A DNA stretch of 64,000 nucleotides from Gammaproteobacteria bacterium (GTDB lineage: Bacteria > Pseudomonadota > Gammaproteobacteria > Eutrophobiales > Eutrophobiaceae): positions 466,681-530,680 of the forward strand of contig OZ245331.1 in assembly GCA_965226155.1 (NCBI GenBank). Reading direction: 5' to 3'. The notes beneath the pieces were generated by a model. The model saw only the letters and a list, made by a program, of their open reading frames with translations. It made no database searches and was not told where the DNA came from. Positions 1-64,000 of the stretch are shown here, one piece after another. The translations under genes were made by a program, and so were the position numbers. Each line of letters begins with the position of its first letter. The first letter of the stretch is position 1.

Positions 1-534
1 TGGGAAGCAATAAATGTTACGCGACGGCAAGAAGAATATGACATCCTGCTTTGTGAACAGCCATTGATGGGAGCCAAACAATTGGCCTATGTAGCTGAAC
101 GTATTGATTGTCCGGTGATGGCAGATGAATCTGCTTGGACTGTGCATGACATCTTGGAACTACATGAGTTAAAAGCTGCTGCCTATTTTTCTTGCTATGT
201 AACTAAACCAGGAGGGTTATACCGAGCGAAACAACAAGCAGATATCGCTGAAGCCTTGGGACTCTATAGTGATATTGGCGGTTCTATTGAATCTGGTATT
301 GGTAATGCAGCGAATTTACATCTCGGTGCAGCAACAAAAATTGCTACGTTGCCCAGTGTATCGCCTGTGTCCAAACCAGAAGGTGCGAGAGGTCCTTCTG
401 TCGCTGGAATTTATTACCTTGATGATCTAATTACAGATTCATTTGTATTTGAAGATGGTTGTGTGCTGGTTCCAGAAGGACCTGGACTCGGAATTGAAGT
501 AGATATGGACAAGATTAACAAATACGCATTTTAA
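1..534 (+). CDS. Mandelate racemase/muconate lactonizing enzyme family protein (enolase superfamily), C-terminal part; 5' end lies outside the window
   Basis: The reading frame is open from base 1 (no stop before the first ATG at 64). The translation matches the C-terminal capping/barrel region of MR/MLE enzymes (…YFSCYVTKPGGL…DIGGSIESGIGNAANLHLGAA…). The stop overlaps the start of the next gene (TAATG at 532-536), indicating an operon. Confidence 0.65.
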   Translation, partial: WEAINVTRRQEEYDILLCEQPLMGAKQLAYVAERIDCPVMADESAWTVHDILELHELKAAAYFSCYVTKPGGLYRAKQQADIAEALGLYSDIGGSIESGIGNAANLHLGAATKIATLPSVSPVSKPEGARGPSVAGIYYLDDLITDSFVFEDGCVLVPEGPGLGIEVDMDKINKYAF

Positions 535-1616
535 TGAGGATTGCAATACTGGGAGCAGGCAATGGTGGTGCTTCCGCAGTGGTTGAACTCAGCCAGCGTA
601 CCTTCAAGACACGTTTATGGAATCGCTCAAAAACCACATTAATGCCTTTTCAGGAAGCAGGTGGTGTTAAACACACCGGTTTTTTTGGTGAAGGAATTGT
701 CAAACCTGAATTCATTACTGACAAATTGAGTGAGGCCATTGATGGTGCTGATGTTATTATGGTTTGTTTACCGACTCTGGCCCATGCAAATATTGCTGAA
801 ATGCTGGCAAAACTAGGTGCCAATAACATTCCTGTGGTGCTGAACCCAGGGCATACAGGCGGAGCACTGGAATTCGTTGAAACATTTAATCGTAATCATC
901 TTACGCCGCCACCTACAGCCGAATTATCAACACTGACATATGTCGCCAGAAAACCTGAACCGGATATAGTTCGGACGACTGGATCAGCAAAACATGTTTG
1001 GGTTGCTACCATGCCAGGTGGTGAGATAGCGATGGAAGCAGCAAAGGAACTTTATCCAAATGCAGAATCCGCAAAAGATGTGATCGCAACGGGTCTGGCG
1101 AATGTCAACATGGTGTTACACCCCCCGGGTGCAATATTAGGTGCCGCCTGGGTTGAGGCAACTGGTGGTGATTTTACATTTTATGTTGAAGGTTTGCCGA
1201 CAGGCGTTGGTCGTGTCATGGAAGCATTAGACGCTGAGCGTTTAGCCGTGGCTAAAGCATTTGATCATCGGTTGCCAGATTTGTTTAGAGAGATGCAGTC
1301 AATTGGCACCATAGAGATGGATGCCGATCCAATAGAAAGTTTGGCAGCGGCAGTACGTGGTGGTGAAGCGAACAGTAAAACAAAAGCACCGGATTCGTTA
1401 AACCATCGCTATTACCGGGAAGATTTCTGGTATGGCGTTAAACCGTTCCTGGCATTTGCCGAAATTGCACATGTAGCTGTACCTGTGGCGAAATCACTGA
1501 TGAATCTTGCTGAATTGTTAGTGGGTGATTTGGTGCAAAGTGAAGGTAGATCATCAGCGGCAATGGGCGTTACAGGAATGAGTAAAAATGAATTAATTAC
1601 ATATGTCAGAGGTTAA
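534..1616 (+). CDS. NAD(P)-dependent opine (octopine/nopaline) dehydrogenase family protein
   Basis: N-terminal Rossmann motif MRIAILGAGNGGASAVVEL, 360 aa, with the overall layout of the octopine-DH family. Translationally coupled to the upstream racemase. Confidence 0.6.
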   Translation: MRIAILGAGNGGASAVVELSQRTFKTRLWNRSKTTLMPFQEAGGVKHTGFFGEGIVKPEFITDKLSEAIDGADVIMVCLPTLAHANIAEMLAKLGANNIPVVLNPGHTGGALEFVETFNRNHLTPPPTAELSTLTYVARKPEPDIVRTTGSAKHVWVATMPGGEIAMEAAKELYPNAESAKDVIATGLANVNMVLHPPGAILGAAWVEATGGDFTFYVEGLPTGVGRVMEALDAERLAVAKAFDHRLPDLFREMQSIGTIEMDADPIESLAAAVRGGEANSKTKAPDSLNHRYYREDFWYGVKPFLAFAEIAHVAVPVAKSLMNLAELLVGDLVQSEGRSSAAMGVTGMSKNELITYVRG

Positions 1617-1624
1617 ATAGATCA

Positions 1625-2524
1625 ATGTCTATAGAAATAAAGTATTCGGATAAATGGAATCAACTTACCATTGCTATCTTGGGCGGCGATGATCGTGAAC
1701 AAGAGATTGCACGTCTGGCCGCAACAACCGGTGCGACAGTCTTTGCATTTGGTTTTCCCTGGCCGGAAGGAGGTATAGAAGGCGTCTCATTGGCAACCAC
1801 TGCTGAAGAATGCTTGCGGGATGCCAAAATTGTCCTGATGCCAATCCCCGGAATAGCTACCGATGGCAGTATCTTTGCCAATGTGAAAATTATTCCACGA
1901 AAGAAACTATTATCGGTGATGGCGAATAGCGCGCATATTATTTTAGGCAAAGCAGATGAAGATCTGGCAAATGCAGCGGCTGGACTTGGAATAAGCATAC
2001 ATGAATATGAACAAGATCAGGAGCTAATGCTTTTACGTGCCCCAGCAATCGTGGAAGCAGCAATTAAAATTGTTATTGAGAACACCGCAATCACTATTCA
2101 CAACGCAAATATCTGTGTGGTTGGTCAAGGTAATATTGGTTCGGTATTAACACGATCACTCATAGCCCTGGGTGCACAGGTTACCGTTGCCGCACGTAAC
2201 CCAGTGCAACTCGCTGCGGCATATACAATTGGGGCAAAAGGATTGCAATTGAAACAACTTAAGGATGCTGCGCAAGGTTTTGACATGATCTTGTCAACAG
2301 TTCCCGCTCCCATTGTGACAAAAGATGTCATCGACCAATTACCGGCATCGGCATTAATTATGGATTTATCTGCACCTCCGGGAGGTGTTGATTTAGATTA
2401 TGCAAAACATACCGGGCGCCCTGCTATTTTGGCACGTGCATTAGGACGGCGTGCACCTATTACTGTCGGCGGAAGTCAATGGTCAGGTATTGCAAAGATC
2501 ATTAATAAAATTCTTGAAGATTAA
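1625..2524 (+). CDS. Dipicolinate synthase subunit A (DpaA)-like NAD(P)-binding dehydrogenase
   Basis: 299 aa. The N-terminus IAILGGDDREQEIARL…FAFGF and the central VVGQGNIGSVLTRSLIALGAQVTVAAR…DLSAPPGGVDLDYA align by eye along the whole length with Bacillus DpaA. No DpaB-like flavoprotein is adjacent. Confidence 0.55.
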   Translation: MSIEIKYSDKWNQLTIAILGGDDREQEIARLAATTGATVFAFGFPWPEGGIEGVSLATTAEECLRDAKIVLMPIPGIATDGSIFANVKIIPRKKLLSVMANSAHIILGKADEDLANAAAGLGISIHEYEQDQELMLLRAPAIVEAAIKIVIENTAITIHNANICVVGQGNIGSVLTRSLIALGAQVTVAARNPVQLAAAYTIGAKGLQLKQLKDAAQGFDMILSTVPAPIVTKDVIDQLPASALIMDLSAPPGGVDLDYAKHTGRPAILARALGRRAPITVGGSQWSGIAKIINKILED

Positions 2525-2530
2525 TTATAT

Positions 2531-3877
2531 ATGAAAGCAGACCTCTCAATTCTGAATGCTCGAGTTGTCGATCATAACGGTGAATTTTTTGGTGGTATTG
2601 CGGTAAGCGATGGCAAGATACTGGCAACAGGCACCGATAATGCCCTGCCTGATGCTAAACGTGTAATCGATGCAGAGGGCCGATGTTTATTTCCGGGAGT
2701 GATTGATACTCATTGTCACCTTGGTGTCGCCTATCCTTATGATGAAGACATGCGTACGGAAACAGCACAGGCAGCACGTGGCGGTATCTCAACGATCTTT
2801 CTGTATATTCGAAACAAAAAAGAATCCTATCTTTCATTTTATGATGAACGCCGTAGCATCGGTGAAAAAAATGCGTGTATCGATTTTGGTTTTCATTTTG
2901 GTATTCAACGTGAAGAACATATCCATGAAATCCCGAAGATCGTTGAACACACCGGTGTGCAATCCTTCAAACTGTATTTCGGTTACGAACCAGATAACCC
3001 TATCGGTATAGTGCCAGCCAATGATGGTTGGGTGTATGCCACCATGCTACAAGCAGTCAAGCTGCCAAAGGGTGTGGTCTCGGTACATTGCGAAAATACG
3101 GCTATTGCCTCCTGGATAAAGAATGACATGATGGAATCTGGCCGGCAGGATCTTGGAGCTTATACCGAATCCCGCCCTACTTTTTGCGAAGTCGAAACCA
3201 TTAAGCGCATGATCTTTCTCGCAGAACGTACAGGTTGCCCTCTGCAATTGGTGCATACTTCTGTCGGTGCTGGACCGGACATGGCCATTGAAGCACAAGC
3301 GCGAGGTGTTGATGTAACTGTTGAAACCTGTCCGCATTATTTAACGAGAACTTGTTATGATGAAGATCTAGATATGAAGGCAAAGATATCTCCTCCATTA
3401 CGAGATGAGGAACAAAAAGAATGGTTATGGCGGGGTATGTTAGCCAATAAGATCAATTCCATCGGTAGCGATCACGTGCCATTCTTACCGAAGAAAGGGG
3501 AGGACTTGTGGACGGAGTTACCCGGTATCGTCAGCTTTCCATGGGAGTTGCCGCTGTTAATTACTCATGGTGTAATTAATCATGGGATGTCGTTACAGCA
3601 GTTAGTCAGAGTCAATTCCTACGGACCCGCAAAACGTTTCGGTTTTTACCCACGCAAGGGATCACTCGAACCAGGAATGGATGCAGATCTGGTTCTAGTT
3701 GATTTGGATGAAGAACGTGAAGTTAAACATAGCGGTCACGGCACCTGTATATACGAGGGAATGAATTTAAAAGGCTGGCCAGTCATGACGGTCTCTAATG
3801 GTCGTATTGTTTATGAAAACGGCGAAATAGATGAAGATCAATATGGCCGTGGTGTATGTATCACTCGTCCTGACTGA
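2531..3877 (+). CDS. Cyclic amidohydrolase (dihydropyrimidinase/hydantoinase/dihydroorotase-like)
   Basis: 448 aa. The PGVIDTHCHLG metal-binding HxH motif near the N-terminus, the size, and the later GSDH motif fit the DHOase/hydantoinase branch of the amidohydrolase superfamily. Confidence 0.7.
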   Translation: MKADLSILNARVVDHNGEFFGGIAVSDGKILATGTDNALPDAKRVIDAEGRCLFPGVIDTHCHLGVAYPYDEDMRTETAQAARGGISTIFLYIRNKKESYLSFYDERRSIGEKNACIDFGFHFGIQREEHIHEIPKIVEHTGVQSFKLYFGYEPDNPIGIVPANDGWVYATMLQAVKLPKGVVSVHCENTAIASWIKNDMMESGRQDLGAYTESRPTFCEVETIKRMIFLAERTGCPLQLVHTSVGAGPDMAIEAQARGVDVTVETCPHYLTRTCYDEDLDMKAKISPPLRDEEQKEWLWRGMLANKINSIGSDHVPFLPKKGEDLWTELPGIVSFPWELPLLITHGVINHGMSLQQLVRVNSYGPAKRFGFYPRKGSLEPGMDADLVLVDLDEEREVKHSGHGTCIYEGMNLKGWPVMTVSNGRIVYENGEIDEDQYGRGVCITRPD

Positions 3878-4096
3878 TGTATATACCTTAAGTTAATATT
3901 TCTATTTTATTTTCCAACGCAGATAAAATAACAATTCGATACATCACATTTGCTACATCAGCATTGCCACATTTTCGGACCTTAAAAAGAAAAAAGTTTT
4001 GACGAAATTCTTTCAAAACGCCCTTCAACAAAATTAGAATATTTTCCACTCCAACTTCATAGCATGTTACAGGATCCTGCATACTAGTTATTTTCA

Positions 4097-4984
4097 TTAA
4101 CTTAATTTGGATAACAAAAACTCGACAAATACTCTGGTTTTTGGAGACTGGTATTCCCGGCTGGGATAATAAGCATAGTAAGCATCGGTTCTACCGGTAT
4201 AGTCATTCAACACCCTTTTGAGTTTATACTGTTTCAGCATGGGCGTAGCAAAATAATCATCCAGTCTTACTAGCCCGAGTCCTAGTACGCCAGCTTCACA
4301 CGTTGCTTCCTGAGTATTGACAATCATGGGACCGTTAACTTTAATGCTGTATTTGATACCGTCTTTGTAGAATTCCCAGGGTACTATTTTCCCTGTTGTA
4401 GGATGGCGAAAACCAATACATTTATGCATTTTGAGGTCATCGGGATGTTTTGGTCTAGAATGCTTGGCAAAATAACTCGGTGCCCCGTATATATTGAATT
4501 TCATAGGTGCTAGCTTTCTGGCTATAAAGTTACTATCTGAGAGGCTACCACTGCGTATACCCACATCAAATTTCCCTAGAATAAGATCACCACCCTGATT
4601 TTCGAAATCGAGATCCAGTACAATGGATGGGTAACGGTCCGCAAACTCTGGTAGCAGAGGTAAAATAACCTGTATTCCGAATCCCCTGATTAACGTAACG
4701 CGCAAATGACCAGATGGGGTTTCCTGGAATTCAGCCAATAGTGAAGAGGCCAGTTCCAGTTCTTCCAGTGCATTACAGTATTTTTCATACAAAAATTCGC
4801 CTTCTTCAGTAAGACTCATACGTCGGGTAGTACGATTGAACAAGCGTACATCCAGTGTTGCTTCCAGACGTTGAATATTCTTACTCACAGCCGCTGACGT
4901 GACACCTAGGATAGATGCAGCCTTCACAAAATTCCCTGTTTCCGCGGATTTAACAAATGCCAATATACCTTTGAGGGTTTCCAT
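4097..4984 (-). CDS. LysR-family transcriptional regulator
   Basis: N-terminal HTH (LKGILAFVKSAETGNFVKAASILGVTSAAVSKNIQRLE) followed by a LysR substrate-binding domain, 295 aa. Divergent from the TonB-dependent receptor gene. Confidence 0.85.
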   Translation of the reverse strand: METLKGILAFVKSAETGNFVKAASILGVTSAAVSKNIQRLEATLDVRLFNRTTRRMSLTEEGEFLYEKYCNALEELELASSLLAEFQETPSGHLRVTLIRGFGIQVILPLLPEFADRYPSIVLDLDFENQGGDLILGKFDVGIRSGSLSDSNFIARKLAPMKFNIYGAPSYFAKHSRPKHPDDLKMHKCIGFRHPTTGKIVPWEFYKDGIKYSIKVNGPMIVNTQEATCEAGVLGLGLVRLDDYFATPMLKQYKLKRVLNDYTGRTDAYYAYYPSREYQSPKTRVFVEFLLSKLS

Positions 4985-5033
4985 GAATTATTAACATTAT
5001 GTTGAAAATGAATTAATCATATACTACTATAAA

Positions 5034-5063
5034 TTAACAATAAACCAGAATATAGTGTTAATA
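5034..5063. promoter_or_regulatory. Candidate LysR-type operator (TTAACA-N16-TGTTAA palindrome) in the divergent lysR/TBDR intergenic region
   Basis: An inverted hexamer pair is present in the AT-rich 214-bp divergent intergenic region 4985-5198. Confidence 0.3.
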
Positions 5064-5198
5064 GAATTAATTTAACGGGTTTGGTAATATCAGGGGACAG
5101 GAACCATTCACTGCCGTAGAAGTTTCATTAAACAGAGACCTAATGTCAGTCAAGATACACTCTGTCTTGATATATTATTTGCTAACGGGAGGACAATA

Positions 5199-7505
5199 AT
5201 GAACAAGCAATCCCTTATTCTTCGTAACTACGTCTTACAAGTTGTTCAAATACTAATTGTATTCTTTCTTCCCATAGCGAGTTATGCACAAGGCGGTTCG
5301 ACTCTGGTACTTGAAGAAATAATTGTTACGGCGCAAAAGCGTGAGTTGAATCTGCAGGAGTCAGCGATAGCCGTAACGGCGATAACAGCTGAGGCTCTAG
5401 ACAGAGCAAATATCAATGGTGTGGTTGATCTTACGGGAAAGATCCCTGGTCTTACCATCAACAAAAACGAAGGACCGAAAATGGTCGTGACTTTACGCGG
5501 AATTGGTCACGAAGCGAATCAAAATGGTCAATCCGTACCTGGAATCGCCCTGCATTACGATGGAGTATTTATGCCGCAGGTACGATCCCTTGGCAGTGGT
5601 TTTCTTGATATTGAAAGGGTTGAAGTTTTACGTGGTCCGCAAGGCACGGTGTTCGGACAAAATTCGACCGGTGGATCGATAAATATCATTTCCAAACGAC
5701 CGGTAATTGGTGAGTTTTCTGGAAAGGCCGATATAACAGGGGGAAATTTTGGCTTAGTTCAACCGCGTGGAGCAATAAATGTTCCTATTTCCGATACCCT
5801 TGCAGCACGTGCTGCGTTCAGCTATTTAAATCATGATGGGTTTGCTGAAGTTATTGAAACAAACCCGGCGGCTCCAACAGGCCTTGCCGGATTTGAGCTG
5901 GATGACGCGAACGAGTACGCAGCGAGAATTCAAATTCTATGGCAACCGAGCGATATGTTTTCGGCCCTCGCACGCGCACAAATCCATGACAGTGATACTC
6001 ACGACAATGCTGAACGAAACATTCTAGACACAAGCCTAGATAAGAGAACGGTGGGTTACGATCAGGGAGGGCTAGATACTTTTCAACAAACTGTCTATAG
6101 CCTTGAATTGAAATACGAAACGCCATTTGCTACCTTTAAATCGCTGACTGCCTACCAGGACGTCGAAAGCACTGAACGTGGACGTGACAGCGACAGGGGT
6201 GTAGCAGCATTTCAACCAGCCCAGCAGATTGTTAGATTTAATGATATAAATACAGAGATCTGGACACAGGAATTTAACATTATCTCAAAAACCGAAGGCC
6301 CTCTGGACTGGCTGATTGGTGGGTTCTACATGAATTTTGACAACCACCGATTTTTTGATGATTATCGAGATGTAGATTTTGATGGTGATATTGACTTTTT
6401 TGAGGACACCAATGGCGATGGTCGTCCGAATGACGCCAGCTTCCGTTCGATTACACCTGCTGTCAGGGATTCCTTTTCAGTCTATGCCGAGGGAACATAT
6501 CATTTCACGGATGATTTGCGTATCACTGCTGGTTTACGCTATACCGATGATGAAATCGATGCACTCCCAACCACCCAGTTTGCAACACCCGATCCTACAA
6601 TGAATTTTCTGAGTTCAGTCAACAAAGTCACATGGAAGGCAAGCTTTCAGTGGGATCCGATGGAAGACGTGTTGACTTACTTTACTGTCTCCACCGGAAT
6701 AAAACCTGGTGGTGTTAATACATTGGCCAGCCTAGGGACCGCCTCATCTCTGGTCGACCCGGTTTTTGCGGAGGAAGAGGTCCTGGCTTTTGAAATTGGA
6801 TTGAAAAGTCAATCTAGTGACGGCCGCTATCAGTTTAATGCCGCCGGTTTCATTTACGATTATGAAAATTTTCAGTTTCATGGGGAAAATTTTGCTCCCT
6901 TTAATGGCGGCGTCAGTAATGTACCCCAGTTGAATATACATGGTGCAGAGTTTGAATTTTCAGGCCTGCTTACAGATACCTTAAGGCTGGACGCAAATCT
7001 GACCTGGCTGGATGGCGAAGTGGATGGTAGTCACATGGTGTTGTCTCCGCTTGATGCAGGGAACGCTAATTCTGCTACGTTTGCTGGCGGGTCGGGTCTG
7101 TTCTCTCCACTGAATTTTGCCTTACGTACTGCTGCGGTAGCTGATATTAACGGAAATACTCCGCCAAAATTACCCCCAATCTCGCTCAATTTAAATCTTA
7201 CCCATGAGACGAATATTGCAGATTGGGGCATACTCACTTCAACGATCTCCTATACATATAAAGATGAGTATGACTATCAAATATACAATGCCCCGGGTCT
7301 TGAAGTACCGAGTGAAGATTTGATAGACCTGTCTTTTCATTACAAACCACATGATGGTAATTGGTCAGCTGCTTTGTTAATTATGAATCTGGAGGATGAT
7401 GATGCCGTTAACTCACGCTGGACTAATGTATTTGGTGTCAATCAAACATCAGAGCAGTACTTTGCGCCGCGACAAGTGTTAGTCCGGCTAGGTTACGAAT
7501 TTTAA
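5199..7505 (+). CDS. TonB-dependent outer-membrane receptor
   Basis: Signal peptide, TonB box LEEIIVTAQKRE, plug-domain motifs, 768 aa, and a C-terminal …RLGYEF ending in an aromatic residue. Confidence 0.85.
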   Translation: MNKQSLILRNYVLQVVQILIVFFLPIASYAQGGSTLVLEEIIVTAQKRELNLQESAIAVTAITAEALDRANINGVVDLTGKIPGLTINKNEGPKMVVTLRGIGHEANQNGQSVPGIALHYDGVFMPQVRSLGSGFLDIERVEVLRGPQGTVFGQNSTGGSINIISKRPVIGEFSGKADITGGNFGLVQPRGAINVPISDTLAARAAFSYLNHDGFAEVIETNPAAPTGLAGFELDDANEYAARIQILWQPSDMFSALARAQIHDSDTHDNAERNILDTSLDKRTVGYDQGGLDTFQQTVYSLELKYETPFATFKSLTAYQDVESTERGRDSDRGVAAFQPAQQIVRFNDINTEIWTQEFNIISKTEGPLDWLIGGFYMNFDNHRFFDDYRDVDFDGDIDFFEDTNGDGRPNDASFRSITPAVRDSFSVYAEGTYHFTDDLRITAGLRYTDDEIDALPTTQFATPDPTMNFLSSVNKVTWKASFQWDPMEDVLTYFTVSTGIKPGGVNTLASLGTASSLVDPVFAEEEVLAFEIGLKSQSSDGRYQFNAAGFIYDYENFQFHGENFAPFNGGVSNVPQLNIHGAEFEFSGLLTDTLRLDANLTWLDGEVDGSHMVLSPLDAGNANSATFAGGSGLFSPLNFALRTAAVADINGNTPPKLPPISLNLNLTHETNIADWGILTSTISYTYKDEYDYQIYNAPGLEVPSEDLIDLSFHYKPHDGNWSAALLIMNLEDDDAVNSRWTNVFGVNQTSEQYFAPRQVLVRLGYEF

Positions 7506-7512
7506 TTATCCA

Positions 7513-7543
7513 GCCGCCCAATACTGAATAAGTATTGGGCGGC
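7513..7543. terminator. Bidirectional stem-loop between convergent genes
   Basis: Perfect 13-bp inverted repeat GCCGCCCAATACT…AGTATTGGGCGGC with a 5-nt loop, located between the TBDR (+) and the amidohydrolase (-). Confidence 0.5.
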
Positions 7544-7589
7544 CTACCTATCTAATTGACGAGACTTTTAAAGGACTGTAAGACTTAAT

Positions 7590-9002
7590 TCAATAGTTCT
7601 TTTGAATGTATGGTCTGATCTTGTTAGCCACACGTTGTGCGGCCCGTTTGATATCTTCAATATCGCTTACCAATAGACGACCATTCTTTTTAGCTAGTTG
7701 GCCGTTTATAAATACGAAATCTACGTTTTCTGGCTGGCCATAAAAAACGATCTGCTTGACCAAATCTAGCTGCGGCATGAGATTTACAGTACCTGCATTT
7801 ATTATGACCATGTCCGCTCTCTTACCTGGAGTCAGTGATCCGATCTGATTGGCCATTCCCAAAGCTTTAGCACCGGAAATAGTCGCCATTATAAGGACTT
7901 GTGAGGCGTTTGGTGTCGCGTCAGCTTTACCTGAAACAGCCCGCTGTAGGCCAATCGCAGCACGCATAACATCGAACATATTACCGCCACTGCTGACAGC
8001 ACCACCATCCACGCCAAGACCAACAACGATGCCGGCATCAAGCAAATCAGCCAAACGCATGACTCCTGATCCGGTACGCATATTACTCACTGGGCAATGT
8101 ACGAGTCGTACATCATGACTTGCAAGTAGCTCAATTTCTTCAGCAGTTAAATGGACAGCATGAGCAGCTAGGAGTTTTAGTCCAAGGGCGCCGGTCCTTT
8201 TTAGTGCCTCGAATTGACCTTGTTGCCGATCATTTATGCCCTCATGCAAATGGATATGTAGCTGCAAATCCAGATTTTTAGCTAATGTGACCATGGATTT
8301 AACCGCAGTAAACAAAGGTTCTTCTGTGGAGGGTACGGGTGATAACTGCAAGGATGCCAGCGGATTTTTATCAACCAGATTTTTAATGGTTTCAATGTCG
8401 TCTAACACGGCAGGTGTTGTCCTGGTAACCTTGTAACCCAATGCGAATCGTAGCCCTGAATCTTCGAGCCCTCGCAGGTTTCCCTGTACAAAGTCTGGTG
8501 AAAACGCGGATGACCAGTCAGCTACGGTCGTAATACCGGAGTTTAAGAGTTCAAGGGCACCAAAACGTACACCATCATAAGCATCCTCTTCACTGATTAG
8601 ATTGCCATATAGCGGATATATACAATTGTCGAGCCATCCATCAATATTCTCTTCGTCACCGCAGCCACGCATCACTGCCTGAAAAAGATGGTCATGTGCA
8701 CTGACAAAACCCGGCATGATGATTTTACCACTAACGTCAATGACCGTTGATGCTTCTGTTTCTAACTGTTCCCCAATGGTGACAATGCTATCCCCAGAAA
8801 TTAGTATGTCGTGATTTCTTAATATGCCAAGTTGTCCTTCACCCATGTCAGGATCCATAGTCAGAATCAATGAGGCATTACGTAGCAAAATGTCAGAGTC
8901 ATTGTTTGCACCAAATACACTTGTGGCGCTGGCGAACAAGAAAACAACAATGAATTTCACCGAAGGATGAATAGCAGAATTAATGACGTGAAATAGTAAC
9001 AT
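7590..9002 (-). CDS. Amidohydrolase-family protein (TRZ/ATZ chlorohydrolase/deaminase-like), probably exported
   Basis: A hydrophobic N-terminal leader is followed by the PGFVSAHDHLFQ metal-binding motif, in a 470-aa protein. Confidence 0.7.
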   Translation of the reverse strand: MLLFHVINSAIHPSVKFIVVFLFASATSVFGANNDSDILLRNASLILTMDPDMGEGQLGILRNHDILISGDSIVTIGEQLETEASTVIDVSGKIIMPGFVSAHDHLFQAVMRGCGDEENIDGWLDNCIYPLYGNLISEEDAYDGVRFGALELLNSGITTVADWSSAFSPDFVQGNLRGLEDSGLRFALGYKVTRTTPAVLDDIETIKNLVDKNPLASLQLSPVPSTEEPLFTAVKSMVTLAKNLDLQLHIHLHEGINDRQQGQFEALKRTGALGLKLLAAHAVHLTAEEIELLASHDVRLVHCPVSNMRTGSGVMRLADLLDAGIVVGLGVDGGAVSSGGNMFDVMRAAIGLQRAVSGKADATPNASQVLIMATISGAKALGMANQIGSLTPGKRADMVIINAGTVNLMPQLDLVKQIVFYGQPENVDFVFINGQLAKKNGRLLVSDIEDIKRAAQRVANKIRPYIQKNY

Positions 9003-9005
9003 AAT

Positions 9006-10364
9006 TTAGTTTTCACCAGTTGTCTGCTCCGATTCTGCAAGGCAAATTAAATAAGGCTTTTGACCAATATAGAAAAGACAGGTACTGATAGCTAATGCCG
9101 AGCCCCCCGATATCATCAGAGAATATCGCAACATGGATAAGTCCTGGAATACATACTCTGTTAGGAAGGCAACGAAGGTCGGGCCCAGACCAAGCCCTAA
9201 AATAGATTGGGCAAAGAAATAGACTGCGGTGATTTGACCTCGCATACGTGCAGGTGACATGATCTGTAATGCGGCGGCGGCTACTCCGAACGGTGCCCCG
9301 GTAAGTAAGTGCAGTGGAAAAATTAACATCAGAGCAAACGTGGAACTTGGCATTAGCGGATAGAGAAGCCGTAGCCAGAATGACGCAAATGCAATCAGCA
9401 CCAATACTTTCATTTTGGCGTCTACACTAGAAGTTCTAGATAATCGGTCAGTAATTATGCCGGCAATTAATGCGCCGGTAAACTGGCCAACGGTCGCAGT
9501 AATCCCATAGTAAATACCACTCTGCTCCGGCGGCCACCCAAAACTTCGATGGAAAAACGTAATATCCCAAAACGCTGCTCCGTAACTGCCGATATTAAGA
9601 AAACCCATTCCAACATAAATTGAAGTAAGAGCTAGCCAATGTCGTCGCATATATGCCACGACTTTTGCTATTGAGGGCACGGTTTTACTATGACCCTGGC
9701 GTTTTGGTTCATTAACTGTAAACAGGATCATAGAAAACGCCAATCCGGGAAGGCCTACAGACAGAAATACAATTCGCCAAGGCGTGAGATCGCCAAGAAA
9801 CGGTACATTTATAAATCCCAGATCACCAACCAGCCCATTAGCCCAACCTAATACAACGGCACCCCCAAGGAAGGCAAATCCAAAGCCAAAGGCACCACCC
9901 ATAGTGCAGATACTAATGGCCAGGGTTAGTCGGTGCCGCGGAAAAATATCTGCAAGCATGGAATATGCGCAAGGTGCAAGCGCAGCCTCACCGATACCAA
10001 CACCCATACGCAGAAACAAAAGTTGCCAATAATTGTTGGCAAAACCACATGCAGCAGTTGCAACTGTCCATGTGACAACTCCAAAAATAATTAGCCATTT
10101 CCTGTTATAACTATCGGCCAAACGGCCCATAGGGATACCGAAAACAGTATAGAATATGACAAAACTTAAGCCACCAATATAACTTAGCTGGATATCAGTC
10201 AGGCCTAGGTCGGCTTTCATATCTGGTACAAGAATGCCGATAATCTGGCGATCAACAAACGAAAATACAAAGAAAATTGCAAAGATAATGGCAACGAACC
10301 AGGCATAGGCAGAGGGAGAATCACCTACACTTTCATATCGGGAGTTTGCAGTGGCGGTACTCAT
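9006..10364 (-). CDS. MFS transporter
   Basis: 12 predicted hydrophobic segments, a G-x-L-A-D-R/K-like loop (GRLADSYNRK), 452 aa. Confidence 0.8.
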   Translation of the reverse strand: MSTATANSRYESVGDSPSAYAWFVAIIFAIFFVFSFVDRQIIGILVPDMKADLGLTDIQLSYIGGLSFVIFYTVFGIPMGRLADSYNRKWLIIFGVVTWTVATAACGFANNYWQLLFLRMGVGIGEAALAPCAYSMLADIFPRHRLTLAISICTMGGAFGFGFAFLGGAVVLGWANGLVGDLGFINVPFLGDLTPWRIVFLSVGLPGLAFSMILFTVNEPKRQGHSKTVPSIAKVVAYMRRHWLALTSIYVGMGFLNIGSYGAAFWDITFFHRSFGWPPEQSGIYYGITATVGQFTGALIAGIITDRLSRTSSVDAKMKVLVLIAFASFWLRLLYPLMPSSTFALMLIFPLHLLTGAPFGVAAAALQIMSPARMRGQITAVYFFAQSILGLGLGPTFVAFLTEYVFQDLSMLRYSLMISGGSALAISTCLFYIGQKPYLICLAESEQTTGEN

Positions 10365-10688
10365 TGCTGATTTATCAGAGTTTAATTGCCGTTACAATCG
10401 TAATAACAGCATGGTTCATCTGTGCAATCCTGCAATGGAATTCTTTCTATGTACAGCTAACAGATGATCATTTTTTGAGTCTTCTGTAATCACGAATTAA
10501 AGTAACATACTATGATAGTATTTGGAAATCTCGATAACAAATTACCCCAGAAGAACTGAAATCGCGAGTTACAATATTCGGATAAGGATGAAATTGTATT
10601 CAACATTCCTTTTTTTAATATTACATTTCGCCATTTGACGTCGCATTAACAACAAACATGTTATAGATATTAAAAGGAGTATTTCGCG

Positions 10689-11297
10689 ATGAACATCACA
10701 CCTACCAAAACTGCTTTATTGATTATTGACCCTCAAAACGATTTTTGCCATCCAGAAGGCGTATTGGCTCAAAGTGGTGTAAATGTCACTCAACTCGTAA
10801 CTCTGGGGCCTAAGATCAAAGAACTAACAAAACTATGTCAGCGTGCTGGTATCCAGGATATCTGGACGCAACAAATCAATCATCCCGTTGATCATGGCCG
10901 TGCACACAAACAAATCAAGTCACATACTGATAAACGTAAAAAGTACGCAGCTCAACCAGGTAGTTGGGGAGCTGAATTCGTAAATGAATTAAAGCCGCTA
11001 ATTAATGAAAAATCGGAAGTGTTGGTAAAATACCGTTTTAATTGCTTCATGCACACACGTCTTGAACAATTATTGAAAGTCTTGGGCATTAATACCCTGG
11101 TTGTCTGTGGCGGGACAACCAATGCTTGTGTCGATACGACTGTGCGGGATGCTTACATGCTCGATTATGACGTTGTAATGATCGAAGATTGCATAGCCGG
11201 TGTGCGTGAAGACTGGCACAAAATGGCGCTAGAAGTCTGGAAGCATTATATAGGCGAAGTAATGAGTTTAGCAGAGTTTAAAAAGACACTTGAATAA
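10689..11297 (+). CDS. Isochorismatase-family cysteine hydrolase (candidate N-carbamoylsarcosine amidase-like)
   Basis: LLIIDPQNDFCHPEG and VVCGGTTNACVDTTVRDA (catalytic Cys), 202 aa. An AGGAG ribosome-binding site lies upstream. Confidence 0.8.
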   Translation: MNITPTKTALLIIDPQNDFCHPEGVLAQSGVNVTQLVTLGPKIKELTKLCQRAGIQDIWTQQINHPVDHGRAHKQIKSHTDKRKKYAAQPGSWGAEFVNELKPLINEKSEVLVKYRFNCFMHTRLEQLLKVLGINTLVVCGGTTNACVDTTVRDAYMLDYDVVMIEDCIAGVREDWHKMALEVWKHYIGEVMSLAEFKKTLE

Positions 11298-11669
11298 AAA
11301 ATGTGGTGTTGCTATGTGATGTAGACACTAAGCTTTAGCATTATTCGACCCTGTTTAATTTCCTAGTGAAAAGAGCAATGTCAGACAGTAAAATTCCTAA
11401 CAATATTCTTGAAATATGGTTTTCACTACTACTTGAGATAAGCTATCGTACTATGCTTCATCGCATAAATTATTATAAACAATAAGTTGATAATAATTCG
11501 AATTAATAGCTACTATACATTAAGTATTGATCTCCTTAAAATTGAAGTTTGGGAGGAATTTGCATTTGACAAACCCTAGATTGCTCAGTGGTTAACCATC
11601 CATTTTACTGAATAATTTGGTCGATAGTGCAAAGCCTCAAATTCCGTAGCACACAGACGAGGCCATGTA

Positions 11670-12281
11670 GTGTTAAAAATCATACCCGAAGAAACTGTAC
11701 TACTGGTTATTGATCCACAGAATGATTATTGCCACCCGGACGGAAACCTTGGTCAGAGTGGTGTTGATTTATCCGTTTGGAAAGAGGTAACGCCCAGAAT
11801 AAAGAAGTTAATTGAATTGTGTCGTAATGCTGGCATTAAGGATATCTGGTCACGACACTACAACCTCCCTGGTGATGTAGGCAAAGCTGCTAAACGCATT
11901 CAGGCCCACACAGCAAAACGTAAAAATCTGTCTGCTCAACCAGGTACCTGGGGTAGTGAGTTTGTTGATGAGTTAAAAACATTAGTTTCGGATGACACTA
12001 CAGTAATCGAAAAGTATCGATTCAGTGTTTTTTACGGCACAACACTGGAACCATTGCTTAATATCCTGGGATGCAAATTGATCGTAATTTGTGGTGGCAC
12101 AACCAACGCTTGTATAGATACAACAATCCGAGATGCCTACGTTAGAGATTATGATGTAGTCATGGTAGAAGATTGTATTGGCGGTGTACGCGATGACTGG
12201 CACAAGATGGCTACGGAAGTTTGGCAACATTACCTGGGAGATGTGGTTGCACTGGAACATTTTGAGCAAATGTTGTCCTGA
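11670..12281 (+). CDS. Isochorismatase-family cysteine hydrolase, tandem paralog
   Basis: About 60% identical by eye to the upstream gene (LLVIDPQNDYCHPDG; VICGGTTNACIDTTIRDA). GTG start. Confidence 0.8.
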   Translation: MLKIIPEETVLLVIDPQNDYCHPDGNLGQSGVDLSVWKEVTPRIKKLIELCRNAGIKDIWSRHYNLPGDVGKAAKRIQAHTAKRKNLSAQPGTWGSEFVDELKTLVSDDTTVIEKYRFSVFYGTTLEPLLNILGCKLIVICGGTTNACIDTTIRDAYVRDYDVVMVEDCIGGVRDDWHKMATEVWQHYLGDVVALEHFEQMLS

Positions 12282-12312
12282 GGAAATTTGATTTCACAAG
12301 TGAGGTGTAGTT

Positions 12313-14520
12313 GTGGTCGTAACAGAAGCCGCAATTAAACAGAAGACCGCAATCAGCCTGGATACAGGTCTAGATCCAATCACATTTCAGATATTGAGAA
12401 GCCGACTTGTTGCTATTAATGAGGAAGCCGCTACCACATTGAAACTGGTATCCGGTTCTACCGTAGCGACCGAAGCCAACGATATGAATACAGCCATCAT
12501 GAATGCACAGGGAGACGTCGTAGCGGTAGCGCGTTATTCATTAGCTAAGGCTACGACTATGTCACTGGTTGTTAAAGACATCGTAAAGAATTATCAAAAA
12601 AACCCGGGAATTAATGAGGGAGATGCATTTCTCACCAACGATGTTTATCTCGGCGTTCAACATCAAAACGATGTGGCGGTAGTCATGCCATTTTTTGTTG
12701 ACGATGAATTAGTTGCCTGGACCGGCGCGGAAGTGCATGAATTGGATGTGGGTGGCCCAGTTGCCGGTAGTGTGCAGATTGGGGCGAAGGATATCTATGG
12801 TGAAGCGCCGTTGATACCCCCTATTAAAATAGTCGAAAACTATGAAATTCGAAAAGACATAGAACGTAATTATTTGCGTATGTCGCGAGTGCCTGATTCA
12901 GTTGCACTCGACCTAAGAGCAAAATTTTCAGCCTCTAGTGTGGCATGTGACCGTTTAACCAAATTGGTCGAACGCTATGGACTCGCGGATGTAAAGCTGG
13001 CGATGGAAGGATCGTTGGATTATGCAGAACAAAAATTTCGGGCTTTATTGTCAACCCTGCCTAACGGAACCTGGCGCCATGTGACCTATCTGGATTATGA
13101 CGGAGATATCTATCCCATCCGTATTGCGATGACCAAGCAAGACGATGAACTGATATTTGATTTCACCGGCACTGCCAAACAGGCACCCGCCATTATTAAT
13201 TGTACCCGGCAATCGTTAATCGCTGTGTCTCTGGGTTATATTTGTATCAGCTTGGGTTGGGATATTCCCTGGAGTCCATCAGCACTGGGACGATTGGTAA
13301 CTTATGTCACGGAACCGGGAACGATTGTAGATTGCCAGTGGCCTGCCGGTTGCTGTAAATCCACTACCAGTATTTCCTGGTCAGTCGGCAAGGCATCAGG
13401 CTTGTTACTCGGCAGGATGCTGGCCTGCAGTGACGATACTCGTGCCAAGGCAATGGCTAGCTGGATAGGCTCCATGACCGTGGAAGAGTTATTCGGCACC
13501 GATAATGACGATAAGGTTTTTGGCGGCATCGTTATCGACACTATGTCCGGTGCGGCCGGTGCTCGAACTTTTAAGGATGGTATTGATACAGGAGGTTATC
13601 TGGGTTCCATGGGTATGGCGATTGCTAATGTTGAGTCTTATGAAGTCGAACATCCCATTTTATATTTATATCGACGTCAGGAAATCGATGGTGGTGGTGC
13701 AGGGACCTACCGCGGTGGTACCAGTCTCAGAAAAGCCTATACGCCCCATGGTGTCGATGAAATATCCTCATTCGTTGTGCATTGTATGGGAGTTGAGATG
13801 CCGTTATCGCCGGGAATGTACGGGGGCTTTCCAGCGGGAACCAACCAACTCACGATCATACGATCCACTAACGTTCATGATTTATTGAAAAATGGAACAG
13901 TGCCACAGTGTGCCGAAGAGCTGGAAGGAGAATCTGAAGTTCAGCAGGGTATTTCGATAAATCACCTGAAATACGGAGATGTATTTGTAGGAGGGACAAT
14001 GGGTGCAGGAGGGTATGGCGATCCGATCGACCGAGATCCACAACTTGTTCTGCATGATTTTGTCTCGGGTCTTACATCAGACAAGACGGCAAAGGAAATG
14101 TATGGAGTAGTAATAAAGGATGATGAGGTGGATAAGAAAGCGACCGCAAAACAACGTGATCAAATCCGTAGTCGTCGGCTTGCCGATGCAACAGACGCTA
14201 AAAATGCACCAGTCTCTAATGAAGGATTGCATCTCGGTTTGCACGTTGGTCAGCACCTCAGACTACTCAGCAAAGATGATGAAAAGTATATTGGGTGTTC
14301 GTGTGGGCGAATACTGTCACCAGCGCAAGAAAATTATAAAGAATGGGTTGCTGAAGCTAGACGCCCATTGAGCGCCGGGGGGCCACAATGTGATCCGTTT
14401 AAAAAGGGTCATGACCGCTTTGAATTGCGAGAGTACTATTGCCCAGAATGTGCTTCTTTGTTGGAAGTGGACATGGTTGAGAAATCAGAGCCGATAGTTT
14501 GGGATCTGCAACTGACTTAA
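12313..14520 (+). CDS. Hydantoinase B/oxoprolinase family protein (HyuB-like) with a C-terminal Cys-rich extension
   Basis: 735 aa with hydantoinase-B conserved blocks. The last ~140 aa carry CSCG…CDPF…CPEC cysteine pairs that typical ~580-aa HyuB proteins lack. Confidence 0.8.
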   Translation: MVVTEAAIKQKTAISLDTGLDPITFQILRSRLVAINEEAATTLKLVSGSTVATEANDMNTAIMNAQGDVVAVARYSLAKATTMSLVVKDIVKNYQKNPGINEGDAFLTNDVYLGVQHQNDVAVVMPFFVDDELVAWTGAEVHELDVGGPVAGSVQIGAKDIYGEAPLIPPIKIVENYEIRKDIERNYLRMSRVPDSVALDLRAKFSASSVACDRLTKLVERYGLADVKLAMEGSLDYAEQKFRALLSTLPNGTWRHVTYLDYDGDIYPIRIAMTKQDDELIFDFTGTAKQAPAIINCTRQSLIAVSLGYICISLGWDIPWSPSALGRLVTYVTEPGTIVDCQWPAGCCKSTTSISWSVGKASGLLLGRMLACSDDTRAKAMASWIGSMTVEELFGTDNDDKVFGGIVIDTMSGAAGARTFKDGIDTGGYLGSMGMAIANVESYEVEHPILYLYRRQEIDGGGAGTYRGGTSLRKAYTPHGVDEISSFVVHCMGVEMPLSPGMYGGFPAGTNQLTIIRSTNVHDLLKNGTVPQCAEELEGESEVQQGISINHLKYGDVFVGGTMGAGGYGDPIDRDPQLVLHDFVSGLTSDKTAKEMYGVVIKDDEVDKKATAKQRDQIRSRRLADATDAKNAPVSNEGLHLGLHVGQHLRLLSKDDEKYIGCSCGRILSPAQENYKEWVAEARRPLSAGGPQCDPFKKGHDRFELREYYCPECASLLEVDMVEKSEPIVWDLQLT

Positions 14521-14551
14521 AGCAACTTAAATTTTATTTGAGAGAGATTGA

Positions 14552-16648
14552 ATGGCTAGCAACTATGTTATCGGAGTGGATTCAGGTGGGACTTTTACTG
14601 ATTGTGTCGCGATCGCTGATGACGGTACCGTCACCCGGGCGAAATCTCCTTCTACACCTTCCGATTTTTCTATTGGGGTTTTGAATTCGATAAAACGCGT
14701 TGCTGAAGAATTGGATGAAGATTTCAATGACGTATTACTTAATAGTGCCCTTTTCGCACACGGCACAACTGTTGCGACTAATGCATTGTTAACCCGTACT
14801 GGAAGTAAAACCGGTTATCTGACAACCCAGGGACATGAGGACGCTATCATTATTGGTAGAACCTTCCAAAAGGTAGCCGGATTAACGGAATCTGAAGTTG
14901 CTGATATAGCTAACTTGGATAAAGCAATACCGATTGTCCCGCGTAGATTAATTTATGGTATTGAAGAGCGAATCGATAAAAAAGGTGAAATCATTACGCC
15001 TATTAATATGGATAGCGTCAGGAATGCGCTTACTGCTCTTGTGGCTGAAGGTGTTGAGTCTGTTGCGGTTTCCCTGTTGTGGTCATTTCTACGTCCTGAC
15101 CACGAAAACGCAATACGTGAGATGATCGAAACAGACTATCCGGACCTGCTGGTGTCTTATTCACACGAACTTGCCCCGGTTATTAAGGAATATGAACGTG
15201 GCGCAGCAACTATCATAAATGCCTATTTGACACGAAACGTATCCAGCTATTTAACCAAGTTGCAAGGTAAATTAGCTACTGGTGGAGTCAAATCGAATCC
15301 TGTAGTCATGCAATCTTCAGGCGGAGTAATGAGCATTGAAAAGGCCAAAAACCGACCGGTCAGATTACTGACATCGGGGCCAGCTGGTGGCGTGATCGGT
15401 GCCAAATTTCTTGGTGAAATTCTAAAACACCCCAATATTGTGACGACGGATGTGGGGGGTACCAGTTTCGATGTTGGATTAGTGGTAGAAGGCGAGGCAC
15501 AGTTCACTAATATTGCAACTTTCGATAAGTACGAGGTAGCGTTACCGGTAATAGATGTCGCAACTATTGGCGCCGGTGGCGGCAGCATTGGTTGGATTGA
15601 AGCGGATACAGGTGTTCTGCGTGTGGGCCCGCAAAGCGCAGGGGCAGAGCCAGGGCCAGCATGCTATAACATGGGTGGCACTCAACCGACAGTAACCGAT
15701 GCCAATGTAGTACTTGGGCGTATTAATCCAGATTATTTTCTGGGTGGTCGGCAAAAGTTGGATAGCGACGCATCTTATAAGGCCTTTGAATCGCTTGCTG
15801 AAGCGCTTGGAATGACCGTTCCGGAAGTTGCTTCAGGCATTATTGATATCGCTGACGAAAACATGGCCGATTTGGTTAGACGGGTAACCATAGAGCGTGG
15901 CTATGATCCACGTGAATTTGTATTGTATGCTTTCGGAGGAGCAGGACCAATGCATGCGGGTGCTTATGCTCGATCTGCCGGATGTAAATCTATACTTATC
16001 CCTAAGGAAGCATCTGAGTTTTCAGCTTTCGGGATAGCCGGCTCCGATGTAATGGTAGTGGAAGAACTTTCAAACCCCAGAACTGCGCCATTTAACCCGA
16101 GCGAATTTAATGCATTTTTCCAACAACTTGAACAATCAGCCGTGGAAAGCTTACGGGAGAATGGTATTGCAGATGACCGTATGCTGTTACAACGTTATGT
16201 ACGACTGCGCTACAAAGGACAAGTGCACGAAGTAGAAACACCAATCCCTGCAGGTAAAATTGGTGAAGAACAGGTAAATGAAATGCTCGATAACTTTGAC
16301 CGAATATACGAAACTAAATACGGTCACGGAACAACAACTTCTGATGTAACCATGTACGCCATTACATACCGTATACATGGTTTTGGCAGGATGAATATGC
16401 CGGAGCTAGTAAAACATAAACCAGGAGATGCGGTTGCTTCCTCTGCAGTAAAGGCCAACAGACAAGTCTACTATAGCGAAGCAGGCGGTTTTGTTGATAC
16501 GCCTATTTATGATGGAGCTTTGTTACGTTCAGGTCACTGTTTTTCAGGGCCAGCCATTGTGGAGTCAGTAGATACTACAACTATTTTACATCCAGATCAG
16601 GAAGTTGAGATAGATGCATACTTAAATATTCTGATCAAGATTTTATAA
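14552..16648 (+). CDS. Hydantoinase A/N-methylhydantoinase A family protein (HyuA-like)
   Basis: VIGVDSGGTFTDCVAI ASKHA/ROK-type N-terminus, 698 aa, immediately downstream of hyuB. Confidence 0.85.
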   Translation: MASNYVIGVDSGGTFTDCVAIADDGTVTRAKSPSTPSDFSIGVLNSIKRVAEELDEDFNDVLLNSALFAHGTTVATNALLTRTGSKTGYLTTQGHEDAIIIGRTFQKVAGLTESEVADIANLDKAIPIVPRRLIYGIEERIDKKGEIITPINMDSVRNALTALVAEGVESVAVSLLWSFLRPDHENAIREMIETDYPDLLVSYSHELAPVIKEYERGAATIINAYLTRNVSSYLTKLQGKLATGGVKSNPVVMQSSGGVMSIEKAKNRPVRLLTSGPAGGVIGAKFLGEILKHPNIVTTDVGGTSFDVGLVVEGEAQFTNIATFDKYEVALPVIDVATIGAGGGSIGWIEADTGVLRVGPQSAGAEPGPACYNMGGTQPTVTDANVVLGRINPDYFLGGRQKLDSDASYKAFESLAEALGMTVPEVASGIIDIADENMADLVRRVTIERGYDPREFVLYAFGGAGPMHAGAYARSAGCKSILIPKEASEFSAFGIAGSDVMVVEELSNPRTAPFNPSEFNAFFQQLEQSAVESLRENGIADDRMLLQRYVRLRYKGQVHEVETPIPAGKIGEEQVNEMLDNFDRIYETKYGHGTTTSDVTMYAITYRIHGFGRMNMPELVKHKPGDAVASSAVKANRQVYYSEAGGFVDTPIYDGALLRSGHCFSGPAIVESVDTTTILHPDQEVEIDAYLNILIKIL

Positions 16649-16655
16649 TTGTTCA

Positions 16656-17153
16656 TTGAATATGAGTGAGTCCCCCACAAAAGATGGAGACCTGGATAAT
16701 TTACGTCGAGCTATAGCACTAGCGATGCTATCGAGAAAGAATGGAAATAATCCTTTCGGTACCGTGCTAGCAGATCAGGAGAGAACTATTTTACTTGAAG
16801 CTGAGAATTCTACTAAAACAGATCGAGACTGCACCGCACATTCAGACATTAATTTAATACGCAATGCTTGGCAGAAGTTTGATGCTGAATACCTGGCAGA
16901 ATGCACCCTTTATACGAGCGCTGAACCATGCGCGATGTGTGCCGGAGCAATTGTGTGGGCGAATATTCGTCGTGTGGTATACAGCCTTGGTAACACTGCA
17001 TTGTATGATCAAATGAATCCACGTGCTGATGGGTTAGGACTTTACACTCCGTGTCGTGAAATTTTTAATGGCGCACCCTGGAAAATTAAAACCATTGGAC
17101 CGTTACTTGAGGAAGAAGCAAGCAAAGTACATCAAGATTTTTGGCAAAAATAA
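16656..17153 (+). CDS. CDA-fold nucleoside/nucleobase deaminase (cytidine/deoxycytidylate deaminase family)
   Basis: The zinc-ligand motifs HSDI and SAEPCAMCAGAI (H-x-E…PC-x-x-C) are present; the likely ATG start is at 16662. Confidence 0.75.
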   Translation: MNMSESPTKDGDLDNLRRAIALAMLSRKNGNNPFGTVLADQERTILLEAENSTKTDRDCTAHSDINLIRNAWQKFDAEYLAECTLYTSAEPCAMCAGAIVWANIRRVVYSLGNTALYDQMNPRADGLGLYTPCREIFNGAPWKIKTIGPLLEEEASKVHQDFWQK

Positions 17154-17162
17154 AATATAGTA

Positions 17163-18278
17163 ATGAGGAATTTTATTCTTAAACGATTGCAGAAAGCCAT
17201 GGACGAAAATGGGTTCGATGCTGTTATCTGTTTGTCTCCAGAAAACTTTTCTTATGTATCTGGCTTTATCGTGCCTTCACAACAATTGATGCGTTGGCGG
17301 CATGCGGCTGTCGTTGTAACTGCTGATGGCAGGTGTGCATATTTAGTTGTTGATATGGAAGAAACAACAATTAAAAGCAAGTCTAAAAATATTGAAGTGC
17401 GTGTTTGGGGGGAATTTACAGACAAACCAATGCAAGTGTTAGCTGGTTTATTATCGGATATGGATTTGACGAATGCAAAAATTGGCATAGAAATGGATTA
17501 TCTTTTTGCAGGTGACTTTGCAGAACTTAAAAATCAAATGCAGGGCGCAGAGTTACACCCGGCTGAAAATATTCTAGCGCGATTACGCCAGATTAAAACG
17601 GCAGAAGAAATTGATTTAATGCGACGCTTGTCACGTATTGCAGATGAGTCAATTCATAATACGTTAATGGATACTTTTGCTGGTAGTTCAGAAATGGATA
17701 TTGCTGGAGGATTAACAAAAAACATCTACAATCTTGGTGCTGATAATTTCAAACTCATGATTGTTGCAACAGGTGAGCGTAGTGTATTTCCTAATGTTGG
17801 CCCTTCTTTGCGTAAACTGAAAAAAAGTGATGTTTGCCGAGTTGAAATATTTTCTGTTATCAATGGATATCATGCTGGCGTTTGTCGTACAGCTTGTGTA
17901 CAAACACCACCACCAAATGCAGAAGATATTTGGAAAAATTTAATTGAATGTAAATATTTAGTATTAGACATGATCAAGCCAGGTGCCAGCTCAAAAGAAA
18001 TCTACGAAGCTTTTATAAAGCACTTGAACAAACTTAATCTACCACCAATTAAATTTATAGGGCATGGCATTGGCTTGCATTTGCATGAAGAACCTTATTT
18101 GGGAATGTATTCTGATGTACCACTGAATGCAGGAATGGTGTTAGGGATAGAGCCCTTAGTGTATGACACTGGATACGGATTTGGTATGCAAAACAAAGAT
18201 ATTATCTTAGTGACCGAAACCGGATCAGAAATCCTGTCTGATTTTACAAACACAGACACATTATTAACAATTAACTAA
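17163..18278 (+). CDS. M24-family protein with creatinase/prolidase N-terminal domain
   Basis: The creatinase-like N-domain is followed by a pita-bread M24 domain (HGIGLHLHEEP, GMVLGIEP). The first two canonical Asp metal ligands appear substituted (…VEIFSVINGYHAGVCRT). Confidence 0.7.
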   Translation: MRNFILKRLQKAMDENGFDAVICLSPENFSYVSGFIVPSQQLMRWRHAAVVVTADGRCAYLVVDMEETTIKSKSKNIEVRVWGEFTDKPMQVLAGLLSDMDLTNAKIGIEMDYLFAGDFAELKNQMQGAELHPAENILARLRQIKTAEEIDLMRRLSRIADESIHNTLMDTFAGSSEMDIAGGLTKNIYNLGADNFKLMIVATGERSVFPNVGPSLRKLKKSDVCRVEIFSVINGYHAGVCRTACVQTPPPNAEDIWKNLIECKYLVLDMIKPGASSKEIYEAFIKHLNKLNLPPIKFIGHGIGLHLHEEPYLGMYSDVPLNAGMVLGIEPLVYDTGYGFGMQNKDIILVTETGSEILSDFTNTDTLLTIN

Positions 18279-18314
18279 AGTCAACTAGATATAAATTTAT
18301 TAAATAAAATTTGT

Positions 18315-19754
18315 ATGAAAACCCTGATTGAAAATCTTGATTTTATATTCACAGTTGATAAACACGATTCCATTATTCGCAATGCAGCTGTTATTATTGA
18401 AGATGATAAAATCGTTGACATTGGGCCTATGGGTGATGTGTTGGTCAGGCACGATCGTGATGGTTTTAAAAATATTAAAGACGGCACACTTAAAGGTATA
18501 TGCCCAGGTTTTATCGATTCCCATGTGCATTTATCTGAAACACTTTCAAGGGCAGTGTTTCCAGATAATCTAAATACGCGTGCGTGGGTTTTTCACTGGG
18601 GCAAACCTTTTTATGCACACATAACAGCAGACGATGAATATTGGGGGGCACTTCTTGGCATTACAGAGATGCTTCGCGCAGGGACAACCTGTTTTCTCGA
18701 TATGGGATCTCAATATGACCCGGGTATTACAATCAGAGCAATGGAACAAACAGGTATACGAGGTATAACAGGACGTCATGCTGCAGATAATCCACCAGAG
18801 ATGATGCCTCGCGGTTGGGCAGAAGAAATGGTTAAACATCATTTTTTCTCTAACGCTGAAGAGGCTCTTAAAGAACTAGAGTCATGTGTAGACAAATATC
18901 ACGGCATATTGGATGGCAAAGCACGTTGTTGGGTTAATATTGAAGGGAAAGAACCCTGTACTCTGGAACTGCATGTTGGTGCCCGTAACTTGGCGGAAAA
19001 ACTAAATGTTGGTACAACATACCATTTAGCAACAAGTATTGAAGAAGCCAATGTTTGCGAGGGTAAATATGGTGTATGGCCCATAACCCGGATAGAACGG
19101 GCTGGCGGTCTGGGTCACAATCTGGTGGTCGCACATGGTGCGGCAGTAAGAGATGAAGAAATCGGTATGCTTGCTACTTATGATACCAAAATAGCGTTTT
19201 GTCCTTCTTCTTCTTTTAAATTAGGTAAAGGTGCTACTGCGATTGGTAAATACCCTGAAATGATTGCAGCCGGGGTGACCGTTGGTCTTGGAACGGATGG
19301 TGTATCAGCAGCTGGAAATATGAATCTCATGCGGCAAATGTTTATGATAGCAGGTATGTTCAAGGATGCTCGTATGCAACCGGATATTTTTACAGTACGC
19401 CAGGCACTACGAGCAGCTACTATAGATGGAGCAAAGGCCTTGATGTGGGATGATGAGATCGGTTCTTTAGAAATAGGAAAGAAAGCAGATTTCGTTATCT
19501 TTGACCTAGACCATATTGAATGGACTCCTTTTCATGATCCATTACAAGCATTGGTTTTTTCAGCTTCAACTGCTTCGATTGAAGAAACTTGGGTCAATGG
19601 TGTGCCATTATATGAAGGTGGTTACATTGCTACAGTCGACGAACAGGAAATAAAACGAAAGGCACGTATTCTTGCTGCAGCCGCTGTTAAACGTGCCGGT
19701 CTTGATCAAGAAGATGTACCAACTATAACTACACTTTATGATAAAGGTAATTAA
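18315..19754 (+). CDS. Amidohydrolase-family deaminase (cytosine/creatinine/guanine-deaminase-like, TRZ/ATZ type)
   Basis: GFIDSHVHL HxH motif, 479 aa, later HGAAV and GTDG blocks. Confidence 0.75.
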   Translation: MKTLIENLDFIFTVDKHDSIIRNAAVIIEDDKIVDIGPMGDVLVRHDRDGFKNIKDGTLKGICPGFIDSHVHLSETLSRAVFPDNLNTRAWVFHWGKPFYAHITADDEYWGALLGITEMLRAGTTCFLDMGSQYDPGITIRAMEQTGIRGITGRHAADNPPEMMPRGWAEEMVKHHFFSNAEEALKELESCVDKYHGILDGKARCWVNIEGKEPCTLELHVGARNLAEKLNVGTTYHLATSIEEANVCEGKYGVWPITRIERAGGLGHNLVVAHGAAVRDEEIGMLATYDTKIAFCPSSSFKLGKGATAIGKYPEMIAAGVTVGLGTDGVSAAGNMNLMRQMFMIAGMFKDARMQPDIFTVRQALRAATIDGAKALMWDDEIGSLEIGKKADFVIFDLDHIEWTPFHDPLQALVFSASTASIEETWVNGVPLYEGGYIATVDEQEIKRKARILAAAAVKRAGLDQEDVPTITTLYDKGN

Positions 19755-19786
19755 CAACAATTCACTAATTTAAATGAGGTAAGCAA

Positions 19787-19981
19787 ATGCCTGTAGTAAC
19801 CGTACAATTATGGAAAGGTCGAACTGTTGATCAAAAACGTAAGTTAACAAAAGCAATCACAGACGCCATGGTCGAACATGCCGATGCAAACCTAGATGCT
19901 CTTCATGTCATTATCCAAGAGTATGAATTGGAAGACTGGGCCCGTGCTGGGGTTCTAGGCGTAGATAGAGAGGATGTCTAG
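19787..19981 (+). CDS. 4-oxalocrotonate tautomerase-family protein
   Basis: 64 aa beginning MPVVTVQ (catalytic Pro1 after Met removal); size typical of 4-OT. Confidence 0.6.
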   Translation: MPVVTVQLWKGRTVDQKRKLTKAITDAMVEHADANLDALHVIIQEYELEDWARAGVLGVDREDV

Positions 19982-19983
19982 CC

Positions 19984-20364
19984 ATGTCACTAGACCGAAA
20001 AATTCAACCTCGCCCAGTTTATATACATCACTTATTGCTGATGGTTAGTGATTTAGAAAAATCAAAAAGTTTTTATCTAAATACTCTCGGTTTTACACAA
20101 CGACTTGATGCCAAACCATTGCCCGATGGACGTCCATTTATTTCAACAATGGAAGGACTCGGCTTAACAGCAGGTGGGCCGGGTAATATGAAGCAATTGG
20201 ACCATCTGGCATTTGAAGTAAAGAATGTAGATGCGATGTATGAAAAGCTTAAAAAACTGGGGGCAGAATTTCCGAGAGGTGAAATTGGGCCAGGTCCGTA
20301 TGGTAAAGCTATATATGTACTAGATCCGGATGGTAACGAATTAGAATTATTCGAAGTTGATTAA
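19984..20364 (+). CDS. VOC/glyoxalase-family protein
   Basis: 126 aa with a beta-alpha-beta-beta-beta module pattern (HHLLLMVSDLEKS…LDHLAFEV…ELELFE). Confidence 0.6.
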   Translation: MSLDRKIQPRPVYIHHLLLMVSDLEKSKSFYLNTLGFTQRLDAKPLPDGRPFISTMEGLGLTAGGPGNMKQLDHLAFEVKNVDAMYEKLKKLGAEFPRGEIGPGPYGKAIYVLDPDGNELELFEVD

Positions 20365-20430
20365 AATCATTGACAACTTGTTGCCCATAGACCTAATAAT
20401 TAGTTAACTAGTAGATGCAAAATAGAAACA

Positions 20431-20700
20431 ATGATTTTATATGTTGCTTATTTCAAAGTAATCGATAAGGAGAAAGAAAAGGCGATCCTTCAGAATCACC
20501 TCGATTATGTGAACAGGCTTTTGCAAGAAAAAATTATTATTGCAAAGGGGCCTTTTTTAGATAAAAGTGGAGGTTTAATCATATATCATACATCCTCTCT
20601 GGAAGAAGCAACTGATTATGTAATGAATGATCCAGTAATTCTCGATGGAGCGAGAACAGTTGAAATCAAAGAATGGAAATCCTCGATAAATAATTTATAA
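20431..20700 (+). CDS. YciI-like small protein
   Basis: 89 aa with the YciI-family pattern (…LQNHLDYVNRL…IIAKGPF). Confidence 0.45.
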   Translation: MILYVAYFKVIDKEKEKAILQNHLDYVNRLLQEKIIIAKGPFLDKSGGLIIYHTSSLEEATDYVMNDPVILDGARTVEIKEWKSSINNL

Positions 20701-20766
20701 ATTTATTTTAAGAATTCATTTGCAAATATATACAGTTGATCATAGATAGCATCAATTAGATACACG

Positions 20767-22152
20767 ATGATAATTAGTATTTTAGATTTGTTTAAAGTGG
20801 GTATCGGACCATCGAGCTCTCATACAGTTGGTCCAATGGTCGCAGCAAGACGTTTTCTGTTATCCCTAGTCAAGAATAATAAGCTGAATCGTATTGATAG
20901 AATTTCGACAGAGATTTATGGGTCACTCGCCTTAACCGGAATTGGCCACGGTACCGATAAAGCCATCTTGTTGGGTTTATCCGGAGAGCAGCCACACCTG
21001 ATCGATCCGGATGAAGCTGACAACATAGTTGCCCAAATCAAAGACAAGGGTGAGTTGAAATTGTTAAGTGATAAGCAAATACATTTTCACCCGGATAAAG
21101 ATTTGATATTTAATCGTCGTAATCGCCTGCCGTATCATTCCAATGGCATGAAATTCACTGCCCTGGATCAAGTTCAGAATATTCTAGCTGAAGGTATCTT
21201 TTACTCCATCGGTGGCGGTTTTGTTCTTGAGCAATCTGAGATTGATACCAATGCACAACAGTCCAACAGTGAATCTACTCCTGAACCTCATGCATTCAGC
21301 TCAGCAAGGGAGCTATTAGAGATCGGCTACAGTACAGGTATGAATATTGCTGAGATTGTGCTTGCAAATGAAAATGCGATTCATCCTACTAGAGACATCT
21401 ATGAAGACATAAATCTATTATGGCAAACGATGCAAGACTGTATAGACAGAGGATGCCATGAAGACGGTGTATTGCCGGGCCGTCTAAAAGTGGAACGACG
21501 TGCCGGTAAATTATTTAAACAACTATCCGACCGCGGTGAGCGCGACCTAGATGAACCCTTAGCAGTAATGGACTGGGTGAATTTATGGGCCATTGCTGTG
21601 AATGAGGAAAATGCAGCCGGTGGAAGAGTAGTGACAGCACCCACGAACGGTGCTGCCGGGATAATACCCGCAGTGCTTCGCTACTATGATCGCTATTGCA
21701 AAGGTGCAAATCAGCAAGGCATTAATAATTTTTTTCTTACTGCTACTGCTATTGGCTCATTATACAAACAAAATGCCTCCATATCGGGTGCTGAAGTGGG
21801 TTGCCAGGGTGAAGTCGGTGTCGCCTGTTCCATGGCAGCAGGCGGTTTGACAGCAGCTTTGGGTGGCAGCAACGAACAGATCGAAAACGCTGCTGAGATC
21901 GGAATGGAGCATAACCTCGGTTTGACCTGTGACCCGATCGGCGGTCTGGTACAAATACCCTGTATTGAACGAAATGCTATGGGCGCAATCAAAGCCATTG
22001 ATGCATCACGTTTGGCAATGCTCGGTGATGGTACACATAAAGTATCGTTGGACAAAGTTATTGCAACGATGAAACAGACCGGAAACGACATGCAATCTAT
22101 ATATAAGGAAACCTCCAAGGGCGGTCTGGCGGTAAATGTAATCGAATGTTAA
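20767..22152 (+). CDS. sdaA: L-serine ammonia-lyase (iron-sulfur dependent, single chain)
   Basis: The N-terminal DLFKVGIGPSSSHTVGPM motif and 461 aa match SdaA along the full length. Confidence 0.9.
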   Translation: MIISILDLFKVGIGPSSSHTVGPMVAARRFLLSLVKNNKLNRIDRISTEIYGSLALTGIGHGTDKAILLGLSGEQPHLIDPDEADNIVAQIKDKGELKLLSDKQIHFHPDKDLIFNRRNRLPYHSNGMKFTALDQVQNILAEGIFYSIGGGFVLEQSEIDTNAQQSNSESTPEPHAFSSARELLEIGYSTGMNIAEIVLANENAIHPTRDIYEDINLLWQTMQDCIDRGCHEDGVLPGRLKVERRAGKLFKQLSDRGERDLDEPLAVMDWVNLWAIAVNEENAAGGRVVTAPTNGAAGIIPAVLRYYDRYCKGANQQGINNFFLTATAIGSLYKQNASISGAEVGCQGEVGVACSMAAGGLTAALGGSNEQIENAAEIGMEHNLGLTCDPIGGLVQIPCIERNAMGAIKAIDASRLAMLGDGTHKVSLDKVIATMKQTGNDMQSIYKETSKGGLAVNVIEC

Positions 22153-22295
22153 TCAGTTTATTCGTGCATGTACAAACCATTGATAAGTGTAAATAATAGT
22201 TTTTTAAAAAATGACGGAAATTAAATAGAGCAATGGGGGGTTGAAATTAATACTCTAATTTACTGCCACTGCAGTAGGTGAAATTATTTTATATT

Positions 22296-22459
22296 GCGCA
22301 ATCAGGCTGCCAGCACTTCTGTTGCTGGTTGATACTCATAACCCAGATCTTCAGCGACAGCCTGGGATGTAATACGGCCCTTGTACACATTCAGGCCGTT
22401 TCTTAAATCCAGATTTCCCAGCAATGCTTTTTTATAACCATTGTTCGCCAGTGCCGTGC
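22296..22459 (-). pseudogene. Short gene remnant (C-terminal fragment of an unidentified protein)
   Basis: The minus strand translates to …TALANNGYKKALLGNLDLRNGLNVYKGRITSQAVAEDLGYEYQPATEVLAA* with no upstream start, inside the 525-bp gap after sdaA. Confidence 0.2.
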
Positions 22460-22677
22460 AAGTGCGTCAACCGATATATACATCTTCTGTTGGGAAGTGG
22501 CACCATTATGAAGAACAATTGCAAATACTGACCCACTTTTTCACCGAGCAGGAGGTAAGCTTTTAAAGCACGTTGCTACCCGTCAGAAAATAAATACTCA
22601 AGTAACGATCGAACAGGAAACATACAATCATCAAGAATTCGTTGCTGTTGGTAGTTATTTAAGAAATAAAGGGCGAC

Positions 22678-23336
22678 TCACTTCGTAAGAGCATTAACTA
22701 CATCACCTTTTTTCGCTAACCAGCCATAACTATTTTGTTCGAATTCTATCCAATTAATTACGTTATTATGCAAATCTTGTGTTAATCCAGCACAGCAATC
22801 ATCAACCAGGAGACAAAAATAACCAAGATCAACGGCAACGCGCAGAGTTGAACTTATGCAGCATTCAGTTATGATGCCGGTGATAATCAGATGTGTAATC
22901 CCGAGTTTGCTTAGTTGCTTATCACAGGATGTCCTGACGAATGCACTATATCCGTTTTTATCGATAACAATCTCGCGATCTAGTGGCTTTAGTTCGTCAA
23001 TGAATTCGTGCCCGGGTTCGCCACGAATAAGCATTCACCCCAATTTCCCTTCTTGACCGACACAGGGTCTACTGTGCGGCGCAATTCATGGCAATCACTT
23101 AAATCCGGCGCCCATCCTTCACATGTGTGCACTATTGTTAGTTCAGCCTGCCTTGATGCTTCAAGTAAATTACGAATTCGGGGAATTGTCGATTGGCAGT
23201 GACTGATATCGTAGCCCAGACTGGCAAGGCCTCCTTGTGGCAGCAGAAAATCACCTTGCATATCAATAACCAGCAAGGCGGTATGCTTCGGGTCAAATTG
23301 GCATGTTGATTTACCTCTGCAGTTAATCTCAATCAT
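22678..23336 (-). pseudogene. Isochorismatase-family hydrolase gene disrupted by a frameshift
   Basis: Two overlapping ORFs, 22989-23336 (N-terminal half, LLVIDMQGDF) and 22678-23034 (C-terminal half, GYSAF…ITGIITECCISSTLR), together form one isochorismatase. The frames switch near 23035-23050. Confidence 0.7.
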
Positions 23337-23361
23337 TAATCTATCCTCGTATTAAAATCTT

Positions 23362-24366
23362 TTATAGTTTCTTTAATTCCGGCATGACCTCACGGGCAAA
23401 GAAGCGTAGGCCTTCCATGGTGTTTTCATAGCTGTTTTCGCCGATAGTATCAGGACACATTACTAGTTCATCAATACCCATATCCACGGTTCTCTTTCGC
23501 AGGGCTTCAACACAACCACTTGGTGGGCCTACGTAGGACAATACAATTTCTCTATGCTCTGAAATAATATCTTCAGGATTTATATCGAGTTGAATAGCAC
23601 GTTCCTCCAACACTTTGTCCAACTCATTTGGGCCAACTTCCTCTTCAGTAAATATGATGGAACAAAGTCGGCCTTTCCTGATTTGGGCATAGTCTCTATC
23701 TATATCCTTGCAATGTTCTTTTAGTGTATCGAGCGCCTCCATTGCAGTTTTGTCGTCCGCACCAATCAAATTCACCCGATCGGCAAACTCAGCTGACAAA
23801 CGGGTTAGGAATTTTTTGCTCTTAAACGCGATCTGGATGTTCGTCCTAGGCTTGCTAACAGGTTTTGGGTAGTTCACCATTTTATTTACAGCGTAATATT
23901 CGCCCGTAAAACTAGTGCGCTCGTTTGTCCATAAAGAAATCAGGATTCGAATCTCTTCCTCCAGCTTTGTTGCGCGCTCTACCCCCTTTAGATTGGGCTC
24001 GTCCAATGCAGCACGTTGGTCCGGTGAATTACCCGCACCCATACCAACGGTCAGACGCCCGTTACTAATAATGTCTACTATGCTTGTTATCTTAGCGAAC
24101 AAAGCCGGGTGCCGTCGTCCATCTGGTGAAACCAGTGATCCAATACGCATGCGCTCTGTCGCCTCAGCCATTAAAGGCAGTACAGTCCAGGGATCATAAA
24201 CTTCAACCTGACCCTGAGCATTGGGGGGATCATCATCAAAATAGTGGGGAAATAAATCGTCTCCCATATAACAGGCATCGAAATCCAGTGCTTCAATCTC
24301 CTGCCAACCTGCCTTGAGTTGATCATAAGTCCAACCCCAACCCACCATGAGCGTAGATATTTCCAT
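23362..24366 (-). CDS. LLM-class (luciferase-like) flavin-dependent oxidoreductase
   Basis: 334 aa with LLM family conserved blocks (GMGAGNSP…, C-terminal …VMPELKKL). Confidence 0.8.
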   Translation of the reverse strand: MEISTLMVGWGWTYDQLKAGWQEIEALDFDACYMGDDLFPHYFDDDPPNAQGQVEVYDPWTVLPLMAEATERMRIGSLVSPDGRRHPALFAKITSIVDIISNGRLTVGMGAGNSPDQRAALDEPNLKGVERATKLEEEIRILISLWTNERTSFTGEYYAVNKMVNYPKPVSKPRTNIQIAFKSKKFLTRLSAEFADRVNLIGADDKTAMEALDTLKEHCKDIDRDYAQIRKGRLCSIIFTEEEVGPNELDKVLEERAIQLDINPEDIISEHREIVLSYVGPPSGCVEALRKRTVDMGIDELVMCPDTIGENSYENTMEGLRFFAREVMPELKKL

Positions 24367-24367
24367 T

Positions 24368-25402
24368 TCACGCTAGCTTTGGCATCACTTCTTCCGCAAA
24401 TTTTCTCATATCATCAATAGAATTCAGTCCATGAACGATTACCTCCTCAAATGTATCGCCTGCAATTTCTCTTATCTCGGCAGCAATCTCGGCAGGCGTC
24501 CCGATAACGTGACGCTCTGTCAATCGTGAGTAAACAGAATGTGCATTACCCTCGTCAGATGCTTTCACCCGCGCATGCTGCTCATCCAGTGTGGCCGATT
24601 GCTCAATAGCCAGTTCTTCCGGCGTACCTATAACATGCGGGAATGAACCATCAACCTTACCTTGATAGTTTTCGACATTGAACGTGCCATCGATCATGAT
24701 GACATTTATACTGCGTGATTTGGGAATGGACTGATAGTCTCTTCCAATCTCGGTGCAGGTTTCTTCTACTAGGCTTAACAGTTCACGGGTGGCTGTGTCG
24801 CTGGCGTTATAAACGTTGATGGCATCAGCTTGTCTGGCAGCTAGCTTCGGCATGGCTTTCCTGCCCATTACCAGCCCTACCTAAACAGGAGGGTGTGGGT
24901 TCTGGAAAGGCTTGGGATCAGCACTTGCCTTTGTCAGCGTGTAATACTCTCCCTCAAAATCAACGGCATCTTCTGTCCACATTCTTTTGAGGATTTCAAT
25001 TTCCTCACTTAAATATTTGACCCTCACCGGGCCTTTGGGAAAATCCTGCCCCCAGGGAACAAAGTACATCGGATCATCACCCGTACCGATTGCGACATCC
25101 AATCGGCCATGGCTGATCTGATCAATATATGCGGCCATTTTGGAAAGTAGACAGGGGTTCCTGCGCCGACATGGTGTGACCATCGGTCCAATTCTGATAT
25201 TGTCGGTTATTTCTGCCAGGATGGATAAAACAGTCCAGGTTTCCCATACAGGCAGCATCCTGCCGCTATCCAGATCGGTATAGACGACATTATCCATCAT
25301 CCATCCGGAATGAAAACCCAGACGGTCTGCCTCTAACCAGTAGTCTCTTACTTTCTCCCAGTTCCAGTTTATGCCATGCTGGTAAAGCCCTAGCTTTATC
25401 AT
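24368..25402 (-). pseudogene. LLM-class flavin-dependent oxidoreductase interrupted by a single in-frame TAG
   Basis: ORFs 24881-25453 and 24368-24868 are in the same frame, separated only by TAG at 24881-24883 (…NPHPPV*VGLVMGRKAMPKLAARQADAINVYN…). The likely true start is ATG 25400-25402 (MIKLGLYQHG). The ORF track's TTG at 25453 lies inside the IS30 terminus. Confidence 0.7.
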
Positions 25403-25424
25403 ATCTTGCCCATATAAGTTGTTT

Positions 25425-26492
25425 CGTGAATTCAATTTGTAAGTGCAACTCAATTAGGTGGCACGAACGGCAAGCTGCGGTAGCATCCTTACCTTTCGTT
25501 CCAGCAAGAAAGAGAGGCACAGATGAGACACTACACACAGCTTACCGAGCATCAACGTTACCAGATTTACGCCCTGATGAAAGCAGGACATACACAAACG
25601 GAGATAGCCGCCTTGATAGGCGTGCATAAATCTACTATTAGCCGTGAACTCAGACGCAACCGTGGCTTGAGAGGCTATCGACCCCGCCAAGCTCAGTTGC
25701 TCCGGCAAGCGCGTCGAGAAGCCAGTCAACAACAGCGACTCCCCACGACCTTGTGGGAGCGAGTAGAGGTCTGGCTGCGGGACGAATGGAGTCCTGAGCA
25801 AATCAGTGACTGGTTGCATAAACGAGAAGGTATCGCTCTGAGTCATGAATGGATATATCACTACATATACCAGGACAAGGCAGACGGCGGTGAGCTGTAC
25901 CGGTACTTGCGTTGCCAGAAGAAACGAAAGAAGCGTTATGGTAGTTATCAACGTCGTGGGGTTCTGGTGAATCAGGGCAGCATTGATAAGCGTCCCGCCA
26001 TTGTGAACAGGAAGACACGCATCGGTGACTGGGAAGTGGACACCGTCATCGGCAAAGGCCATCGACAGGCGCTGGTCACCTTGAGCGAGCGCAAGTCGAT
26101 GTACACCTTGATTGCACAGGTGAAACGACGAACTGCCTCTGCCGTCAGGCAAGCTATCGTGCGATTGTTATCTAATATGAAGGCGTCGGTTCACACGATC
26201 ACCTCGGATAATGGAAAAGAATTTGCTGAGCATGAGGTTATTGCTCAACAATTGAACGCGGGGTTCTATTTTGCACATCCTTATGCCTCCTGGGAACGGG
26301 GTTTAAATGAAAATATCAATGGTCTCATTCGACAGTACTTCCCAAAGAAAATGGACTTCAGCACGATTACACAAAAGCAGTTAAACTTGGTCATGAAAAA
26401 ACTCAATCACCGTCCCAGAAAAACACTTAATTCAAAAACACTACATGAAGTCTTTTTTAACATCAACGTTGCACTTCAAAGTTGAATCCGCG
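25425..26492 (+). mobile_element. IS30-family insertion sequence, copy 1 (about 1068 bp)
   Basis: Imperfect ~25-bp terminal inverted repeats (CGTGAATTCAATTTGTAAGTGCAAC / GTTGCACTTCAAAGTTGAATCCGCG) flank a single transposase ORF. The same element recurs at 31516 and 33849. Confidence 0.85.
25523..26485 (+). CDS. IS30-family transposase
   Basis: 320 aa with an N-terminal HTH (YALMKAGHTQTEIAALIGVHKSTISRELRRN) and a DDE integrase core. Confidence 0.85.
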   Translation: MRHYTQLTEHQRYQIYALMKAGHTQTEIAALIGVHKSTISRELRRNRGLRGYRPRQAQLLRQARREASQQQRLPTTLWERVEVWLRDEWSPEQISDWLHKREGIALSHEWIYHYIYQDKADGGELYRYLRCQKKRKKRYGSYQRRGVLVNQGSIDKRPAIVNRKTRIGDWEVDTVIGKGHRQALVTLSERKSMYTLIAQVKRRTASAVRQAIVRLLSNMKASVHTITSDNGKEFAEHEVIAQQLNAGFYFAHPYASWERGLNENINGLIRQYFPKKMDFSTITQKQLNLVMKKLNHRPRKTLNSKTLHEVFFNINVALQS

Positions 26493-26604
26493 CTGCAATA
26501 TATACCTAGTAGGTTCCTTAATAGCCGATTAGTATTTATATTAAACATTCTTAAAAATCGATGTTTAGATACAAAAAATAATAAATAATGATTTTGGAAG
26601 GAGT

Positions 26605-27414
26605 ATGTATTTTATGAAAACTACACAATTATTGACTAACTCGCTGATTATTTGTCTTAATTCATGTGGAAACGTTTACGCGGATGATTTGTTTAGTGGT
26701 CAGTGGATTGATCTTACACATGAGTTTTCAGAAGAATCAATTTATTGGCCTACCGCTGAGGCATTTAAAAAAACAACGGTTTCTGAAGGCGTTACTGATA
26801 AAGGTTACTATTATAGCGCCTATAATATCAATACAGCCGAACATGGAGGTACACATATTGATGCACCAATTCATTTTTTTGAAGATCGTAGGACAGTTGA
26901 TCAAATTCCGATAGAACAACTTATAGGGTCAGCTATTGTTATAGATATTTCAGAAAAAGTGAACCGAGACCGTAGCTATCAATTATCGATAGAAGATATA
27001 TTGATGTGGAAAAATACTCATGGTTCATTACCAAAAGGGAGTATTTTATTAGTTAATACTGGTTCAAGCATTTATTGGCCAAATAAAAAGAAATACATGG
27101 GTACAGATAAACTTGGTCAAAAAGCACTTTCTGAACTAGAATTTCCTGGAATTCATCCCAATACAGCAACATTTCTGACAACAGAAAGAAAAATAAAAGC
27201 TGTTGGATTAGATACTCCAAGCTTAAATTATGGGAAATCTAGGGAATTCAAATCACATCAAAAATTATTTAAAAACAATATCCCTGGTTTTGAAAATGTT
27301 GCAAACATTGATAAGTTACCGGTAATAGGAGCAACTGTTATAGCTTTGCCAATGAAAATTAAAGGCGTGAGTGATGGCCCTTTACGAATTGTTGCATTTA
27401 TCCCTGACAATTAA
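26605..27414 (+). CDS. Cyclase-family protein (kynurenine formamidase-like), probable lipoprotein
   Basis: The EHGGTHIDAPIHF motif, a lipobox-like LNSC in the leader, and low local GC. Confidence 0.7.
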   Translation: MYFMKTTQLLTNSLIICLNSCGNVYADDLFSGQWIDLTHEFSEESIYWPTAEAFKKTTVSEGVTDKGYYYSAYNINTAEHGGTHIDAPIHFFEDRRTVDQIPIEQLIGSAIVIDISEKVNRDRSYQLSIEDILMWKNTHGSLPKGSILLVNTGSSIYWPNKKKYMGTDKLGQKALSELEFPGIHPNTATFLTTERKIKAVGLDTPSLNYGKSREFKSHQKLFKNNIPGFENVANIDKLPVIGATVIALPMKIKGVSDGPLRIVAFIPDN

Positions 27415-27498
27415 TTATATAATCGAGTTCTGAAATTTAACACATAGGATATTTGTTGAAATTTTTTGACTTTATCGACCAATCAACAAGGTTAAATT

Positions 27499-28038
27499 AT
27501 GTTAACTATAGATAATAGTTGTCTATTGATTATTGATGTGCAAGGCAAACTTGCCAGCCTAATACAGGATAAAGAAATATTGTTTGAAAATTTGCAACGA
27601 ATTGTAAAAGCAAGCAAGATATTTAAATTACCTATATTGTGGGTTGAACAAAATCCTACAAGGTTGGGCCCGACAATACCGGAAATCGCAAATGAAATAG
27701 AGGATACAAAACCAATTCATAAAATGACATTTAGCTGCTGTCGTAATGGTGAATTTATGATGAGGTTGCAAGAAACTGACTCTAACCAAATACTAGTCGT
27801 AGGGATAGAGACTCATGTCTGTGTGTATCAATCTGTCATTGAGCTCATTGATAATAAATATGAAGTCCACGTGATAGTTGATGCAGTGTCTTCCAGGACG
27901 AAAGAAAACAAACAAATAGGTCTGGAAAAAATGAAATCGGCAGGAACGAATATAACAAGCACTGAAACGGCTATATTAGAGTTATTGGGATCTGCAGAAG
28001 ATAAACGATTTAGAAAAATCCTGGATATAATAAAATAG
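27499..28038 (+). CDS. Isochorismatase-family hydrolase
   Basis: CLLIIDVQGK…VVGIETHVCVYQS, 179 aa, low GC. Confidence 0.75.
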   Translation: MLTIDNSCLLIIDVQGKLASLIQDKEILFENLQRIVKASKIFKLPILWVEQNPTRLGPTIPEIANEIEDTKPIHKMTFSCCRNGEFMMRLQETDSNQILVVGIETHVCVYQSVIELIDNKYEVHVIVDAVSSRTKENKQIGLEKMKSAGTNITSTETAILELLGSAEDKRFRKILDIIK

Positions 28039-28052
28039 TACCTAATATTTTT

Positions 28053-29247
28053 ATGTAGAAGTCTCGACTTGATCTGACACTTCACTTACAAAAGTGAGGG
28101 TTCCCGGTTTTGATAGAAGTGCAAAACTTTTAATCATAACCATAAGAGGTAACCCTCATGTTAAATACTAATGAAAAAATCATTAAGCACAAGGTCGGAT
28201 TGTTAAATCTGGCCGAAGAACTCGGCAATATCTCCAAAGCCTGTAAAATAATGGGGCTGTCCCGGGATACGTTCTATCTCTATCAAAATGCCGTTGAGGA
28301 AGGTGGCATAGAAGCGCTGTTTGAGCGGACTCGACGGAAACCAAATACGAAGAACCGTGTGGATGAGCAGACAGAAGCGGCTGTGGTGGCCCATGCCCTG
28401 GAGCAGCCGGCCCATGGTCAGGCGCGGACCAGCAATGAGCTCAGAAAACAGGGTGTGTTTGTCTCCGGTAGTGGTGTACGCAGTATCTGGCTCAGGCACC
28501 AGTTGGAGAACTTCAAACTGCGATTGAAAGCTCTGGAAGCCAAGGTGGCCGAGGAAGGTATTATCCTGACAGAAGCCCAGGTCGTCGCCCTGGAGAAAAA
28601 GAAACACGATGATGAAGCCTGTGGCGAGATAGAAACAGCGCATCTCGGTTATCTGGGTTCCCAGGATACGTTTTATGTGGGCACCTTAAAAGGGGTTGGC
28701 CGTGTCTATCAGCAAACCTTTGTGGACACCTACTGCAAAGTCGCCTTTGCCAAACTCTACAAGACCAAGACGCCGATCGCCGCCGCAGACCTGCTCAATG
28801 ACCAGGTGTTACCCCTGTTCGAGGAACAGGCTCTGCCCATGCTGAGGATACTGACAGACCGGGGCACGGAATACTGTGGCAAGGTCGAGCAGCATGATTA
28901 TCAGCTGTACCTGGCCATGAATGATATTGAACATACCAAAACGAAAGCCCGCTCTCCGCAGACCAATGGGACCTGTGAGCGGTTTCATAAAACCATTCTG
29001 CAGGAGTTTAATCAGGTCACTTTCCGTAAGAAAGTCTATGCTGATATCGATGCGCTGCAAAAGGATCTGGACGAATGGCTCCATTACTACAATAATGAGC
29101 GCACCCATCAGGGAAAAATGTGCGGCGGGCGGACACCCATGGCGACATTAGAAGATGGAAAACAAATCTGGCAGGAGAAGTTTGTAAACTAAACTTTAAC
29201 TGACAGTCACTGGCATCAAAATCGGTAACTGTCAGATCAAGTCTGAG
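28053..29247 (+). mobile_element. IS481-family insertion sequence (about 1.2 kb)
   Basis: Terminal inverted repeats TCTCGACTTGATCTGACA / TGTCAGATCAAGTCTGAG bracket a DDE transposase. GC is clearly higher than in the flanking DNA. Confidence 0.7.
28158..29192 (+). CDS. IS481-family transposase (integrase core, DDE)
   Basis: 344 aa with an N-terminal HTH and an rve core (…DTFYVGT…TDRGTEY…NNERTHQ). Confidence 0.8.
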   Translation: MLNTNEKIIKHKVGLLNLAEELGNISKACKIMGLSRDTFYLYQNAVEEGGIEALFERTRRKPNTKNRVDEQTEAAVVAHALEQPAHGQARTSNELRKQGVFVSGSGVRSIWLRHQLENFKLRLKALEAKVAEEGIILTEAQVVALEKKKHDDEACGEIETAHLGYLGSQDTFYVGTLKGVGRVYQQTFVDTYCKVAFAKLYKTKTPIAAADLLNDQVLPLFEEQALPMLRILTDRGTEYCGKVEQHDYQLYLAMNDIEHTKTKARSPQTNGTCERFHKTILQEFNQVTFRKKVYADIDALQKDLDEWLHYYNNERTHQGKMCGGRTPMATLEDGKQIWQEKFVN

Positions 29248-29303
29248 TCACTACATTTAATATCATGAATATTATTTATTAGTTATATAAATAATCGATA
29301 TTA

Positions 29304-30685
29304 TTAGCACTCAGTTACGTTTACCGCTAAACCACCCTGTGATGTTTTCTTATAGATAGTTTGCATATCTTTTCCAGTTTGCCGCATGGTAGCGATGACT
29401 TTGTCTAGCGACACTTTATGTGTTCCATCACCTAGCATCGCCATCCTCGAGGCATCTATTGCCTTGATAGCACCCATTGCATTTCGCTCGATGCATGGAA
29501 TTTGTACCAAACCGCCGATAGGATCGCATGTCAACCCCAAATTATGCTCCATACTTATTTCAGCAGCATTTTCAATCTGTTCATTACTCCCTCCTAGTGC
29601 AGATGTAAGACCAGCAGCTACCATCGAACTGGCCACACCCACCTCACCTTGACAACCTACTTCGGCACCAGAAATAGAAGCGTTATTTTTGTACAATGCA
29701 CCCACAGTAGCTACTGTTAGATAGAAATTATAAATTCCTTCTTTATCATATTCAGTACAATAATCTACAAAATAACGAACTACCGCTGGAATAATACCAG
29801 CCGCTCCATTGGTTGGAGCCGTCACAACTCGACCACCAGCTGCGTTCTCCTCATTCACTGCTATCGCCCATAAATTCACCATATCCATGACGGCGAGTGG
29901 ATCATTATTTGATTTATCGCTTCTTGCTTGTAAGCGTTCATATAATTGTGGAGCACGTCTTTTAACTTTAAGACGACCAGGTAACAACCCAGATTGCCTG
30001 CAACCACGTTCTATACAAGAATTCATCGTCTCCCAAATCTTTTCTATACCGGACAGTATTTCCACTTTGTTACGTTTTTTAAGCTCATTTTTATCACTAG
30101 GTCGGCAATCATCATGCCCTGCGCCTGTGCCTTGTCTAATAATTCACGGGCAGATTCAAAATCATAAGGAACTTGCTGATTCTCTGTTGCATTTGGCTGA
30201 GATTGAACGATTTCAGATTCATCGAGGACAAAACCACCACCTATGGAGTAAAAAATCTTCTCCTGTTTACTTTGCTCATTTTTAAGCTCGGCGCTAAACC
30301 GCATGCCATTTGAATGGTGGGGCAAAGTTTCTCGTCGGTAAAAAACAATGTCAGTAGCTGGATCAAATGAAATTTGGTTCTGTTGTAATAAATATATGTG
30401 TTTGTCGGCATGTATTGCAGAGATGATATCTACTGCCTCATCCGGGTCTACATAAGCAGGGATCTGGCCTGACAGACCTAGCATTATCGCTTTGTCCGTC
30501 CCATGACCGATACCAGTTAAGGCAAGTGACCCATATATTTCAACATGGATACGATTGATATTTTTAATTGAAAAATTACATAATAGCTCATCTAAATAAC
30601 GCTTTGCAGCAATCATTGGCCCTATAGTATGAGAGCTTGACGGCCCTATACCGACTTTAAATAAGTCAAATAGATTTACAAACAT
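29304..30685 (-). pseudogene. sdaA: Second L-serine dehydratase gene, frameshifted
   Basis: The N-terminal ORF 30044-30685 (MFVNLFDLFKVGIGPSSSHTIGPM…) and C-terminal ORF 29304-30065 overlap by 22 nt in different frames. The break lies next to a T6 run at about 30072-30077. Confidence 0.75.
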
Positions 30686-30731
30686 GTTATTTCTTTATAT
30701 TGATTAAACATAAATAAATTTTCATGAGATT

Positions 30732-31412
30732 TTAATAACAATCGATCATTACGGTTTCAATGGTGTGAACGAGTTCGTCGAAGTGATTGATCAACGCATT
30801 TGCTCCAAGGTCTTCCGGTTCGCACTGAGCATAACCAAATGTCACCCCAATAGAAGGGATTCCCGCATCTTTTGCTGCTGCGAAATCGTTTACATTATCA
30901 CCGATCATAATAGCCGGTGTTGTGGCGTCGCCATCTGCCATATGTATAGTTTTACGGATATGATCACCATGGGGCTTCTTCTTTGCTAGATGATCACCGC
31001 AAACGATGACATTAAAGTATTTATCTAATTTTAGTAGTTCCAAAACTGGCGCGACCATCTTACTAGGCTTATTTGTACATAGTGCCAAACACGCTCCTCG
31101 ACTTTTCAATTCATCAAGCGCTGTAAAGGCTCCAGGGAAAACAACTGTGTTAACTACAGGATGCTTTTCGTATTCATCAAGAAACTGGCAACTTATATTT
31201 GCAACGGTTTCTTCATCAGGAACAGAACCAGTAACTTCTAGGGCTTTTTTCACGAAAAGATGTGATCCTCGTCCGAGATAACTAGCAACTTTTTCAACAC
31301 TAAGCTCAAGTCGCCCCAATTTTGCAAGCGTCCGATTGAGTGCTCCACAAATATCTGGCGCACTATCTATAAGCGTACCATCCAAATCGAACATGATTAT
31401 GTAATCTTGCAT
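30732..31412 (-). CDS. HAD-family hydrolase (phosphoglycolate phosphatase-like)
   Basis: MFDLDGTLIDS motif I and a later GDNVNDFAAAKDAG motif, 226 aa. Confidence 0.8.
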   Translation of the reverse strand: MQDYIIMFDLDGTLIDSAPDICGALNRTLAKLGRLELSVEKVASYLGRGSHLFVKKALEVTGSVPDEETVANISCQFLDEYEKHPVVNTVVFPGAFTALDELKSRGACLALCTNKPSKMVAPVLELLKLDKYFNVIVCGDHLAKKKPHGDHIRKTIHMADGDATTPAIMIGDNVNDFAAAKDAGIPSIGVTFGYAQCEPEDLGANALINHFDELVHTIETVMIDCY

Positions 31413-31515
31413 ACATCAATACTTCATTGACTTCAATTGAATATGAAATTCAATGACAAAATATTAAATGATTACTCTGAAACTTTTATTATGCATATTT
31501 TCTGATATTAAATAT

Positions 31516-32582
31516 TCGTGAATTCAATTTGTAAGTGCAACTAAATTAGGTGGCACGAACGGCAAGCTGCGGTAGCATCCTTACCTTTCGTTCCAGCAAG
31601 AAAGAGAGGCACAGATGAGACACTACACACAGCTTACCGAGCATCAACGTTACCAGATTTACGCCCTGATGAAAGCAGGACATACACAAACGGAGATAGC
31701 CACCTTGATAGGCGTGCATAAATCTACTATTAGCCGTGAACTCAGACGCAACCGTGGCTTGAGAGGCTATCGACCCCGCCAAGCTCAGTTGCTCCGGCAA
31801 GCGCGTCGAGAAGCCAGCCAACAACAGCGACTCCCCACGACCTTGTGGGAGCGAGTAGAGGTCTGGCTGCGGGACGAATGGAGTCCTGAGCAAATCAGTG
31901 ACTGGTTGCATAAACGAGAAGGTATCGCTCTGAGTCATGAATGGATATATCACTACATATACCAGGACAAGGCAGACGGCGGTGAGCTGTACCGGTACTT
32001 GCGTTGCCAGAAGAAACGAAAGAAGCGTTATGGTAGTTATCAACGTCGTGGGGTTCTGGTGAATCAGATCAGCATTGATAAGCGTCCCGCCATTGTGAAC
32101 AGGAAGACACGCATCGGTGACTGGGAAGTGGACACCGTCATCGGCAAAGGCCATCGACAGGCGCTGGTCGCCTTGAGCGAGCGCAAGTCGATGTACACCT
32201 TGATTGCACAGGTGAAACGACGAACTGCCTCTGCCGTCAGGCAAGCTATCGTGCGATTGTTGTCTAATATGAAGGCGTCGGTTCACACGATCACCTCGGA
32301 TAATGGAAAAGAATTTGCTGAGCATGAGGTTATTGCTCAACAATTGAACGCGGGGTTCTATTTTGCACATCCTTATGCCTCCTGGGAACGGGGTTTAAAT
32401 GAAAATATCAATGGTCTCATTCGACAGTACTTCCCAAAGAAAATGGACTCCAGCACGATTACACAAAAGCAGTTAAACTTGGTCATGAATAAACTCAATC
32501 ACCGTCCCAGAAAAACACTTAATTCAAAAACACCACATGAAGTCTTTTTTAACATCAACGTTGCACTTCAAAGTTGAATCCG
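31516..32582 (+). mobile_element. IS30-family insertion sequence, copy 2
   Basis: Near-identical to copy 1 over the full length including both termini. Confidence 0.85.
31615..32577 (+). CDS. IS30-family transposase (intact)
   Basis: 320 aa, a few substitutions relative to copy 1. Confidence 0.85.
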   Translation: MRHYTQLTEHQRYQIYALMKAGHTQTEIATLIGVHKSTISRELRRNRGLRGYRPRQAQLLRQARREASQQQRLPTTLWERVEVWLRDEWSPEQISDWLHKREGIALSHEWIYHYIYQDKADGGELYRYLRCQKKRKKRYGSYQRRGVLVNQISIDKRPAIVNRKTRIGDWEVDTVIGKGHRQALVALSERKSMYTLIAQVKRRTASAVRQAIVRLLSNMKASVHTITSDNGKEFAEHEVIAQQLNAGFYFAHPYASWERGLNENINGLIRQYFPKKMDSSTITQKQLNLVMNKLNHRPRKTLNSKTPHEVFFNINVALQS

Positions 32583-32595
32583 CGATTTCATTTAA

Positions 32596-33801
32596 TCAGG
32601 TATCCATTAATATTTTTTCGGCAACATCCGCGATTACGCGGGCACAGTTCTCGAGTTGTTTAATTTCTACACGCTCATTTGGGCAATGACATTCTTCAAC
32701 ATTGCCAGGTCCAAAGTTTACAGCGTCAATACCAGCATCATTAACTAGGTTACGTACATCACTTGAAAAAGGCGCACCATATACGTCGCCAGGAGTACCT
32801 GTAACAGTTTCAACGCTATTAACCAAATGGTGAATCAATGGTGAGTCGGGACTTATTTCAGCGGGCTCGAAGCGGTTGTACGCAACGCTGACTTCAACTT
32901 CAACTTTTGAATCTGCTGGACGTGCTGCGAGAATACGCTGCGTTACATCCTGTAATTCGCCATCTACGGTTTCACCCGGGATGAGCCTACGATCCACATA
33001 TAGATCTATCGTATCTGGAACTGCATTAGGCACAACTCCACCTTGAATAACAGTCGGTGTACAGGAACCATGACTTAGAAGTGGATGGTTACGTTTCTCC
33101 AGATCAGTTTTATATTGTTCGAGTGCTTGCATAACCCATAGAAGCCCCCAAGCAGGATTAATTCCTAAGTGACCTCGACTTGCATGTATTGATCGGCCTT
33201 TTAGTTGTATACGTAAGGGGGCAAGACCACGTGTTGCAGCCGCAGTCCGTAGACCAGTAGGCTCGGTCACTATACCAAAATCACCCGTATATCCAGCATC
33301 CAATAAGGAAAGAGTTCCTGGCTCTGCCTTCTCTTCACCCGCCGCAAAATGTAATACAAGTGAACCTTGTAGACGACCAAGGTGTTTAGCAAGGTGATGT
33401 GCAACAGCAATTTGCGCAGACAATCCTCCTTTCATATCACAAGCGCCACGACCATAAAGATATCCGTCTTTTACTTCACCACCGAAAGGATCGAAATTCC
33501 AAAGACTCATGTCATCAGTCGGTACCGTATCAAGGTGTCCATTAAGAATGAGTCGAGGTCCATCACCTTTGCCACGTAGAATCGCACCAACCGAAGGACG
33601 TCCTTCCATTGCTTTAGATTCAACCAATTCCGCTTCTACTGGAGTACCTTCAAACCAGCTTACAACACGTACAGCTACATCTTTTTCATAAGCACCTGGG
33701 TTGGTGCTAGGTATACGCACAAGATCGGTAAGGATGTTTGCAACGTAGTCTCCTGACAACGGATCAGTGTTTTCTAAATTTTTTATAGGTGTAGACATCA
33801 T
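32596..33801 (-). CDS. M20-family metallopeptidase/deacylase (ArgE/DapE/carboxypeptidase G2-like)
   Basis: 401 aa with GHLDTVP and GRGACDMKGG motifs. Lies exactly between two inverted IS30 copies. Confidence 0.8.
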   Translation of the reverse strand: MMSTPIKNLENTDPLSGDYVANILTDLVRIPSTNPGAYEKDVAVRVVSWFEGTPVEAELVESKAMEGRPSVGAILRGKGDGPRLILNGHLDTVPTDDMSLWNFDPFGGEVKDGYLYGRGACDMKGGLSAQIAVAHHLAKHLGRLQGSLVLHFAAGEEKAEPGTLSLLDAGYTGDFGIVTEPTGLRTAAATRGLAPLRIQLKGRSIHASRGHLGINPAWGLLWVMQALEQYKTDLEKRNHPLLSHGSCTPTVIQGGVVPNAVPDTIDLYVDRRLIPGETVDGELQDVTQRILAARPADSKVEVEVSVAYNRFEPAEISPDSPLIHHLVNSVETVTGTPGDVYGAPFSSDVRNLVNDAGIDAVNFGPGNVEECHCPNERVEIKQLENCARVIADVAEKILMDT

Positions 33802-33848
33802 TATTGGCTTACCTGTAGTTACATTTTCGAATTTGTATTGGATTACGA

Positions 33849-34916
33849 CGCGGATTCAACTTTGAAGTGCAACGTTGATGTTAAAAAAGACTTCATGTGG
33901 TGTTTTTGAATTAAGTGTTTTTCTGGGACGGTGATTGAGTTTTTCCATGACCAAGTTTAACTGCTTTTGTGTAATCGTGCTGAAGTCCATTTTCTTTGGG
34001 AAGTACTGTCGAATGAGACCATTGATATTTTCATTTAAACCCCGTTCCCAGGAGGCATAAGGATGTGCAAAATAGAACCCCGCGTTCAATTGTTGAGCAA
34101 TAACCTCATGCTCAGCAAATTCTTTTCCATTATCCGAGGTGATCGTGTGAACCGACGCCTTCATATTAGACAACAATCGCACGATAGCTTGCCTGACGGC
34201 AGAGGCAGTTCGTCGTTTCACCTGTGCAATCAAGGTGTACATCGACTTGCGCTCGCTCAAGGTGACCAGCGCCTGTCGATGGCCTTTGCCGATGACGGTG
34301 TCCACTTCCCAGTCACCGATGCGTGTCTTCCTGTTCACAATGGCTGGACGCTTATCAATGCTGACCTGATTCACCAGAACCCCACGACGTTGATAACTAC
34401 CATAACGCTTCTTTCGTTTCTTCTGGCAACGCAAGTACCGGTACAGCTCACCGCCGTCTGCCTTGTCCTGGTATATGTAGTGATATATCCATTCATGACT
34501 CAGAGCGATACCTTCTCGTTTATGCAACCAGTCACTGATTTGCTCAGGACTCCATTCGTCCCGCAGCCAGACCTCTACTCGCTCCCACAAGGTCGTGGGG
34601 AGTCGCTGTTGTTGGCTGGCTTCTCGACGCGCTTGCCGGAGCAACTGAGCTTGGCGGGGTCGATAGCCTCTCAAGCCACGGTTGCGTCTGAGTTCACGGC
34701 TAATAGTAGATTTATGCACGCCTATCAAGGCGGCTATCTCCGTTTGTGTATGTCCTGCTTTCATCAGGGCGTAAATCTAGTAACGTTGATGCTCGGTAAG
34801 CTGTGTGTAGTGTCTCATCTGTGCCTCTCTTTCTTGCTGGAACGAAAGGTAAGGATGCTACCGCACCTTGCCGTTCGTGCCACCTAATTGAGTTGCACTT
34901 ACAAATTGAATTCACG
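33849..34916 (-). mobile_element. IS30-family insertion sequence, copy 3 (inverted relative to copies 1 and 2)
   Basis: Reverse complement of the same element; termini found at 33849 and 34916. Confidence 0.85.
33856..34818 (-). pseudogene. IS30 transposase with a premature TAG at codon 14
   Basis: CAG is changed to TAG at 34777-34779 (RYQIYAL becomes RY*IYAL) relative to copies 1 and 2. The ORF track therefore starts at a downstream Met (34764). Confidence 0.75.
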
Positions 34917-35429
34917 CGATATAAAACCAAGGAAAATGGGAACATATCGTAAACGCGTTGAAAATTAGCTCGCCGCAACTTAGACACCAGATACCTAATT
35001 ATGTATTTCTTAGACATAATTGATATCCAGTGTCGCCGTACTTTACTTTCTAGTAATTTAGGTTCAATTACACTATAAGTCAAAGGCATGATATTTATGT
35101 GCTCCATAATAATTTTCTAATAGCAAGAAGTGTATTCGTCACTACACAATTAATTTTCCAATTGTCTTAGTTTTATATGAGATTAGCTGGGAGCAGCTAT
35201 CTAACACTACTGATAATATCCTACAGGCAAATGATAATCCCAATATCCATGATGTGACTGTATAGCCTCTTCTACTGAAATCGGCCCAATTACCATTGTC
35301 GGATGAGCTGTATCAAAGGAAAACATTCTACGAAAGTAAAGATCAAGAAGACGTGATTCGGTGTACCGGCTTCGGATCCTACCGATCCAGGTGAATGATG
35401 ATTTTACGGATGAGTTAGTTTTTACAGAA

Positions 35430-35948
35430 TTAGTAATATGTATTCCAATCATAACTTCTGAACACATCTGTGACAGTTTTTTCTAGTTCTGGGTCAGCAA
35501 TTGGCCCGTGAATAACTACGTCTTTCTTATCATACTCAAAAGGAACACGACATGAGATATTCGTGAACGCATCACTAAAATAAGCGCCAATTTCTATTAG
35601 TCTGACTTCATCTAATGCAAAAACGATTCTACCGATATTTGCCCAATATATGCTACCTGCACACATTAAGCAGGGCTCGACATTGGTGTATATTGTACAA
35701 TCCCAAAGAAAATCAGCATCATATTTAGGTGTTACATTTCTAACGAGCGACACTTCTGCATGTGCCGATTTATCACGTGTAGTTACTTGAAGGTTTTCTT
35801 GTTCAATTAATACTTTGCCCTCAATATCGACTAATATGGCGCCAAAGGGGCAATTGCCTTTTTCAACCGAAATTCTTGCCATGTCATTTGCTCTTAAAAG
35901 GAACGGTTTTTCTCGCTTCATGTCAAATGATTTGTAATTTGATGTCAT
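35430..35948 (-). CDS. CDA-fold deaminase (cytidine/deoxycytidylate deaminase family), paralog of 16656-17153
   Basis: HAEV…EPCLMCAGSI zinc motifs, 172 aa. Confidence 0.7.
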   Translation of the reverse strand: MTSNYKSFDMKREKPFLLRANDMARISVEKGNCPFGAILVDIEGKVLIEQENLQVTTRDKSAHAEVSLVRNVTPKYDADFLWDCTIYTNVEPCLMCAGSIYWANIGRIVFALDEVRLIEIGAYFSDAFTNISCRVPFEYDKKDVVIHGPIADPELEKTVTDVFRSYDWNTYY

Positions 35949-36022
35949 GCTTTATCCTTATATCGTAAATCTACTACCTGACAACATTTCGATACATTCT
36001 CCAACTATTACTTTCTTGTAAA

Positions 36023-37381
36023 TTACGGATTGATATAGCTCCATAGCCCGCGGATTAACAGACCCTTCACCAGTTTTTTTCGGTATCCTGCAGATCCCCG
36101 AATATCGTCGATGGGTGAACATTCCTCAACCAGCCTATCCGCAGCTGCCAATACCAATTCTTCCGTTAATGGTTTAGACATCAGATATGCTTCAGTCTTA
36201 GGTGCCCGAACAATCGTGGGCGCTACAGCACCCAGGGCAATCTTTACATCAGATAAACGGTCGTTTCCCAGATAGCCGCGAAATGAAACTGAGGCAATAG
36301 CGATGGTTTGCGTCCGGCGCGGACCCATTTTTTCAAAGAAACTCACCTCAGCAGCGTTTTTACTAAGCCGTTTCGGAATTATGATTTCGGTAATGATTTC
36401 ACCATGCTCCAAGATAGACTTCCCCGGGCCAGTGGCAATTTCTTCAGTCAATACGGTTCGCACCCCTGTTGAAGAGCGAATGACTGCCGTTGCACCTAAC
36501 ACAATCAAGACAGGCACGCCGTCTGCCGACGGCGAAGCATTGGCCAGATTACCTCCCAGTGTGCCAAGGTTTTGGATTTGCACCGCACCAACTTCGCGTG
36601 ATGCATGAACAAGTATTTTTGCCCATTGCCGAATAGCAGCGGAGTCAATAATGTCACTGTAGGGCGTTGCTGCACCAATAGCGATGATGTCATTCTCTTC
36701 GCGAATAAAATTCAAAGCTGTAATAGCACTAAGATCAATATAACGATATTCCTTCAGATGGTGTTCATATTGAACGCTAATATCCGTGCTACCACAGACG
36801 ACTTTATAGTCATCGTCCTGTTCGAGCAGATCAAGCACTTCATCCAGTGAATCAGGGCGTACAAAACTGTCATTAGCACAACGGGTATTTTCGTTAGCGT
36901 AGTCTTTCGCAGGAGCCTGCTCGGACACAGCTTGACTAGCAGCAACGCAAGCATCAACGATTTTGGTATAACCCGTGCAACGACATAAGTTACCTGCCAA
37001 TGCATCCCTAATCTCATCCCGGCTTGGTGAAGTATTTCGGTTCAGCAAAAAATGCGTAGCAATGATGAAACCCGGCGAACAAAACCCACATTGTACTGCA
37101 CCACTATCTGCAAATGCCTTTACCACATGTTTGCCAATCGGGTCATCGAGCATCGCTTCGACGGTAACAACGTCCTGTCCATTGACCTGGCCTGCCAAGG
37201 TCATGCATGAGGTGATCGGACGGCCGTTCAACAATATCGAACAAGCGCCGCACTCACCCTCGCCGCAACCATATTTGCTGCCGCGCAAACCCAATTTTTC
37301 TCGCAATACAAATAGCAAAGTCTCGCGCGGATCGATATCAACAGTTTGTTGTTGGCCATTAAGCGTAAATTCAACTTCCAA
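36023..37381 (-). CDS. Xanthine-dehydrogenase-family FeS/FAD subunit (fused CoxS-like 2x[2Fe-2S] and CoxM-like FAD domains; XdhA-like)
   Basis: N-terminal CGEGECGACS…C and CGFCSPGF cluster motifs are followed by a FAD-binding domain, 452 aa. The start overlaps the upstream large-subunit gene by 11 nt. Confidence 0.85.
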   Translation of the reverse strand: MEVEFTLNGQQQTVDIDPRETLLFVLREKLGLRGSKYGCGEGECGACSILLNGRPITSCMTLAGQVNGQDVVTVEAMLDDPIGKHVVKAFADSGAVQCGFCSPGFIIATHFLLNRNTSPSRDEIRDALAGNLCRCTGYTKIVDACVAASQAVSEQAPAKDYANENTRCANDSFVRPDSLDEVLDLLEQDDDYKVVCGSTDISVQYEHHLKEYRYIDLSAITALNFIREENDIIAIGAATPYSDIIDSAAIRQWAKILVHASREVGAVQIQNLGTLGGNLANASPSADGVPVLIVLGATAVIRSSTGVRTVLTEEIATGPGKSILEHGEIITEIIIPKRLSKNAAEVSFFEKMGPRRTQTIAIASVSFRGYLGNDRLSDVKIALGAVAPTIVRAPKTEAYLMSKPLTEELVLAAADRLVEECSPIDDIRGSAGYRKKLVKGLLIRGLWSYINP

Positions 37382-39629
37382 GCGATAATCTCCCTAATAC
37401 TCTTTCTGAAGTTAAAGGGATCTGGGTAAATCGCTCACCGATCGCATCATAGACTGCATTCAAAATAGCCGATGGTGTTGGCACCATTACAACTTCCGCA
37501 ATACCTTTTGCGCCGAATGCCGTTTGCGGATCGGGATCTTCCACAGCCGTGGTAACAATCTCATCAGGGACATCGATGATATAAGGTACAATATAAGTAG
37601 ATAAGGCAGTGTTCAACACCTGTCCATTTTTCATCAGACAATCTTCCATCAGGGTATAGCCAATGCTCTGCGCAATCCCCCCCTCGGATTGTCCTTCAAA
37701 TCCCTGTTGGTTTATCACTTTACCGGCATCAATCGCGCTTTGGATTTTCAGGATGCTGACCTTGCCAGTTAACAAATCGACTTCAACTAACACCGCCTGG
37801 GCACAATAGGTAAATACCCCGACGTTAATATCATCCGTGTTGTCTTCGGGGTTTCCCTGATATATGCGTACTTGTCCACTACCCGATAATCTTCCGAGTT
37901 TCAGTAAGGATATGGTCCGACCAGTATCAATATTTTTACCACAATTACCTACCACTACCACTTTGTCGGTTTCGCAATTCAACTGGTCTGCAATTTTTTC
38001 AATAATTTTATGATGTAAATCTCGAGACGCTTTTACTAATGCTTTACACATAATGAACGTAGTACGCACAGCATCACATGCCCCGCTATCCGGCCCGGCT
38101 GAATCGCCGATGTGAACCTCAACCTGTTCAATCGGACAATTCATTTCTTTAGCTGTTATTTGCGCAAAAACCGTAGCGTTTCCCTGTCCCATATCGACAC
38201 CTCCGATTAATACTCGATACTTTCCTACTTCCGTGATATCAATCTGTACTTCGGCAGAGTCTGGTATGCCGTGTCCATAGCCATTAACCTTCCACGCTGC
38301 TGCAACGCCTACCCCGCGTTTTTTCCAGTACATTTGGGGTGAAGACAAAGCTTTAAGTTCATTCTGTTGAGTGTAGATAGTTCCTTTTTCAATCTCGTTG
38401 AGTACTTGATTCAGGCTGCTACTGTTCGAATCAAAGTCGAAGCCCCCCGGAGCTTGTTGTCCTGGAATCAAACCATTTAGACGTCGAAATTCAATGGGAT
38501 CGAAACCCAATTCCCGCGCCATCGTATCCATCTGCAACTCGATACCGAACGTGCCCTGTAATCCGCCAAAACCCCGAAACGCACCGGAAATGCAATTGTT
38601 GGTATAAACACAATACGCATCGAGTTTCACATGGGGAATATAGTAAGGACCAAGACAGCATTTCGTCGCTACGTACAGCACCTCTTCACCCCAAGAGGCA
38701 TGAGCACCAGTATCAGCAATCATACGAAGTTCTGCAGCTAATAACTTACCATCTGCATTGCAGGCAATTTTGTACCGTGAATAAAAAGGATGCCGTTTTG
38801 GTGTTGCAATGATGCTTTCACTGCGATCAAGCATTATGTAACAGGGCCGTCCAGTTAGATACGTCACCAATGCTAGATGGCACTGCACATTGAAGTCGTC
38901 CTTACCACCAAATGACCCGCCTACCATGGGTGTTAGCACTCGAACGTCATTTTGTGGAATCGCTAAAAAATCGGCAATCTGAGTTTGATCACGATGTGGG
39001 TATTGTCCACCGTGTCGAATCGTCAGACAGTGCTGTTCGTCGTAAAACGCGACACCGGCTTCTGTTTCCATTGGTACATGTTCTTGACGCCCGGTGACAT
39101 ACTCATTTTCGAAAATATAATCTGCCTGCGCGAATGCGGCCTCGACATCACCATGCCCAGTATGTATTTCACTTAAAATGTTGCCGCCCGGATGGATTTT
39201 GGATGCATCCTTCTTCATCGCTTCACGTGCATCGGTCACAACGGGCAACGAATCATACTCTACCTCCACTATGTCGCGTGCTAGCATTGCGGCTTCTTCT
39301 GTTTCTGCGGCGATGATGGCCACTGCATCCCCAACACAACGCACGCGATCCTCACATAATACTGGTGCGTCTTGACGAACCACCCCTACACCATTTTTAC
39401 CTGGGATATCCTTTGCCGTAAATATTCTGACGACGCCAGGCACCTGTTCTGCATTGTGGTAGTTAATTGAAAGTATGCGGGCATGTGGGTCGGCGGCACG
39501 TAGGATACGAAGTCTTAGCATACCCTCCACCACATAATCTGACGGATAAACCTGGTTGCCAGTCGCTTTGGCTACACCATCAATACGTTTTGCCGGATCC
39601 CCAATCTGGGGTACAGTATCTTCAATCAT
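37371..39629 (-). CDS. Xanthine-dehydrogenase/aldehyde-oxidase-family molybdopterin-binding large subunit
   Basis: 752 aa with Ald_Xan_dh conserved blocks (…GGSFGGK…, …AGHASWGEE…). Confidence 0.85.
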   Translation of the reverse strand: MIEDTVPQIGDPAKRIDGVAKATGNQVYPSDYVVEGMLRLRILRAADPHARILSINYHNAEQVPGVVRIFTAKDIPGKNGVGVVRQDAPVLCEDRVRCVGDAVAIIAAETEEAAMLARDIVEVEYDSLPVVTDAREAMKKDASKIHPGGNILSEIHTGHGDVEAAFAQADYIFENEYVTGRQEHVPMETEAGVAFYDEQHCLTIRHGGQYPHRDQTQIADFLAIPQNDVRVLTPMVGGSFGGKDDFNVQCHLALVTYLTGRPCYIMLDRSESIIATPKRHPFYSRYKIACNADGKLLAAELRMIADTGAHASWGEEVLYVATKCCLGPYYIPHVKLDAYCVYTNNCISGAFRGFGGLQGTFGIELQMDTMARELGFDPIEFRRLNGLIPGQQAPGGFDFDSNSSSLNQVLNEIEKGTIYTQQNELKALSSPQMYWKKRGVGVAAAWKVNGYGHGIPDSAEVQIDITEVGKYRVLIGGVDMGQGNATVFAQITAKEMNCPIEQVEVHIGDSAGPDSGACDAVRTTFIMCKALVKASRDLHHKIIEKIADQLNCETDKVVVVGNCGKNIDTGRTISLLKLGRLSGSGQVRIYQGNPEDNTDDINVGVFTYCAQAVLVEVDLLTGKVSILKIQSAIDAGKVINQQGFEGQSEGGIAQSIGYTLMEDCLMKNGQVLNTALSTYIVPYIIDVPDEIVTTAVEDPDPQTAFGAKGIAEVVMVPTPSAILNAVYDAIGERFTQIPLTSERVLGRLSLGS

Positions 39630-39796
39630 AGATGATATCTAACCTAAATTTAGTCTAGGCTCATACACTATTCAATTATATTATATTGTCAAATACATAA
39701 TATTTATGTTGATTATATATATTCTCTAATATCATATATTACCAGATAGACTAAGCTGAATTTTAATAAGCTTGTTCAACCAGTTACAGGGCGAAA

Positions 39797-41047
39797 ATGT
39801 CTAAATCAAATGAAATTGTAGGTTTGCACGTGAAAAATACAGAATTTACCGGCACGCCGTTCAGCGACAGAACGTCACAGTTAAATTATATCAATCAACG
39901 CTATGTTGCCTGGGATATCTATCATATTGTTGATGTTTTTTCGTCTGTTCGTGAGGAACTTAAAGCCATAAGAGAAGCAGTTGGAGTCATTGAAATGTCT
40001 CCACTCTCCAAATACGACATAACGGGTTCCGATGCGGAACGTTACGTTAATTATCTAATTATCCGTGATGCTACTAAGATTGAAGTAGGTCAAATTTATT
40101 GGGCTGCCTGGTGTGCTCATGACGGTAAAATTATTAGCGATGGAATGATTTTCCGCTTAGCGAATAATCATTTCCGTATTACCGGGGATCCTAGTTATAA
40201 CTGGTTTTTAGAGAATAAGAAAGAGTTTGATATTGAGATAAAAGATATTACTCACGAACGAGGTATCCTTTCATTACAGGGACCAAAATCTCGTGAAGTA
40301 CTTGAAGCTGCGATTGGTGAAGATTGGGCAGAGTTTAAATTCTCCCGGGTTCGAATGGCAAGGATAGGAGGTGTAGAAGTTGAAATAGCACGTCAGGGAT
40401 TTACCGGTGAGCATGGATACGAATTATGCGTCGCTAAGAAAGATGGTATTCCGATGTGGGATGCCGTAATGGAAGCCGGTCGAACCTACGGTATTAAGCC
40501 CTGTGGATTAGAAGCAGAAGGTATTGCCCGTATGGAAGCAGGATTGATTATTCCTGGGCCAGATTATACAAAGGGCGGAACGGTCGATGATCGTGGTGCT
40601 GCTGTAAAAGTGGAAAAAGAAAATACTGTAACGCCTTTCGAATGCAGAATGGGAAAATTTGTTGATTTTGATAAAGGAGACTTTATTGGCAGATCAGCAT
40701 TATTGAAGGAAAAAGAAGAGGGGATTAAAAATGATATGATTGGTTTGTTAATAGACTGGAATGGAATTGCCGACTTATACACTCAACAGAATCTCCCTCC
40801 CCAGGTACTAGCAACGTCAATATGGGTGCCGCTGCCTGTGATGAAGGACGGAAAGAAGATTGGTCGAGCGACCAGTACTGCCTTCAGTCCGGCTGCAAAT
40901 AGTGTTGTAGCTTTCGGATTTCTCAAGAAAGAGTATTGCGTACCTGGAACGAAAGTGTCAGTTGAGTTTAAGGTTGACAATTTAGTCGGTCTAATTGATG
41001 CCAAAGTGGTGAATTTGCCTTTCCTTGAACTCAAACGTGGCGCCTAA
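39797..41047 (+). CDS. Glycine-cleavage-T/aminomethyltransferase-family (folate-binding) protein, candidate THF-dependent demethylase
   Basis: GCV_T-like fold blocks, 416 aa. Divergent from the molybdoenzyme operon. Confidence 0.7.
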   Translation: MSKSNEIVGLHVKNTEFTGTPFSDRTSQLNYINQRYVAWDIYHIVDVFSSVREELKAIREAVGVIEMSPLSKYDITGSDAERYVNYLIIRDATKIEVGQIYWAAWCAHDGKIISDGMIFRLANNHFRITGDPSYNWFLENKKEFDIEIKDITHERGILSLQGPKSREVLEAAIGEDWAEFKFSRVRMARIGGVEVEIARQGFTGEHGYELCVAKKDGIPMWDAVMEAGRTYGIKPCGLEAEGIARMEAGLIIPGPDYTKGGTVDDRGAAVKVEKENTVTPFECRMGKFVDFDKGDFIGRSALLKEKEEGIKNDMIGLLIDWNGIADLYTQQNLPPQVLATSIWVPLPVMKDGKKIGRATSTAFSPAANSVVAFGFLKKEYCVPGTKVSVEFKVDNLVGLIDAKVVNLPFLELKRGA

Positions 41048-41085
41048 TTATCTCGGTTAAATGACAGCTGCAGGTTAGAATCGTC

Positions 41086-42111
41086 ATGACAATGCCATTT
41101 AATCAAGAATTGGTTCGATCTTTCCCCAAGGTCGAGCTTCATATCCATGTAGAGGCCTGTATCAGCGCAGAACGAATAGAGTTACTGTCCAGGGATGCCG
41201 GCGTATCCATGTTACGACCACGGGAGCAGCTATTTGAGTTCGAATCGCTGGCGGAATTCCTGGAGGTATTCGAGTGGTGGTGTGACCTGTTACGAACACC
41301 GGAAATCGCCGAACATATCGCCTACGACACCGCCAAACTGTTACACGACGATGGTATTGTCTACGCGGAAGTCCTGACCGGCCCCAGGTACTGGACACGG
41401 CTGGACTACAGGGAACTAATACCCGCTCTGGGGAGGGGCTACGAACGCGCCTTCCATGACGGCTATACGGATTGCTGTATCACCCCGTCTATCAGCCGGG
41501 AACAATCGGTAGACTGGTCCAACGAATTACTGGACTGGATCGAAAAAGAGAATCCTGCTCGCGTAGTAGGACTCGGGCTTGATGGTAATGAAGAGATGCT
41601 GGGGCGCACCTGCCCGAAATTCGAACAGGTTTTTAAACGTGCACACTCGTTGGGACTTGGCCGGACCGCTCATAGCGGGGAATCATCCGGTCCCGAAGGT
41701 GTCTGGGATGCCATTAACTACCTGAAGCTAGACCGTATCGATCATGGCGTACGGGCGGGCGGTGACCCTGAACTGGTACAACGCCTGGCGGAAGATCAGA
41801 TAACTTTGAATATCTGTCCAACATCCAACGTCCTGGTAGGTCTGTACGATTCCATTTCAGACATGCCCATCAGTGATTTTATCGAAGCAGGTGTGCCGGT
41901 AACGATCAATTCCGATGATCCGGAAACAATGAATACGCGGCTCAGCCGCGAGTTCCAGCTTGTAGGTGAAGACCTGAACTGGTCGATCAATGATGTAGCT
42001 GATCTTACACGCAATGCGATCAATGCCGCATTTTGTGATGAGCACAAGGCTTCCGAATTGCACGGGCAGCTGGACGAGTTTATGGTCAACCTGGACGAAA
42101 CCGGATTATAA
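41086..42111 (+). CDS. Adenosine/adenine deaminase-family protein
   Basis: The PKVELHIHVEA metal motif and later HSGES and SDDP blocks, 341 aa. Confidence 0.75.
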   Translation: MTMPFNQELVRSFPKVELHIHVEACISAERIELLSRDAGVSMLRPREQLFEFESLAEFLEVFEWWCDLLRTPEIAEHIAYDTAKLLHDDGIVYAEVLTGPRYWTRLDYRELIPALGRGYERAFHDGYTDCCITPSISREQSVDWSNELLDWIEKENPARVVGLGLDGNEEMLGRTCPKFEQVFKRAHSLGLGRTAHSGESSGPEGVWDAINYLKLDRIDHGVRAGGDPELVQRLAEDQITLNICPTSNVLVGLYDSISDMPISDFIEAGVPVTINSDDPETMNTRLSREFQLVGEDLNWSINDVADLTRNAINAAFCDEHKASELHGQLDEFMVNLDETGL

Positions 42112-42212
42112 GCTGATATCCCAATGTGTCACAGGTTACGCCACGGTCTTTTAGGCAATTGATGATTCATAGTTGCGTTGATGAAACTCAGCATTCATTT
42201 CTATCCTCTAGA

Positions 42213-43622
42213 TCAAACGTCTGCATAGTCCGCATGATTGCGAACGATCATCCGTTTCCCCTCTCTCAGCTCCGTCTCGTAGAAATCCTTGAACTCATTT
42301 AGCCCTCGGGTGACGCGTTCCCATAGATCGTCTTCATCCAATTCAGTGAACTTCCCGTTATGTCTGAGCAATTTTCCATCGACCATTACATCGTGAGTTT
42401 CCCCACCAGGGCCCTGCATGACTAGCCCTGCAATAATAGATGATTCCATATGTGGGAAGAGATTGCTGTCACGGCTGATATCGTAGGTGATCATGTCCGC
42501 CCGTTTACCAACATCAAGTGTGCCGATTTTATCTTCAAGGTGTAGCGCACTTGCACCTCTCGTCGTAGCCAGTTCCAGTGGTGTCCAGGGATGTTCCAAA
42601 TGGTGTTCTCGATCAGTTGTATCCTGAAGTTGCCAAGCTGCCTGCATAGCACGAAAAATGTTATGTGAGGCGTGGTCGGTACCAACACCTACCCGCATCC
42701 CTTTATGTAACATGTAAGCGACGCGTGTGTTTTCTCTATAATCCGGGCAACGAAGTGGGTTAAAAGCAACCGATACATCAAGATCGGCAAGCATGTCAAT
42801 CTGTTCATTGTTAAATGCAATTCCATGCCAGAGTATTGTTCGTGGAGTCAATACTCCCAGTTTCTGCAAGTGTTTCATGTAGCCACCGTCACTGGCCCAG
42901 AGTTTGTCACACTGTTCCATTTCGGGAACCCCCTCCCCGATATGAATGCCGAACGGTAAATCAAGCTGTTCAGCCAACTCTATCCCTTTGACAAGAATAT
43001 CTGTTTCGATATTCCAGGGAGCATCAGGACCTATGCCCACTTGCACGCGACCGTCCGGATCATGATACTTGGCTACCGCCTTTTCAATATTGGCAAGCTG
43101 AGCCGCTCCATCCTTTGCATCCTTTCGCTGGAAAGTAGTGAGCACATTGACATGGTTAATAGCGCGTGCGCCAGAGTCTAATATTGCCCGCGTTGTTGTA
43201 TCAGCCCATAGAAAATTATTGCTGGACGTGGTTGTGCCGTTTTTAAGCATATGTGCTTGACCAAACAGGGTAAGATCATAGGCGACTTCTTCAGAGTACC
43301 ATGCGACCGCTGGCCAAAAATAAGTATCCAGAATCTCTTCAACTGAAGGAATTACAGTATAATCCGCGTAGTTATAACAGACCATAGATCCCCATTCGCC
43401 AATATGTGCATGCGCATCAACAAGACCGGGCATTAGCAGTTTACCCTTGCCATCGACGACCGTTACCTCATTTATTTCTTCAATCTGGTCCAAGACTTCT
43501 GTAGTTTTTCCTACAGCTTTAATCGTGTTTCCTTCAACATAAACACTGCCACCCTTTATGACGTCTTTCGGTCTTGGTCGAACAATTACAAATTCAAAAT
43601 CTTTGAATAAATATTTTTGCAT
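42213..43622 (-). CDS. Amidohydrolase-family protein (TRZ/ATZ deaminase/chlorohydrolase-like)
   Basis: PGLVDAHAHIGE HxH motif, 469 aa. Confidence 0.75.
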   Translation of the reverse strand: MQKYLFKDFEFVIVRPRPKDVIKGGSVYVEGNTIKAVGKTTEVLDQIEEINEVTVVDGKGKLLMPGLVDAHAHIGEWGSMVCYNYADYTVIPSVEEILDTYFWPAVAWYSEEVAYDLTLFGQAHMLKNGTTTSSNNFLWADTTTRAILDSGARAINHVNVLTTFQRKDAKDGAAQLANIEKAVAKYHDPDGRVQVGIGPDAPWNIETDILVKGIELAEQLDLPFGIHIGEGVPEMEQCDKLWASDGGYMKHLQKLGVLTPRTILWHGIAFNNEQIDMLADLDVSVAFNPLRCPDYRENTRVAYMLHKGMRVGVGTDHASHNIFRAMQAAWQLQDTTDREHHLEHPWTPLELATTRGASALHLEDKIGTLDVGKRADMITYDISRDSNLFPHMESSIIAGLVMQGPGGETHDVMVDGKLLRHNGKFTELDEDDLWERVTRGLNEFKDFYETELREGKRMIVRNHADYADV

Positions 43623-43784
43623 AGTCTGAAATATTTTAATTTAGATGGGTATCTTCTATATCAGCGAACAAGTTGTCTCATAGTAATAGTTTTTATGTTA
43701 TGGAGGGTATAATTGCGTGAAATTATGGTAAATTGTAATATCGATGGAATAAAGCACCAATTTGGTTGCGGTATTGACCTAAGT

Positions 43785-44948
43785 TCATTTAACATTTTCA
43801 GATTTTGGCATTCCCAGTTGACGTGCAACGTATATTAATAATATCCAGGCAGACATTGCAGTAATTGCCACACTCACTCCGAATCCCTCGTAGCCATAAT
43901 ACTCGATCATCGTCCCCGCAAAAGCTGGCCCCCCTGCAAAACCCAGGAGATACGCGCTACCTGCCGCTGCAGCCCATCGCCCATGTTCATCCAAGGCCGC
44001 TGCCAGGCCAAACAGGTAGGGCACCGAAAAATAGAAAAGTACTGATATCAACATCAGGGTAATGACATACACAACATGGTGAGTATTTATACAGAGGATA
44101 ATGTCCAATATTGAAATAGCGACGCAGAAAATAGTGATTGGTATTAAACGTCCTATACGTACGTTTAACCAAGCAGCCAGACCTGCACCAGCAACACCAA
44201 CTATCGATCCGGCCGTAAGAGCGTAACCGATCTGTATCGTGTTTAGACCAGAGCGTTCTCCCAATGGGGCAGTAAAAGTATAAATTGCAGCTGACGGTAC
44301 GAGATAAAGAAAAATACCTGCTAATGTCAAAATGCCCATTATTGGTCGAGTTTCATGTACATCCGTGTCTGCTATTATTTGCTTAGCTTTGTTTTCTTTC
44401 GGAAGCCAATAAAGAAAAACAACAAGCAACATCGAGATAATCACAATCATGCCGTAAATACCTTGATGTCCATACATTTCGATTAGGTTTCCCCCTAACG
44501 CGAACAAGAAAATGCTTGATATTGCCCAGGTCACCTGGACGTAACTATATAACTTGTCAGGATTGCTTGAATGTGACGCCACTGCAGCCAGTGATGCACC
44601 ATATACTAGGCCTTCTCCTATTCCGGCAATACATCTTGTAGTCACAAATGCACTTAGAGTAGGTAAAAAAAGAGAAACAAATTGGGCCGTGATGGCAAGC
44701 CCCGCTGCAGAGAGGCACAAAGAACGGTAGGAAAATCGCGATAAAAAGGGTGCAATAGCGATTGCCGTCACTGATAACACCATAAATTCAGCAAACACGA
44801 CATAGCCTGCCTGTTGATGTGTCAGGTCCAGCCCAATCTTTACACCTCCGACCACCAGGGGAGACATTTGTGTAACAAGGGCACCAATTATTTGTGCAGC
44901 AATCACCGCTATGACAAACATCTTAGGGTCTTTATTTTGACTTTGCAT
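43785..44948 (-). CDS. MFS transporter
   Basis: 387 aa with about 12 hydrophobic helices. Confidence 0.7.
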   Translation of the reverse strand: MQSQNKDPKMFVIAVIAAQIIGALVTQMSPLVVGGVKIGLDLTHQQAGYVVFAEFMVLSVTAIAIAPFLSRFSYRSLCLSAAGLAITAQFVSLFLPTLSAFVTTRCIAGIGEGLVYGASLAAVASHSSNPDKLYSYVQVTWAISSIFLFALGGNLIEMYGHQGIYGMIVIISMLLVVFLYWLPKENKAKQIIADTDVHETRPIMGILTLAGIFLYLVPSAAIYTFTAPLGERSGLNTIQIGYALTAGSIVGVAGAGLAAWLNVRIGRLIPITIFCVAISILDIILCINTHHVVYVITLMLISVLFYFSVPYLFGLAAALDEHGRWAAAAGSAYLLGFAGGPAFAGTMIEYYGYEGFGVSVAITAMSAWILLIYVARQLGMPKSENVK

Positions 44949-45083
44949 TTTTATTATTGAAATAATAGTAATGTTTTGTTATCCGGCAATGAAATATTCT
45001 CAGATACAAAAAACGGGGTTGTCCTGAATAGGACAACCCCGTTATGAGAAAGAAACAGATATTTTGTTAGTTATATTTCTGCA

Positions 45084-47321
45084 TTACCAGCTATAGACAA
45101 TCTCACCACCAAAAGTCCTTGGAGGATTAGGTACGGACGTCATGAAGCCGTTAGTTGCGAGGTCAAAAGATTCAACACGATATTTTGTATCAGATAGATT
45201 CCTAGCCCAAAGGGCCACTTCGATATTTTCGTCCTGTGTAAGCCAGGCAAGCCTGCCACCGATTAGCCAGAAAGGTTTATTAGCGGCTTCTTTTCTATTG
45301 TCAATCGTATGAAACGTTTTATCTGTCCAACTCCAGCTAAAGGACGCTGCCATTTTGCCATCCATAAGCGCCGGGGTTGCCCAGTCATAGCTGGCCAGGC
45401 CAGTAAACTTCCACTGCGGTGTATATACGTTGGTATTGCCTTCCAGGTCTGTATCCGGATTACCAAAGAAACCTTGCAGAACAAACGCTTTGAACTCCGT
45501 TTCCAGATAACTTAATCCAAACAGTAGATTAAGTCCGTCTAGCGGGTTAACGGTGAACTCGGCTTCACCTCCGTAGTAGGTGGCCTCGGGGACATTGGCG
45601 AGTCTGTTTACCTGGAAACCAAAGGCTCTTCCCGTATCAAATATCTGCACGTCTTCATAGTCATAGTAGAAACCGGAGACATTCAGTCGGGCACGGCCCT
45701 CCCAGAGGGTCGATTTAAAGCCCCCCTCCCATGCCAGTATTGTTTCTTTATTATAGGGGCTAAATTCTGCAGCATCACCAAAACCAGTACCCACACCGCC
45801 ACTCTTATAACCAGTACCTACACTGGCATAAACCAGCCAGTCTTCGTTTGGAGTATAATCAAGGCCGACCTTCCAGGACGTATTTACAAAAGTATTAGCA
45901 GCGCTTGACATATCAAGGGGAAATGTGAAAGGGAGGGGACCGCCAGGGGTCGCCGGGACGCCACCGATAGACTCGTGATCGAGCATGACATCATCCATCG
46001 TATAACGTAATCCGGCGCTTATCTTCCACAGGTCGTTTATCTGATAACCAGCATTCCCAAATAAGGCGAAGGCTTCTTGTTCCTGATGCAAGGTTTGAAT
46101 AGTAGTGAAGTTGCCAAATGTATTAAAAAGATAAGTATTATCTGAATCCAGCTCGTCTGCCGAGAAGTAAATACCTAGCAACCAATCCCAGGGCCCGTCT
46201 GTGGTGGAGGTTAGGCGCAGTTCCTGCGACCAGCCATCTACTTCATGATTATAAAAATTATGAGACAAATTAAAAGGAGAGGCATCATCATCGCCTCCGT
46301 AGTCTCGTGAATATTTTGTCCATGAGGAAATCGATGTCAACTCCATGTTCTCTAGTCCCCACTCAACGCGTAATGATGTCCCTAAGCCTTCATTATCGAC
46401 TGTATCTATAAGATCAAACTCGCCTTCTGTGGGATCACCCCGCTCCTCAAACCCATCTGGATCCTGGTAGCCGGTGAAGTCGATACAGTCATCCCTGACC
46501 GCGCCGTTACAGCGACCAAAGAGAATATTCGGATCTGCCGCACCTATATGTTGATAGCTAAAGCTATCCGACTTGTCCTGGGAACCACTTACCGTCCACA
46601 AGAACGACAGATTTTCCTGTGGCGTCCACTCCAGCTTAGCGCGCCAGGAATAAAAGTCCGTTGCATTCACGTCCTCACCAGTAAGCCGATTTAACATCCA
46701 GCCGTTGTCGTTACTGGATTGAAAGGCCACGCGTCCGGCCAAGGTGTCGGTTAAGCCGCCGGATACCGCGCCTTCTAGATGTAGCGCATCGTAATTGCCA
46801 TAGCTTACCTTGCCGTATCCTGAAAACTCCTTGGTCGGGTTGGCCGTGATGAAGTTGATCGCACCAGCTGTGGCATTACGACCGTACAATGTCCCCTGGG
46901 GTCCCCGCAGCACCTCAATTCGTTCCATATCGAAGGTCTGCATGGTTTGCATGAAAGTGTTAAAAAGATAGACTTCATCAACATATACGCCGACTGTGGT
47001 TTGTGTATTCGCATGAAAGTCGACCGAACCGGACCCACGTATCCAGATTTTGGCCTGCTGGTTGCCGAACACTGCCCGCATTTCAACACCAGGGATAAAC
47101 TGGCCCAAATCGTTTGAATTGGCTAAACCAATATCATCGAGAACATCTGATGAAAATGCCGTAATCGCTATGCTGACATCCTGGATACTTTCCTCTCTCT
47201 TCTTTGCCGTGACGATTATCTCTTCAAGTAAATCGGAATAAGAAGGCAAAGGTGTCAATAGACAGATTACAATAAAGAATATTGAAAAGTGCTTCATTTT
47301 AAAGCTACTAATAGGCTGCAT
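45084..47321 (-). CDS. TonB-dependent outer-membrane receptor
   Basis: Signal peptide, TonB box LEEIIVTAKKRE (near-identical to the box of the 5199 receptor), C-terminal …EIVYSW. Confidence 0.85.
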   Translation of the reverse strand: MQPISSFKMKHFSIFFIVICLLTPLPSYSDLLEEIIVTAKKREESIQDVSIAITAFSSDVLDDIGLANSNDLGQFIPGVEMRAVFGNQQAKIWIRGSGSVDFHANTQTTVGVYVDEVYLFNTFMQTMQTFDMERIEVLRGPQGTLYGRNATAGAINFITANPTKEFSGYGKVSYGNYDALHLEGAVSGGLTDTLAGRVAFQSSNDNGWMLNRLTGEDVNATDFYSWRAKLEWTPQENLSFLWTVSGSQDKSDSFSYQHIGAADPNILFGRCNGAVRDDCIDFTGYQDPDGFEERGDPTEGEFDLIDTVDNEGLGTSLRVEWGLENMELTSISSWTKYSRDYGGDDDASPFNLSHNFYNHEVDGWSQELRLTSTTDGPWDWLLGIYFSADELDSDNTYLFNTFGNFTTIQTLHQEQEAFALFGNAGYQINDLWKISAGLRYTMDDVMLDHESIGGVPATPGGPLPFTFPLDMSSAANTFVNTSWKVGLDYTPNEDWLVYASVGTGYKSGGVGTGFGDAAEFSPYNKETILAWEGGFKSTLWEGRARLNVSGFYYDYEDVQIFDTGRAFGFQVNRLANVPEATYYGGEAEFTVNPLDGLNLLFGLSYLETEFKAFVLQGFFGNPDTDLEGNTNVYTPQWKFTGLASYDWATPALMDGKMAASFSWSWTDKTFHTIDNRKEAANKPFWLIGGRLAWLTQDENIEVALWARNLSDTKYRVESFDLATNGFMTSVPNPPRTFGGEIVYSW

Positions 47322-47894
47322 GGTTATTCCCCCGAGCTAGTTATTGTTTCCCAACATGCATCTTAAACAAACAGTATATATAGAGTATAAATTAATACTT
47401 ACCAGTTCATTCGTCAAAGACGTAATATATATGGTAATTATAATGAAATACTAATATCAGAATTCATTCGAAAAAGCTAGCTGTACTAGGTCAAAGTCAG
47501 GCTAGTAGGTGGGCGGGCTTCTTGATTATCACAGGATAAAACCTGGAAGTTGCTATGTGGGGGAAGAACTTTTCTGATACAACCTTTCGCGTAGAAACCT
47601 TTGATACTTCTGGTGCTGGTCGGATCAAAACAGTTCCAAACAGGCCGGGATCATTTGGTGGGGAAAATTGCTTTTAGCTGGTAATATTCTAAGCTACACA
47701 ACCAAGGCCACGAGGACGATATTTTATATTGCGCGGTAACCTACAATTTACTATATGTTTGAAAAATTAAAGTGGATTAATTTGATACTTGAATGTATAT
47801 AGATGTTCAATTACACCACGTAATCTTTACTCGCTGTAATTAATAGTTACAGGATTATTAACTCAACAAGCATAGTGATCGAAAATAATTACAT

Positions 47895-49073
47895 ATGCTA
47901 TCAAATAATTTACGTCTTTCATTTATCTGTCTCATAATAAATTTTATTGATGCAGGGCTTCTCGCTCAAATGGGGTTGCTAACAGATCCAATTGCAACTG
48001 CGTTTAACGTGAGTATTACCTCAGCTGCGGCAAAGTTTTCTATGTTAACTGGGGGTATATTAGCTGGGAGTATAATTGCCTATTTTCTTATGGATCATTT
48101 GGGTGAAAGATTAGTACTTCTTGGTTCGACTATAATAATTATTTTTTCTGCCATAGCCCTGTACTTTGTAAATAGTATTGTTTTTCTCTCTATTCTTTTT
48201 GGTTTGATCGGCGTAGTACAAGGCATAAGTGTCGTTATTGCCGGCCTCATCATTAGCAAAGTTTGGACTGGGAAGAAAAGAGAAGCATTCTTTATTGGAC
48301 AAGATGCGTCGTTTAACCTTGGGGGGTTGTTTTTTCCCTTTATAACAACGTACATTCTTTCGCGTCATATGCCGTGGGAACTATGTTATATCTTCGTCCT
48401 TGCGTTCTCGTTGTTTATTATTTATCTATTAGTCACATCAAACTTTAGCTTCTCGGGTAGTATTCAAAATGATTCAGATAAAGTACAGAATGTCGAATGG
48501 AATAGTGGAATAATTCTTGCTGGAGTTGCCTTATTTCTTATTATATTGGGTAAATATATTATTATTCTATGGTTACCTCAGTATGCAGAAACTGAATTAT
48601 CACTTGATGTAGATAAATCAAGTTTAATTATATCAACGATATTTAGTACAGCACTTATTGGTACAATACTAGGCGTGTATATCATAACTAAAATTAAGCT
48701 TGTGTATTTTATGTGTATTGCTATTTTGATAGGTTTTTTAAGCAGTTTACTATTTATACATACAAGCAATTACACTCTCATGCTAGTTGTGGCAGCAATA
48801 TTTGGATTAGCAGTTTCTGTATTATTTAATGTTTTCATCGTATATGGGCTATCTTTTGCAATAAAACCCTCCCATAAACATATTTCATATATCTTATTTT
48901 GTGGTGGTGTCGGAGCTACAATTGCACCTTATATAAGCAGTGTAATTGTTGAAAGGTTTGATTTAGCTTCTGCGTTACAAACAAGCAGTGCATTATATGG
49001 TATTACACTTTTACTCCTGGTTGTTTACGAATTATTCGGCACCAAAGCTAAGAATGTATACGCCGATGTTTAA
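47895..49073 (+). CDS. Polytopic membrane transporter (MFS-like), very low GC
   Basis: 392 aa, about 12 hydrophobic segments, with codon usage and GC strongly AT-skewed relative to neighbours. Confidence 0.5.
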   Translation: MLSNNLRLSFICLIINFIDAGLLAQMGLLTDPIATAFNVSITSAAAKFSMLTGGILAGSIIAYFLMDHLGERLVLLGSTIIIIFSAIALYFVNSIVFLSILFGLIGVVQGISVVIAGLIISKVWTGKKREAFFIGQDASFNLGGLFFPFITTYILSRHMPWELCYIFVLAFSLFIIYLLVTSNFSFSGSIQNDSDKVQNVEWNSGIILAGVALFLIILGKYIIILWLPQYAETELSLDVDKSSLIISTIFSTALIGTILGVYIITKIKLVYFMCIAILIGFLSSLLFIHTSNYTLMLVVAAIFGLAVSVLFNVFIVYGLSFAIKPSHKHISYILFCGGVGATIAPYISSVIVERFDLASALQTSSALYGITLLLLVVYELFGTKAKNVYADV

Positions 49074-49614
49074 GTGATACGCGGTGAAGAAACTCCAAGG
49101 AGTTTGTATGAATTTTCTTACCGTTGTGGTTTCTCTGCTTATGATATCGCCAATATCATGCTGGCAATCAAACAATCGTGCCCAATAGCTACGTTAGATA
49201 AAACGATTATTAAATTGTCAGACAATGTGAAATACATATTGTTTGAAGTTTTACCGCAAAATCTGTTACTGCAAAATATCCAACGATGATCAACTAGCTA
49301 ATATTAACCACACATTGTACATACCCGCTCCAGAGTGACGCACACAAACCATCAGGTGGGATGTCATCGAACCACACGATCTTCTACCGTAATGGAAAGT
49401 GTATAGATTTCTATATTAACTTTTTCTGTTCCACACATGACGACAATGGTCAAAAATGTACTTGAAAGCTCCATTAGTCAAAGACATAATATCTGTCTTC
49501 ACCATAAGTCATCTATAATAACGCGGAAGTGGGTATTCATAATTAATTGTTTTTATTATAAATGTGTTTTAATGATTTAAGCCGACCATTTTTGCTGACA
49601 CCAAAGTCGTAATA

Positions 49615-50547
49615 TTGGAGGACAGAATGATGGAAGAATTGAACCTGCGGCATCTCAGGGCTTGGTTAACAGTAGTCCAGGAGGGGTCAGTCACCGCAGG
49701 CGCGCAGAAGATAGGCGTTTCCCAACCGGGAATTTCTCAACAAATAAAATCTCTCGAAGACTACTTCGGCGGCCAGCTGCTAGAAAGACTACAACATGGG
49801 GTTCAACCCAGTACTCTTGGCCGATCACTAATGGGGGATGCGCAAGCCACCCTTTCAGCAGCAACCCGTCTTGCCCGAAAGGCCCAAAGCATTACCGGCC
49901 TAGAGACAGGGATACTCGAAATCGCTACCCTGCCCACGCTAGTGGATGCCATTATGATTGAACCCATCCGACGTTGGCTTGCGGCATATCCGGGTGTAGC
50001 TATTCACTTAAGGGAGTTTCCCCAGCAATCAGCAATGACTAAGTCGGTTGCTCTCGGCGTAGGTGACTTAGCCATTGGTGTACGACCACCACGGTGGTCA
50101 GGTGAAGTTATCACGCTCGGTTGGGAACAGTTTGTTGTCGTGCTACCGCCAAATGACCCTCTTGCAGGACAAACAGAACCTATCGTACTGGCTGATCTCG
50201 CCGATCGTAACTGGATACTCTACGAACCCTCAAATGGTCTTGCTGACTATGTCAACTATGCCTGCGCAATGGCAAGCTTTCTGCCCAACAAGACAGTGGA
50301 AACCTCCCAGGTGGAGGTGGCTGTTCACCTGGCACTTGCCGGACTGGGTGCAGTACTTGTACCCCAAGCAAATGTCCCGTCGGATCTTGCACACAAGGCT
50401 TTACCTCTTGATCCCCCTATTGTTTGGGAAATTGCCGTTTATTCTCGATCAGAGTTGTCCCCTTCCGCTGCAGCCTTTGTTGAGTTCTTGGGTGATAGGG
50501 AGTGGTTGTCCTTACCAGCCAATGCCGTTGTGCTACCCGGAAGCTAA
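49615..50547 (+). CDS. LysR-family transcriptional regulator
   Basis: HTH block LRHLRAWLTVVQEGSVTAGAQKIGVSQPGISQQIKSLE. The probable true start is ATG 49627, preceded by GGAGG. Confidence 0.85.
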   Translation: MEDRMMEELNLRHLRAWLTVVQEGSVTAGAQKIGVSQPGISQQIKSLEDYFGGQLLERLQHGVQPSTLGRSLMGDAQATLSAATRLARKAQSITGLETGILEIATLPTLVDAIMIEPIRRWLAAYPGVAIHLREFPQQSAMTKSVALGVGDLAIGVRPPRWSGEVITLGWEQFVVVLPPNDPLAGQTEPIVLADLADRNWILYEPSNGLADYVNYACAMASFLPNKTVETSQVEVAVHLALAGLGAVLVPQANVPSDLAHKALPLDPPIVWEIAVYSRSELSPSAAAFVEFLGDREWLSLPANAVVLPGS

Positions 50548-50776
50548 ATAATTATCCTTCATCAAGCTTCTTATAAGAAACAGATTATGTCTAGTATATT
50601 TGTTTAGTCTTTGACTGATAGTCTAGTACGTTTTAGTCTTTTTTGTCCTGTGGGGCATTCCAGGAGGAAATTAATTTAATCGGGAGACATGTTTTGCATA
50701 TAATGACTGAGAGTGTCATCACTACACCCGCCCATTCGCTACAATTTCTATTTCTACGCAGAGGGTTAACTTATAG

Positions 50777-51880
50777 GTGATCATCATGACCATGCCGACT
50801 AATTGGGCACCGTCCAAAAATCAACTTCTCGATCTGTCTCGTGAGTACACAACAGAAGGCGAGCAAAGAATCTACGAAATGTACAGGCACTTCTGGCATC
50901 CCGTTGCTTACACCCATGACCTACAGCCGGATATAATGAACCACCAACTTCTGCCGGAACCATTAAAAGTGACCCTGTGTGGTCAGGATCTTGTGCTGGT
51001 GAAATTGAACGGCGAGATTCAAGCTTTCAATGATGTCTGTCCACATAAAGGAACAAGATTGTCTCTTGGTAAAGTTGTCGAAGGACCTGATGGGAAAGAA
51101 GCACTGCGCTGTGGTTATCATGGCTGGCAGTACGATATTAATGGTCAATGTACCCATATCCCGCAACGCCCGGACCTAGTCGGAAAGGTACGGGCCTGTG
51201 TCAAACCCTATCAGACTAGGGTAGCTTATGGCATGGTATGGGTTTGCCTGGAAGATGAATCCCATTTTTCATTCCCTGAGTTTCCCGAATGGAACGATCC
51301 GGAGTGGACCTTTCTGCCGGTGCCAGCCAGCAACTGGAACGTGGCAGCAACACGACGAATAGAAAACTATTGTGACCTGCTTCACTTCGCCTTTGTCCAT
51401 GACAAGTTCCTTGGCGAGATCACTGAGCCAGAAATACCTGAGCATAAAGTCTGGCGAGAGGATCCCGGTGTCTTGCGGATGACTTTTGATAAAATAACGA
51501 CCTACCGTGAAGGTCCCCCTGGTGCTCGACCCTTAGCAAAACGCAATTATCACATCTACATGCCAACGACGATACATCTTCACGTAGAGTCGGATGGGGC
51601 AAAGTATTTACTTTTTTTCCACCCGTCCCCGGTGGGTCCGAAGGAGGTCCGGAATTTCACTATTGCCGGTAGCACTTATTCCTCTCACGAGACCCTTTAT
51701 GAAGATCTGATCACGGTTGCGGAATTGACTTACGCACAAGACAAGGCATTGGTTGAATCGCAACGCCCGGAAATGTTGCAGGAAGATATTTCCTTTGAAA
51801 TGTATTTGAAGGATGCTGACACATTTACCCTGAACTATCGAACATGGCTAGTTGAACTTGCAAAGGAACTGTCTGAATGA
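50777..51880 (+). CDS. Rieske non-heme iron oxygenase alpha subunit, VanA/NdmA-type (about 365 aa)
   Basis: Rieske motif CPHKG…CGYHGW together with the mononuclear iron site (…HFAFVHD…). The probable start is ATG 50786 after AGGTGA. Confidence 0.8.
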   Translation: MIIMTMPTNWAPSKNQLLDLSREYTTEGEQRIYEMYRHFWHPVAYTHDLQPDIMNHQLLPEPLKVTLCGQDLVLVKLNGEIQAFNDVCPHKGTRLSLGKVVEGPDGKEALRCGYHGWQYDINGQCTHIPQRPDLVGKVRACVKPYQTRVAYGMVWVCLEDESHFSFPEFPEWNDPEWTFLPVPASNWNVAATRRIENYCDLLHFAFVHDKFLGEITEPEIPEHKVWREDPGVLRMTFDKITTYREGPPGARPLAKRNYHIYMPTTIHLHVESDGAKYLLFFHPSPVGPKEVRNFTIAGSTYSSHETLYEDLITVAELTYAQDKALVESQRPEMLQEDISFEMYLKDADTFTLNYRTWLVELAKELSE

Positions 51881-52065
51881 AAGTAACACTTGATAAGAAA
51901 AAGTGCATGAACTCTGGCATGTGTACTCAAGCTGCTCCTAAAATTTTTGAGATGGATGATGAAGGCGAACTAGTTATTTTAATTGAAGATGTCACTGATG
52001 AGCACCTTGGGGACGTAAAAGATGCAGTTGCATGTTGCCCCACCAACGCATTGCAACTCAAGTAG
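51877..52065 (+). CDS. Small single-cluster ferredoxin ([3Fe-4S]/[4Fe-4S] type)
   Basis: 62 aa with C-x2-G-x-C…CP cysteines. Overlaps the upstream stop (ATGA). Confidence 0.7.
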   Translation: MKVTLDKKKCMNSGMCTQAAPKIFEMDDEGELVILIEDVTDEHLGDVKDAVACCPTNALQLK

Positions 52066-52973
52066 TTCCTAATTTTAATACCATCCAAGTTGATACTTTA
52101 TCGACATTTCAGATCGATACCACTGTGAATGCGAAAGATGACAAAATAGTCTGGAACACTTGGTATCCCATTGGTGTTCCATCTGAGTTAGCGTATCGTG
52201 GCGCTACACATACCCGCTTACTTGATCATGAGATTGAGCTTCAAATTAAACTGCCACATCTTTCGGCAAGATGTGGAGGCAAAACACTACCACTGATAGA
52301 ACAGCTCGGTTATGTTTGGACGACACTCGGAGATCCTGAAATTTCTCCACAAAGATTACCTGAGTATGATGAACCAGATCGGTTCGTTATGAATGTTTTT
52401 TCGAGCCCGATAAAAAGCTGCGGGTTGCGGATGGTCGATAACGTCCTCGACAATGCACATTTTCCATTTGTACATCCTGGGATTCACGGTGATGAAGATC
52501 ACTTGGAGTTGAGCACTCATGAAACCTCTGTTGATGAAAACGGGGTCCTATGGTCTCACTCTCGCGAACGCTGGTATCCGTTAACGCAATCCATGGCAGT
52601 GTATTCGTATCGTGTCTCCAACCCATATTCCGTCATACTGTTAATTCATCGACCAATAATTAAGGGACAAGAACAACGCTATGATTTCGTAGGAGTTTTT
52701 ACGCAACCTACTAGTGAGGAAAACTTTATTCTTCATAAGATGTATGCCGGTGTTAAAGAAAATTGGACGGAACAGACTCAAATGCGCGCTGATGAACAAT
52801 GGGTCGCAGTTCAGGACAAGTATGTAATCGAAAAACACAACCCCAAAAAACTCGTAATCGATGAAAATTATGAATCTTCCATTTCTTCTGTCGATACTGC
52901 CTCTCTTGCATATCGAAACTGGCTTCGAGAAAACCATGTGCAGTATGGTGTTATTTATGAGAAAAGCTTCTGA
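52032..52973 (+). CDS. VanA-like oxygenase catalytic subunit lacking Rieske cluster ligands (NdmC-like)
   Basis: Retains the WYPIG…SEL N-terminal signature and the D-x2-H-x4-H iron site (DNAHFPFVH). The Rieske CxH/CxxH positions read …LPHLSARCGGKT…. The start may be internal (GTG 52122 gives about 283 aa). Confidence 0.65.
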   Translation: MLPHQRIATQVVPNFNTIQVDTLSTFQIDTTVNAKDDKIVWNTWYPIGVPSELAYRGATHTRLLDHEIELQIKLPHLSARCGGKTLPLIEQLGYVWTTLGDPEISPQRLPEYDEPDRFVMNVFSSPIKSCGLRMVDNVLDNAHFPFVHPGIHGDEDHLELSTHETSVDENGVLWSHSRERWYPLTQSMAVYSYRVSNPYSVILLIHRPIIKGQEQRYDFVGVFTQPTSEENFILHKMYAGVKENWTEQTQMRADEQWVAVQDKYVIEKHNPKKLVIDENYESSISSVDTASLAYRNWLRENHVQYGVIYEKSF

Positions 52974-52975
52974 CG

Positions 52976-53575
52976 ATGACTACATCTAATTCTGCTCCGA
53001 TAGCACTGGAGCGAGAAGTTTTTCCCAGAAACTTAATACGTGTAGGATTCAATGACAATGAATTCGTTCTTTGGAGGGATGACAATAATAAAATACAAGT
53101 TTGGGAGGATCGTTGCCCACATCGAAGCATACGATTGAGCGCTGGACGGAATCTCGGCGATGGTATTCAATGCATTTACCATGGTTGGAAATTTAATTGT
53201 AATGGCTTCGTCATTGACATTCCCGCGGGAAGAAATCAACCGTTGCCCAAAATTAACGTGATGGTGATAGCAAGCAAAACTATTGATGGATTTGTATGGG
53301 TATCATCAGACGATGAAGTGCTTATCCCCCCTGATTTTGCTCCAGACAACAACGATGTGCTATTGCGACCTATATCCGTGAATGCTTCGGCTAAAGTGAC
53401 GCAGAATTTGCTGGACCAGGAATACGACATCACTCTGATTGCCACACCCACAAGCAATGACTTCTGCACCATTTTTGGTTATGCCCCACCTTGTGATAAT
53501 AAATCACCATTAGAAACGGCCCGCTATTGGAATAGTATGTTGACTACAACAAGACGCTTGCTAGAAACTGGTTAA
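52976..53575 (+). CDS. Stand-alone Rieske [2Fe-2S] domain protein
   Basis: CPHRS…CIYHGW motif in 199 aa with no catalytic iron motif. Starts 3 nt after the Rieske-less subunit. Confidence 0.75.
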   Translation: MTTSNSAPIALEREVFPRNLIRVGFNDNEFVLWRDDNNKIQVWEDRCPHRSIRLSAGRNLGDGIQCIYHGWKFNCNGFVIDIPAGRNQPLPKINVMVIASKTIDGFVWVSSDDEVLIPPDFAPDNNDVLLRPISVNASAKVTQNLLDQEYDITLIATPTSNDFCTIFGYAPPCDNKSPLETARYWNSMLTTTRRLLETG

Positions 53576-53580
53576 ATCTA

Positions 53581-54225
53581 ATGATCGAACTTTACGACTA
53601 TGCCCTTTCAGGTAACTGTTATAAAATACATCTGTTACTTAAGTGGCTAAAATTAGATTATAAAAAAATACCAATCGATTTCTATCCGGGTGTTGAGCAC
53701 AAGTCCGATGCCTTTCTTGAAATTAACCCACTAGGGCAACTTCCTGTATTGCGGGATGAGACATCGGTTATCCGCGATGCGCAGGCAATATTGGTACATC
53801 TGGCAACGACCTATGATAATTCGGGTAAGTGGTATCCACTAAATCACTCTGAATTGCTTGGGCAAATTCAAAGTTGGCTTGCGTTTGCTGACTCTATTAC
53901 CGCTACTTGTTCGGCTGCTCGATTACACGATGCAATGTTTTACACAATAAATATACACAAAGCCCGGCATGATGGAGAGCATTTACTAAGGATTTTGGAC
54001 GAGCATCTTTGGTTTCGTGAACAAGAAAATGCTGACTGGATCTGTACAGATAGACACCCATGCATTGCTGACATAGCATGTTTTCCCTATGTCGCACTCT
54101 GTGAAGAAGGTGGAATTTCACAACTACCATTTCCAGCAATTCAACGTTGGCTGCAAAGATTTATGCGAATTAATGATTTTGAACCAATGGCAGGGATGAT
54201 GCCACTAAAAATGGCCAGTCTTTAG
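53581..54225 (+). CDS. Glutathione S-transferase-family protein (NdmE-like position)
   Basis: A thioredoxin-like N-domain (MIELYDYALSGNCYKIHLLL…) followed by a helical C-domain, 214 aa. Confidence 0.75.
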   Translation: MIELYDYALSGNCYKIHLLLKWLKLDYKKIPIDFYPGVEHKSDAFLEINPLGQLPVLRDETSVIRDAQAILVHLATTYDNSGKWYPLNHSELLGQIQSWLAFADSITATCSAARLHDAMFYTINIHKARHDGEHLLRILDEHLWFREQENADWICTDRHPCIADIACFPYVALCEEGGISQLPFPAIQRWLQRFMRINDFEPMAGMMPLKMASL

Positions 54226-54387
54226 TTCATAATGTAATTAATTTTATACTCTGATTTGCAGTTCAGGTATAAGATAAATGTTATGATCAACATAAATCCT
54301 ATATCTTTGACTATTAATATATCCAAGCATACCATTTCTAAAAAAACCGGCAATTTGAAGAAAAAAATTATCTGAGAACTTTTTTAA

Positions 54388-55365
54388 ATGTGTGGATTAA
54401 CCGAAGAAGAAGTAAAACAGATTAAAAGCGAACTCCAACCCGAACCGTTGCTTGACAAGGGTGGGCATAAGGTTTCAAAGAGTCCTTGGGGGCCTGCAGA
54501 TGAAATCGGACGACTTAATTGGATAAAACCTGAATCTGTTCAAACGATTATATCAAAAATGGATGGTCGTCATGTCTTTGACCTCAGCGTGGATTATCGT
54601 TCGGACATGCCATCTTGGACTGAAGCAGGTGATCCTCCATTCAGTATTTGGATGACGCATACACCAAAAGGTGAGATCGCGTTTGGTCGCTCTGGTTATA
54701 GTGGTGAAATTCATAAAGAATATAGCTACTCAGGCGATGCGATTTCGATGTACACCCACTGCGGAACCCATATAGATACTCTTAACCATATGGGCTATTG
54801 GGGTAAATTTTGGAATGGCTGGACTCAGGATGAGCATTTGGGAAGTATGGTATGGACTAAAGGTGGCACTGATCGTTATCCCCCCATTATTGCAAGAGGA
54901 GTTATGCTAGATGTAGCAACTATGCATGGTGTCGATATCCTTGAAAATCATTATGAAATTACACCAAAAGATATTCAGGATACTGCAAAAAAACAAGGTG
55001 TCAAATTCCAGAAAGGAGATATTGTTCTAATCCGTACCGGGCGCATGCGCATGTGGCCAGACTTAGACTATCTTGCTGCATCGCCTGGTATAAATGTTGA
55101 TACAGCGCGATGGCTTTGTGAAGAAGCAGGCGCCATGTGCATCGCAGGTGACAACATAGGACTTGAGCCACAACCATACCATGGCCAATATGCCCCAGTA
55201 CATTGTTATATGTTCTCTACTGCCGGTAGTCAGATTATTGAAGTCGTAAACATGGAAGAGATAGCAGCAGAAAAAATATACGAATTCGCATTTATGGGTT
55301 TTCCAATGAAGATATACGGTTGCACCGGTGCACCCATGCCGTCAGTCGCCATTCCCTTGAGGTAA
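54388..55365 (+). CDS. Cyclase-family protein (kynurenine formamidase-like fold)
   Basis: HCGTHIDTLNH motif, 325 aa. Confidence 0.65.
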   Translation: MCGLTEEEVKQIKSELQPEPLLDKGGHKVSKSPWGPADEIGRLNWIKPESVQTIISKMDGRHVFDLSVDYRSDMPSWTEAGDPPFSIWMTHTPKGEIAFGRSGYSGEIHKEYSYSGDAISMYTHCGTHIDTLNHMGYWGKFWNGWTQDEHLGSMVWTKGGTDRYPPIIARGVMLDVATMHGVDILENHYEITPKDIQDTAKKQGVKFQKGDIVLIRTGRMRMWPDLDYLAASPGINVDTARWLCEEAGAMCIAGDNIGLEPQPYHGQYAPVHCYMFSTAGSQIIEVVNMEEIAAEKIYEFAFMGFPMKIYGCTGAPMPSVAIPLR

Positions 55366-55369
55366 TTAC

Positions 55370-55849
55370 ATGCTAAAACTTAAGCGTCTCGACAATATAG
55401 ATATTGTCGTTAATGACTTTCCCAAGATGGTGGACTTCTATAAGAATGTCCTTGGCCTCCACTTACACCCTCATGGCTATGAACCTGAAAAAGGCTGGGC
55501 TATGTTTATGTGTGGTGATGTAGACTTAGTATTGTTGTCTGTCCCACATGCAGATCGTGGCGAACGACAGAGGACAGGAAATTATGTGCAAGACCCTGCT
55601 GGTGTACATTCCTTTGCTATGCAGGTGGAAGATATTGACGAAGCTATTGCTGAACTGGACAAACATCAAATTCAATGGGCTGGTGAGACAAATGTCTATG
55701 GTGCTGGTGCGTTTCTTGATGGAATCCCTAGTGATGATTTTGAAGGAATTTGGTATCGCTTCCGTTCATTCTATGACCCGGAAGGAAATGTCACCCACAT
55801 TTGTGAAGTTCACCCTCCACCCGGATTTGATCGAAGTAAAGCATTCTAA
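55370..55849 (+). CDS. VOC-family protein (glyoxalase/extradiol dioxygenase-like)
   Basis: 159 aa with a VOC module pattern (…IDIVVNDFPKMVDFY…HSFAMQVEDID…). Confidence 0.6.
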   Translation: MLKLKRLDNIDIVVNDFPKMVDFYKNVLGLHLHPHGYEPEKGWAMFMCGDVDLVLLSVPHADRGERQRTGNYVQDPAGVHSFAMQVEDIDEAIAELDKHQIQWAGETNVYGAGAFLDGIPSDDFEGIWYRFRSFYDPEGNVTHICEVHPPPGFDRSKAF

Positions 55850-55864
55850 GAGATAATCTAAACT

Positions 55865-56785
55865 ATGGCGAAATTGCCCCGTTTAGCATTCTGCCTCACC
55901 ATTGGTATGGATGCGTTGTCGTTATGGGTCACCTCATTTAAAAGCACTAATGCAAGTATGATCTCTCGTGGAGAGATGGAGATAGATGGAACACGCCGCG
56001 TTCTTGCACTCTTGGATAAGTATAAAATTAATTCCACGTTTCTCGTGCCAGGTCATACAGCACTCGCCTATCCGAATCTTATTAAAGATATCATAGAACG
56101 TGGACATGAATTAGCTTATCACGGCTGGATGCATGAGGATGCTCGCGAATTTAGTATTGATGAGCAGCGCTTAATTATTGAGCGTGGGTTAGAGGCTTTA
56201 GATCACGTTACTGGTATACGGCCCCGTGGCCATGTATCACCTGCCTGGAACATGAGTGAACACACAATGGAATTAGTTGATGAATTTGGCTTTGACTTTG
56301 ACGGAAGTCGGATGTCTACAGATAATAGAGCGGTCTATGTACGTAAAAATGATCGCTGGACCCTAAATGGCGCATTTCATTTTGGTGAATTGACCGATGT
56401 AGTTGGAATTCCAGTAGCATGGGCATTGGATGATGTACCTATATTCGAATTTGCCTGGGGAGAAATCCCCGGACTTGCCCCTGCCTCTGTAGCTGAGGAA
56501 ACATGGATGGGTGAATTTGATTACGCATATGAAAATTCTCCAGGTGGCGTTTTTAACCTTACTGTCCATCCTCAATGCATTGGCCGTGGCGCGAGGATAA
56601 AAATGCTGGAACGTCTCATTGTGCATGCCACCGAGCAATCCGGGGTAGAATTTCTCCGCCAATCTGACTATGTAGATATGTGGCGAGAACTCAACCCTCG
56701 TGACGAGTGGCGATTAAAAAACCCTGAACTCGCTGGTGATGGTTCGATTTCAGCTTTACCCTCTATGGCGAAAAAAGGCGTATGA
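55865..56785 (+). CDS. Polysaccharide deacetylase (NodB-homology/PuuE-like) family protein
   Basis: 306 aa with a NodB-type …STFLVPGHTA… and His-rich blocks (HELAYHGWMHED). Confidence 0.6.
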   Translation: MAKLPRLAFCLTIGMDALSLWVTSFKSTNASMISRGEMEIDGTRRVLALLDKYKINSTFLVPGHTALAYPNLIKDIIERGHELAYHGWMHEDAREFSIDEQRLIIERGLEALDHVTGIRPRGHVSPAWNMSEHTMELVDEFGFDFDGSRMSTDNRAVYVRKNDRWTLNGAFHFGELTDVVGIPVAWALDDVPIFEFAWGEIPGLAPASVAEETWMGEFDYAYENSPGGVFNLTVHPQCIGRGARIKMLERLIVHATEQSGVEFLRQSDYVDMWRELNPRDEWRLKNPELAGDGSISALPSMAKKGV

Positions 56786-56788
56786 CTT

Positions 56789-57541
56789 TTGCAAGAGCCA
56801 CGACGAATACTGATCACAGGAGGCACTTCGCCAATAGGTCATGCGATCGTAAACCGCATGGTGGAAGAAGGTAATCGCGTTGTATTTACAGGAAGAAATC
56901 ATGAACGTGGCAATGCATTAGCAAAAACAACTAGAAGTACGTTTCTGCAGGGTGACATTTGTGATTCAAGCACAATCGACCATATCGTTCAAAGCACTGA
57001 ACAGACTCTTAGTGGCCTCGACGCATTAATTCTAAATGCCGGTGTGTTACACCGAAACACTATCTCAGCAACCAGCGATTCAGATTGGGATACAACGCTA
57101 GAAACTAACTTAATAGCCCCATTTCTTTTTGTTAAGGCGTGTTTACCCATGCTTAAAATCGGTGGTGGCACTATTGTAGCAATCACATCAGGTACTGCAT
57201 CATGGCCAGAGATGGAGCTTGGTGCATACTCAATCTCAAAACGCGCACTCCAATGTATGACTCAGATGCTCGCAGTTGAAGTCGCACCATATGGAATAAC
57301 TGTTAACGCAATTTGTCCTGGCGAAACTGATACTGGCATGTCCGCAATTACGTCAGTCAAGGAATCAAAAAACCACAAACCTCCTATTGTTCCGCCCCTA
57401 GGGCGACTTGCTACACCAGCAGATATCGCTGCGACTGTGGCTTTTTTTCTTAGTCCAGACTCTGCATTCTGTACTGGGACATCGCTTACTGTTGATGGGG
57501 GTATGCATGCATCTTTACGAGCCAGTGACGTGAACAAATGA
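56789..57541 (+). CDS. SDR-family oxidoreductase
   Basis: TGGTSPIG…NAG…Y-x3-K pattern, 250 aa. Confidence 0.85.
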   Translation: MQEPRRILITGGTSPIGHAIVNRMVEEGNRVVFTGRNHERGNALAKTTRSTFLQGDICDSSTIDHIVQSTEQTLSGLDALILNAGVLHRNTISATSDSDWDTTLETNLIAPFLFVKACLPMLKIGGGTIVAITSGTASWPEMELGAYSISKRALQCMTQMLAVEVAPYGITVNAICPGETDTGMSAITSVKESKNHKPPIVPPLGRLATPADIAATVAFFLSPDSAFCTGTSLTVDGGMHASLRASDVNK

Positions 57542-58308
57542 TTTCTGAATTATCAGGCCAAACTGCGCTTGTTACTGGAGGTACCTCAGGTATTGGACGC
57601 TCTATTGTTGAGCACTTGGCCAATGCAGGTATGAAAGTTGCCTTTACTGGACGTGACACTGATCGTGGCGCTCAAGTCTCAGCTACAGCACGGGCGACCT
57701 TTATTCGTGCTGATGCTTCTGATCGACTTCAGTGTGACCAAGCTATTGATCTTACTCTATCAAATTTACATGGCCAAATTGATCTCTTCGTCGCTTGTGC
57801 CTCGATGGTATTTGCTTCGCCATTAGAATCCACACCTGAATTAATATTTCGTGAACTTGTAGAAGTCAACCTCACTTCCACATTTCGATACTCTCGCGCA
57901 TGCTTCGATATCATGAGATCCCAGGGAAACGGCTCAATCATACACATCGTTTCAGATGCAGCACTTCGCGGAATACACCATATTCCTGTGTACTCCATTA
58001 CTAAAGCAGGAGTGCTTACGCTCTCTGAAGTAATGGCAGCCGAAGCCGCATCCTACAACATTCGTGTCAATGCCATTTGTCCGGGTGCGGTAGTCCCGGG
58101 CGTTCAAACAACACCTAAAGGGTATGAAGACCATGCTGAAGACGCTTCAACATGGGGGGCAGCACCATCAGGGCGCCATGGCACCGGAGCAGACATCAGT
58201 CAAGCTGTTCTCTGGCTCGCTTCAGATGCTGCTTCACACATAAGTGGGGCGACGATCAGAATAGATGGTGCTGCATCAGTTGCAATGCGAGATCGAGTAC
58301 GTGCCTAA
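57538..58308 (+). CDS. SDR-family oxidoreductase
   Basis: VTGGTSGIG and YSITKAG, 256 aa. Start overlaps the upstream stop. Confidence 0.85.
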   Translation: MISELSGQTALVTGGTSGIGRSIVEHLANAGMKVAFTGRDTDRGAQVSATARATFIRADASDRLQCDQAIDLTLSNLHGQIDLFVACASMVFASPLESTPELIFRELVEVNLTSTFRYSRACFDIMRSQGNGSIIHIVSDAALRGIHHIPVYSITKAGVLTLSEVMAAEAASYNIRVNAICPGAVVPGVQTTPKGYEDHAEDASTWGAAPSGRHGTGADISQAVLWLASDAASHISGATIRIDGAASVAMRDRVRA

Positions 58309-59647
58309 ATTAGTGACTGAGTTAGTTGAACAGACACTATCTCGTCTGCGTGCTACTGAACCCATAGTCCATGCATACGTGCATGTTGATGAACACCAAG
58401 TTCGCTCTACCGCTGAACAATTAGATACAATTGAGCCAAAAGGCCTTTTGCATGGAATACCTTTTGCGGTAAAAGAAGTCATAGAAGTCGCTGGGGTTCC
58501 AACATCCGGCGGTTGCACTGTACTAAAAGATCATATACCGGATAAGGATGCAACGGTTGTGCAACGCTTACGAGAGGCAGGTGCATTACTCATAGGAACA
58601 CAAATATCACATGAACTCACCTGTGGTCTTGATGAGCCACCTACACGGAACCCATGGGATATCAATTGCTATCCTGGCGGATCGAGTGCGGGTGCCGGCG
58701 TCTCTGTCGCGGTCGGATCAGCGAATTTTGCACTCGGAACTGACGCAGCTGGCTCCATAAGAATACCAGCGGCAATGACCGGTGTTGTTGGATTGAAACC
58801 AACTGCAGGTTTACTCAGTAAATATGGTGTATTACGGCAAGCGAGTGCACCTTCGATTGACAATATTGGTATTACATCACGAAACATCTCCGAAGTTAGG
58901 CAGATACTGAGCGTAATAGCTGGCCCAGATCCTGCTGATGCAATGACACTTAATTGTACTGCTAATACTGAACTCGATAATCAATCAACAAGTCTGGATA
59001 TTAAAGGAATACGGATCGCAGTTCTCGGAAAGAAAACACGGGAGTTACTTAATGAAATTTGGGTGATTGATTCGGAGATTGACGATGCATTTAATAATGC
59101 CTGTGAGCTACTACAGACAGCTGGTGTGGAATTAGTCAATATAGAATTACCAGAATTAGTAAATGCTGTACCGGCTATCGTTACTTTTTTTTCTACAGAA
59201 CTGGCTGCTGCACATCGAAAACTAATTAGTGAAAATGCCTCAAATTATCATCCAGAAGTATATACGATGCTGAAAAATTCGCTTGATACTCCCGCAAGTG
59301 CTGTAATGGATGCAGTCCAAATACGTATGCGTCTTTGTAAAGAAGTTACTGCAGCATTTATCTCTACTAATATAGATTTTTTACTTACTCCTACAACGCC
59401 ACGTGTCGCGATGCAGTTGTCTACCTTTGATCCTACAAAAGAATTGGGTAGTTTGATCCCTTACACCTGTGGATTTAACCTTACCGGTCAACCAGCGGTT
59501 AGCATACCTTGTGGATTCACATCTACCGGGCTGCCAATAGGACTTCAGATTGTCGGTTTACCCTACAATGACACAAACGTACTCCGTTTTGCCCAAGCCT
59601 ATGAACAACATACTTCGTGGCACAAACAAACACCTTCAATTATCTGA
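58265..59647 (+). CDS. Amidase (amidase-signature family)
   Basis: GGSSAGAGVSVAVGSANFALGTDAAGSIRIPAA signature. The true start is probably GTG 58301, because 58265 overlaps the SDR gene. Confidence 0.85.
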   Translation: MVLHQLQCEIEYVPKLVTELVEQTLSRLRATEPIVHAYVHVDEHQVRSTAEQLDTIEPKGLLHGIPFAVKEVIEVAGVPTSGGCTVLKDHIPDKDATVVQRLREAGALLIGTQISHELTCGLDEPPTRNPWDINCYPGGSSAGAGVSVAVGSANFALGTDAAGSIRIPAAMTGVVGLKPTAGLLSKYGVLRQASAPSIDNIGITSRNISEVRQILSVIAGPDPADAMTLNCTANTELDNQSTSLDIKGIRIAVLGKKTRELLNEIWVIDSEIDDAFNNACELLQTAGVELVNIELPELVNAVPAIVTFFSTELAAAHRKLISENASNYHPEVYTMLKNSLDTPASAVMDAVQIRMRLCKEVTAAFISTNIDFLLTPTTPRVAMQLSTFDPTKELGSLIPYTCGFNLTGQPAVSIPCGFTSTGLPIGLQIVGLPYNDTNVLRFAQAYEQHTSWHKQTPSII

Positions 59648-59668
59648 TCGCACTGGAAGCAAATCTAA

Positions 59669-60874
59669 ATGAATAACAATTTTCATATAACTTCATTAAA
59701 AGAGATTATTGCCCTGGGTGTTCTGGGTGTTGCAGGTAATATTGCAGTATTTATTTTACCAGTGATTGTTGGGGCTTTGGTCGATTATGTAAATTTATCA
59801 ATCCAACAAGCTAGCTACGTAGCCTCTGCAGATATGTTCGGGCTGGGTATCGGTACACTAGCATGGTCACGATTTATTTTAACAAGCAATTGGAGGATTT
59901 TTGCTTTTGCATCAGCAGTATTACTTTTCCTAGGCAACGTGTTTTGTGGGATTTCTGATACTTTTCTTGCTGTTGGTTTAAGTCGATTTGTTGCGGGTAT
60001 CGGTGCGGGACTAATGCTGACAATTTGTGTTTCCGGTTTAGCTCAGACAGCTAACCCAGATAGAGTGATGGGACTATTTGGCATGGTCGTAACAGCGGTT
60101 GCTGCATTATGTCTTTTCATTTTTCCTTTCTTATTGGTCGAGAGTGGTTACAAGGGAATGTTTTTTGCACTTGCAGGATTTGCTTGTTTGGGCAGCGTAT
60201 CTTGCTGGTTTATCCCAAAATTTTCCTTAGTCAAAGACAATTCAAAGGGAAATAAAGTACCTGAAGAAAAAATAAAATCATCAACACATACATCGCTTCT
60301 AAATCGTACAGTTACTTTATTTGGTGTATTCCTTGCCTTTTTTTGCATGTCATTATTCTTAGTATATTTAGAAAGAGTTGGCGTTTCGAATGGGTTTGTT
60401 GTAAGCCAAATTTCTGTTGGATTGGGTACCGCACAGTTCACAGGTGTATTCGGAGCCATGACTGCAGCTATCATCTCAACTCGATTTGGGAATCGCATGT
60501 TCCCTATGATGTTTGCCATTGCAATGCCATTATTTGGGGCAATGGTTATTGCAGCCACCTCGAGTTTCTCTTTATATCTGATATCTGCAAGTGCACTAAT
60601 TTTTTGTTGGAGCATGCTCTATCCCTATGTCATAGGATTATTAATTTCATTAGATGCAACAGCAAAACTTGTCACATATGCCCTAGTCGCAATGACTTTC
60701 AGTAAATCTTTGAGTCCAATTCTAGGGGCCTTCCTTGTCACTGAAACTGATTTTTCTACAGCTTATTGGTTTTGTGCCGGTGGCTTTGCATGTTCAGCTA
60801 TTTTATTTTTACCTGCAATTATTATTTCTGACAAAGATTTAAAAAAATTTACAAGAAGCAACGCGTTAATCTAA
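59669..60874 (+). CDS. MFS transporter
   Basis: 401 aa with 12 hydrophobic segments. Confidence 0.75.
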   Translation: MNNNFHITSLKEIIALGVLGVAGNIAVFILPVIVGALVDYVNLSIQQASYVASADMFGLGIGTLAWSRFILTSNWRIFAFASAVLLFLGNVFCGISDTFLAVGLSRFVAGIGAGLMLTICVSGLAQTANPDRVMGLFGMVVTAVAALCLFIFPFLLVESGYKGMFFALAGFACLGSVSCWFIPKFSLVKDNSKGNKVPEEKIKSSTHTSLLNRTVTLFGVFLAFFCMSLFLVYLERVGVSNGFVVSQISVGLGTAQFTGVFGAMTAAIISTRFGNRMFPMMFAIAMPLFGAMVIAATSSFSLYLISASALIFCWSMLYPYVIGLLISLDATAKLVTYALVAMTFSKSLSPILGAFLVTETDFSTAYWFCAGGFACSAILFLPAIIISDKDLKKFTRSNALI

Positions 60875-60950
60875 TTTATTTAAATAACCTTATGTAAATA
60901 TTAGTTAAAGCCACCGACACTTAACAGTACCCTATTAAACGTTTGATTTA

Positions 60951-61163
60951 TTATTGTTTTAACTTTTTAAGGGCTTCTTGAACGATGGGCTCCAAGTCTT
61001 CTCCATTTTCTTTCAGATGTTGAAGTATCTGATTTCGCATGCGCGGATCCCAGAATTTTTTTATGTGATTTGCAATTCCTGTTACAGCTTCGTTATGTAC
61101 TGGTTCACTACTAAAAAAGTTTCCAATATCATTTGCCATCTCTACCAATCTTCGTATTCTCAT
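60951..61163 (-). CDS. fdsD: Formate dehydrogenase delta subunit (FdsD-like)
   Basis: 70 aa (…IANHIKKFWDPRMRNQ…), positioned after fdhD as in fdsGBACD operons. Confidence 0.55.
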   Translation of the reverse strand: MRIRRLVEMANDIGNFFSSEPVHNEAVTGIANHIKKFWDPRMRNQILQHLKENGEDLEPIVQEALKKLKQ

Positions 61164-61174
61164 AATTCTATAAT

Positions 61175-62008
61175 CTATTTTTTTATCCGGTCACCACAAT
61201 TGTAAACAACATGAGAATGTTCTCTTGCAAAATCTACCAGAGTAAGTTCGCATTCTGTTGCAAGACGGATTGCTAACGCTGTAGGTGCAGAAATAGCTGC
61301 CATAAAACAAATACCAGCCAATGCTGCCTTTTGAACCATCTCAAAACTCGCGCGGCTAGTAATTATAAGAAAACCTCTATCAAGATTAATTGTGGTTTCA
61401 GCAGTTTTTATCGCGCCAATTAATTTATCCAGTGCATTGTGACGGCCCACATCTTCTCGCATTAATAATATATCTCCACTTAGATCCAGCCAGCATGCCG
61501 CATGTACAGCACCGGTTAGTATATTTAATGATTGCAATTGCATAATAGATTCAAGACCATGGTGTAATACATCTGCGTCGATACTAACACCTGGACCAAC
61601 TATGGAAGGATGGCGTATAGCACCATCCAAAGACGTTGCTCCACATATACCACAACCGGTACAACCAGCAATATTTCTAGTCCGTTCTTGTAAACCAATA
61701 GCATTCTCTTTAGGAATTGTTATATGTAGTTCGATTCCATTTTCATGCTGCTGGATATCAAGCTTGTGAATTTCATTAGGAGCTACAACTATTTCTTCAC
61801 TTAAGGTAAATCCGATAGCAAAATCTTTAATGTCAGTTGGTGTCGCGAGCATGACTGCATAAGGAATTCCGTTATACATAAATGCGATTGGGATTTCTTC
61901 TGCAATCTGATCACTAGCAGATTCATAAGATCCAGATTTCCAGCGCTCTACCTTGAAGGATGAGCTTCCTTTACTATTATCCAATAAATTTTCATCAGAC
62001 AACATCAT
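61175..62008 (-). CDS. fdhD: Formate dehydrogenase accessory sulfurtransferase FdhD/FdsC
   Basis: …TGCGICG… followed by C-terminal SRASFEMVQKAALAGI…AISAPTALAIRLA blocks. Confidence 0.8.
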   Translation of the reverse strand: MMLSDENLLDNSKGSSSFKVERWKSGSYESASDQIAEEIPIAFMYNGIPYAVMLATPTDIKDFAIGFTLSEEIVVAPNEIHKLDIQQHENGIELHITIPKENAIGLQERTRNIAGCTGCGICGATSLDGAIRHPSIVGPGVSIDADVLHHGLESIMQLQSLNILTGAVHAACWLDLSGDILLMREDVGRHNALDKLIGAIKTAETTINLDRGFLIITSRASFEMVQKAALAGICFMAAISAPTALAIRLATECELTLVDFAREHSHVVYNCGDRIKK

Positions 62009-62012
62009 TTTA

Positions 62013-64000
62013 TCAGGTAACTACATCCCGGTTTTTATATAAGAGTTTTTGCTGTTTTGAAAACTTGCGATAACGGATCTGCCAATTTGATGGGTTGTTA
62101 ACCTTTTGAGCCTGTACCGCAGTTACTTTGTATTCCGGACAGTTAGTTGCCCCATCAGAATGATCACTAGTTACAACATTAGCACCGGTCTCAGGGAAAT
62201 GAAATGTCGTATACACAACGCCCGGCTGAACACGCTCAGTCACAATGGCACGCAGGACAGTTTCCCCTGAACGGCTATTGATACCAACCCAGTCGTCTGT
62301 CTCTATACCACGATCCTGGGCATCATGGGGATGGATTTCCAAACGATCTTCATCATTCCAGATTACATTCTCGGTTCGACGTGTTTGAGCACCAACATTA
62401 TATTGCGACAGTATCCTGCCTGACGTTAAAATTAATGGATACTTTGAATTGTTTTTCTCATGAGAAGGCACATATTCAGTTAACATGAACTTACCTTTGC
62501 CACGCACAAATTCACCGACATGCAACACCGGTGTACCTTCAGGAGTTTTCTCATTACATGGCCACTGGATACTACCCAGTTGATCTATTTTAGAATAGCT
62601 GACACCGGTAAATGTAGGTGTTAGTTTTGCTATTTCATCCATGACCTCAGAAGGATGTTGATAGTTCATCGGGTAACCAAGTGCATTGGATAACATACAA
62701 GTAATTTCCCAGTCTTCCTTGCCGGCTAGAGGTGGCATTACTTTACGTACAGGTGAGATACGTCGTTCTGCGTTAGTGAAAGTTCCATTCTTCTCAAGAA
62801 ATGAGGAACCAGGCAGAAATACATGTGCATATTTAGCTGTCTCGTTAATAAACAAGTCTTGAACAACTACGCATTCCATCGCCTCGAGCGAAGCAATAAC
62901 GTGCTGTGTATCTGGGTCGGACTGGGCGAAGTCCTCGCCTTGAATATAAATTCCTTTGAAACTGCCATCCAAAGCTGCCTCAAACATATTGGGAATGCGT
63001 AGACCAGGTTCGGAAATTAAGGGCCTGCCCCATAATGTTTCGAAGTTATGACGCACAGTGTCGTCCGAGACATGCCGATAACCAGGAAATTCATGAGGGA
63101 AAGAACCCATATCGCATGCACCCTGGACATTGTTTTGGCCACGTAAAGGATTTACACCGACACCTTTACGACCCAAGTTTCCTGTTGCCATTGCGAGGTT
63201 AGCAATCCCAATAACGGCGGTAGAACCCTGGGCATGTTCTGTCACTCCCAAACCATAATAAATAGCACCATTACCGGCACTAGCATACAAACGTGCAGCG
63301 CCTCGTATTATTTCAGACGGAACACCGCAAACATCTTCCATGGCTTCCGGCGTATGGCGTTCTTCAGAAACAAAATTTTTCCATTTAAGGTATGCATCTG
63401 ATTCGCAACGCTCTTTTACATAGTCTTCTTTCACCAGTCCTTCAGTAACTATCACGTTTGCTAGCGCAGTTAGTACTGCGACATTAGTACCTGGTTTTAA
63501 CTTAAGGTGGTAATCCGCTTCAATATGTGGTGACCTTACCATAGCGATACTACGAGGATCGATAATGATCAATTTCGCGCCTTCCCTTAATCGACGTTTC
63601 ATTTGAGAGCTGAAAACGGGATGTCCTTCAGTAGGATTGGCACCGATAATAATCATGACATCGGTTTCCATCACAGAATCAAAATTTTGTGTACCTGCTG
63701 ATTCTCCTAATGTGTTTTTGAGGCCATAACCGGTTGGTGAATGACATACTCGAGCACAGGTATCAACGTTATTATTACCGAATCCTGCTCGTACCAGTTT
63801 CTGAACCAGATAGGTTTCTTCATTTGAACAACGGGATGATGTAATGCCTCCGATCGAATTCTTGCCATATTCCTTTTGAATACGCTTGAATTCATTGGCT
63901 GCATAATCAATGGCTTCTTCCCAAGAGACTTCCCTCCACTGATCTTTAATGGAATCTCGAATCAATGGTTTTTTAACCCGGTCAGGATGAGAAGCATATG
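62013..64000 (-). CDS. fdsA: NAD-dependent formate dehydrogenase alpha subunit (molybdopterin oxidoreductase), 3' part; N-terminus lies beyond the window end
   Basis: The frame is open to base 64000 (…YASHPDRVKKPLIRD…). The molybdopterin domain (GITSSRCSNEE…, CARVCHSPT) and C-terminal MopB-barrel are present. Confidence 0.85.
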   Translation of the reverse strand, partial: YASHPDRVKKPLIRDSIKDQWREVSWEEAIDYAANEFKRIQKEYGKNSIGGITSSRCSNEETYLVQKLVRAGFGNNNVDTCARVCHSPTGYGLKNTLGESAGTQNFDSVMETDVMIIIGANPTEGHPVFSSQMKRRLREGAKLIIIDPRSIAMVRSPHIEADYHLKLKPGTNVAVLTALANVIVTEGLVKEDYVKERCESDAYLKWKNFVSEERHTPEAMEDVCGVPSEIIRGAARLYASAGNGAIYYGLGVTEHAQGSTAVIGIANLAMATGNLGRKGVGVNPLRGQNNVQGACDMGSFPHEFPGYRHVSDDTVRHNFETLWGRPLISEPGLRIPNMFEAALDGSFKGIYIQGEDFAQSDPDTQHVIASLEAMECVVVQDLFINETAKYAHVFLPGSSFLEKNGTFTNAERRISPVRKVMPPLAGKEDWEITCMLSNALGYPMNYQHPSEVMDEIAKLTPTFTGVSYSKIDQLGSIQWPCNEKTPEGTPVLHVGEFVRGKGKFMLTEYVPSHEKNNSKYPLILTSGRILSQYNVGAQTRRTENVIWNDEDRLEIHPHDAQDRGIETDDWVGINSRSGETVLRAIVTERVQPGVVYTTFHFPETGANVVTSDHSDGATNCPEYKVTAVQAQKVNNPSNWQIRYRKFSKQQKLLYKNRDVVT

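Follow-up and report, generated by a model that had tools for sequence, protein, structure and literature searches.

The four forward-strand genes at positions 1..3877 of the window, the 64,000-nucleotide stretch of DNA analyzed here, form a real, translationally coupled operon. The first, truncated at the window edge, encodes an MLE-type enzyme, the next two encode proteins resembling opine dehydrogenases and DpaA, and the last encodes a hydantoinase-like amidohydrolase. In the best explanation, to which we give about an even chance as a whole, they make up the promoter-proximal operon of a widespread set of around eleven genes, present here as a split copy, that most likely degrades a nitrogen-rich cyclic amidine or ureide. 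The ring of this compound, similar to creatinine, hydantoin or a pyrimidine, would carry or yield a carboxylated stereocenter. We regard the gene set as a good lead for enzyme discovery, not as a new kind of system.

Operon organization and gene families

Read from the sequence, the junctions measure -1, 8 and 6 nt. The MLE-type and opine-dehydrogenase-like genes share one base of stop and start in TAATG at 532-536, an 8-nt spacer (ATAGATCA) precedes the DpaA-like gene, and a 6-nt spacer (TTATAT) precedes the amidohydrolase gene. Reading frames, overlap and spacers thus bear out the coupled four-gene operon proposed in the first-pass annotation, and Pfam and NCBIfam scores agree with the four families it named. 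Catalytic residues are intact and invariant for all four products.

The first gene (1..534, + strand; MR_MLE_C 112 bits) is the 3' part, 177 codons, of an MLE-subgroup enolase-superfamily enzyme of 384 aa that starts 620 nt before the window (full gene at L001:204-1358). The full-length protein scores 72 bits for MR_MLE_N and 159 for MR_MLE_C in Pfam and falls below every NCBIfam equivalog cut-off. Its top PDB match is 2p88 (182 bits), which we take to be the B. cereus N-succinyl-Arg/Lys racemase, followed by muconate cycloisomerases; its relatives include N-succinyl-amino-acid racemases, dipeptide epimerases and cis-3-hydroxyproline dehydratase. With 60-89% identity it is the most conserved gene of the set, and K169-x-K171, D199, E226, D249 and K276 are invariant in 36/36 orthologues.

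The second product, an NAD(P) oxidoreductase of 360 aa (534..1616, +; Octopine_DH 118.9 bits), has N-(1-D-carboxyethyl)-L-norvaline dehydrogenase (CENDH; 1bg6) as its sole PDB match, at 155 bits. It shares with CENDH and other NAD(P) opine dehydrogenases full-length homology, the Rossmann motif GxGxxG and three aligned residues (His196/Arg292/Asp297, against His202/Arg292/Asp297 in CENDH), motif and residues all being invariant in 40/40 orthologues, but its genomic context is one of deaminases and ureide hydrolases, not of amino-acid or opine genes.

The DpaA-like dehydrogenase (1625..2524, +; 299 aa; DpaA_N 70.4 bits) belongs to an orphan clade that lacks DpaB. Both in sequence and in fold its best matches are DpaA 2rir and 3d4o (Foldseek E 1e-20 to 1e-21; TM 0.71-0.76 for an AF2 model of pLDDT 85), ahead of transhydrogenase dI and alanine dehydrogenase as the next fold class (E 1e-11), which rules out a generic 2-hydroxyacid dehydrogenase. 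It shares with Bacillus DpaA/SpoVFA the two-domain fold, DpaA_N, GxGxxG and an Arg after the second Rossmann strand; this residue, conserved in the clade and in true DpaA alike, cannot serve as a guide to the direction of the two putative redox steps. In contrast to the Bacillus enzymes, to which it is 27-30% identical overall (30% to B. velezensis DpaA), the protein stays below both NCBIfam DpaA cut-offs (NF006162 DpsA, 211.9 bits against 261; TIGR02853, 183.6 against 319.65), carries clade-invariant motifs missing in true DpaA (GGD[DE]REQE, PIPG, EYE, R138 and R271/R275/R276) and has no sporulation or asd-dapG context. Moreover, tblastn with B. velezensis DpaB found no match at E<1e-3, neither across the 64-kb window nor among 54 related loci, in keeping with the earlier observation that DpaA stands here without its usual partner.

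The last operon gene (2531..3877, +; Amidohydro_1) encodes a hydantoinase/allantoinase/dihydropyrimidinase-like cyclic amidohydrolase of 448 aa. NCBIfam models for allantoinase (286 bits), D-hydantoinase (274) and DHOase (209) all match it under their cut-offs, and its top PDB match is L-hydantoinase 1gkr (209 bits), presumably the Arthrobacter aurescens enzyme. Residues H61, H63, K147, H186, H242 and D314 are invariant in 39-40/40 orthologues.

A conserved gene set across phyla

Among 55 sources carrying the DpaA-like gene, the opine-dehydrogenase-like gene lies directly 5' of it in 43, with one ALDH gene between the two in 8 more. The MLE-type gene is directly 5' of the opine-dehydrogenase-like gene in 43 of the 55, the amidohydrolase gene directly 3' of the DpaA-like gene in 45, and the complete four-gene order is kept in 37. 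At least five phyla or classes are represented (Gamma-, Alpha- and Betaproteobacteria, Actinomycetota and Bacteroidota), and the grouping is, judged by gene order, far above chance. The neighborhood comparison suggested by the first-pass annotation, which had weighed a generic dehydrogenase in a non-syntenic group, therefore gave the opposite on both counts: a protein closest to DpaA and synteny across phyla.

The four genes are real, but as a unit they are incomplete. Recurrent partners are a TRZ-type amidohydrolase (39 sources), an isochorismatase (39), an M24 hydrolase (38), a cytosine-deaminase-like amidohydrolase (27), a 4-oxalocrotonate tautomerase (4-OT; 46), a VOC domain (44) and a CobW-type GTPase (24), with GntR regulators and NMT1-type ABC transporters as further neighbors. 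Additional operon genes had been expected upstream, and none are there: in 15 gammaproteobacterial loci a conserved palindromic operator, GATCA-N7-TGATC (background 0.1 per kb), lies 5' of the MLE-type gene, marking it as the operon start under a putative shared regulator.

The DpaA-like gene is always accompanied by a tautomerase and a VOC domain and in most cases by the opine-dehydrogenase-like gene, even where the cluster centers on a molybdenum hydroxylase. Mycobacterial loci keep M24, TRZ, a tautomerase::VOC fusion and the MLE, opine-dehydrogenase-like and DpaA-like genes but lack the hydantoinase-like, isochorismatase and cytosine-deaminase-like genes, so that the trio can occur without the ring-opening and decarbamoylation steps. 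Genes for malate synthase G and for a DAO-family dehydrogenase lie inside the Aminobacter cluster, and RidA occurs within the Aminobacter and Shinella clusters. Literature searches turned up no paper on the gene cluster or on the pairing of DpaA-like and opine-dehydrogenase-like genes, in line with the earlier remark that this is not a textbook pathway.

The split copy in the window

Immediately after the amidohydrolase gene, the closest relatives (L003-L011) carry deaminase, M24, TRZ, tautomerase and isochorismatase genes. The source genome instead has a segment at 4097..10364, missing at the equivalent position in these relatives, with a LysR regulator (4097..4984, -), a TonB-dependent receptor (5199..7505, +), a second TRZ/ATZ-type amidohydrolase with a hydrophobic N-terminus (7590..9002, -) and an MFS transporter (9006..10364, -), all assigned by Pfam/NCBIfam. 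By this comparison, the segment is an insertion particular to the source genome. The MFS gene turns up again in L020 and L052, the receptor likewise in L018 and L020, and TonB receptors make up 4/83 otherwise unclassified neighbor ORFs. Through this recurrence of receptors and of the MFS transporter near the cluster in a few other loci, the earlier suggestion that these adjoining genes supply uptake stays plausible.

Beyond the insertion, at 10689..20364, lie the conserved partner genes, all on the + strand. Two isochorismatase-family hydrolases of the RutB/BiuH/carbamoylsarcosine-amidase-like kind (10689..11297 and 11670..12281; Isochorismatase 144 and 133 bits) are 45-47% identical to the cluster-type domain of the relatives, with RutB as best PDB match (65 bits) ahead of carbamoylsarcosine amidase relatives (48 bits). 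They are followed by HyuB-like (12313..14520; Hydantoinase_B 359 bits) and HyuA-like (14552..16648; Hydantoinase_A 327 bits) subunits of an ATP-dependent hydantoinase or lactamase; a pair with 52% identity also occurs in the L038 cluster, where the hydantoinase-like amidohydrolase is missing. A zinc deaminase of the CDA fold, dCMP/cytidine-deaminase type (16656..17153; dCMP_cyt_deam_1 72.5 bits), stands where relatives have the cytosine-deaminase-like amidohydrolase, which is absent from the window and present in 27/55 sources.

The cluster-type M24 hydrolase (17163..18278; Creatinase_N plus Peptidase_M24), of creatinase/prolidase fold, is 73% identical to its L003 orthologue. At the positions of E. 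coli PepQ ligands D246/D257/H339/E384/E423, 27/32 family members, including that of the window, have E/G/H/E/K, a non-canonical site with 3/5 metal ligands lost; its matches are prolidases, with no creatinase among those at E<1e-15. The cluster-type TRZ/ATZ/SsnA-superfamily amidohydrolase (18315..19754; Amidohydro_1 171 bits), deaminase-like and 80% identical to that of L003, has 3hpa as best full-length PDB match and is under every NCBIfam cut-off. Finally, a 4-OT-family protein of 64 aa starting Met-Pro (19787..19981; Pfam Tautomerase 65.7 bits) has homologues in 46/56 sources, including loci without the MLE and amidohydrolase genes, and a single-domain, glyoxalase-fold VOC protein of 126 aa (19984..20364; Pfam Glyoxalase 59 bits) has counterparts fused to isochorismatase in 36 sources and to the tautomerase in mycobacterial loci.

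Proposed pathway

Gene content, synteny, intact active sites, the lack of DpaB and the enzymes that stand in for one another are observed; substrate class and step order we infer from these families. No member reaches a curated equivalog cut-off, and each assigned step therefore rests on superfamily chemistry. The compound would be imported, in the source genome probably by the TonB receptor and MFS transporter and elsewhere by an NMT1/THI5-type ABC system. Deaminases, the TRZ type together with the cytosine-deaminase-like enzyme in relatives or the CDA-fold enzyme in the source genome, would strip amidine amino groups, after which the hydantoinase-like amidohydrolase, or possibly ATP-dependent HyuAB, would open the ring and the isochorismatase-type amidase would decarbamoylate the resulting N-carbamoyl acid. 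The opine-dehydrogenase-like and DpaA-like proteins could then perform nicotinamide-dependent C=N/C-NH redox on a ring, secondary amine or imino acid, helped by the 4-OT tautomerase and VOC isomerase. The MLE-type enzyme may take the alpha-proton of a carboxylate intermediate, leading to racemization, epimerization or beta-elimination, and the products would be NH3, CO2 and a small oxo or amino acid.

Synteny, the recurrent partners, the four intact active sites, the operator, the Aminobacter and Shinella genes named above and alternative enzymes filling equivalent steps (HyuAB in L038 without the hydantoinase-like gene; CDA-fold for cytosine-deaminase-like enzyme) support this scheme, and the accompanying regulators, importers and hydrolases support its presumed catabolic direction. 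Further support comes by analogy from the established reductive uric acid (2,8-dioxopurine) pathway of gut bacteria (XdhD, YgfK, SsnA, HyuA, YgeW, YgeY, YgeX), which deaminates, reduces, opens the ring by SsnA-superfamily/HyuA-type enzymes and removes ureido groups stepwise (bioRxiv 10.1101/2025.05.19.654654; PMC12990295), a logic that the gene set parallels. However, the cluster TRZ enzyme scores 125-148 against an SsnA cut-off of 444, the conserved set lacks XdhD, YgfK, a carbamoyltransferase, an M20 peptidase and a PLP lyase, and its reductases would be nicotinamide-dependent Rossmann enzymes. The combination of deaminase, hydantoinase, isochorismatase-family amidase and M24 also corresponds to the two creatinine/creatine routes taken up below, and this too favors the scheme. 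The mycobacterial loci without hydantoinase-like, isochorismatase and cytosine-deaminase-like genes speak against it.

Hydantoin-utilization operons, such as hyuP-A-H-C of Arthrobacter aurescens, rely on an M20/nitrilase-type carbamoylase together with an Asp/Glu-type hydantoin racemase. With these operons and the industrial hydantoinase process the gene set shares hydantoinase-type ring opening, with 1gkr as closest solved homologue, N-carbamoyl removal and a racemase alongside, but its decarbamoylase is of the isochorismatase family, its racemase-like enzyme is an MLE-type member of the enolase superfamily, and it adds two dehydrogenases, two deaminases, M24, tautomerase and VOC. In the Rut pyrimidine pathway, RutC and RutD handle an enamine product, a task that the tautomerase and VOC domain could fulfill by analogy. 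RutB, the ureidoacrylate amidohydrolase, is the best solved homologue of the isochorismatase, and the RidA of the Aminobacter and Shinella clusters recalls the RidA-type RutC; in contrast to the Rut pathway, the families annotated for the main context include no RutA/RutF-type oxygenase or flavin reductase, and ring opening would be hydrolytic.

Alternative readings

Utilization of creatinine or creatine proper is an unlikely alternative. Creatinine would pass via N-methylhydantoin and, by the hydantoinase-like enzyme or HyuAB, N-carbamoylsarcosine to sarcosine, released by the isochorismatase-type amidase; M24 would be a creatinase, and the opine-dehydrogenase-like protein would oxidize sarcosine to glyoxylate and methylamine. 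Such an oxidation would suit a conserved set without sarcosine oxidase and the malate synthase G that adjoins the opine-dehydrogenase-like gene in Aminobacter aminovorans, presumably a methylamine utilizer. Cytosine deaminase, N-methylhydantoinase and creatinase act in the known routes (PMC6742649). With an isochorismatase-family amidase and a creatinase of M24 fold, the two routes draw on the four families conserved here, CodA-like deaminase, HyuAB or hydantoinase, isochorismatase-family amidase and metal-poor M24. The closest relatives are also sponge and coral MAGs, where genes of this kind are routinely interpreted as degrading creatinine (PMC6742649). However, none of the four is an orthologue by score, the isochorismatase is nearer RutB than carbamoylsarcosine amidase relatives, and M24 matches prolidases. 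Five conserved enzymes are extra; TRZ, DpaA-like protein, tautomerase and VOC domain are unaccounted for, and since sarcosine and creatinine have no stereocenter, the stereochemistry-dependent MLE-type enzyme, product of the most conserved gene, would have no role. The cluster is equally common in soil Actinomycetota.

Somewhat less probable still is catabolism of a classical opine (N-carboxyalkyl amino acid) or cyclic imino acid, in which the MLE-type enzyme would epimerize one center and the two dehydrogenases would cleave or oxidize the secondary amine. The kept CENDH His/Arg/Asp residues fit this reading, as do the MLE relatives named above (N-succinyl-amino-acid racemases, presumably 2p88, among them), the mycobacterial trio without a hydantoinase-like gene and the 2-oxoacid dehydrogenase E1 genes of some actinobacterial loci. 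Yet opines need none of the conserved two amidine deaminases, cyclic amidohydrolase and ureido-type amidase, the transporter is of NMT1/THI5 type rather than an amino-acid/opine-type binding protein, and no flavin-dependent opine oxidase, arginase-family protein or ornithine cyclodeaminase is among the annotated neighborhood families. The first-pass annotation had proposed catabolism or synthesis of an opine-like or cyclic imino-acid compound; catabolism is supported, whereas the conserved partners (amidine deaminases, M24, isochorismatase-type amidase, 4-OT and VOC) point to a nitrogen-rich cyclic amidine or ureide instead of a classical opine.

Opine dehydrogenases also make staphylopine-type metallophores, and a TonB receptor adjoins the operon, but synthesis of such a metallophore or of a dipicolinate-like chelator, with product uptake by the receptor, is very improbable, given that annotated families and searches include no aminobutyrate-transferase (nicotianamine-synthase-like), histidine-racemase type family or DpaB, that most loci lack the receptor segment, and that the genes keep company with hydrolases, deaminases, importers and GntR repressor-type regulators.

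Organization and start of the operon

Four tightly spaced genes open the window on the forward strand, encoding an MLE-type enzyme (1..534, partial because the window opens inside the gene), an opine-dehydrogenase-like (OpDH-like) protein (534..1616), a DpaA-like protein (1625..2524) and a hydantoinase-like amidohydrolase (2531..3877). The layout proposed in the first-pass annotation is borne out by the sequence: the MLE/OpDH junction reads TAATG at 532-536, with one base common to stop and start, and spacers of 8 nt and 6 nt precede the DpaA-like gene at 1625 and the amidohydrolase gene at 2531, respectively. The exact DpaA-like and OpDH-like proteins were traced to a single place with DNA, a 23-kb contig (L001) on which the complete MLE gene occupies positions 204-1358 (384 aa) and position 825 corresponds to window position 1. 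Since the 203 nt between the MLE start and the contig end are AT-rich and non-coding, the operon begins with the MLE gene, and the further upstream operon genes that had been expected are ruled out in this genome. Relatives carry P450 and SDR genes upstream of the MLE gene.

Outside the window, 82-116 nt before the MLE start and 702-736 nt ahead of window position 1, is a perfect 14-nt inverted repeat, ACAAATATAGATCA N7 TGATCTATATTTGT (L001:88-122). Of 44 loci, 15 have GATCA-N7-TGATC, with at most one mismatch, in the 400 nt preceding the MLE gene; these are all gammaproteobacterial and only 65-78% identical at the protein level, and the background is 0.1 per kb. The retention of this motif points to a shared regulator, and the repeat is likely the operator of the regulator of the cluster, probably its GntR protein rather than the adjacent LysR. 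Promoter and terminator scans gave counts at or below shuffle expectation, and an Rfam search of the window returned no match. A 69-aa ORF at 3888..4097 (-), considered as a tautomerase, lacks a Met-Pro start, lies in an AT-rich region and is probably spurious.

Predicted activities of the four enzymes

Judged by their conserved residues, the four enzymes look functional, and none reaches a curated NCBIfam equivalog cut-off. The MLE product belongs to the MR/MLE family (MR_MLE_N/C present, the C-terminal barrel domain being detected in the window part by Pfam/NCBIfam), with K169-x-K171, D199, E226, D249 and K276, that is, the KxK motif, three metal-binding carboxylates and the second catalytic lysine, invariant in 36/36 sequences. 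Its nearest PDB structure is 2p88, the N-succinyl-Arg/Lys racemase of B. cereus, and muconate cycloisomerases and dipeptide epimerases come next. By NCBIfam scores it is a member of none of the muconate cycloisomerase (TIGR02534, 230 against a cut-off of 335), OSBS/NSAR (OSBS, 126 against 201), dipeptide epimerase (Ala-Glu epimerase, 116 against 500) or cis-3-hydroxyproline dehydratase (HProlDhtase, 137 against 500) families.

The OpDH-like protein combines an N-terminal Rossmann GxGxxG motif (G7/G9/G11-12 conserved) with an Octopine_DH helical domain scoring 118.9 bits against a Pfam threshold of 30, and its sole solved homologue is CENDH (1bg6, 155 bits). His196, Arg292 and Asp297 align to His202, Arg292 and Asp297 of 1bg6 and are invariant in 40/40 orthologues; this trio is catalytic in CENDH. 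By domain and aligned His/Arg/Asp, the protein is a predicted member of the NAD(P) opine dehydrogenase (Octopine_DH) family. The amidohydrolase, nearest in structure to L-hydantoinase 1gkr, retains the HxH, carboxylated Lys, two His and Asp of a binuclear metal site (H61, H63, K147, H186, H242 and D314, invariant in 39-40/40), and scores below the cut-offs for allantoinase (286 against 631), D-hydantoinase (274 against 393), AllB (259 against 358) and DHOase (209 against 279).

The DpaA-like protein carries PF16924 DpaA_N (70.4 bits) and a Rossmann domain, is 30% identical to B. velezensis DpaA and falls below the equivalog cut-offs of NF006162 (211.9 against 261) and TIGR02853 (183.6 against 319.65). 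Its best PDB matches by both sequence and fold are 2rir/3d4o: an AlphaFold model (pLDDT 85) retrieves DpaA structures as top matches (E about 1e-20, TM 0.71-0.76), with transhydrogenase dI/alanine dehydrogenase as the next fold class at only 1e-11. By sequence and fold, the protein is a DpaA-family member and not a generic 2-hydroxyacid dehydrogenase, the identity named in the first-pass annotation as part of a refuting result. The clade nevertheless has invariant motifs absent from true DpaA, namely GGD[DE]REQE, PIPG, EYE, R138 and R271/R275/R276. Whereas dpaB directly follows dpaA in Bacillus, no DpaB adjoins the gene here, and a tblastn search of the window and 54 related loci with B. velezensis DpaB gave no match, upholding the earlier description of a lone DpaA-like gene. 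Cofactor preference was dropped as a clue to redox direction, as the conserved Arg is common to DpaA-like and true DpaA proteins. RefSeq names clade members in non-sporulating Proteobacteria ‘dipicolinate synthase subunit DpsA’, for example in the Alphaproteobacteria Aminobacter aminovorans (pAA01, L055) and Shinella sp. HZN7 (pShin-03, L056); this label is almost certainly wrong.

Conservation of the operon and the larger gene set

A scan of one genome per species with the DpaA-like clade alignment returned 52 loci from Gamma-, Alpha- and Betaproteobacteria, Actinomycetota, a Saprospiraceae MAG and a Terriglobales MAG, and a plasmid search added megaplasmids of Aminobacter, Shinella and Phyllobacterium; synteny was counted over 55 sources. 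The OpDH-like gene lies directly upstream of the DpaA-like gene in 43/55 and is separated from it by one aldehyde dehydrogenase gene in a further 8/55. The amidohydrolase gene directly follows the DpaA-like gene in 45/55, the MLE gene directly precedes the OpDH-like gene in 43/55, and all four are colinear in 37/55. Closest to the window are gammaproteobacterial MAGs from corals and sponges; identities to the closely related locus L003 are 89% (MLE), 72% (OpDH), 76% (DpaA-like) and 90% (amidohydrolase). The operon is therefore real and conserved, which settles the earlier doubt as to whether the four genes stay together in related genomes.

Clustering and annotating the neighbouring ORFs of all loci, with tblastn for small genes below the ORF filter, revealed a larger conserved set. 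It comprises a TRZ/ATZ/SsnA-superfamily deaminase-like amidohydrolase and an isochorismatase-family amidase (39/55 sources each), an M24 creatinase/prolidase-fold protein (38/55), a cytosine-deaminase-like amidohydrolase (27/55), and a CobW-type GTPase with a 230-260-aa partner (24/55 each); GntR regulators and NMT1/THI5-type ABC transporters also recur. Furthermore, tblastn located a 64-aa 4-OT tautomerase in 46 sources and a VOC domain of roughly 120 aa in 44, which forms a fusion with the isochorismatase in 36 and, in mycobacteria, with the tautomerase. A PDB search with the NMT1-type binding protein gave one weak, uninformative match.

The closest relatives arrange these genes as a single array: MLE, OpDH, DpaA-like, amidohydrolase, cytosine-deaminase-like, M24, TRZ, 4-OT and isochorismatase::VOC. 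The array is split in the window, where a segment with LysR, TonB-receptor, second TRZ and MFS genes (4097..10364) is inserted after the amidohydrolase gene, and a second operon (10689..20364) encodes two isochorismatases, HyuB, HyuA, a CDA-fold deaminase in the position of the relatives’ cytosine-deaminase-like enzyme, M24, TRZ, 4-OT and VOC. The window M24 and TRZ orthologues are 73% and 80% identical to those of L003. The GATCA-N7-TGATC motif was not found before this second operon. Cluster-type M24 proteins (window 17163..18278 and orthologues in L003-L054) have E/G/H/E/K at the positions of E. coli PepQ D246/D257/H339/E384/E423 in 27/32 members, and are probably not canonical dinuclear metallopeptidases.

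Sponge metagenome papers have taken M24-fold genes near deaminase and hydantoinase genes as creatinase. The 230-260-aa protein adjoining the CobW/COG0523 GTPase has no Pfam match (L004:3565-4365 (-), L055:16225-16905 and about 24 further loci) and is called ‘resolvase’ or ‘hypothetical’ by RefSeq in Aminobacter and Shinella; it may help to deliver metal to the amidohydrolases.

Variant loci

The Thermoleophilaceae locus L038 encodes isochorismatase, HyuB, HyuA, tautomerase::VOC, M24, MLE, OpDH and DpaA-like proteins and lacks the hydantoinase-like gene, so that a single ring-opening step is apparently served either by the ATP-dependent HyuAB or by the hydantoinase-like enzyme; the window has both. 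Mycobacterial loci keep only the ABC transporter, M24, TRZ, tautomerase::VOC, MLE, OpDH, DpaA-like and GntR genes. Three loci (L035, L041 and L048) place DpaA-like, 4-OT and OpDH-like paralogues (sharing about 30% identity with the protein of the window) among molybdenum hydroxylase genes, with VOC seen in L035 and, depending on the locus, a luciferase-like enzyme, a DHDPS-like protein, PxpB/C (5-oxoprolinase) or formamidase. In Variovorax (L040), the DpaA-like gene adjoins 4-OT, VOC and an NMT1-type transporter. Together, these variants identify DpaA-like, 4-OT and VOC, usually with OpDH-like, as the tightest association, which MLE joins in the main context of deaminase/hydantoinase-type loci.

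The molybdenum-hydroxylase (XDH/CODH family) context spans L035:6013-18906 and occurs in L041, L048 and also L049; in L035, the DHDPS-like neighbour hints at the possible degradation of a dipicolinate- or picolinate-type compound. The Aminobacter cluster includes malate synthase G and a DAO-family dehydrogenase, RidA is present in the clusters of both Aminobacter and Shinella, and pntAB transhydrogenase genes adjoin the cluster in both (L055 and L056).

Proposed pathway and alternatives

The combined chemistry of the conserved enzymes fits a catabolic route that joins hydrolytic and redox steps and acts on a nitrogen-rich cyclic amidine or ureide with a carboxylated stereocentre. Two amidine deaminases would remove amino groups from a cyclic amidine, a cyclic ureide or lactam opener (hydantoinase-like or HyuAB) would open the ring, and a ureido-type amidase and a metal-poor M24 hydrolase would carry out hydrolytic steps. 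The MLE enzyme could abstract an alpha-proton, alongside two putative nicotinamide-dependent C-N oxidoreductases (OpDH-like and DpaA-like) and two small isomerases (tautomerase and VOC). The cluster is best described as an N-heterocycle catabolic cluster with an orphan DpaA-like/OpDH-like/tautomerase/VOC module, not as a categorically new system. A full-text literature search found no paper on the cluster or on the DpaA-like/OpDH pairing.

Two known routes parallel this logic. The recently solved reductive urate pathway reduces its substrate, opens the rings with SsnA and HyuA, and then strips ureido groups (bioRxiv 10.1101/2025.05.19.654654; PMC12990295), and the creatinine route via N-methylhydantoin uses cytosine deaminase, N-methylhydantoinase and creatinase (PMC6742649). 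By score, no orthologues of the enzymes of either route are found among the cluster genes. Creatinine/creatine utilisation shares enzyme families with the cluster, including the isochorismatase fold of N-carbamoylsarcosine amidase. The superfamilies are present with distant matches, the isochorismatase being nearer RutB and the M24 protein nearer prolidases. Creatinine itself leaves MLE, TRZ, DpaA-like, tautomerase and VOC without a role, and this function is unlikely. More doubtful still is classical opine (or cyclic imino acid) catabolism. The first-pass annotation, which proposed an opine-like or imino-acid compound, was right about the operon and the lone DpaA-like gene, but a classical opine route offers no function for the deaminases and ureide hydrolases.

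Biosynthesis, for example of an opine-type metallophore or dipicolinate-like chelator, is very unlikely. Membership of the reductive urate cluster was rejected, as SsnA models score 125-148 here against cut-offs of 444-455 and XdhD, YgfK, YgeW, YgeY and YgeX are all missing from the families that recur near the genes in the main context. Pterin/lumazine catabolism, considered because the TRZ family holds pterin and 8-oxoguanine deaminases and a tetrahydroxypteridine cycloisomerase is an orphan, was rejected as the leading idea: the solved Cupriavidus pathway relies on a Mo dehydrogenase, an amidase-signature isomerase and a UbiD-type decarboxylase, and its paper names no family of the cluster.

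A bolder version of the N-heterocycle reading is quite unlikely. DpaA-like, OpDH-like, 4-OT and VOC would form an unrecognised flavin-independent module that reduces or re-oxidises the C=N of N-heterocyclic carboxylates, with tautomerisation followed by imine reduction as the dearomatising step. The module would serve at least three catabolic contexts (the deaminase/hydantoinase cluster, molybdenum-hydroxylase clusters and a bare transporter context), and in the main context it would act on a nitrogen-rich metabolite that is common yet has been overlooked. In that case, sponge and coral symbiont genes now read as creatinine degradation may belong to another pathway.

The cluster is found in several phyla, among bacteria of sponges, corals, sediments and soils, and its substrate is therefore probably an abundant nitrogen-rich metabolite, the naming of which would extend the microbial nitrogen cycle by a route. 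Moreover, the real reaction of the DpaA-like clade, with its constant OpDH-like, tautomerase and VOC partners, would amount to a new enzyme function, and annotation-based claims on the same gene families, such as symbiont creatinine degradation, would be corrected. Cultured and sequenced carriers exist (Aminobacter, Shinella, Arthrobacter, Leucobacter, Amycolatopsis and Mycobacterium/Mycolicibacterium), so the function is open to direct testing and the cluster offers a solid starting point for finding new enzymes and pathways.

Other genes near the cluster

Between the TonB-dependent receptor and MFS transporter genes of the window lies the second TRZ/ATZ-type amidohydrolase (7590..9002 (-)), about 26% identical to the cluster-type TRZ. 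Judged by eye, the N-terminus of its product is hydrophobic and resembles a signal peptide, and the enzyme may act on the substrate in the periplasm as a pre-processing step. On the same strand after VOC, 20431..22152 encodes a YCII-domain protein and an iron-sulfur L-serine dehydratase (SDH_beta and SDH_alpha); these were rejected as cluster members, as they are not conserved with the cluster in other loci, bar a YCII gene in L042. Further along, the region 23362..25453 (-) holds a luciferase-like monooxygenase gene (23362..24366), an intervening 166-aa ORF without a Pfam match and a 190-aa ORF (24881..25453) that matches only the first half of the same luciferase-like Pfam domain and may be a disrupted or fragmentary copy.

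Follow-up and report, generated by a model that had tools for sequence, protein, structure and literature searches.

A proposed composite catabolic gene island of an uncultured gammaproteobacterium that may release nitrogen from an amino-substituted cyclic ureide or cyclic amidine

Within the window, the whole 64-kb stretch of gammaproteobacterial DNA analyzed here, ORF calling placed 10 genuine co-directional ORFs that end exactly at positions 10689 and 22152, and Pfam and NCBIfam confirmed the domains that a first-pass annotation had assigned to this cluster. The tight spacing over about 11 kb that it described holds from iso2 to sdaA (gaps of 2 to 66 bp, and of 2 to 36 bp as far as the VOC gene), but not for iso1, which lies 372 bp from iso2 and is probably a separate transcription unit. 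SdaA alone passes a curated NCBIfam equivalog cutoff; all other enzymes of the cluster score below theirs, so that each activity named for them is a family-level guess.

The cluster opens with two isochorismatase-fold cysteine hydrolases that are 57% identical to each other, iso1 (10689..11297, +; PF00857, E 5e-42) and iso2 (11670..12281, +; PF00857, E 1e-38). Their Asp-Lys-Cys triad, named by the first-pass annotation as the feature to check, is intact in both paralogs (D14/K114/C147 and D15/K115/C148, aligned to D24/K133/C166 of RutB). RutB is the best PDB match of both amidases (E 2e-18), followed by biuret and triuret hydrolases (1e-14 to 1e-15), while matches to N-carbamoylsarcosine amidase (CSHase), the identity proposed earlier, are far weaker (E 2e-6 and 2e-5) and argue against that assignment. 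RutB is also the top NCBIfam match of both, at 85 to 94 bits against a cutoff of 378. These nearest characterized relatives, RutB and the biuret and triuret hydrolases, all hydrolyze terminal carbamoyl groups. Orthologs of iso2 (49 to 85% identity) adjoin HyuB in nine loci, and iso2 is predicted from these relationships to be the decarbamoylating amidase of an ATP-dependent module; iso1 falls within the HyuB-adjacent Iso clade in the tree.

The next gene (12313..14520, +) encodes a HyuB-type catalytic subunit (PF02538 Hydantoinase_B, E 4e-107) fused at its C terminus to an acetone-carboxylase-gamma-like Cys4 zinc domain (PF08882 Acetone_carb_G, 37.8 bits versus a cutoff of 21), and is followed by a HyuA-type ATP-binding subunit (14552..16648, +) with Hydant_A_N, Hydantoinase_A (E 1e-97), and Hydant_A_C domains. 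HyuB carries the metal tetrad (D57/H117/D120/H142) and HyuA the ATP motifs (DSGGT at 10, DVGGT at 300, GAEPGP at 364) that have been defined for this enzyme class (PMC8453981), and HyuB also has the invariant cysteines C662/C664/C710/C713. The top PDB match of HyuB is acetophenone carboxylase delta at 181 bits, versus 159 bits for the deposited N-methylhydantoinase, with hydrolases at 159 and 143 bits, and its C-terminal domain resembles the carboxylases' small zinc subunit (5l9w_C, E 5.5e-4). HyuA scores 419 bits to N-methylhydantoinase, 411 to Apc gamma, and 410 to caprolactamase alpha. The biochemically defined N-methylhydantoinase of Pseudomonas putida 77 maps to subunits of 692 and 594 amino acids (PMC8453981), the smaller of which is too short to carry a gamma domain, unlike the HyuB subunit found here. 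Both this difference and the PDB scores speak against the earlier identification of HyuB as an N-methylhydantoin amidohydrolase.

Downstream lies a four-element conserved core. Its first gene encodes an M24-fold hydrolase with a Creatinase_N domain (17163..18278, +; Pfam), which had been described as creatinase-type but scores 113 bits to prolidase 1pv9 versus 57 bits to creatinase 1chm. Its metal site is degenerate: the prolidase ligands D209/D220/H284/E313/E327 correspond to E228/G239/H301/E330/K345, so that three of the five canonical ligands are replaced, with the same residues in loci L001 and L008, and orthologs are 56 to 79% identical. The second core gene, always next to the M24 gene, encodes Ami479, a 479-amino-acid TRZ/ATZ-type metal-dependent amidohydrolase (18315..19754, +; Amidohydro_1 by Pfam and NCBIfam; HxH at 70 to 72). 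The best 119 matches after the window's own protein, among them Afifella pfennigii and Pseudochelatococcus lubricantis, are 74 to 84% identical and mostly exactly 479 amino acids long, with all but one between 472 and 481. Ami479 falls in the TRZ/ATZ-type deaminase group and not in the CodA type, which does not support the cytosine-deaminase-like creatinine deaminase suggested previously. Ami479 is predicted to be a deaminase or deiminase, but it could instead be a ring-opening or deiminating enzyme, as HutF belongs to this group of enzymes and some matches were HutI-like. The third core gene encodes a 64-amino-acid 4-oxalocrotonate-tautomerase-family protein with an N-terminal proline (19787..19981, +; PF01361, 65.7 bits versus a cutoff of 22), 55 to 84% identical to those in L008, L091, L092, L093, and L094; a tautomerase lies directly upstream of an Iso::VOC gene in L094 to L097. 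This ORF had been overlooked in the first reading. After a gap of 2 bp comes the fourth element, a single-module VOC/glyoxalase-fold protein (19984..20364, +; PF00903, E 7e-16), which is 41 to 81% identical to VOC genes or domains of L008, L091, L092, L093, and L095 and corresponds in unfused form to the VOC domain of Iso::VOC fusions.

Three further genes of the cluster, encoding a CDA-fold protein, a YCII-family protein, and SdaA, had counterparts in none of the related loci compared (for sdaA, 0 of 90). The CDA-fold zinc protein (16656..17153, +; PF00383, E 3e-20) has a mycobacterial free-base deaminase and Bacillus subtilis guanine deaminase as best PDB matches, but its active site is noncanonical: H62-S63-D64 replaces the HPE (catalytic HxE) of its relatives, the catalytic Glu is gone, and C92 and C95 are retained. 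It sits where the closest relative, L008, has a HyuA-adjacent 476-amino-acid amidohydrolase. The co-directional YCII-family gene (20431..20700, +; PF03795, E 8e-12) precedes sdaA (20767..22152, +), which encodes an L-serine ammonia-lyase (TIGR00720, 673 bits versus a cutoff of 345) whose closest named homologs, at no more than 72% identity, are from gammaproteobacterial metagenome-assembled genomes (MAGs). Although sdaA is possibly cotranscribed here, its presence in the system is not conserved, and the pathway role it had been given as an exit step is unsupported, the gene being missing from every related locus.

The functional unit reaches upstream to window position 1. At the window edge lies the C-terminal part of an MR_MLE (enolase-superfamily) protein (1..534, +; PF13378 MR_MLE_C, 112 bits; TIGR02534 muconate cycloisomerase family, 87 bits), which is 46 to 49% identical to MR_MLE genes adjoining M24/Ami479 in L001 and L094 and belongs to a conserved accessory set. 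It is followed by an opine-dehydrogenase-like NAD(P) oxidoreductase (OctDH; 534..1616, +; PF02317 Octopine_DH, E 2.5e-34), which has a single relative in the PDB, the opine dehydrogenase of Arthrobacter (1bg6, 155 bits, full length), and is 52 to 55% identical to a gene in L001 and L094, and by a dehydrogenase resembling dipicolinate synthase subunit A (DpaA-like; 1625..2524, +; PF16924 DpaA_N; NF006162 DpsA, 212 bits versus a cutoff of 261), which always pairs with the OctDH gene (L001, L093, L094, and L095). Next comes Ami448, an ATP-independent cyclic amidohydrolase of the allantoinase/dihydropyrimidinase/hydantoinase type (2531..3877, +; HxH at residue 61) that scores below all NCBIfam cutoffs (allantoinase 286 bits, D-hydantoinase 274 bits) and is 71% identical to the gene after OctDH-DpaA in A. 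pfennigii. A LysR-type regulator (4097..4984, -; HTH_1 and LysR_substrate) is 52 to 53% identical to the divergent HyuA-adjacent LysR of L001 and L003 and is probably cognate to the HyuB-gamma/HyuA module. The TonB-dependent outer-membrane receptor (5199..7505, +; Plug and TonB_dep_Rec), 39% identical over 775 amino acids to a receptor beside the M24-Ami479-tautomerase-Iso::VOC core of gammaproteobacterial L097, is likely the uptake component. A second TRZ/ATZ-type metal-dependent amidohydrolase/deaminase, Ami470 (7590..9002, -; NF006056, 314 bits versus a cutoff of 391; HxH at residue 103), also matches TRZ/ATZ and 8-oxoguanine deaminase profiles and is about 25% identical to Ami479; a second distant amidohydrolase paralog recurs in L091 to L093. 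The HxH motif is thus present in all three amidohydrolases. An MFS transporter gene (9006..10364, -; PF07690, E 2e-40) is divergent from iso1. The first-pass annotation had missed this upstream set of eight genes (MR_MLE, opine dehydrogenase, DpaA-like, cyclic amidohydrolase, LysR, TonB receptor, second deaminase, and MFS).

Comparison with about 20 related loci defined two conserved, evolutionarily separable modules, the core and the ATP-dependent module. Elsewhere, the core comprises the M24 hydrolase, the 479-amino-acid amidohydrolase, the tautomerase, and Iso::VOC, and many Proteobacteria have it with no hydantoinase; core loci free of HyuAB were found in A. pfennigii, in P. lubricantis, on a metagenomic contig of 1.7 Mb, and in a gammaproteobacterial MAG. 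In the ATP-dependent module, the isochorismatase is joined by HyuA, by HyuB with its zinc-binding gamma domain, and by a deaminase paralog. Linkage of Iso, HyuB(gamma), and HyuA was found in at least nine loci at 49 to 85% identity and across phyla; an iso2-type hydrolase occurs together with HyuB (gamma fused or split) and HyuA in L001, L003, L007/L092, L008, L091, L012, L013, and L093, accompanied by an Ami479-like amidohydrolase except in L003 (in L001 it is about 5 kb off, beside M24). Both modules are present together in L001, L008, L092, L093, and the window. In the trees, the M24-linked Ami479 proteins form a clade to which HyuA-linked forms are a sister grade, and the VOC-fused Iso clade stands apart from the HyuB-linked one, which means that deaminase, ring opener, and amidase come as two sets in parallel. 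Moreover, OctDH and DpaA have Ami448 beside them in Afifella but HyuB-gamma, HyuA, and Iso in L093, a swap that suggests alternative ring openers. The alphaproteobacterial loci L001 and L003 have the module beside soxB/D/A/G-family genes and a type III (gmaS-like) glutamine synthetase gene, with an N-methylglutamate-synthase-like trio also nearby in L001, and these neighbors hint at an N-methyl substrate. Catabolic-type transporters (an NMT1-type ABC transporter or TonB plus MFS) and regulators (GntR or LysR) accompany the genes. Since the same gene families recur in the same neighborhoods in independent metagenomic and isolate loci, the cluster is not a product of chance.

Our results lead us to propose, with a probability of roughly 55%, that window positions 1 to 22152 form a composite catabolic island that provides its uncultured host with nitrogen from an amino-substituted cyclic ureide or cyclic amidine, that is, a creatinine-, cytosine-, or hydantoin-like N-heterocycle. 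Module 1 (17163 to 20364) would consist of M24, Ami479, tautomerase, and VOC, to which an isochorismatase-fold amidase contributes here as a separate, unfused protein, and module 2 (11670 to 16648) of iso2, HyuB-gamma, and HyuA, with its own Ami479-like paralog elsewhere and the atypical CDA-fold protein here. Every catalytic step, the step order, and the substrate are our reading of the sequences. The substrate would enter via the TonB receptor and the MFS transporter, and Ami479, perhaps also Ami470, would release the exocyclic amino or imino group as ammonia to leave a cyclic ureide. In one route HyuA would phosphorylate the stable ring amide with ATP for hydrolysis at the HyuB-gamma metal site, and in another the M24 protein or Ami448 would open the ring independently of ATP; if the M24 protein is not a ring opener, the core has no obvious one. 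The cysteine nucleophile of iso2 or iso1 would then attack the N-carbamoyl compound to yield ammonia and CO2, and the tautomerase/VOC pair together with the opine-dehydrogenase-like, DpaA-like, and MR_MLE proteins might process the amine or enamine that is left to give a keto acid plus an amino acid, roles that are guesses. The conserved linkage backs the family-level logic of the first-pass annotation (deaminase, then ATP-dependent HyuA/B, then isochorismatase-fold amidase), and its fallback of another cyclic ureide suits the evidence better than creatinine does.

Creatinine itself, converted via N-methylhydantoin to N-carbamoylsarcosine by HyuB-gamma/HyuA with ATP and then to sarcosine by iso1/iso2, with the M24 protein as creatinase, would be a special case of our proposal that we regard as unlikely. 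The cluster has each of the four families that mark the two known routes (M24 with Creatinase_N, deaminase, HyuA/B, and isochorismatase-fold amidase), the top solved match of HyuA is the deposited N-methylhydantoinase, and canonical metal ligands of the peptidases are missing from the M24 protein, creatinase likewise being a nonmetallo member of the M24 fold. The neighbors in L001 and L003 point to an N-methyl product, and sarcosine might, in principle, be split into glyoxylate and methylamine by a dehydrogenase of the opine type. However, characterized creatinine clusters rely on a creatininase, a deaminase of the CodA type, and a CSHase that shares 60% identity with its Arthrobacter counterpart (PMC8864220), a set that differs from the one here, and the amidase, M24, and HyuB-gamma comparisons given above all lead away from this route. 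Nor does it have an enol or enamine intermediate for the strictly conserved tautomerase and VOC proteins, or a place for the MR_MLE, opine dehydrogenase, and DpaA-like proteins, which are recurrent; there are two or three distinct deaminases but a single amino group in creatinine, sdaA is not conserved, and no sarcosine oxidase (sox) or mgd homolog lies within the 64-kb window. Just as unlikely, in our view, is a second special case, a hydrolytic, oxygen-independent Rut-like pathway in which cytosine- or isocytosine-type bases would be deaminated to uracil or thymine, HyuB-gamma/HyuA with ATP would open the ring to ureidoacrylate or N-carbamoyl-β-alanine (or M24 or Ami448 would do so independently of ATP, possibly once the DpaA-like and opine-dehydrogenase-like proteins have carried out a reduction), the RutB-like amidase would remove the carbamoyl group, and the tautomerase, joined by RidA in relatives, would turn aminoacrylate into malonate semialdehyde. 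RutC belongs to the RidA family, and RidA-family genes occur in the Afifella and Pseudochelatococcus clusters. The RutB matches in NCBIfam and PDB, the tautomerase conserved beside the amidase, the resemblance of Ami448 to dihydropyrimidinase, and the cytosine-type deaminases within the CDA-fold and TRZ/ATZ-type families are in line with such a pathway, as are SDR genes beside the core (L096, L097) and a gene for aldehyde dehydrogenase (L096), which would suit malonate semialdehyde, and an NMT1 binding protein whose only solved relatives include, weakly (E 9e-4), a pyrimidine-precursor binding protein. This support is purely contextual, and the RutB scores lie far from the equivalog cutoff; opening of uracil is not known to us for any M24 or HyuAB enzyme, the neighbors from methylamine pathways in L001 and L003 would go unexplained, and MR_MLE and opine dehydrogenase would have no obvious role.

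HyuB-gamma may also carboxylate rather than hydrolyze, as it is slightly closer to carboxylases and has a small zinc domain otherwise seen in them. We think it less probable than either special case that HyuB-gamma/HyuA is an ATP-dependent carboxylase of the acetone/acetophenone type, acting on an enolizable carbonyl or heterocycle from neighboring enzymes, instead of a ring-opening hydrolase. Caprolactamase, a solved hydrolase of the class, is described as an (alpha-beta)2 tetramer of only two subunit kinds (PMC8453981), and the conserved tautomerase could supply an enol; yet the margin of 181 bits over 159 and 143 is small, HyuA is equidistant from N-methylhydantoinase, Apc, and caprolactamase, and the metal tetrad is common to hydrolases and carboxylases and does not discriminate (PMC8453981). 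The invariant partners, a carbamoyl-type cysteine amidase and a deaminase, suggest nitrogen release and not ketone assimilation. Least probable of all, we believe, is that independent N-heterocycle cassettes accreted in a rearranged genomic island without forming a single pathway, the co-direction at 10689 to 22152 being incidental. The modules are found separately elsewhere, transposases, split genes, and repeated TonB/amidohydrolase/MFS triads abound in the window, and sdaA, YCII, and the CDA-fold protein accompany the cluster only in this arrangement, but the modules co-occur in several unrelated loci, the paralogy of Ami479 to Ami476 and of Iso to Iso::VOC speaks for related chemistry, and the short gaps from iso2 to VOC suggest cotranscription.

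A literature search on the orthologs found neither papers nor experimental data, and no studied relative of the conserved core was found. The enzymes of the cluster differ from known creatinine enzymes, none being orthologous to an enzyme of a known creatinine route. Our findings suggest that this gene cluster probably serves to remove nitrogen from a small cyclic compound similar to creatinine or cytosine.

The ten open reading frames (ORFs) of the cluster run in one direction, and in the ORF table they begin and end exactly at positions 10689 and 22152. All the families named in the first-pass annotation were confirmed by Pfam and NCBIfam: the isochorismatase-fold paralogs iso1 and iso2 (10689-11297 and 11670-12281; PF00857), HyuB (12313-14520; 735 amino acids [aa], with a C-terminal PF08882 domain), HyuA (14552-16648), a CDA-fold protein with start codon TTG (16656-17153), a protein that combines Creatinase_N (PF01321, 77.5 bits) and M24 (PF00557, 122.5 bits) domains (17163-18278), the TRZ/ATZ-type amidohydrolase Ami479 (18315-19754), and SdaA (20767-22152). 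A 64-aa 4-oxalocrotonate-tautomerase-family gene (19787-19981) had been overlooked. SdaA (TIGR00720, 672.9 bits against a cut-off of 345.1) is the sole cluster protein that passes a curated NCBIfam equivalog cut-off; its affinity is to uncultured gammaproteobacteria, and its named homologues are at most 72% identical. The tight spacing originally ascribed to the whole cluster holds from iso2 to sdaA (gaps of 2 to 66 bp) but not between iso1 and iso2, which lie 372 bp apart. A promoter and terminator scan of 10300 to 22700 gave counts no better than shuffled sequence, and a search for repeats in the iso1/iso2 intergenic regions found just paralogous coding similarity.

The system is larger than this interval and continues upstream. 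The 3' end of an MR_MLE gene (1-534) is followed by an opine-dehydrogenase-like gene (534-1616) whose sole PDB relative is 1bg6 (155 bits), a dehydrogenase resembling dipicolinate synthase subunit A (DpaA-like; 1625-2524), and an allantoinase/dihydropyrimidinase-like cyclic amidohydrolase, Ami448 (2531-3877); between Ami448 and iso1 come genes for a LysR regulator, a TonB-dependent receptor, a second TRZ/ATZ-type amidohydrolase, and an MFS transporter. Related loci have counterparts of every one of these upstream genes but two, the MFS transporter and the second amidohydrolase.

The remainder of the window holds mostly N-heterocycle catabolic genes and insertion sequences (ISs). A TonB-dependent receptor, a TRZ/ATZ-type amidohydrolase, and an MFS transporter form a triad with two distant copies in the window (5199-10364 and 42213-47321; about 23 to 28% identical). 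From 36023 to 42111, a xanthine-dehydrogenase-family molybdenum hydroxylase (two genes) and a stand-alone GcvT-like aminomethyltransferase, similar to tetrahydrofolate-dependent demethylases, precede an adenosine/adenine-deaminase-family gene, and this region may be a methylated-purine module. Another catabolic block, for N-heterocycles or aromatics, occupies 50777-60874 and encodes Rieske/VanA-type oxygenase components, an MFS transporter, an amidase-signature enzyme, a polysaccharide-deacetylase-family hydrolase, and two each of cyclase-family proteins and SDRs. Two transposase genes with rve-type integrase cores (27993-29287 and 33856-34764) mark what looks like a rearranged island; sub-threshold Rfam psRNA2 matches on both sides of the first are probably IS ends. 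A second sdaA (29304-30685, minus strand) consists of beta-domain and alpha-domain ORFs that overlap by 22 bp and are 54% and 76% identical, respectively, to the intact SdaA. On the minus strand, an isochorismatase gene (22678-23336) lies in two overlapping ORFs and is adjoined by luciferase-like F420/LLM genes (23362-25453), one of them seemingly split; these split genes reflect either pseudogenization or frameshifts from long-read assembly.

The cluster had been read as a route from creatinine through N-methylhydantoin and N-carbamoylsarcosine to sarcosine. The pathway kind, creatinine to N-methylhydantoin, is already known, and the window holds a non-orthologous variant of it. With the creatinine route of Arthrobacter, P. 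putida 77, and C. glutamicum ATCC 14067 it shares three enzyme superfamilies (deaminase, HyuA/HyuB, and amidase) and their logical order, as well as the ATP-dependent HyuA/HyuB chemistry, the D-K-C triad of an isochorismatase-fold amidase, and, nearby, an M24/Creatinase_N protein. In characterized creatinine gene sets the deaminase is of the CodA type, the CSHase is 60% identical to that of Arthrobacter, and a creatininase is present (PMC8864220), whereas the window proteins, a RutB/BiuH-like amidase, a TRZ/ATZ deaminase, a HyuB with a gamma domain, and a prolidase-like M24 protein, are not orthologous to their counterparts. Conversely, the tautomerase, VOC, MR_MLE, opine dehydrogenase, and DpaA-like proteins conserved in the window system are absent from the creatinine route. 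The variant is thus distinguished by its HyuB architecture, by additional strictly conserved partners, and by a widely distributed, unstudied core.

The amidases retain an intact Asp-Lys-Cys triad, in iso1 (D14/K114/C147) as in iso2 (D15/K115/C148), which aligns residue for residue with D24/K133/C166 of RutB; the two paralogs are 57% identical to each other. Although the fold and triad are those of an N-carbamoylsarcosine amidase (EC 3.5.1.59), the sequence affinity to CSHases expected from that assignment is lacking. In a PDB search, RutB (E value of 1.9e-18), BiuH (2.4e-15), and TrtA (7e-14) were recovered, placing biuret/triuret hydrolases at about 1e-14, and the solved CSHase chains 26st and 1nba (2.4e-6 and 1.8e-5) covered just the C-terminal half or two-thirds of iso2. 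RutB and BiuH are likewise the top NCBIfam models, both far under their cut-offs (TIGR03614 for RutB, 85.5 and 93.8 bits against 378; BiuH, 72 to 74 bits against 370). In a neighbor-joining tree, iso1 and iso2 both fall in the HyuB-linked isochorismatase clade, apart from a clade of VOC-fused forms.

Neither the deaminase nor the M24 protein is what the creatinine reading calls for. Ami479 is of the TRZ/ATZ type, not a CodA-type creatinine deaminase: its best NCBIfam models (5'-deoxyadenosine deaminase, TRZ/ATZ, and 8-oxoguanine deaminase) all score below cut-off, and its PDB neighbors are MTA/SAH deaminases, 8-oxoguanine deaminase, and triazine hydrolases. Its 119 best matches beyond the window's own protein are 74 to 84% identical, most of them 479 aa long and all but one 472 to 481 aa, and in a neighbor-joining tree the M24-linked amidohydrolases form a clade apart from the HyuA-linked forms. 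The M24 protein shares Creatinase_N and the pita-bread fold with creatinase and the ectoine hydrolase DoeA, but it scores far below their cut-offs (75 bits against 613 for the DoeA model), and its nearest relative by sequence is an archaeal prolidase (1pv9, 113 bits) and not the creatinases 1chm, 7yto, and 1kp0 (56.6, 46, and 37 bits). The five canonical M24B metal ligands (D, D, H, E, E) of Xaa-Pro dipeptidase and aminopeptidase P are incomplete in it as well: at the positions of D209/D220/H284/E313/E327 in the Pyrococcus prolidase 1pv9 it carries E228/G239/H301/E330/K345, as do its orthologs in an alphaproteobacterial locus (L001) and in the closest relative of the window (L008). Such a loss of the dinuclear ligands points to a hydrolase of amidines or amides that is not a peptidase. 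The CDA-fold protein keeps the PCAMC zinc motif (C92, C95), and its first motif reads H62-S63-D64 where relatives have H-P-E, so that Asp takes the place of the catalytic Glu of the canonical H/C-x-E motif; the protein may be inactive or catalyze a different chemistry. The tautomerase (PF01361, 65.7 bits against 22) begins MPVVTV, which leaves an N-terminal Pro after Met removal, and scores slightly under the NCBIfam equivalog cut-offs.

HyuA contains the ATP motifs DSGGT, DVGGT, and GAEPGP, and HyuB contains the metal tetrad D57/H117/D120/H142 (Asp-His-Asp-His), but these features are common to hydrolases and carboxylases of the class and are not specific for N-methylhydantoinase. In the PDB, HyuA is about equidistant from N-methylhydantoinase 7hk5 (419 bits, marginally first), Apc (411), and caprolactamase (410). 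HyuB lies nearer to acetophenone carboxylase delta (181 bits) than to N-methylhydantoinase 7hk5 (159), caprolactamase beta (143), or acetone carboxylase alpha (140), and its C-terminal acetone-carboxylase-gamma-like domain (PF08882, matching 5l9w_C) has invariant C662/C664/C710/C713. The N-terminal sequences of P. putida 77 N-methylhydantoinase map to proteins of 692 and 594 aa (PMC8453981), and the 594-aa small subunit is too short to leave room for a gamma domain. By closest relative and by subunit architecture, then, HyuB does not qualify as the N-methylhydantoinase (EC 3.5.2.14) of the earlier assignment. One might instead take HyuB-gamma/HyuA for a carboxylase, as it shares with the Apc/Acx enzymes a HyuB-like subunit (Apc delta being the nearest solved relative), the Cys4 zinc unit, the metal tetrad, and a HyuA-type ATP partner. 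We think this quite unlikely. The NCBIfam scores (ApcD, 215 bits; ApcC, 436 bits) are far from the cut-off of 1500, the second ATP-binding paralog and the epsilon subunit are missing, gamma is fused in the window (and split in some relatives), and the gene context is one of nitrogen release, not of ketone assimilation.

The homologues of HyuB-gamma, at most 85% identical, are nearly all metagenomic. A Rhodospirillales metagenome-assembled genome (MAG) (L092, and L007; 2339-13686) has two tandem copies of the ATP-dependent module; gamma is encoded by its own 99-aa gene in one copy and is fused in the other, which documents a gamma fusion or fission event inside one locus. In a Rhizobiaceae MAG (L003, 1477-7211), the gamma-type module has a second HyuB/HyuA pair within a few kb. 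The HyuB of this pair (593 aa) is without a gamma domain, its HyuA has 690 aa, and a class III aminotransferase and a RidA-family protein lie with them; in its subunit sizes the pair is like the published P. putida 77-type N-methylhydantoinase.

When 97 related loci were gathered and each was scored for homologues of every window gene, two modules emerged. The core has four genes, for the M24 protein, the 479-aa amidohydrolase, the tautomerase, and a fusion of isochorismatase to VOC (isochorismatase::VOC). A gammaproteobacterial MAG and a 1.7-Mb metagenomic contig have it on its own, and in the isolates Afifella pfennigii (GCA_000688515.1) and Pseudochelatococcus lubricantis (GCA_011762225.1) it is accompanied by MR_MLE, opine-dehydrogenase-like, DpaA-like, and cyclic amidohydrolase genes as well as by an NMT1-type ABC transporter, GntR, a RidA-family protein, and CobW; HyuAB was found in none of these four. 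The second module consists of an isochorismatase, HyuB (with gamma fused or as a separate gene), and HyuA, and occurs in L001, L003, L007/L092, L008, L091, L012, L013, and L093. All of these but L003 also have an Ami479-like amidohydrolase, mostly an adjoining paralog of 466 to 477 aa; in L001 it is the M24-linked 479-aa protein, about 5 kb away. The window carries both modules in a single co-directional array. The order in L008 (83 to 85% identical) is HyuA, a 476-aa amidohydrolase, M24, tautomerase, and VOC, and the CDA-fold gene of the window stands in place of that 476-aa amidohydrolase. Two proteins without a Pfam match are associated with the core elsewhere and were not found in the window: one of 216 to 228 aa between the cyclic amidohydrolase and the tautomerase (L094, 20268-20918; L095, 14983-15669), and one of 525 to 544 aa adjoining the isochorismatase::VOC fusion (L097, 12667-14244; L096, 5543-7177; copies 71% identical).

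An incidental juxtaposition of these genes is very improbable in our estimation. The genes for sdaA, YCII, and the CDA-fold protein were found in no related locus, and sdaA, once proposed as the exit step, is hence no conserved part of the pathway; the core, for its part, is present in all six loci where the neighbors of Ami479 are visible. Because the triad is intact and the ureide-type link through conserved amidase and deaminase partners is kept, the creatinine reading does not fall on either of the grounds named with it, a degenerate triad or best homologues unconnected to ureide metabolism; orthology, however, fails for all four proteins.

Two lines of evidence on the substrate diverge, and neither is decisive. 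In L001 and L003, whose HyuB-gamma is 74 to 76% identical, the module has as neighbors a type III glutamine synthetase (673 bits) and genes of the soxB/D/A/G families, joined in L001 by a GATase/GXGXG/glutamate-synthase trio. As a set these genes make up either a sarcosine oxidase or the N-methylglutamate pathway of methylamine use, and they favor an N-methylated, creatinine-like substrate; no sox/methylamine-type genes, and no sarcosine oxidase, were found in the 64-kb window. The strict linkage of the tautomerase to the amidase, the RidA-family genes of the two isolates, and the SDR and aldehyde dehydrogenase genes that adjoin the core favor instead an unsaturated, pyrimidine-like ring that yields an enamine or enol. 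As special cases of a more general scheme, we regard a creatinine pathway as doubtful and a pyrimidine pathway as doubtful to the same degree. RutB is the best characterized relative of iso1 and iso2, RidA-family genes (compare RutC) occur in related clusters, and the tautomerase could handle an aminoacrylate-type product; unlike Rut (RutA-G), though, the operon is devoid of a RutA/RutF oxygenase, and ring opening would be hydrolytic and ATP driven, not oxidative. A reading of the luciferase-like genes and the split isochorismatase gene (22678-23336) as a Rut remnant is not supported: the luciferase-like genes, the only ones of their kind, are on the opposite strand, split, and far closer to F420-type families (151 bits) than to RutA (36.6 to 37 bits). 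Homarine catabolism, suggested by the methylamine/N-methylglutamate neighbors and the DpaA-like gene, was also rejected, since the published homABCDER operon is unrelated: it pairs a flavin reductase with an oxygenase, adds a peptidase and an aldehyde dehydrogenase, and has neither HyuAB nor an isochorismatase (PMC13236597). An Rfam E-value scan of positions 1 to 30000 found no riboswitch, just IS-associated psRNA2-like matches at about 28 kb, and searches of the hydantoinase, isochorismatase, tautomerase, opine dehydrogenase, creatinase, and gmaS literature found no published work on the cluster.

Our results lead us to favor, with a probability of about 0.55, a pathway that scavenges nitrogen from an amino-substituted cyclic ureide or amidine, in which we infer every catalytic assignment from family membership and linkage. 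The substrate would be taken up via the TonB receptor and MFS transporter and deaminated by Ami479 and its paralogs; its stable ring amide would be opened either by HyuA phosphorylation and HyuB-gamma hydrolysis or by the ATP-independent M24 protein or Ami448; the cysteine amidases would then remove the carbamoyl group, and the leftover carbon skeleton would pass to the tautomerase/VOC pair and the opine dehydrogenase, DpaA-like, and MR_MLE enzymes. We prefer this general scheme because the deaminase, ring opener, and amidase occur as parallel sets, because of the isochorismatase::VOC fusion, and because L093 has HyuB-gamma/HyuA where Afifella has Ami448. In ATP-dependent lactamases (CapAB, the P. 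putida KT2440 lactamase, and 5-oxoprolinase) the two-subunit organization, ATP motifs, and metal site are the same, and the role is likely the same, to drive the unfavorable hydrolysis of a stable ring amide; the B subunit scores 143 bits to CapB and has the extra gamma domain, and the partners differ, a carbamoyl amidase and deaminase here and a transaminase and beta-oxidation there. Catabolism of s-triazines, biuret, and triuret likewise combines TRZ/ATZ amidohydrolases with a BiuH/TrtA-related isochorismatase-fold amidase, and the CDA-fold protein of the cluster belongs to the kind of free-base deaminase that acts as ammeline or guanine deaminase. The cluster is without cyanuric acid hydrolase or allophanate hydrolase, its scores are under the equivalog cut-offs, and that pathway has no place for its M24, tautomerase, and opine dehydrogenase.

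A bolder proposal, which we offer as a long shot, is an undescribed oxygen-independent hydrolytic route in which HyuB-gamma/HyuA would use ATP to open an aromatic or resonance-stabilized cyclic ureide, for instance uracil or thymine, directly to a ureidoacrylate-type product. Its parts, at the same long odds, would be a TRZ/ATZ-type deaminase, this ring opener, a RutB-like amidase fused or coupled to VOC, and a 4-OT tautomerase. If true, this would be a third pyrimidine route beside the reductive and the oxidative (Rut) ones, and the HyuB-gamma enzymes would be a new functional class between lactamases and carboxylases.

Pipeline labels such as "N-methylhydantoinase" and "creatinase" feed assertions, in metagenome work on sponge symbionts among others, that creatinine is degraded. 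Judged by the sequence comparisons made here, "N-methylhydantoinase B" and "creatinase" are unjustified at the level of orthology and overstate knowledge. The Ami479 family, 74 to 84% identical across alpha- and gammaproteobacteria, is without a characterized member, and the presence of the core in every visible Ami479 neighborhood indicates that the core marks an unrecognized organic-nitrogen route. The question is testable, as two cultured organisms, Afifella pfennigii and Pseudochelatococcus lubricantis, carry the core, and the substrate of HyuB-gamma/HyuA, an enzyme placed between ATP-dependent lactamases and ATP-dependent carboxylases, would reveal the role of the small zinc domain and lengthen the list of reactions in its class.

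Follow-up and report, generated by a model that had tools for sequence, protein, structure and literature searches.

We analysed a 64-kb stretch of DNA (the window) in which two overlapping genes on the minus strand, judged from their domains and cofactor residues, encode a heteromeric member of the xanthine oxidase family of molybdenum hydroxylases. By sequence comparison its large subunit falls in a rare, distinct and uncharacterised branch of the xanthine dehydrogenase (XDH) family that is related to PucD. With about even confidence we regard the enzyme as a purine-ring hydroxylase of purine or methylpurine catabolism within this PucD-related clade; it probably oxidises purines, and possibly methylated ones.

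Architecture of the gene pair

The Moco (large) subunit gene (37371..39629, minus strand) encodes a protein of 752 aa with the domains Ald_Xan_dh_C, MoCoBD_1 and MoCoBD_2, an a/b hammerhead and two Moco-binding domains (PF01315, PF02738 and PF20256; Pfam E values 9e-27 to 5e-81), related to PucD and E. coli XdhA. The small subunit gene (36023..37381, minus strand, TTG start) encodes 452 aa in which two [2Fe-2S] domains and an FAD part are fused (Fer2, Fer2_2, FAD_binding_5 and CO_deh_flav_C). All eight [2Fe-2S] cysteines were present in its translation (C-x4-C-x2-C-x11-C, C-x2-C and C-x-C), and it aligned end to end with R. capsulatus XdhA (1JRO_A, 180 bits), which has the same fused FeS-FeS-FAD layout. 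According to the ORF coordinates the two genes share 11 nt (37371-37381), and relatives L001 and L003 have the same overlap. The Moco-first order with this overlap, described in an earlier sequence-only reading, was confirmed by ORFs and Pfam.

The residues around the molybdenum site were Q209, R352, F354 and E712, which are invariant across 47 aligned sequences and correspond to Gln768, Arg913, Phe915 and the catalytic Glu1262 in human XOR numbering (the human XOR sequence was checked against 2CKJ). The large-subunit domains, the Mo-site residues, and the two [2Fe-2S] clusters with the FAD domain, which are the tests for the xanthine oxidase family, were all found.

Family models and the clade

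Among NCBIfam models, pucD (TIGR03196) scored highest with the 752-aa subunit (560.2 bits, under its cutoff of 783.65), and clade relatives scored 501-634 bits with the same model. The E. coli-type XdhA model gave 449 bits and xanthine_xdhB (TIGR02965) 316.3 bits against a cutoff of 849.5; no NCBIfam equivalog cutoff was attained. R. capsulatus XdhB itself gave 218 bits, at the lower end of the Rhodobacter/eukaryotic XOR range (218-230 bits), so the large subunit stands apart from Rhodobacter-type XdhB, in line with the sequence-only reading. The top PDB match was nicotinate dehydrogenase (3HRD; NdhL 320 bits, 3.7e-94; NdhM 161 bits), which reflects sampling because the PDB holds no PucD-type enzyme.

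In a neighbour-joining tree, which carries no support values, the window subunit clustered with L001, L003, L005-L008, L012, L037 and L039. The clade has about 55 protein clusters, mostly from uncultured marine MAGs, with distant relatives in Salinihabitans and Mesorhizobium. The Moco gene preceded the fused FeS-FAD gene in all ten clade loci, the window included. The Moco-first order is a clade-wide trait shared with distant cultured Proteobacteria, and not a local oddity.

The large subunits closest to that of the window are those of B. subtilis-type PucCDE and E. coli XdhABC, and E. coli XdhA is likewise 752 aa long and encoded by the first gene. However, FAD and FeS are separate proteins in these systems (FAD>Moco>FeS or Moco>FAD>FeS), while in the window they are fused and encoded downstream of Moco. 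Rhodobacter XdhAB and eukaryotic XOR have the same overall cofactor chain as the window enzyme, but the Rhodobacter genes run FeS/FAD, Moco and then xdhC, an order that is reversed here and lacks xdhC. The nicotinate dehydrogenase of E. barkeri has four subunits and a Moco subunit split into L and M, whereas the window has a single 752-aa subunit.

Maturation genes

The lack of an xdhC-like gene, already pointed out from the sequence alone, held for the whole 64 kb and for 10 kb around the genes of every clade relative. No XdhC Pfam match was obtained among the window ORFs of at least 120 aa (all were scanned save a few overlapping a stronger call), and E. coli YqeB, PaoD and MocA queries found nothing among the six-frame ORFs of at least 40 aa in the 64-kb window at E<=10. 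With these same queries, a linked XdhC was found in none of the 10 clade loci versus 56 of 74 outgroup loci. PucD-like loci carry linked XdhC-like and MocA-like genes, unlike the window, and E. coli has yqeB and mocA at a distance of about 9 kb from xdhABC. Insertion of the sulfurated cofactor may depend on a chaperone gene located elsewhere or may need no chaperone at all.

Active site and substrate pocket

The Glu802/Arg880 pair of the bovine enzyme, which had been suggested as a diagnostic of true XDHs, was absent from the 752-aa subunit and replaced by Asp244 and Val320. But the Arg880 equivalent was missing from every group compared in the PucD-related superclade, E. coli XdhA included, so the Glu/Arg test is uninformative and XDH activity is not excluded by it. 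The Glu802-equivalent position varies by subclade (D, E, L or Y). PucD-like groups have Asp after the GGK motif as in the window subunit, whereas E. coli XdhA has Gln. Since the Arg880 equivalent is missing and Glu802 is Asp, known XDH structures give no guide to the binding mode of the substrate.

From human XOR to the window subunit, Glu803 is changed to Asp, Arg881 to Val, Leu874 to Trp and Phe1010 to Tyr. Among the groups compared, W313, Y451 and H453 (L874, F1010 and V1012 of human XOR) were found in the close clade only, and the PucCDE/XdhABC pocket differs at these positions. The predicted pocket of the close clade also differs from that of the plain-purine clade members, at W313, E315, Y451 and H453.

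Neighbouring genes in the window

The Moco gene is separated from a divergent GcvT-like folate-binding protein gene (39797..41047, plus strand; 416 aa; GCV_T and GCV_T_C) by an AT-rich intergenic region (39630..39796, GC 35%). In the related strain L001 an IS with a Transposase_mut gene is inserted in this intergenic region. The GcvT-like gene was retained in L001 and L093-L095, and no other partner of the operon is as stable. The protein reached only about 80-140 bits with T-proteins, and its specific relatives adjoining Moco hydroxylases in L003, L067 and L100 scored 284-364 bits. The family was linked to a Moco hydroxylase in one of 39 metagenome relatives, most of which were on short contigs or belonged to a more distant soil group.

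Next to it is an ADA-family deaminase gene (41086..42111, plus strand; 341 aa; TIGR01430 253.8 bits, above the cutoff of 216.55), with top PDB match 3OU8 and a gene GC of 52-56%. The GcvT-like and ADA-family identities of the divergent neighbours, as first proposed, are borne out by Pfam and TIGR01430. A TRZ/ATZ-family amidohydrolase gene follows (42213..43622, minus strand; 469 aa; Amidohydro_1), whose top PDB match was MTA/SAH deaminase 4F0R (114 bits). Both the ADA-family and the TRZ/ATZ gene are variable accessories missing from L093-L095, while an MFS transporter gene (43785..44948, minus strand; MFS_1) and a TonB-dependent receptor gene (45084..47321, minus strand; Plug and TonB_dep_Rec_b-barrel) were kept in L001 and L093-L095, the receptor gene also in L003. 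The stable core consists of the GcvT-like gene, Moco, FeS-FAD, MFS and TonB receptor genes. The CDA, ADA and TRZ genes vary between near-identical strains, a result that does not support the earlier argument from the deaminase and ADA neighbours to the substrate.

A peripheral set at 50777..54225 (plus strand), about 11 kb from the hydroxylase genes, comprised an Ndm-like Rieske oxygenase, a Rieske-less VanA_C protein, a Rieske-only protein and a GST-like protein by Pfam; its top PDB matches were NdmA and NdmB (6.9e-42). Isochorismatase, cyclase, amidase and Rieske genes were also abundant in the window, which contained three IS30 copies, other transposases and split genes as well.

CDA-fold deaminase and rearrangement point

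The gene after the FeS-FAD gene was confirmed as a small zinc deaminase (35430..35948, minus strand; 172 aa; dCMP_cyt_deam_1). Its top PDB match was B. subtilis guanine deaminase 1WKQ, with 6e-18 but only 68.6 bits, closely followed by a mycobacterial CDA-fold deaminase (63 bits) and TadA (53 bits). The H-A-E and P-C-x2-C zinc/catalytic motifs are kept in the alignment to 1WKQ; no NCBIfam equivalog was reached, and its 90% cluster had two members only.

Co-transcription of the deaminase with the hydroxylase genes, as claimed from the sequence, is plausible, as the gap to the FeS-FAD gene is 74 nt and no terminator-like site was found within it; the junction, however, is a strain-specific rearrangement point. 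By blastn, similarity to L001, L093 and L094 ended at 35958, 10 nt before the deaminase ATG, in strains that otherwise share 93-97% identical proteins. The deaminase lies on an AT-rich segment (34917..35957, about 38% GC) absent from related strains, which is bounded on one side by the rearrangement point (35958) and on the other by an IS30 copy (33849..34916, minus strand; transpos_IS30 by NCBIfam). The window has two further copies with 99% identity to this one, whose transposase has a premature TAG at codon 14. The linkage of the deaminase to the hydroxylase is a strain-specific accident at the rearrangement point.

Neighbourhoods of relatives

The surroundings of the relatives are purine-centred and repeatedly include demethylation systems, although these context correlations come from few and partly non-independent loci. 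Purine genes near clade members included adenine deaminase (L007), inosine-uridine nucleoside hydrolase (L008), PuuD urate oxidase (L006) and phosphoribosyltransferases (L003). Bmp-type ABC transporters were found near relatives L005, L006, L007, L037, L039 and L096 and in the P0023/P0030/P0039 contexts. Outside the clade, Paenibacillus pucCDE-like operons (L068 and L071) carried a similar CDA-fold deaminase plus ADA.

Demethylation genes near the close clade took four forms: Rieske oxygenase, GcvT-like, MtmB/corrinoid and 2OG oxygenase. L003 had three Rieske/VanA_C genes, a reductase, a GcvT-like gene and MTHFR; L006 had a Rieske oxygenase (PDB NdmB 223 bits, NdmA 220 bits) beside a CDA deaminase; MtmB-like and corrinoid proteins occurred in three clade contexts. 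A Chloroflexia MAG (L067) and a metagenome contig (L100) likewise had specific relatives of the GcvT-like and TRZ proteins flanking a Moco hydroxylase; in L067 the TRZ relative scored 330 bits and adjoined both the GcvT-like gene and the Moco gene.

In the caffeine pathway of Pseudomonas putida CBB5, N-demethylation by NdmABCDE is followed by xanthine oxidation. The likeness consists of the NdmA/B-like Rieske oxygenases and reductases adjoining L003 and L006 and of the Ndm-like set with a GST-like gene in the window; an XDH-type step after demethylation would be a functional analogue. The differences are the modest Ndm identity, the occurrence here in uncultured marine bacteria and the conserved GcvT-like partner.

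Proposed function

The oxopurine that the enzyme would hydroxylate at a ring carbon is xanthine/hypoxanthine or one of their N-methylated derivatives; electrons would pass from Mo through two [2Fe-2S] clusters and FAD, with NAD+ or O2 as the acceptor. Uptake of the substrate may go through the TonB receptor and the MFS transporter, both of them conserved, and the conserved GcvT-like folate-dependent protein is a candidate for the removal of methyl groups, with the NdmA/B-like set 11 kb away. In this strain, the ADA-family, TRZ-family and CDA-fold deaminases may convert aminopurines to oxopurines.

The earlier preference for a substituted purine over xanthine itself survives in part: the demethylation context and the close-clade pocket are real, though indirect, evidence for it, but xanthine/hypoxanthine is still a fully viable substrate because adenine deaminase, nucleoside hydrolase, Bmp and PuuD genes lie beside clade members. 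A possible though less probable explanation is that the enzyme is a xanthine/hypoxanthine dehydrogenase of the ordinary housekeeping kind in an unusual lineage, and that its demethylase neighbours belong to unrelated routes that happen to share IS-rich catabolic islands. It agrees with pucD as the closest family model, with the acidic residue retained at the Glu802 position, with the PuuD gene of L006, with L007 and L008, which have their purine genes and no demethylase, and with L037 and L039, beside which only Bmp ABC transporters and LysR were found; the guanine deaminase-like CDA protein and the Paenibacillus operons also fit. It does not account for the pocket that sets the close clade apart from plain-purine members, for the four forms of demethylation genes recurring in the window's part of the clade, or for the divergent GcvT-like partner kept across strains.

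Hydroxylation of a non-purine N-heterocycle (nicotinate- or trigonelline-like pyridines, pterins or pyrimidines), also raised in the sequence-only reading, is unlikely. The nicotinate dehydrogenase of E. barkeri as top solved structure, the missing Arg880 equivalent, the variable Glu802 position and the heterocycle-type catabolic genes of the window (isochorismatase, cyclase, amidase and Rieske) speak for it, but NdhL has Arg at the position of Val320, the large subunit of nicotinate dehydrogenase is split into L and M, no nicotinate-pathway genes adjoin, and the genes that recur nearby are specific to purines (adenine deaminase, ADA family, nucleoside hydrolase, Bmp, PuuD and phosphoribosyltransferases). 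A decaying, functionless remnant in an IS-riddled, genome-eroding symbiont is very improbable, for although the IS30 copies, other transposases and split genes of the window, a Moco gene in pieces (257, 305 and 158 aa) on one related contig, a split small-subunit gene in L002 and the lack of a nearby maturation gene would suit it, neither ORF is truncated and each aligns with homologs over its whole length, no catalytic or cofactor residue has been lost, and dN/dS against close strains is 0.19-0.32, showing that the gene pair is intact and under purifying selection.

Sponges produce 1-methyladenine, herbipoline, methylguanines and methylisoguanines (PMC5793054). We tentatively speculate, well short of even confidence, that the close clade marked by Trp313, Tyr451 and His453 is a dedicated methylpurine hydroxylase of uncultured, apparently sponge-associated marine bacteria, serving an as yet undescribed pathway for the consumption of N-methylated purines of host type, with interchangeable demethylation modules and no dedicated linked XdhC. 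If so, different lineages would draw on NdmA/B-like Rieske, GcvT-like/MTHFR folate-dependent, MtmB-like/corrinoid and 2OG oxygenase modules.

Subunit structure and family of the enzyme

The reading best supported by the sequence data is that the locus encodes a functional purine-ring hydroxylase, which would belong to a distinct clade of the xanthine dehydrogenase (XDH) family. The Moco (large) subunit of 752 aa (39629..37371, minus strand) has an a/b-hammerhead domain and both Moco-binding domains. The FeS-FAD (small) subunit of 452 aa (37381..36023, minus strand, TTG start) has two [2Fe-2S] domains, an FAD domain and a CO-dehydrogenase flavoprotein C-terminal domain, and the start of its gene overlaps the end of the Moco gene by 11 nt. 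Together with a CDA-fold zinc deaminase of 172 aa found by domain search (35948..35430, minus strand), these are exactly the three consecutive minus-strand ORFs of the sequence-only reading, as ORF calling and domain search showed. All eight iron-sulfur cysteines are present in the translation of the small subunit, and dN/dS of the enzyme genes was 0.19-0.32.

Among NCBIfam models, pucD was nearest to the large subunit (560 bits, cutoff 783.65) and the Rhodobacter-type XdhB model was distant (316 bits, cutoff 849.5). The best solved structure was nicotinate dehydrogenase of E. barkeri (NdhL 320 bits and NdhM 161 bits), with 4-hydroxybenzoyl-CoA reductase (308 bits) also among the best matches; bovine XDH gave 230 bits and R. 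capsulatus XdhB 218 bits. The PDB and NCBIfam scores raised the readings of a 4-hydroxybenzoyl-CoA reductase or an aldehyde oxidoreductase, which were dropped as no context matched them. The small subunit, by contrast, aligned over its whole length with R. capsulatus XdhA. The layout is therefore a hybrid: the large subunit is PucD-like as in PucD-type systems, but the small subunit is fused as in Rhodobacter. None of the current curated NCBIfam models names an enzyme type with this layout.

Distribution and gene order

Proteins at least 46% identical to the large subunit formed only about 55 clusters in a collection of 5.8 billion proteins, nearly all of them metagenomic. The next relatives (40-44% identity) had PucD-like gene orders and came from Bacillota, Caldisericota and Myxococcales. 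We searched 185,579 GTDB species representatives and took the 80 best loci, so that counts are a lower bound. Identity was above 45% in at least four loci, the only four among the 80 best: the Gammaproteobacteria MAG RHO3_bin_19 (74%), the Acidimicrobiia MAG SB0668_bin_6 (61%), a Rhodobacterales MAG (57%) and a Caldilineaceae MAG (48%). Names of MAGs and samples alone (RHO3, ROBB21, ENGE20) suggest sponge metagenomes as the source of the relatives. In the plasmid collection, the best matches to the enzyme were less than 40% identical and had other architectures; examples are a Moco fusion from Rhizobium whose FeS subunit is separate and a Sulfitobacter cluster that includes 6-hydroxynicotinate reductase. 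No description of the clade was found in the literature on XDH in sponge symbionts, marine methylxanthine demethylation and 7-methylguanine catabolism.

The window's own proteins served to annotate 88 loci (L numbers), whose large subunits were placed in a neighbour-joining tree. The window was grouped with L001, L003, L005, L006, L007, L008 and L012, and a Mesorhizobium MAG (L037) and the cultured Salinihabitans flavidus DSM 27842 (L039) were more distant members of this clade. Every clade member has the Moco gene followed by the fused FeS-FAD gene, usually with overlap. The order was FAD>Moco>FeS in Bacillus and Paenibacillus loci, FeS..FAD>Moco in Caldisericota loci and Moco>FeS>XdhC>FAD in Myxococcales loci. 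Two other arrangements were seen in this material. In L007 (9755-16800), a MoaD/ThiS-like ORF of 80 aa immediately precedes the Moco gene, and a further enzyme has a small subunit of 479 aa fused the other way round, with FAD before FeS; L096 (8821-12501) has a 925-aa FeS-Moco fusion and a separate FAD subunit beside a clade member.

Absence of a linked XdhC

XdhC Pfam families matched none of the window ORFs of at least 120 aa that were scanned (all but a few overlapping a stronger call). In a stricter test, annotated records of E. coli YqeB, PaoD and MocA were used as queries against all six-frame window ORFs of at least 40 aa, and there were no matches even at E≤10. The same queries detected XdhC-family genes in 56 of 74 outgroup loci (the other compared loci) and MocA-like genes in 35, so the search method works. 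No XdhC or MocA was found within 10 kb in any of the 10 clade loci including the window, and for linked XdhC the difference from the outgroup gives a Fisher p of about 5e-6, with kinship among loci ignored. Therefore the reversed order and the missing chaperone are real and non-random, yet they are shared beyond the window genome. The earlier statement that the locus has no xdhC-like gene was borne out, both in the 64-kb window and within 10 kb of the clade genes; the reversed subunit order also stands, but as a trait of the whole clade and not an oddity of this genome.

At the end of the window (61175-63965), an FdhD-type sulfurtransferase adjoins a bis-MGD molybdopterin oxidoreductase truncated by the window end. 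This second molybdoenzyme system is distinct from the hydroxylase and has a maturation factor of its own.

Active site

A human XOR fragment was matched to PDB 2CKJ and then aligned to the family. Human Gln768, Arg913, Phe915 and Glu1262 are conserved as Q209, R352, F354 and E712. Glu803 (bovine 802) is replaced by Asp244, Arg881 (bovine 880) by Val320, Leu874 by Trp313, Phe1010 by Tyr451 and Val1012 by His453. The Glu/Arg pair had been proposed as a check on the substrate. At the Arg881 position, all PucD-related groups in the comparison lack Arg, with Phe in the pucCDE-like loci of Bacillus/Paenibacillus, Ala in E. coli XdhA and Leu in most of the rest; this pair therefore cannot separate xanthine enzymes from others in the lineage and is uninformative on the substrate. 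In the group comparison, Trp313, Glu315, Tyr451 and His453 set the window's close clade apart; Trp and Tyr are found in a neighbouring subgroup too. In sister members with plain purine genes as neighbours, these four positions hold Leu, Pro, Leu and Ala. The predicted pocket residues of the close clade would be a more telling clue than the Glu/Arg pair.

Strain-variable neighbours

DNA homology to L001 and the related strains L093 and L094 (proteins 93-97% identical) stops at 35958, 10 nt upstream of the deaminase ATG, and these loci have a TonB-receptor fragment at the deaminase site. The deaminase segment of about 1 kb has about 38% GC vs 45-50% in the operon, and directly adjacent to it is one of three IS30 copies of 99% identity, the one with a premature stop codon. 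At 90% identity the deaminase cluster had only 2 members vs 13 for the Moco protein. These close strains rule out the deaminase as an integral operon member, and by this comparison it is a strain-specific neighbour. The gap from the FeS-FAD gene to the deaminase gene showed no terminator-like site, and transcription may therefore read through. The sequence-only reading took the deaminase as co-transcribed and as a hint to the substrate; the CDA-fold gene does follow directly, but its strain-specific position removes it as a substrate argument. CDA deaminases recur loosely in related clusters (L003 and L006, some 5 kb from the Moco gene), and in Paenibacillus pucCDE-like operons (L068, L071) a deaminase of this type stands right after the FeS gene, with an ADA homolog about 2 kb further. 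For the window's 172-aa deaminase, the best structural relative is guanine deaminase of B. subtilis, and conversion of guanine to xanthine is a plausible role.

A 2.8-kb segment (41071-43835) made up of the ADA-family and TRZ-family genes is present in the window and L001 and absent from L093-L095; GC content of the ADA gene is noticeably higher (52-56%). As the gene is absent from these strains, the ADA neighbour is not upheld as a substrate argument.

A second CDA-fold deaminase (16656-17153) is 38% identical to the 172-aa protein. The IS30 copies lie at 25423-26492, 31515-32584 and 33849-34916, the last with a premature TAG at codon 14 of the transposase, and another rve-family transposase lies at 28158-29192. 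Near the IS copies are an apparently split serine dehydratase (29304-30685; intact paralog at 20767-22152) and an apparently split luciferase-like monooxygenase (23362-25453).

Conserved core and substrate

Genes for a GcvT-like protein and the ADA-family protein diverge from the Moco gene, and further out the minus strand encodes a TRZ/ATZ amidohydrolase, an MFS transporter and a TonB-dependent receptor. The core kept across strains is composed of the TonB receptor, MFS transporter, GcvT-like, Moco and FeS-FAD genes. A Chloroflexia MAG (L067) has a Moco hydroxylase of different organisation flanked by specific relatives of the GcvT-like (364 bits) and TRZ (330 bits) proteins. A metagenome scan with the GcvT-like protein revealed an adjacent Moco hydroxylase for 1 of 39 relatives (contig L100) and none for the other 38, many on short contigs, so the link is recurrent but not general.

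Neighbourhoods of the clade are purine-centred, with Bmp-type ABC transporters. Near clade members we identified adenine deaminase (L007), inosine-uridine nucleoside hydrolase and HAD phosphatase (L008), PuuD urate oxidase (L006) and phosphoribosyltransferases (L003). An Rfam search for purine, xanthine and Moco riboswitches was negative, both for the window at gathering threshold and for 34500-48200 at E≤1.

Members of the Trp/Tyr type repeatedly have demethylation genes as neighbours. In L003 these are three Rieske/VanA_C oxygenases, a reductase, a GcvT-like gene, MTHFR and a 2OG oxygenase. The Rieske oxygenase of L006, accompanied by a reductase and a CDA deaminase, has the methylxanthine N-demethylases NdmB (223 bits) and NdmA (220 bits) as best PDB matches. 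On three contigs of JGI sample 3300072015 (P0023, P0030, P0039), several MtmB-like methyltransferase and corrinoid-protein genes with Bmp ABC transporters adjoin clade members. The window has the conserved GcvT-like gene and, 11 kb away, a set of genes that includes an NdmA/B-like Rieske oxygenase and a GST-like protein. N-methylated adenines, guanines and isoguanines have been documented from sponges (PMC5793054). A substituted purine as substrate, as claimed from the sequence alone, gains comparative support from these demethylation neighbours, but those parts of the argument that were built on the deaminase, the ADA gene and the Glu/Arg pair fail. Catabolism of imported purines is the best-supported role from gene context; these purines would plausibly be methylated, and the candidate substrates are either xanthine/hypoxanthine after demethylation or a methylpurine directly.

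The Rieske set of the window (49615-54225) is ordered LysR, Rieske+VanA_C oxygenase (best PDB matches NdmA and NdmB), Rieske-less VanA_C protein, Rieske-only protein and GST-like protein, a layout which resembles NdmC, the NdmD Rieske domain and NdmE of the caffeine pathway. L006 (1793-13628, Rhodobacterales MAG) has Asp/Glu racemase, PuuD, LysR, CDA deaminase, NdmA/B-like Rieske oxygenase, reductase, a 338-aa protein, Bmp, Moco and FeS-FAD genes in this order, a candidate for a coherent methylpurine-to-urate cluster. Two of the three JGI contigs have a second Moco subunit gene in tandem, with no FeS/FAD gene adjacent. In the window, 10689-19754 encodes two isochorismatase-family proteins (N-carbamoylsarcosine-amidase-like), hydantoinase B and A, a CDA-fold deaminase, a creatinase-like M24 protein and an amidohydrolase, and looks like a cluster for creatinine or N-methylhydantoin degradation.

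If the enzyme is merely a divergent XDH, the practical value would be better annotation. If the assignment holds, it would represent a third layout of bacterial xanthine-dehydrogenase-family enzymes, with a PucD-like large subunit, a Rhodobacter-like fused small subunit, reversed order and no linked chaperone or cytidylyltransferase gene. It would then give a testable way into the catabolism of purines and host-made N-methylated purines by marine symbionts, and into whether some members of the family can do without XdhC-type chaperones or are served by them from a distance.
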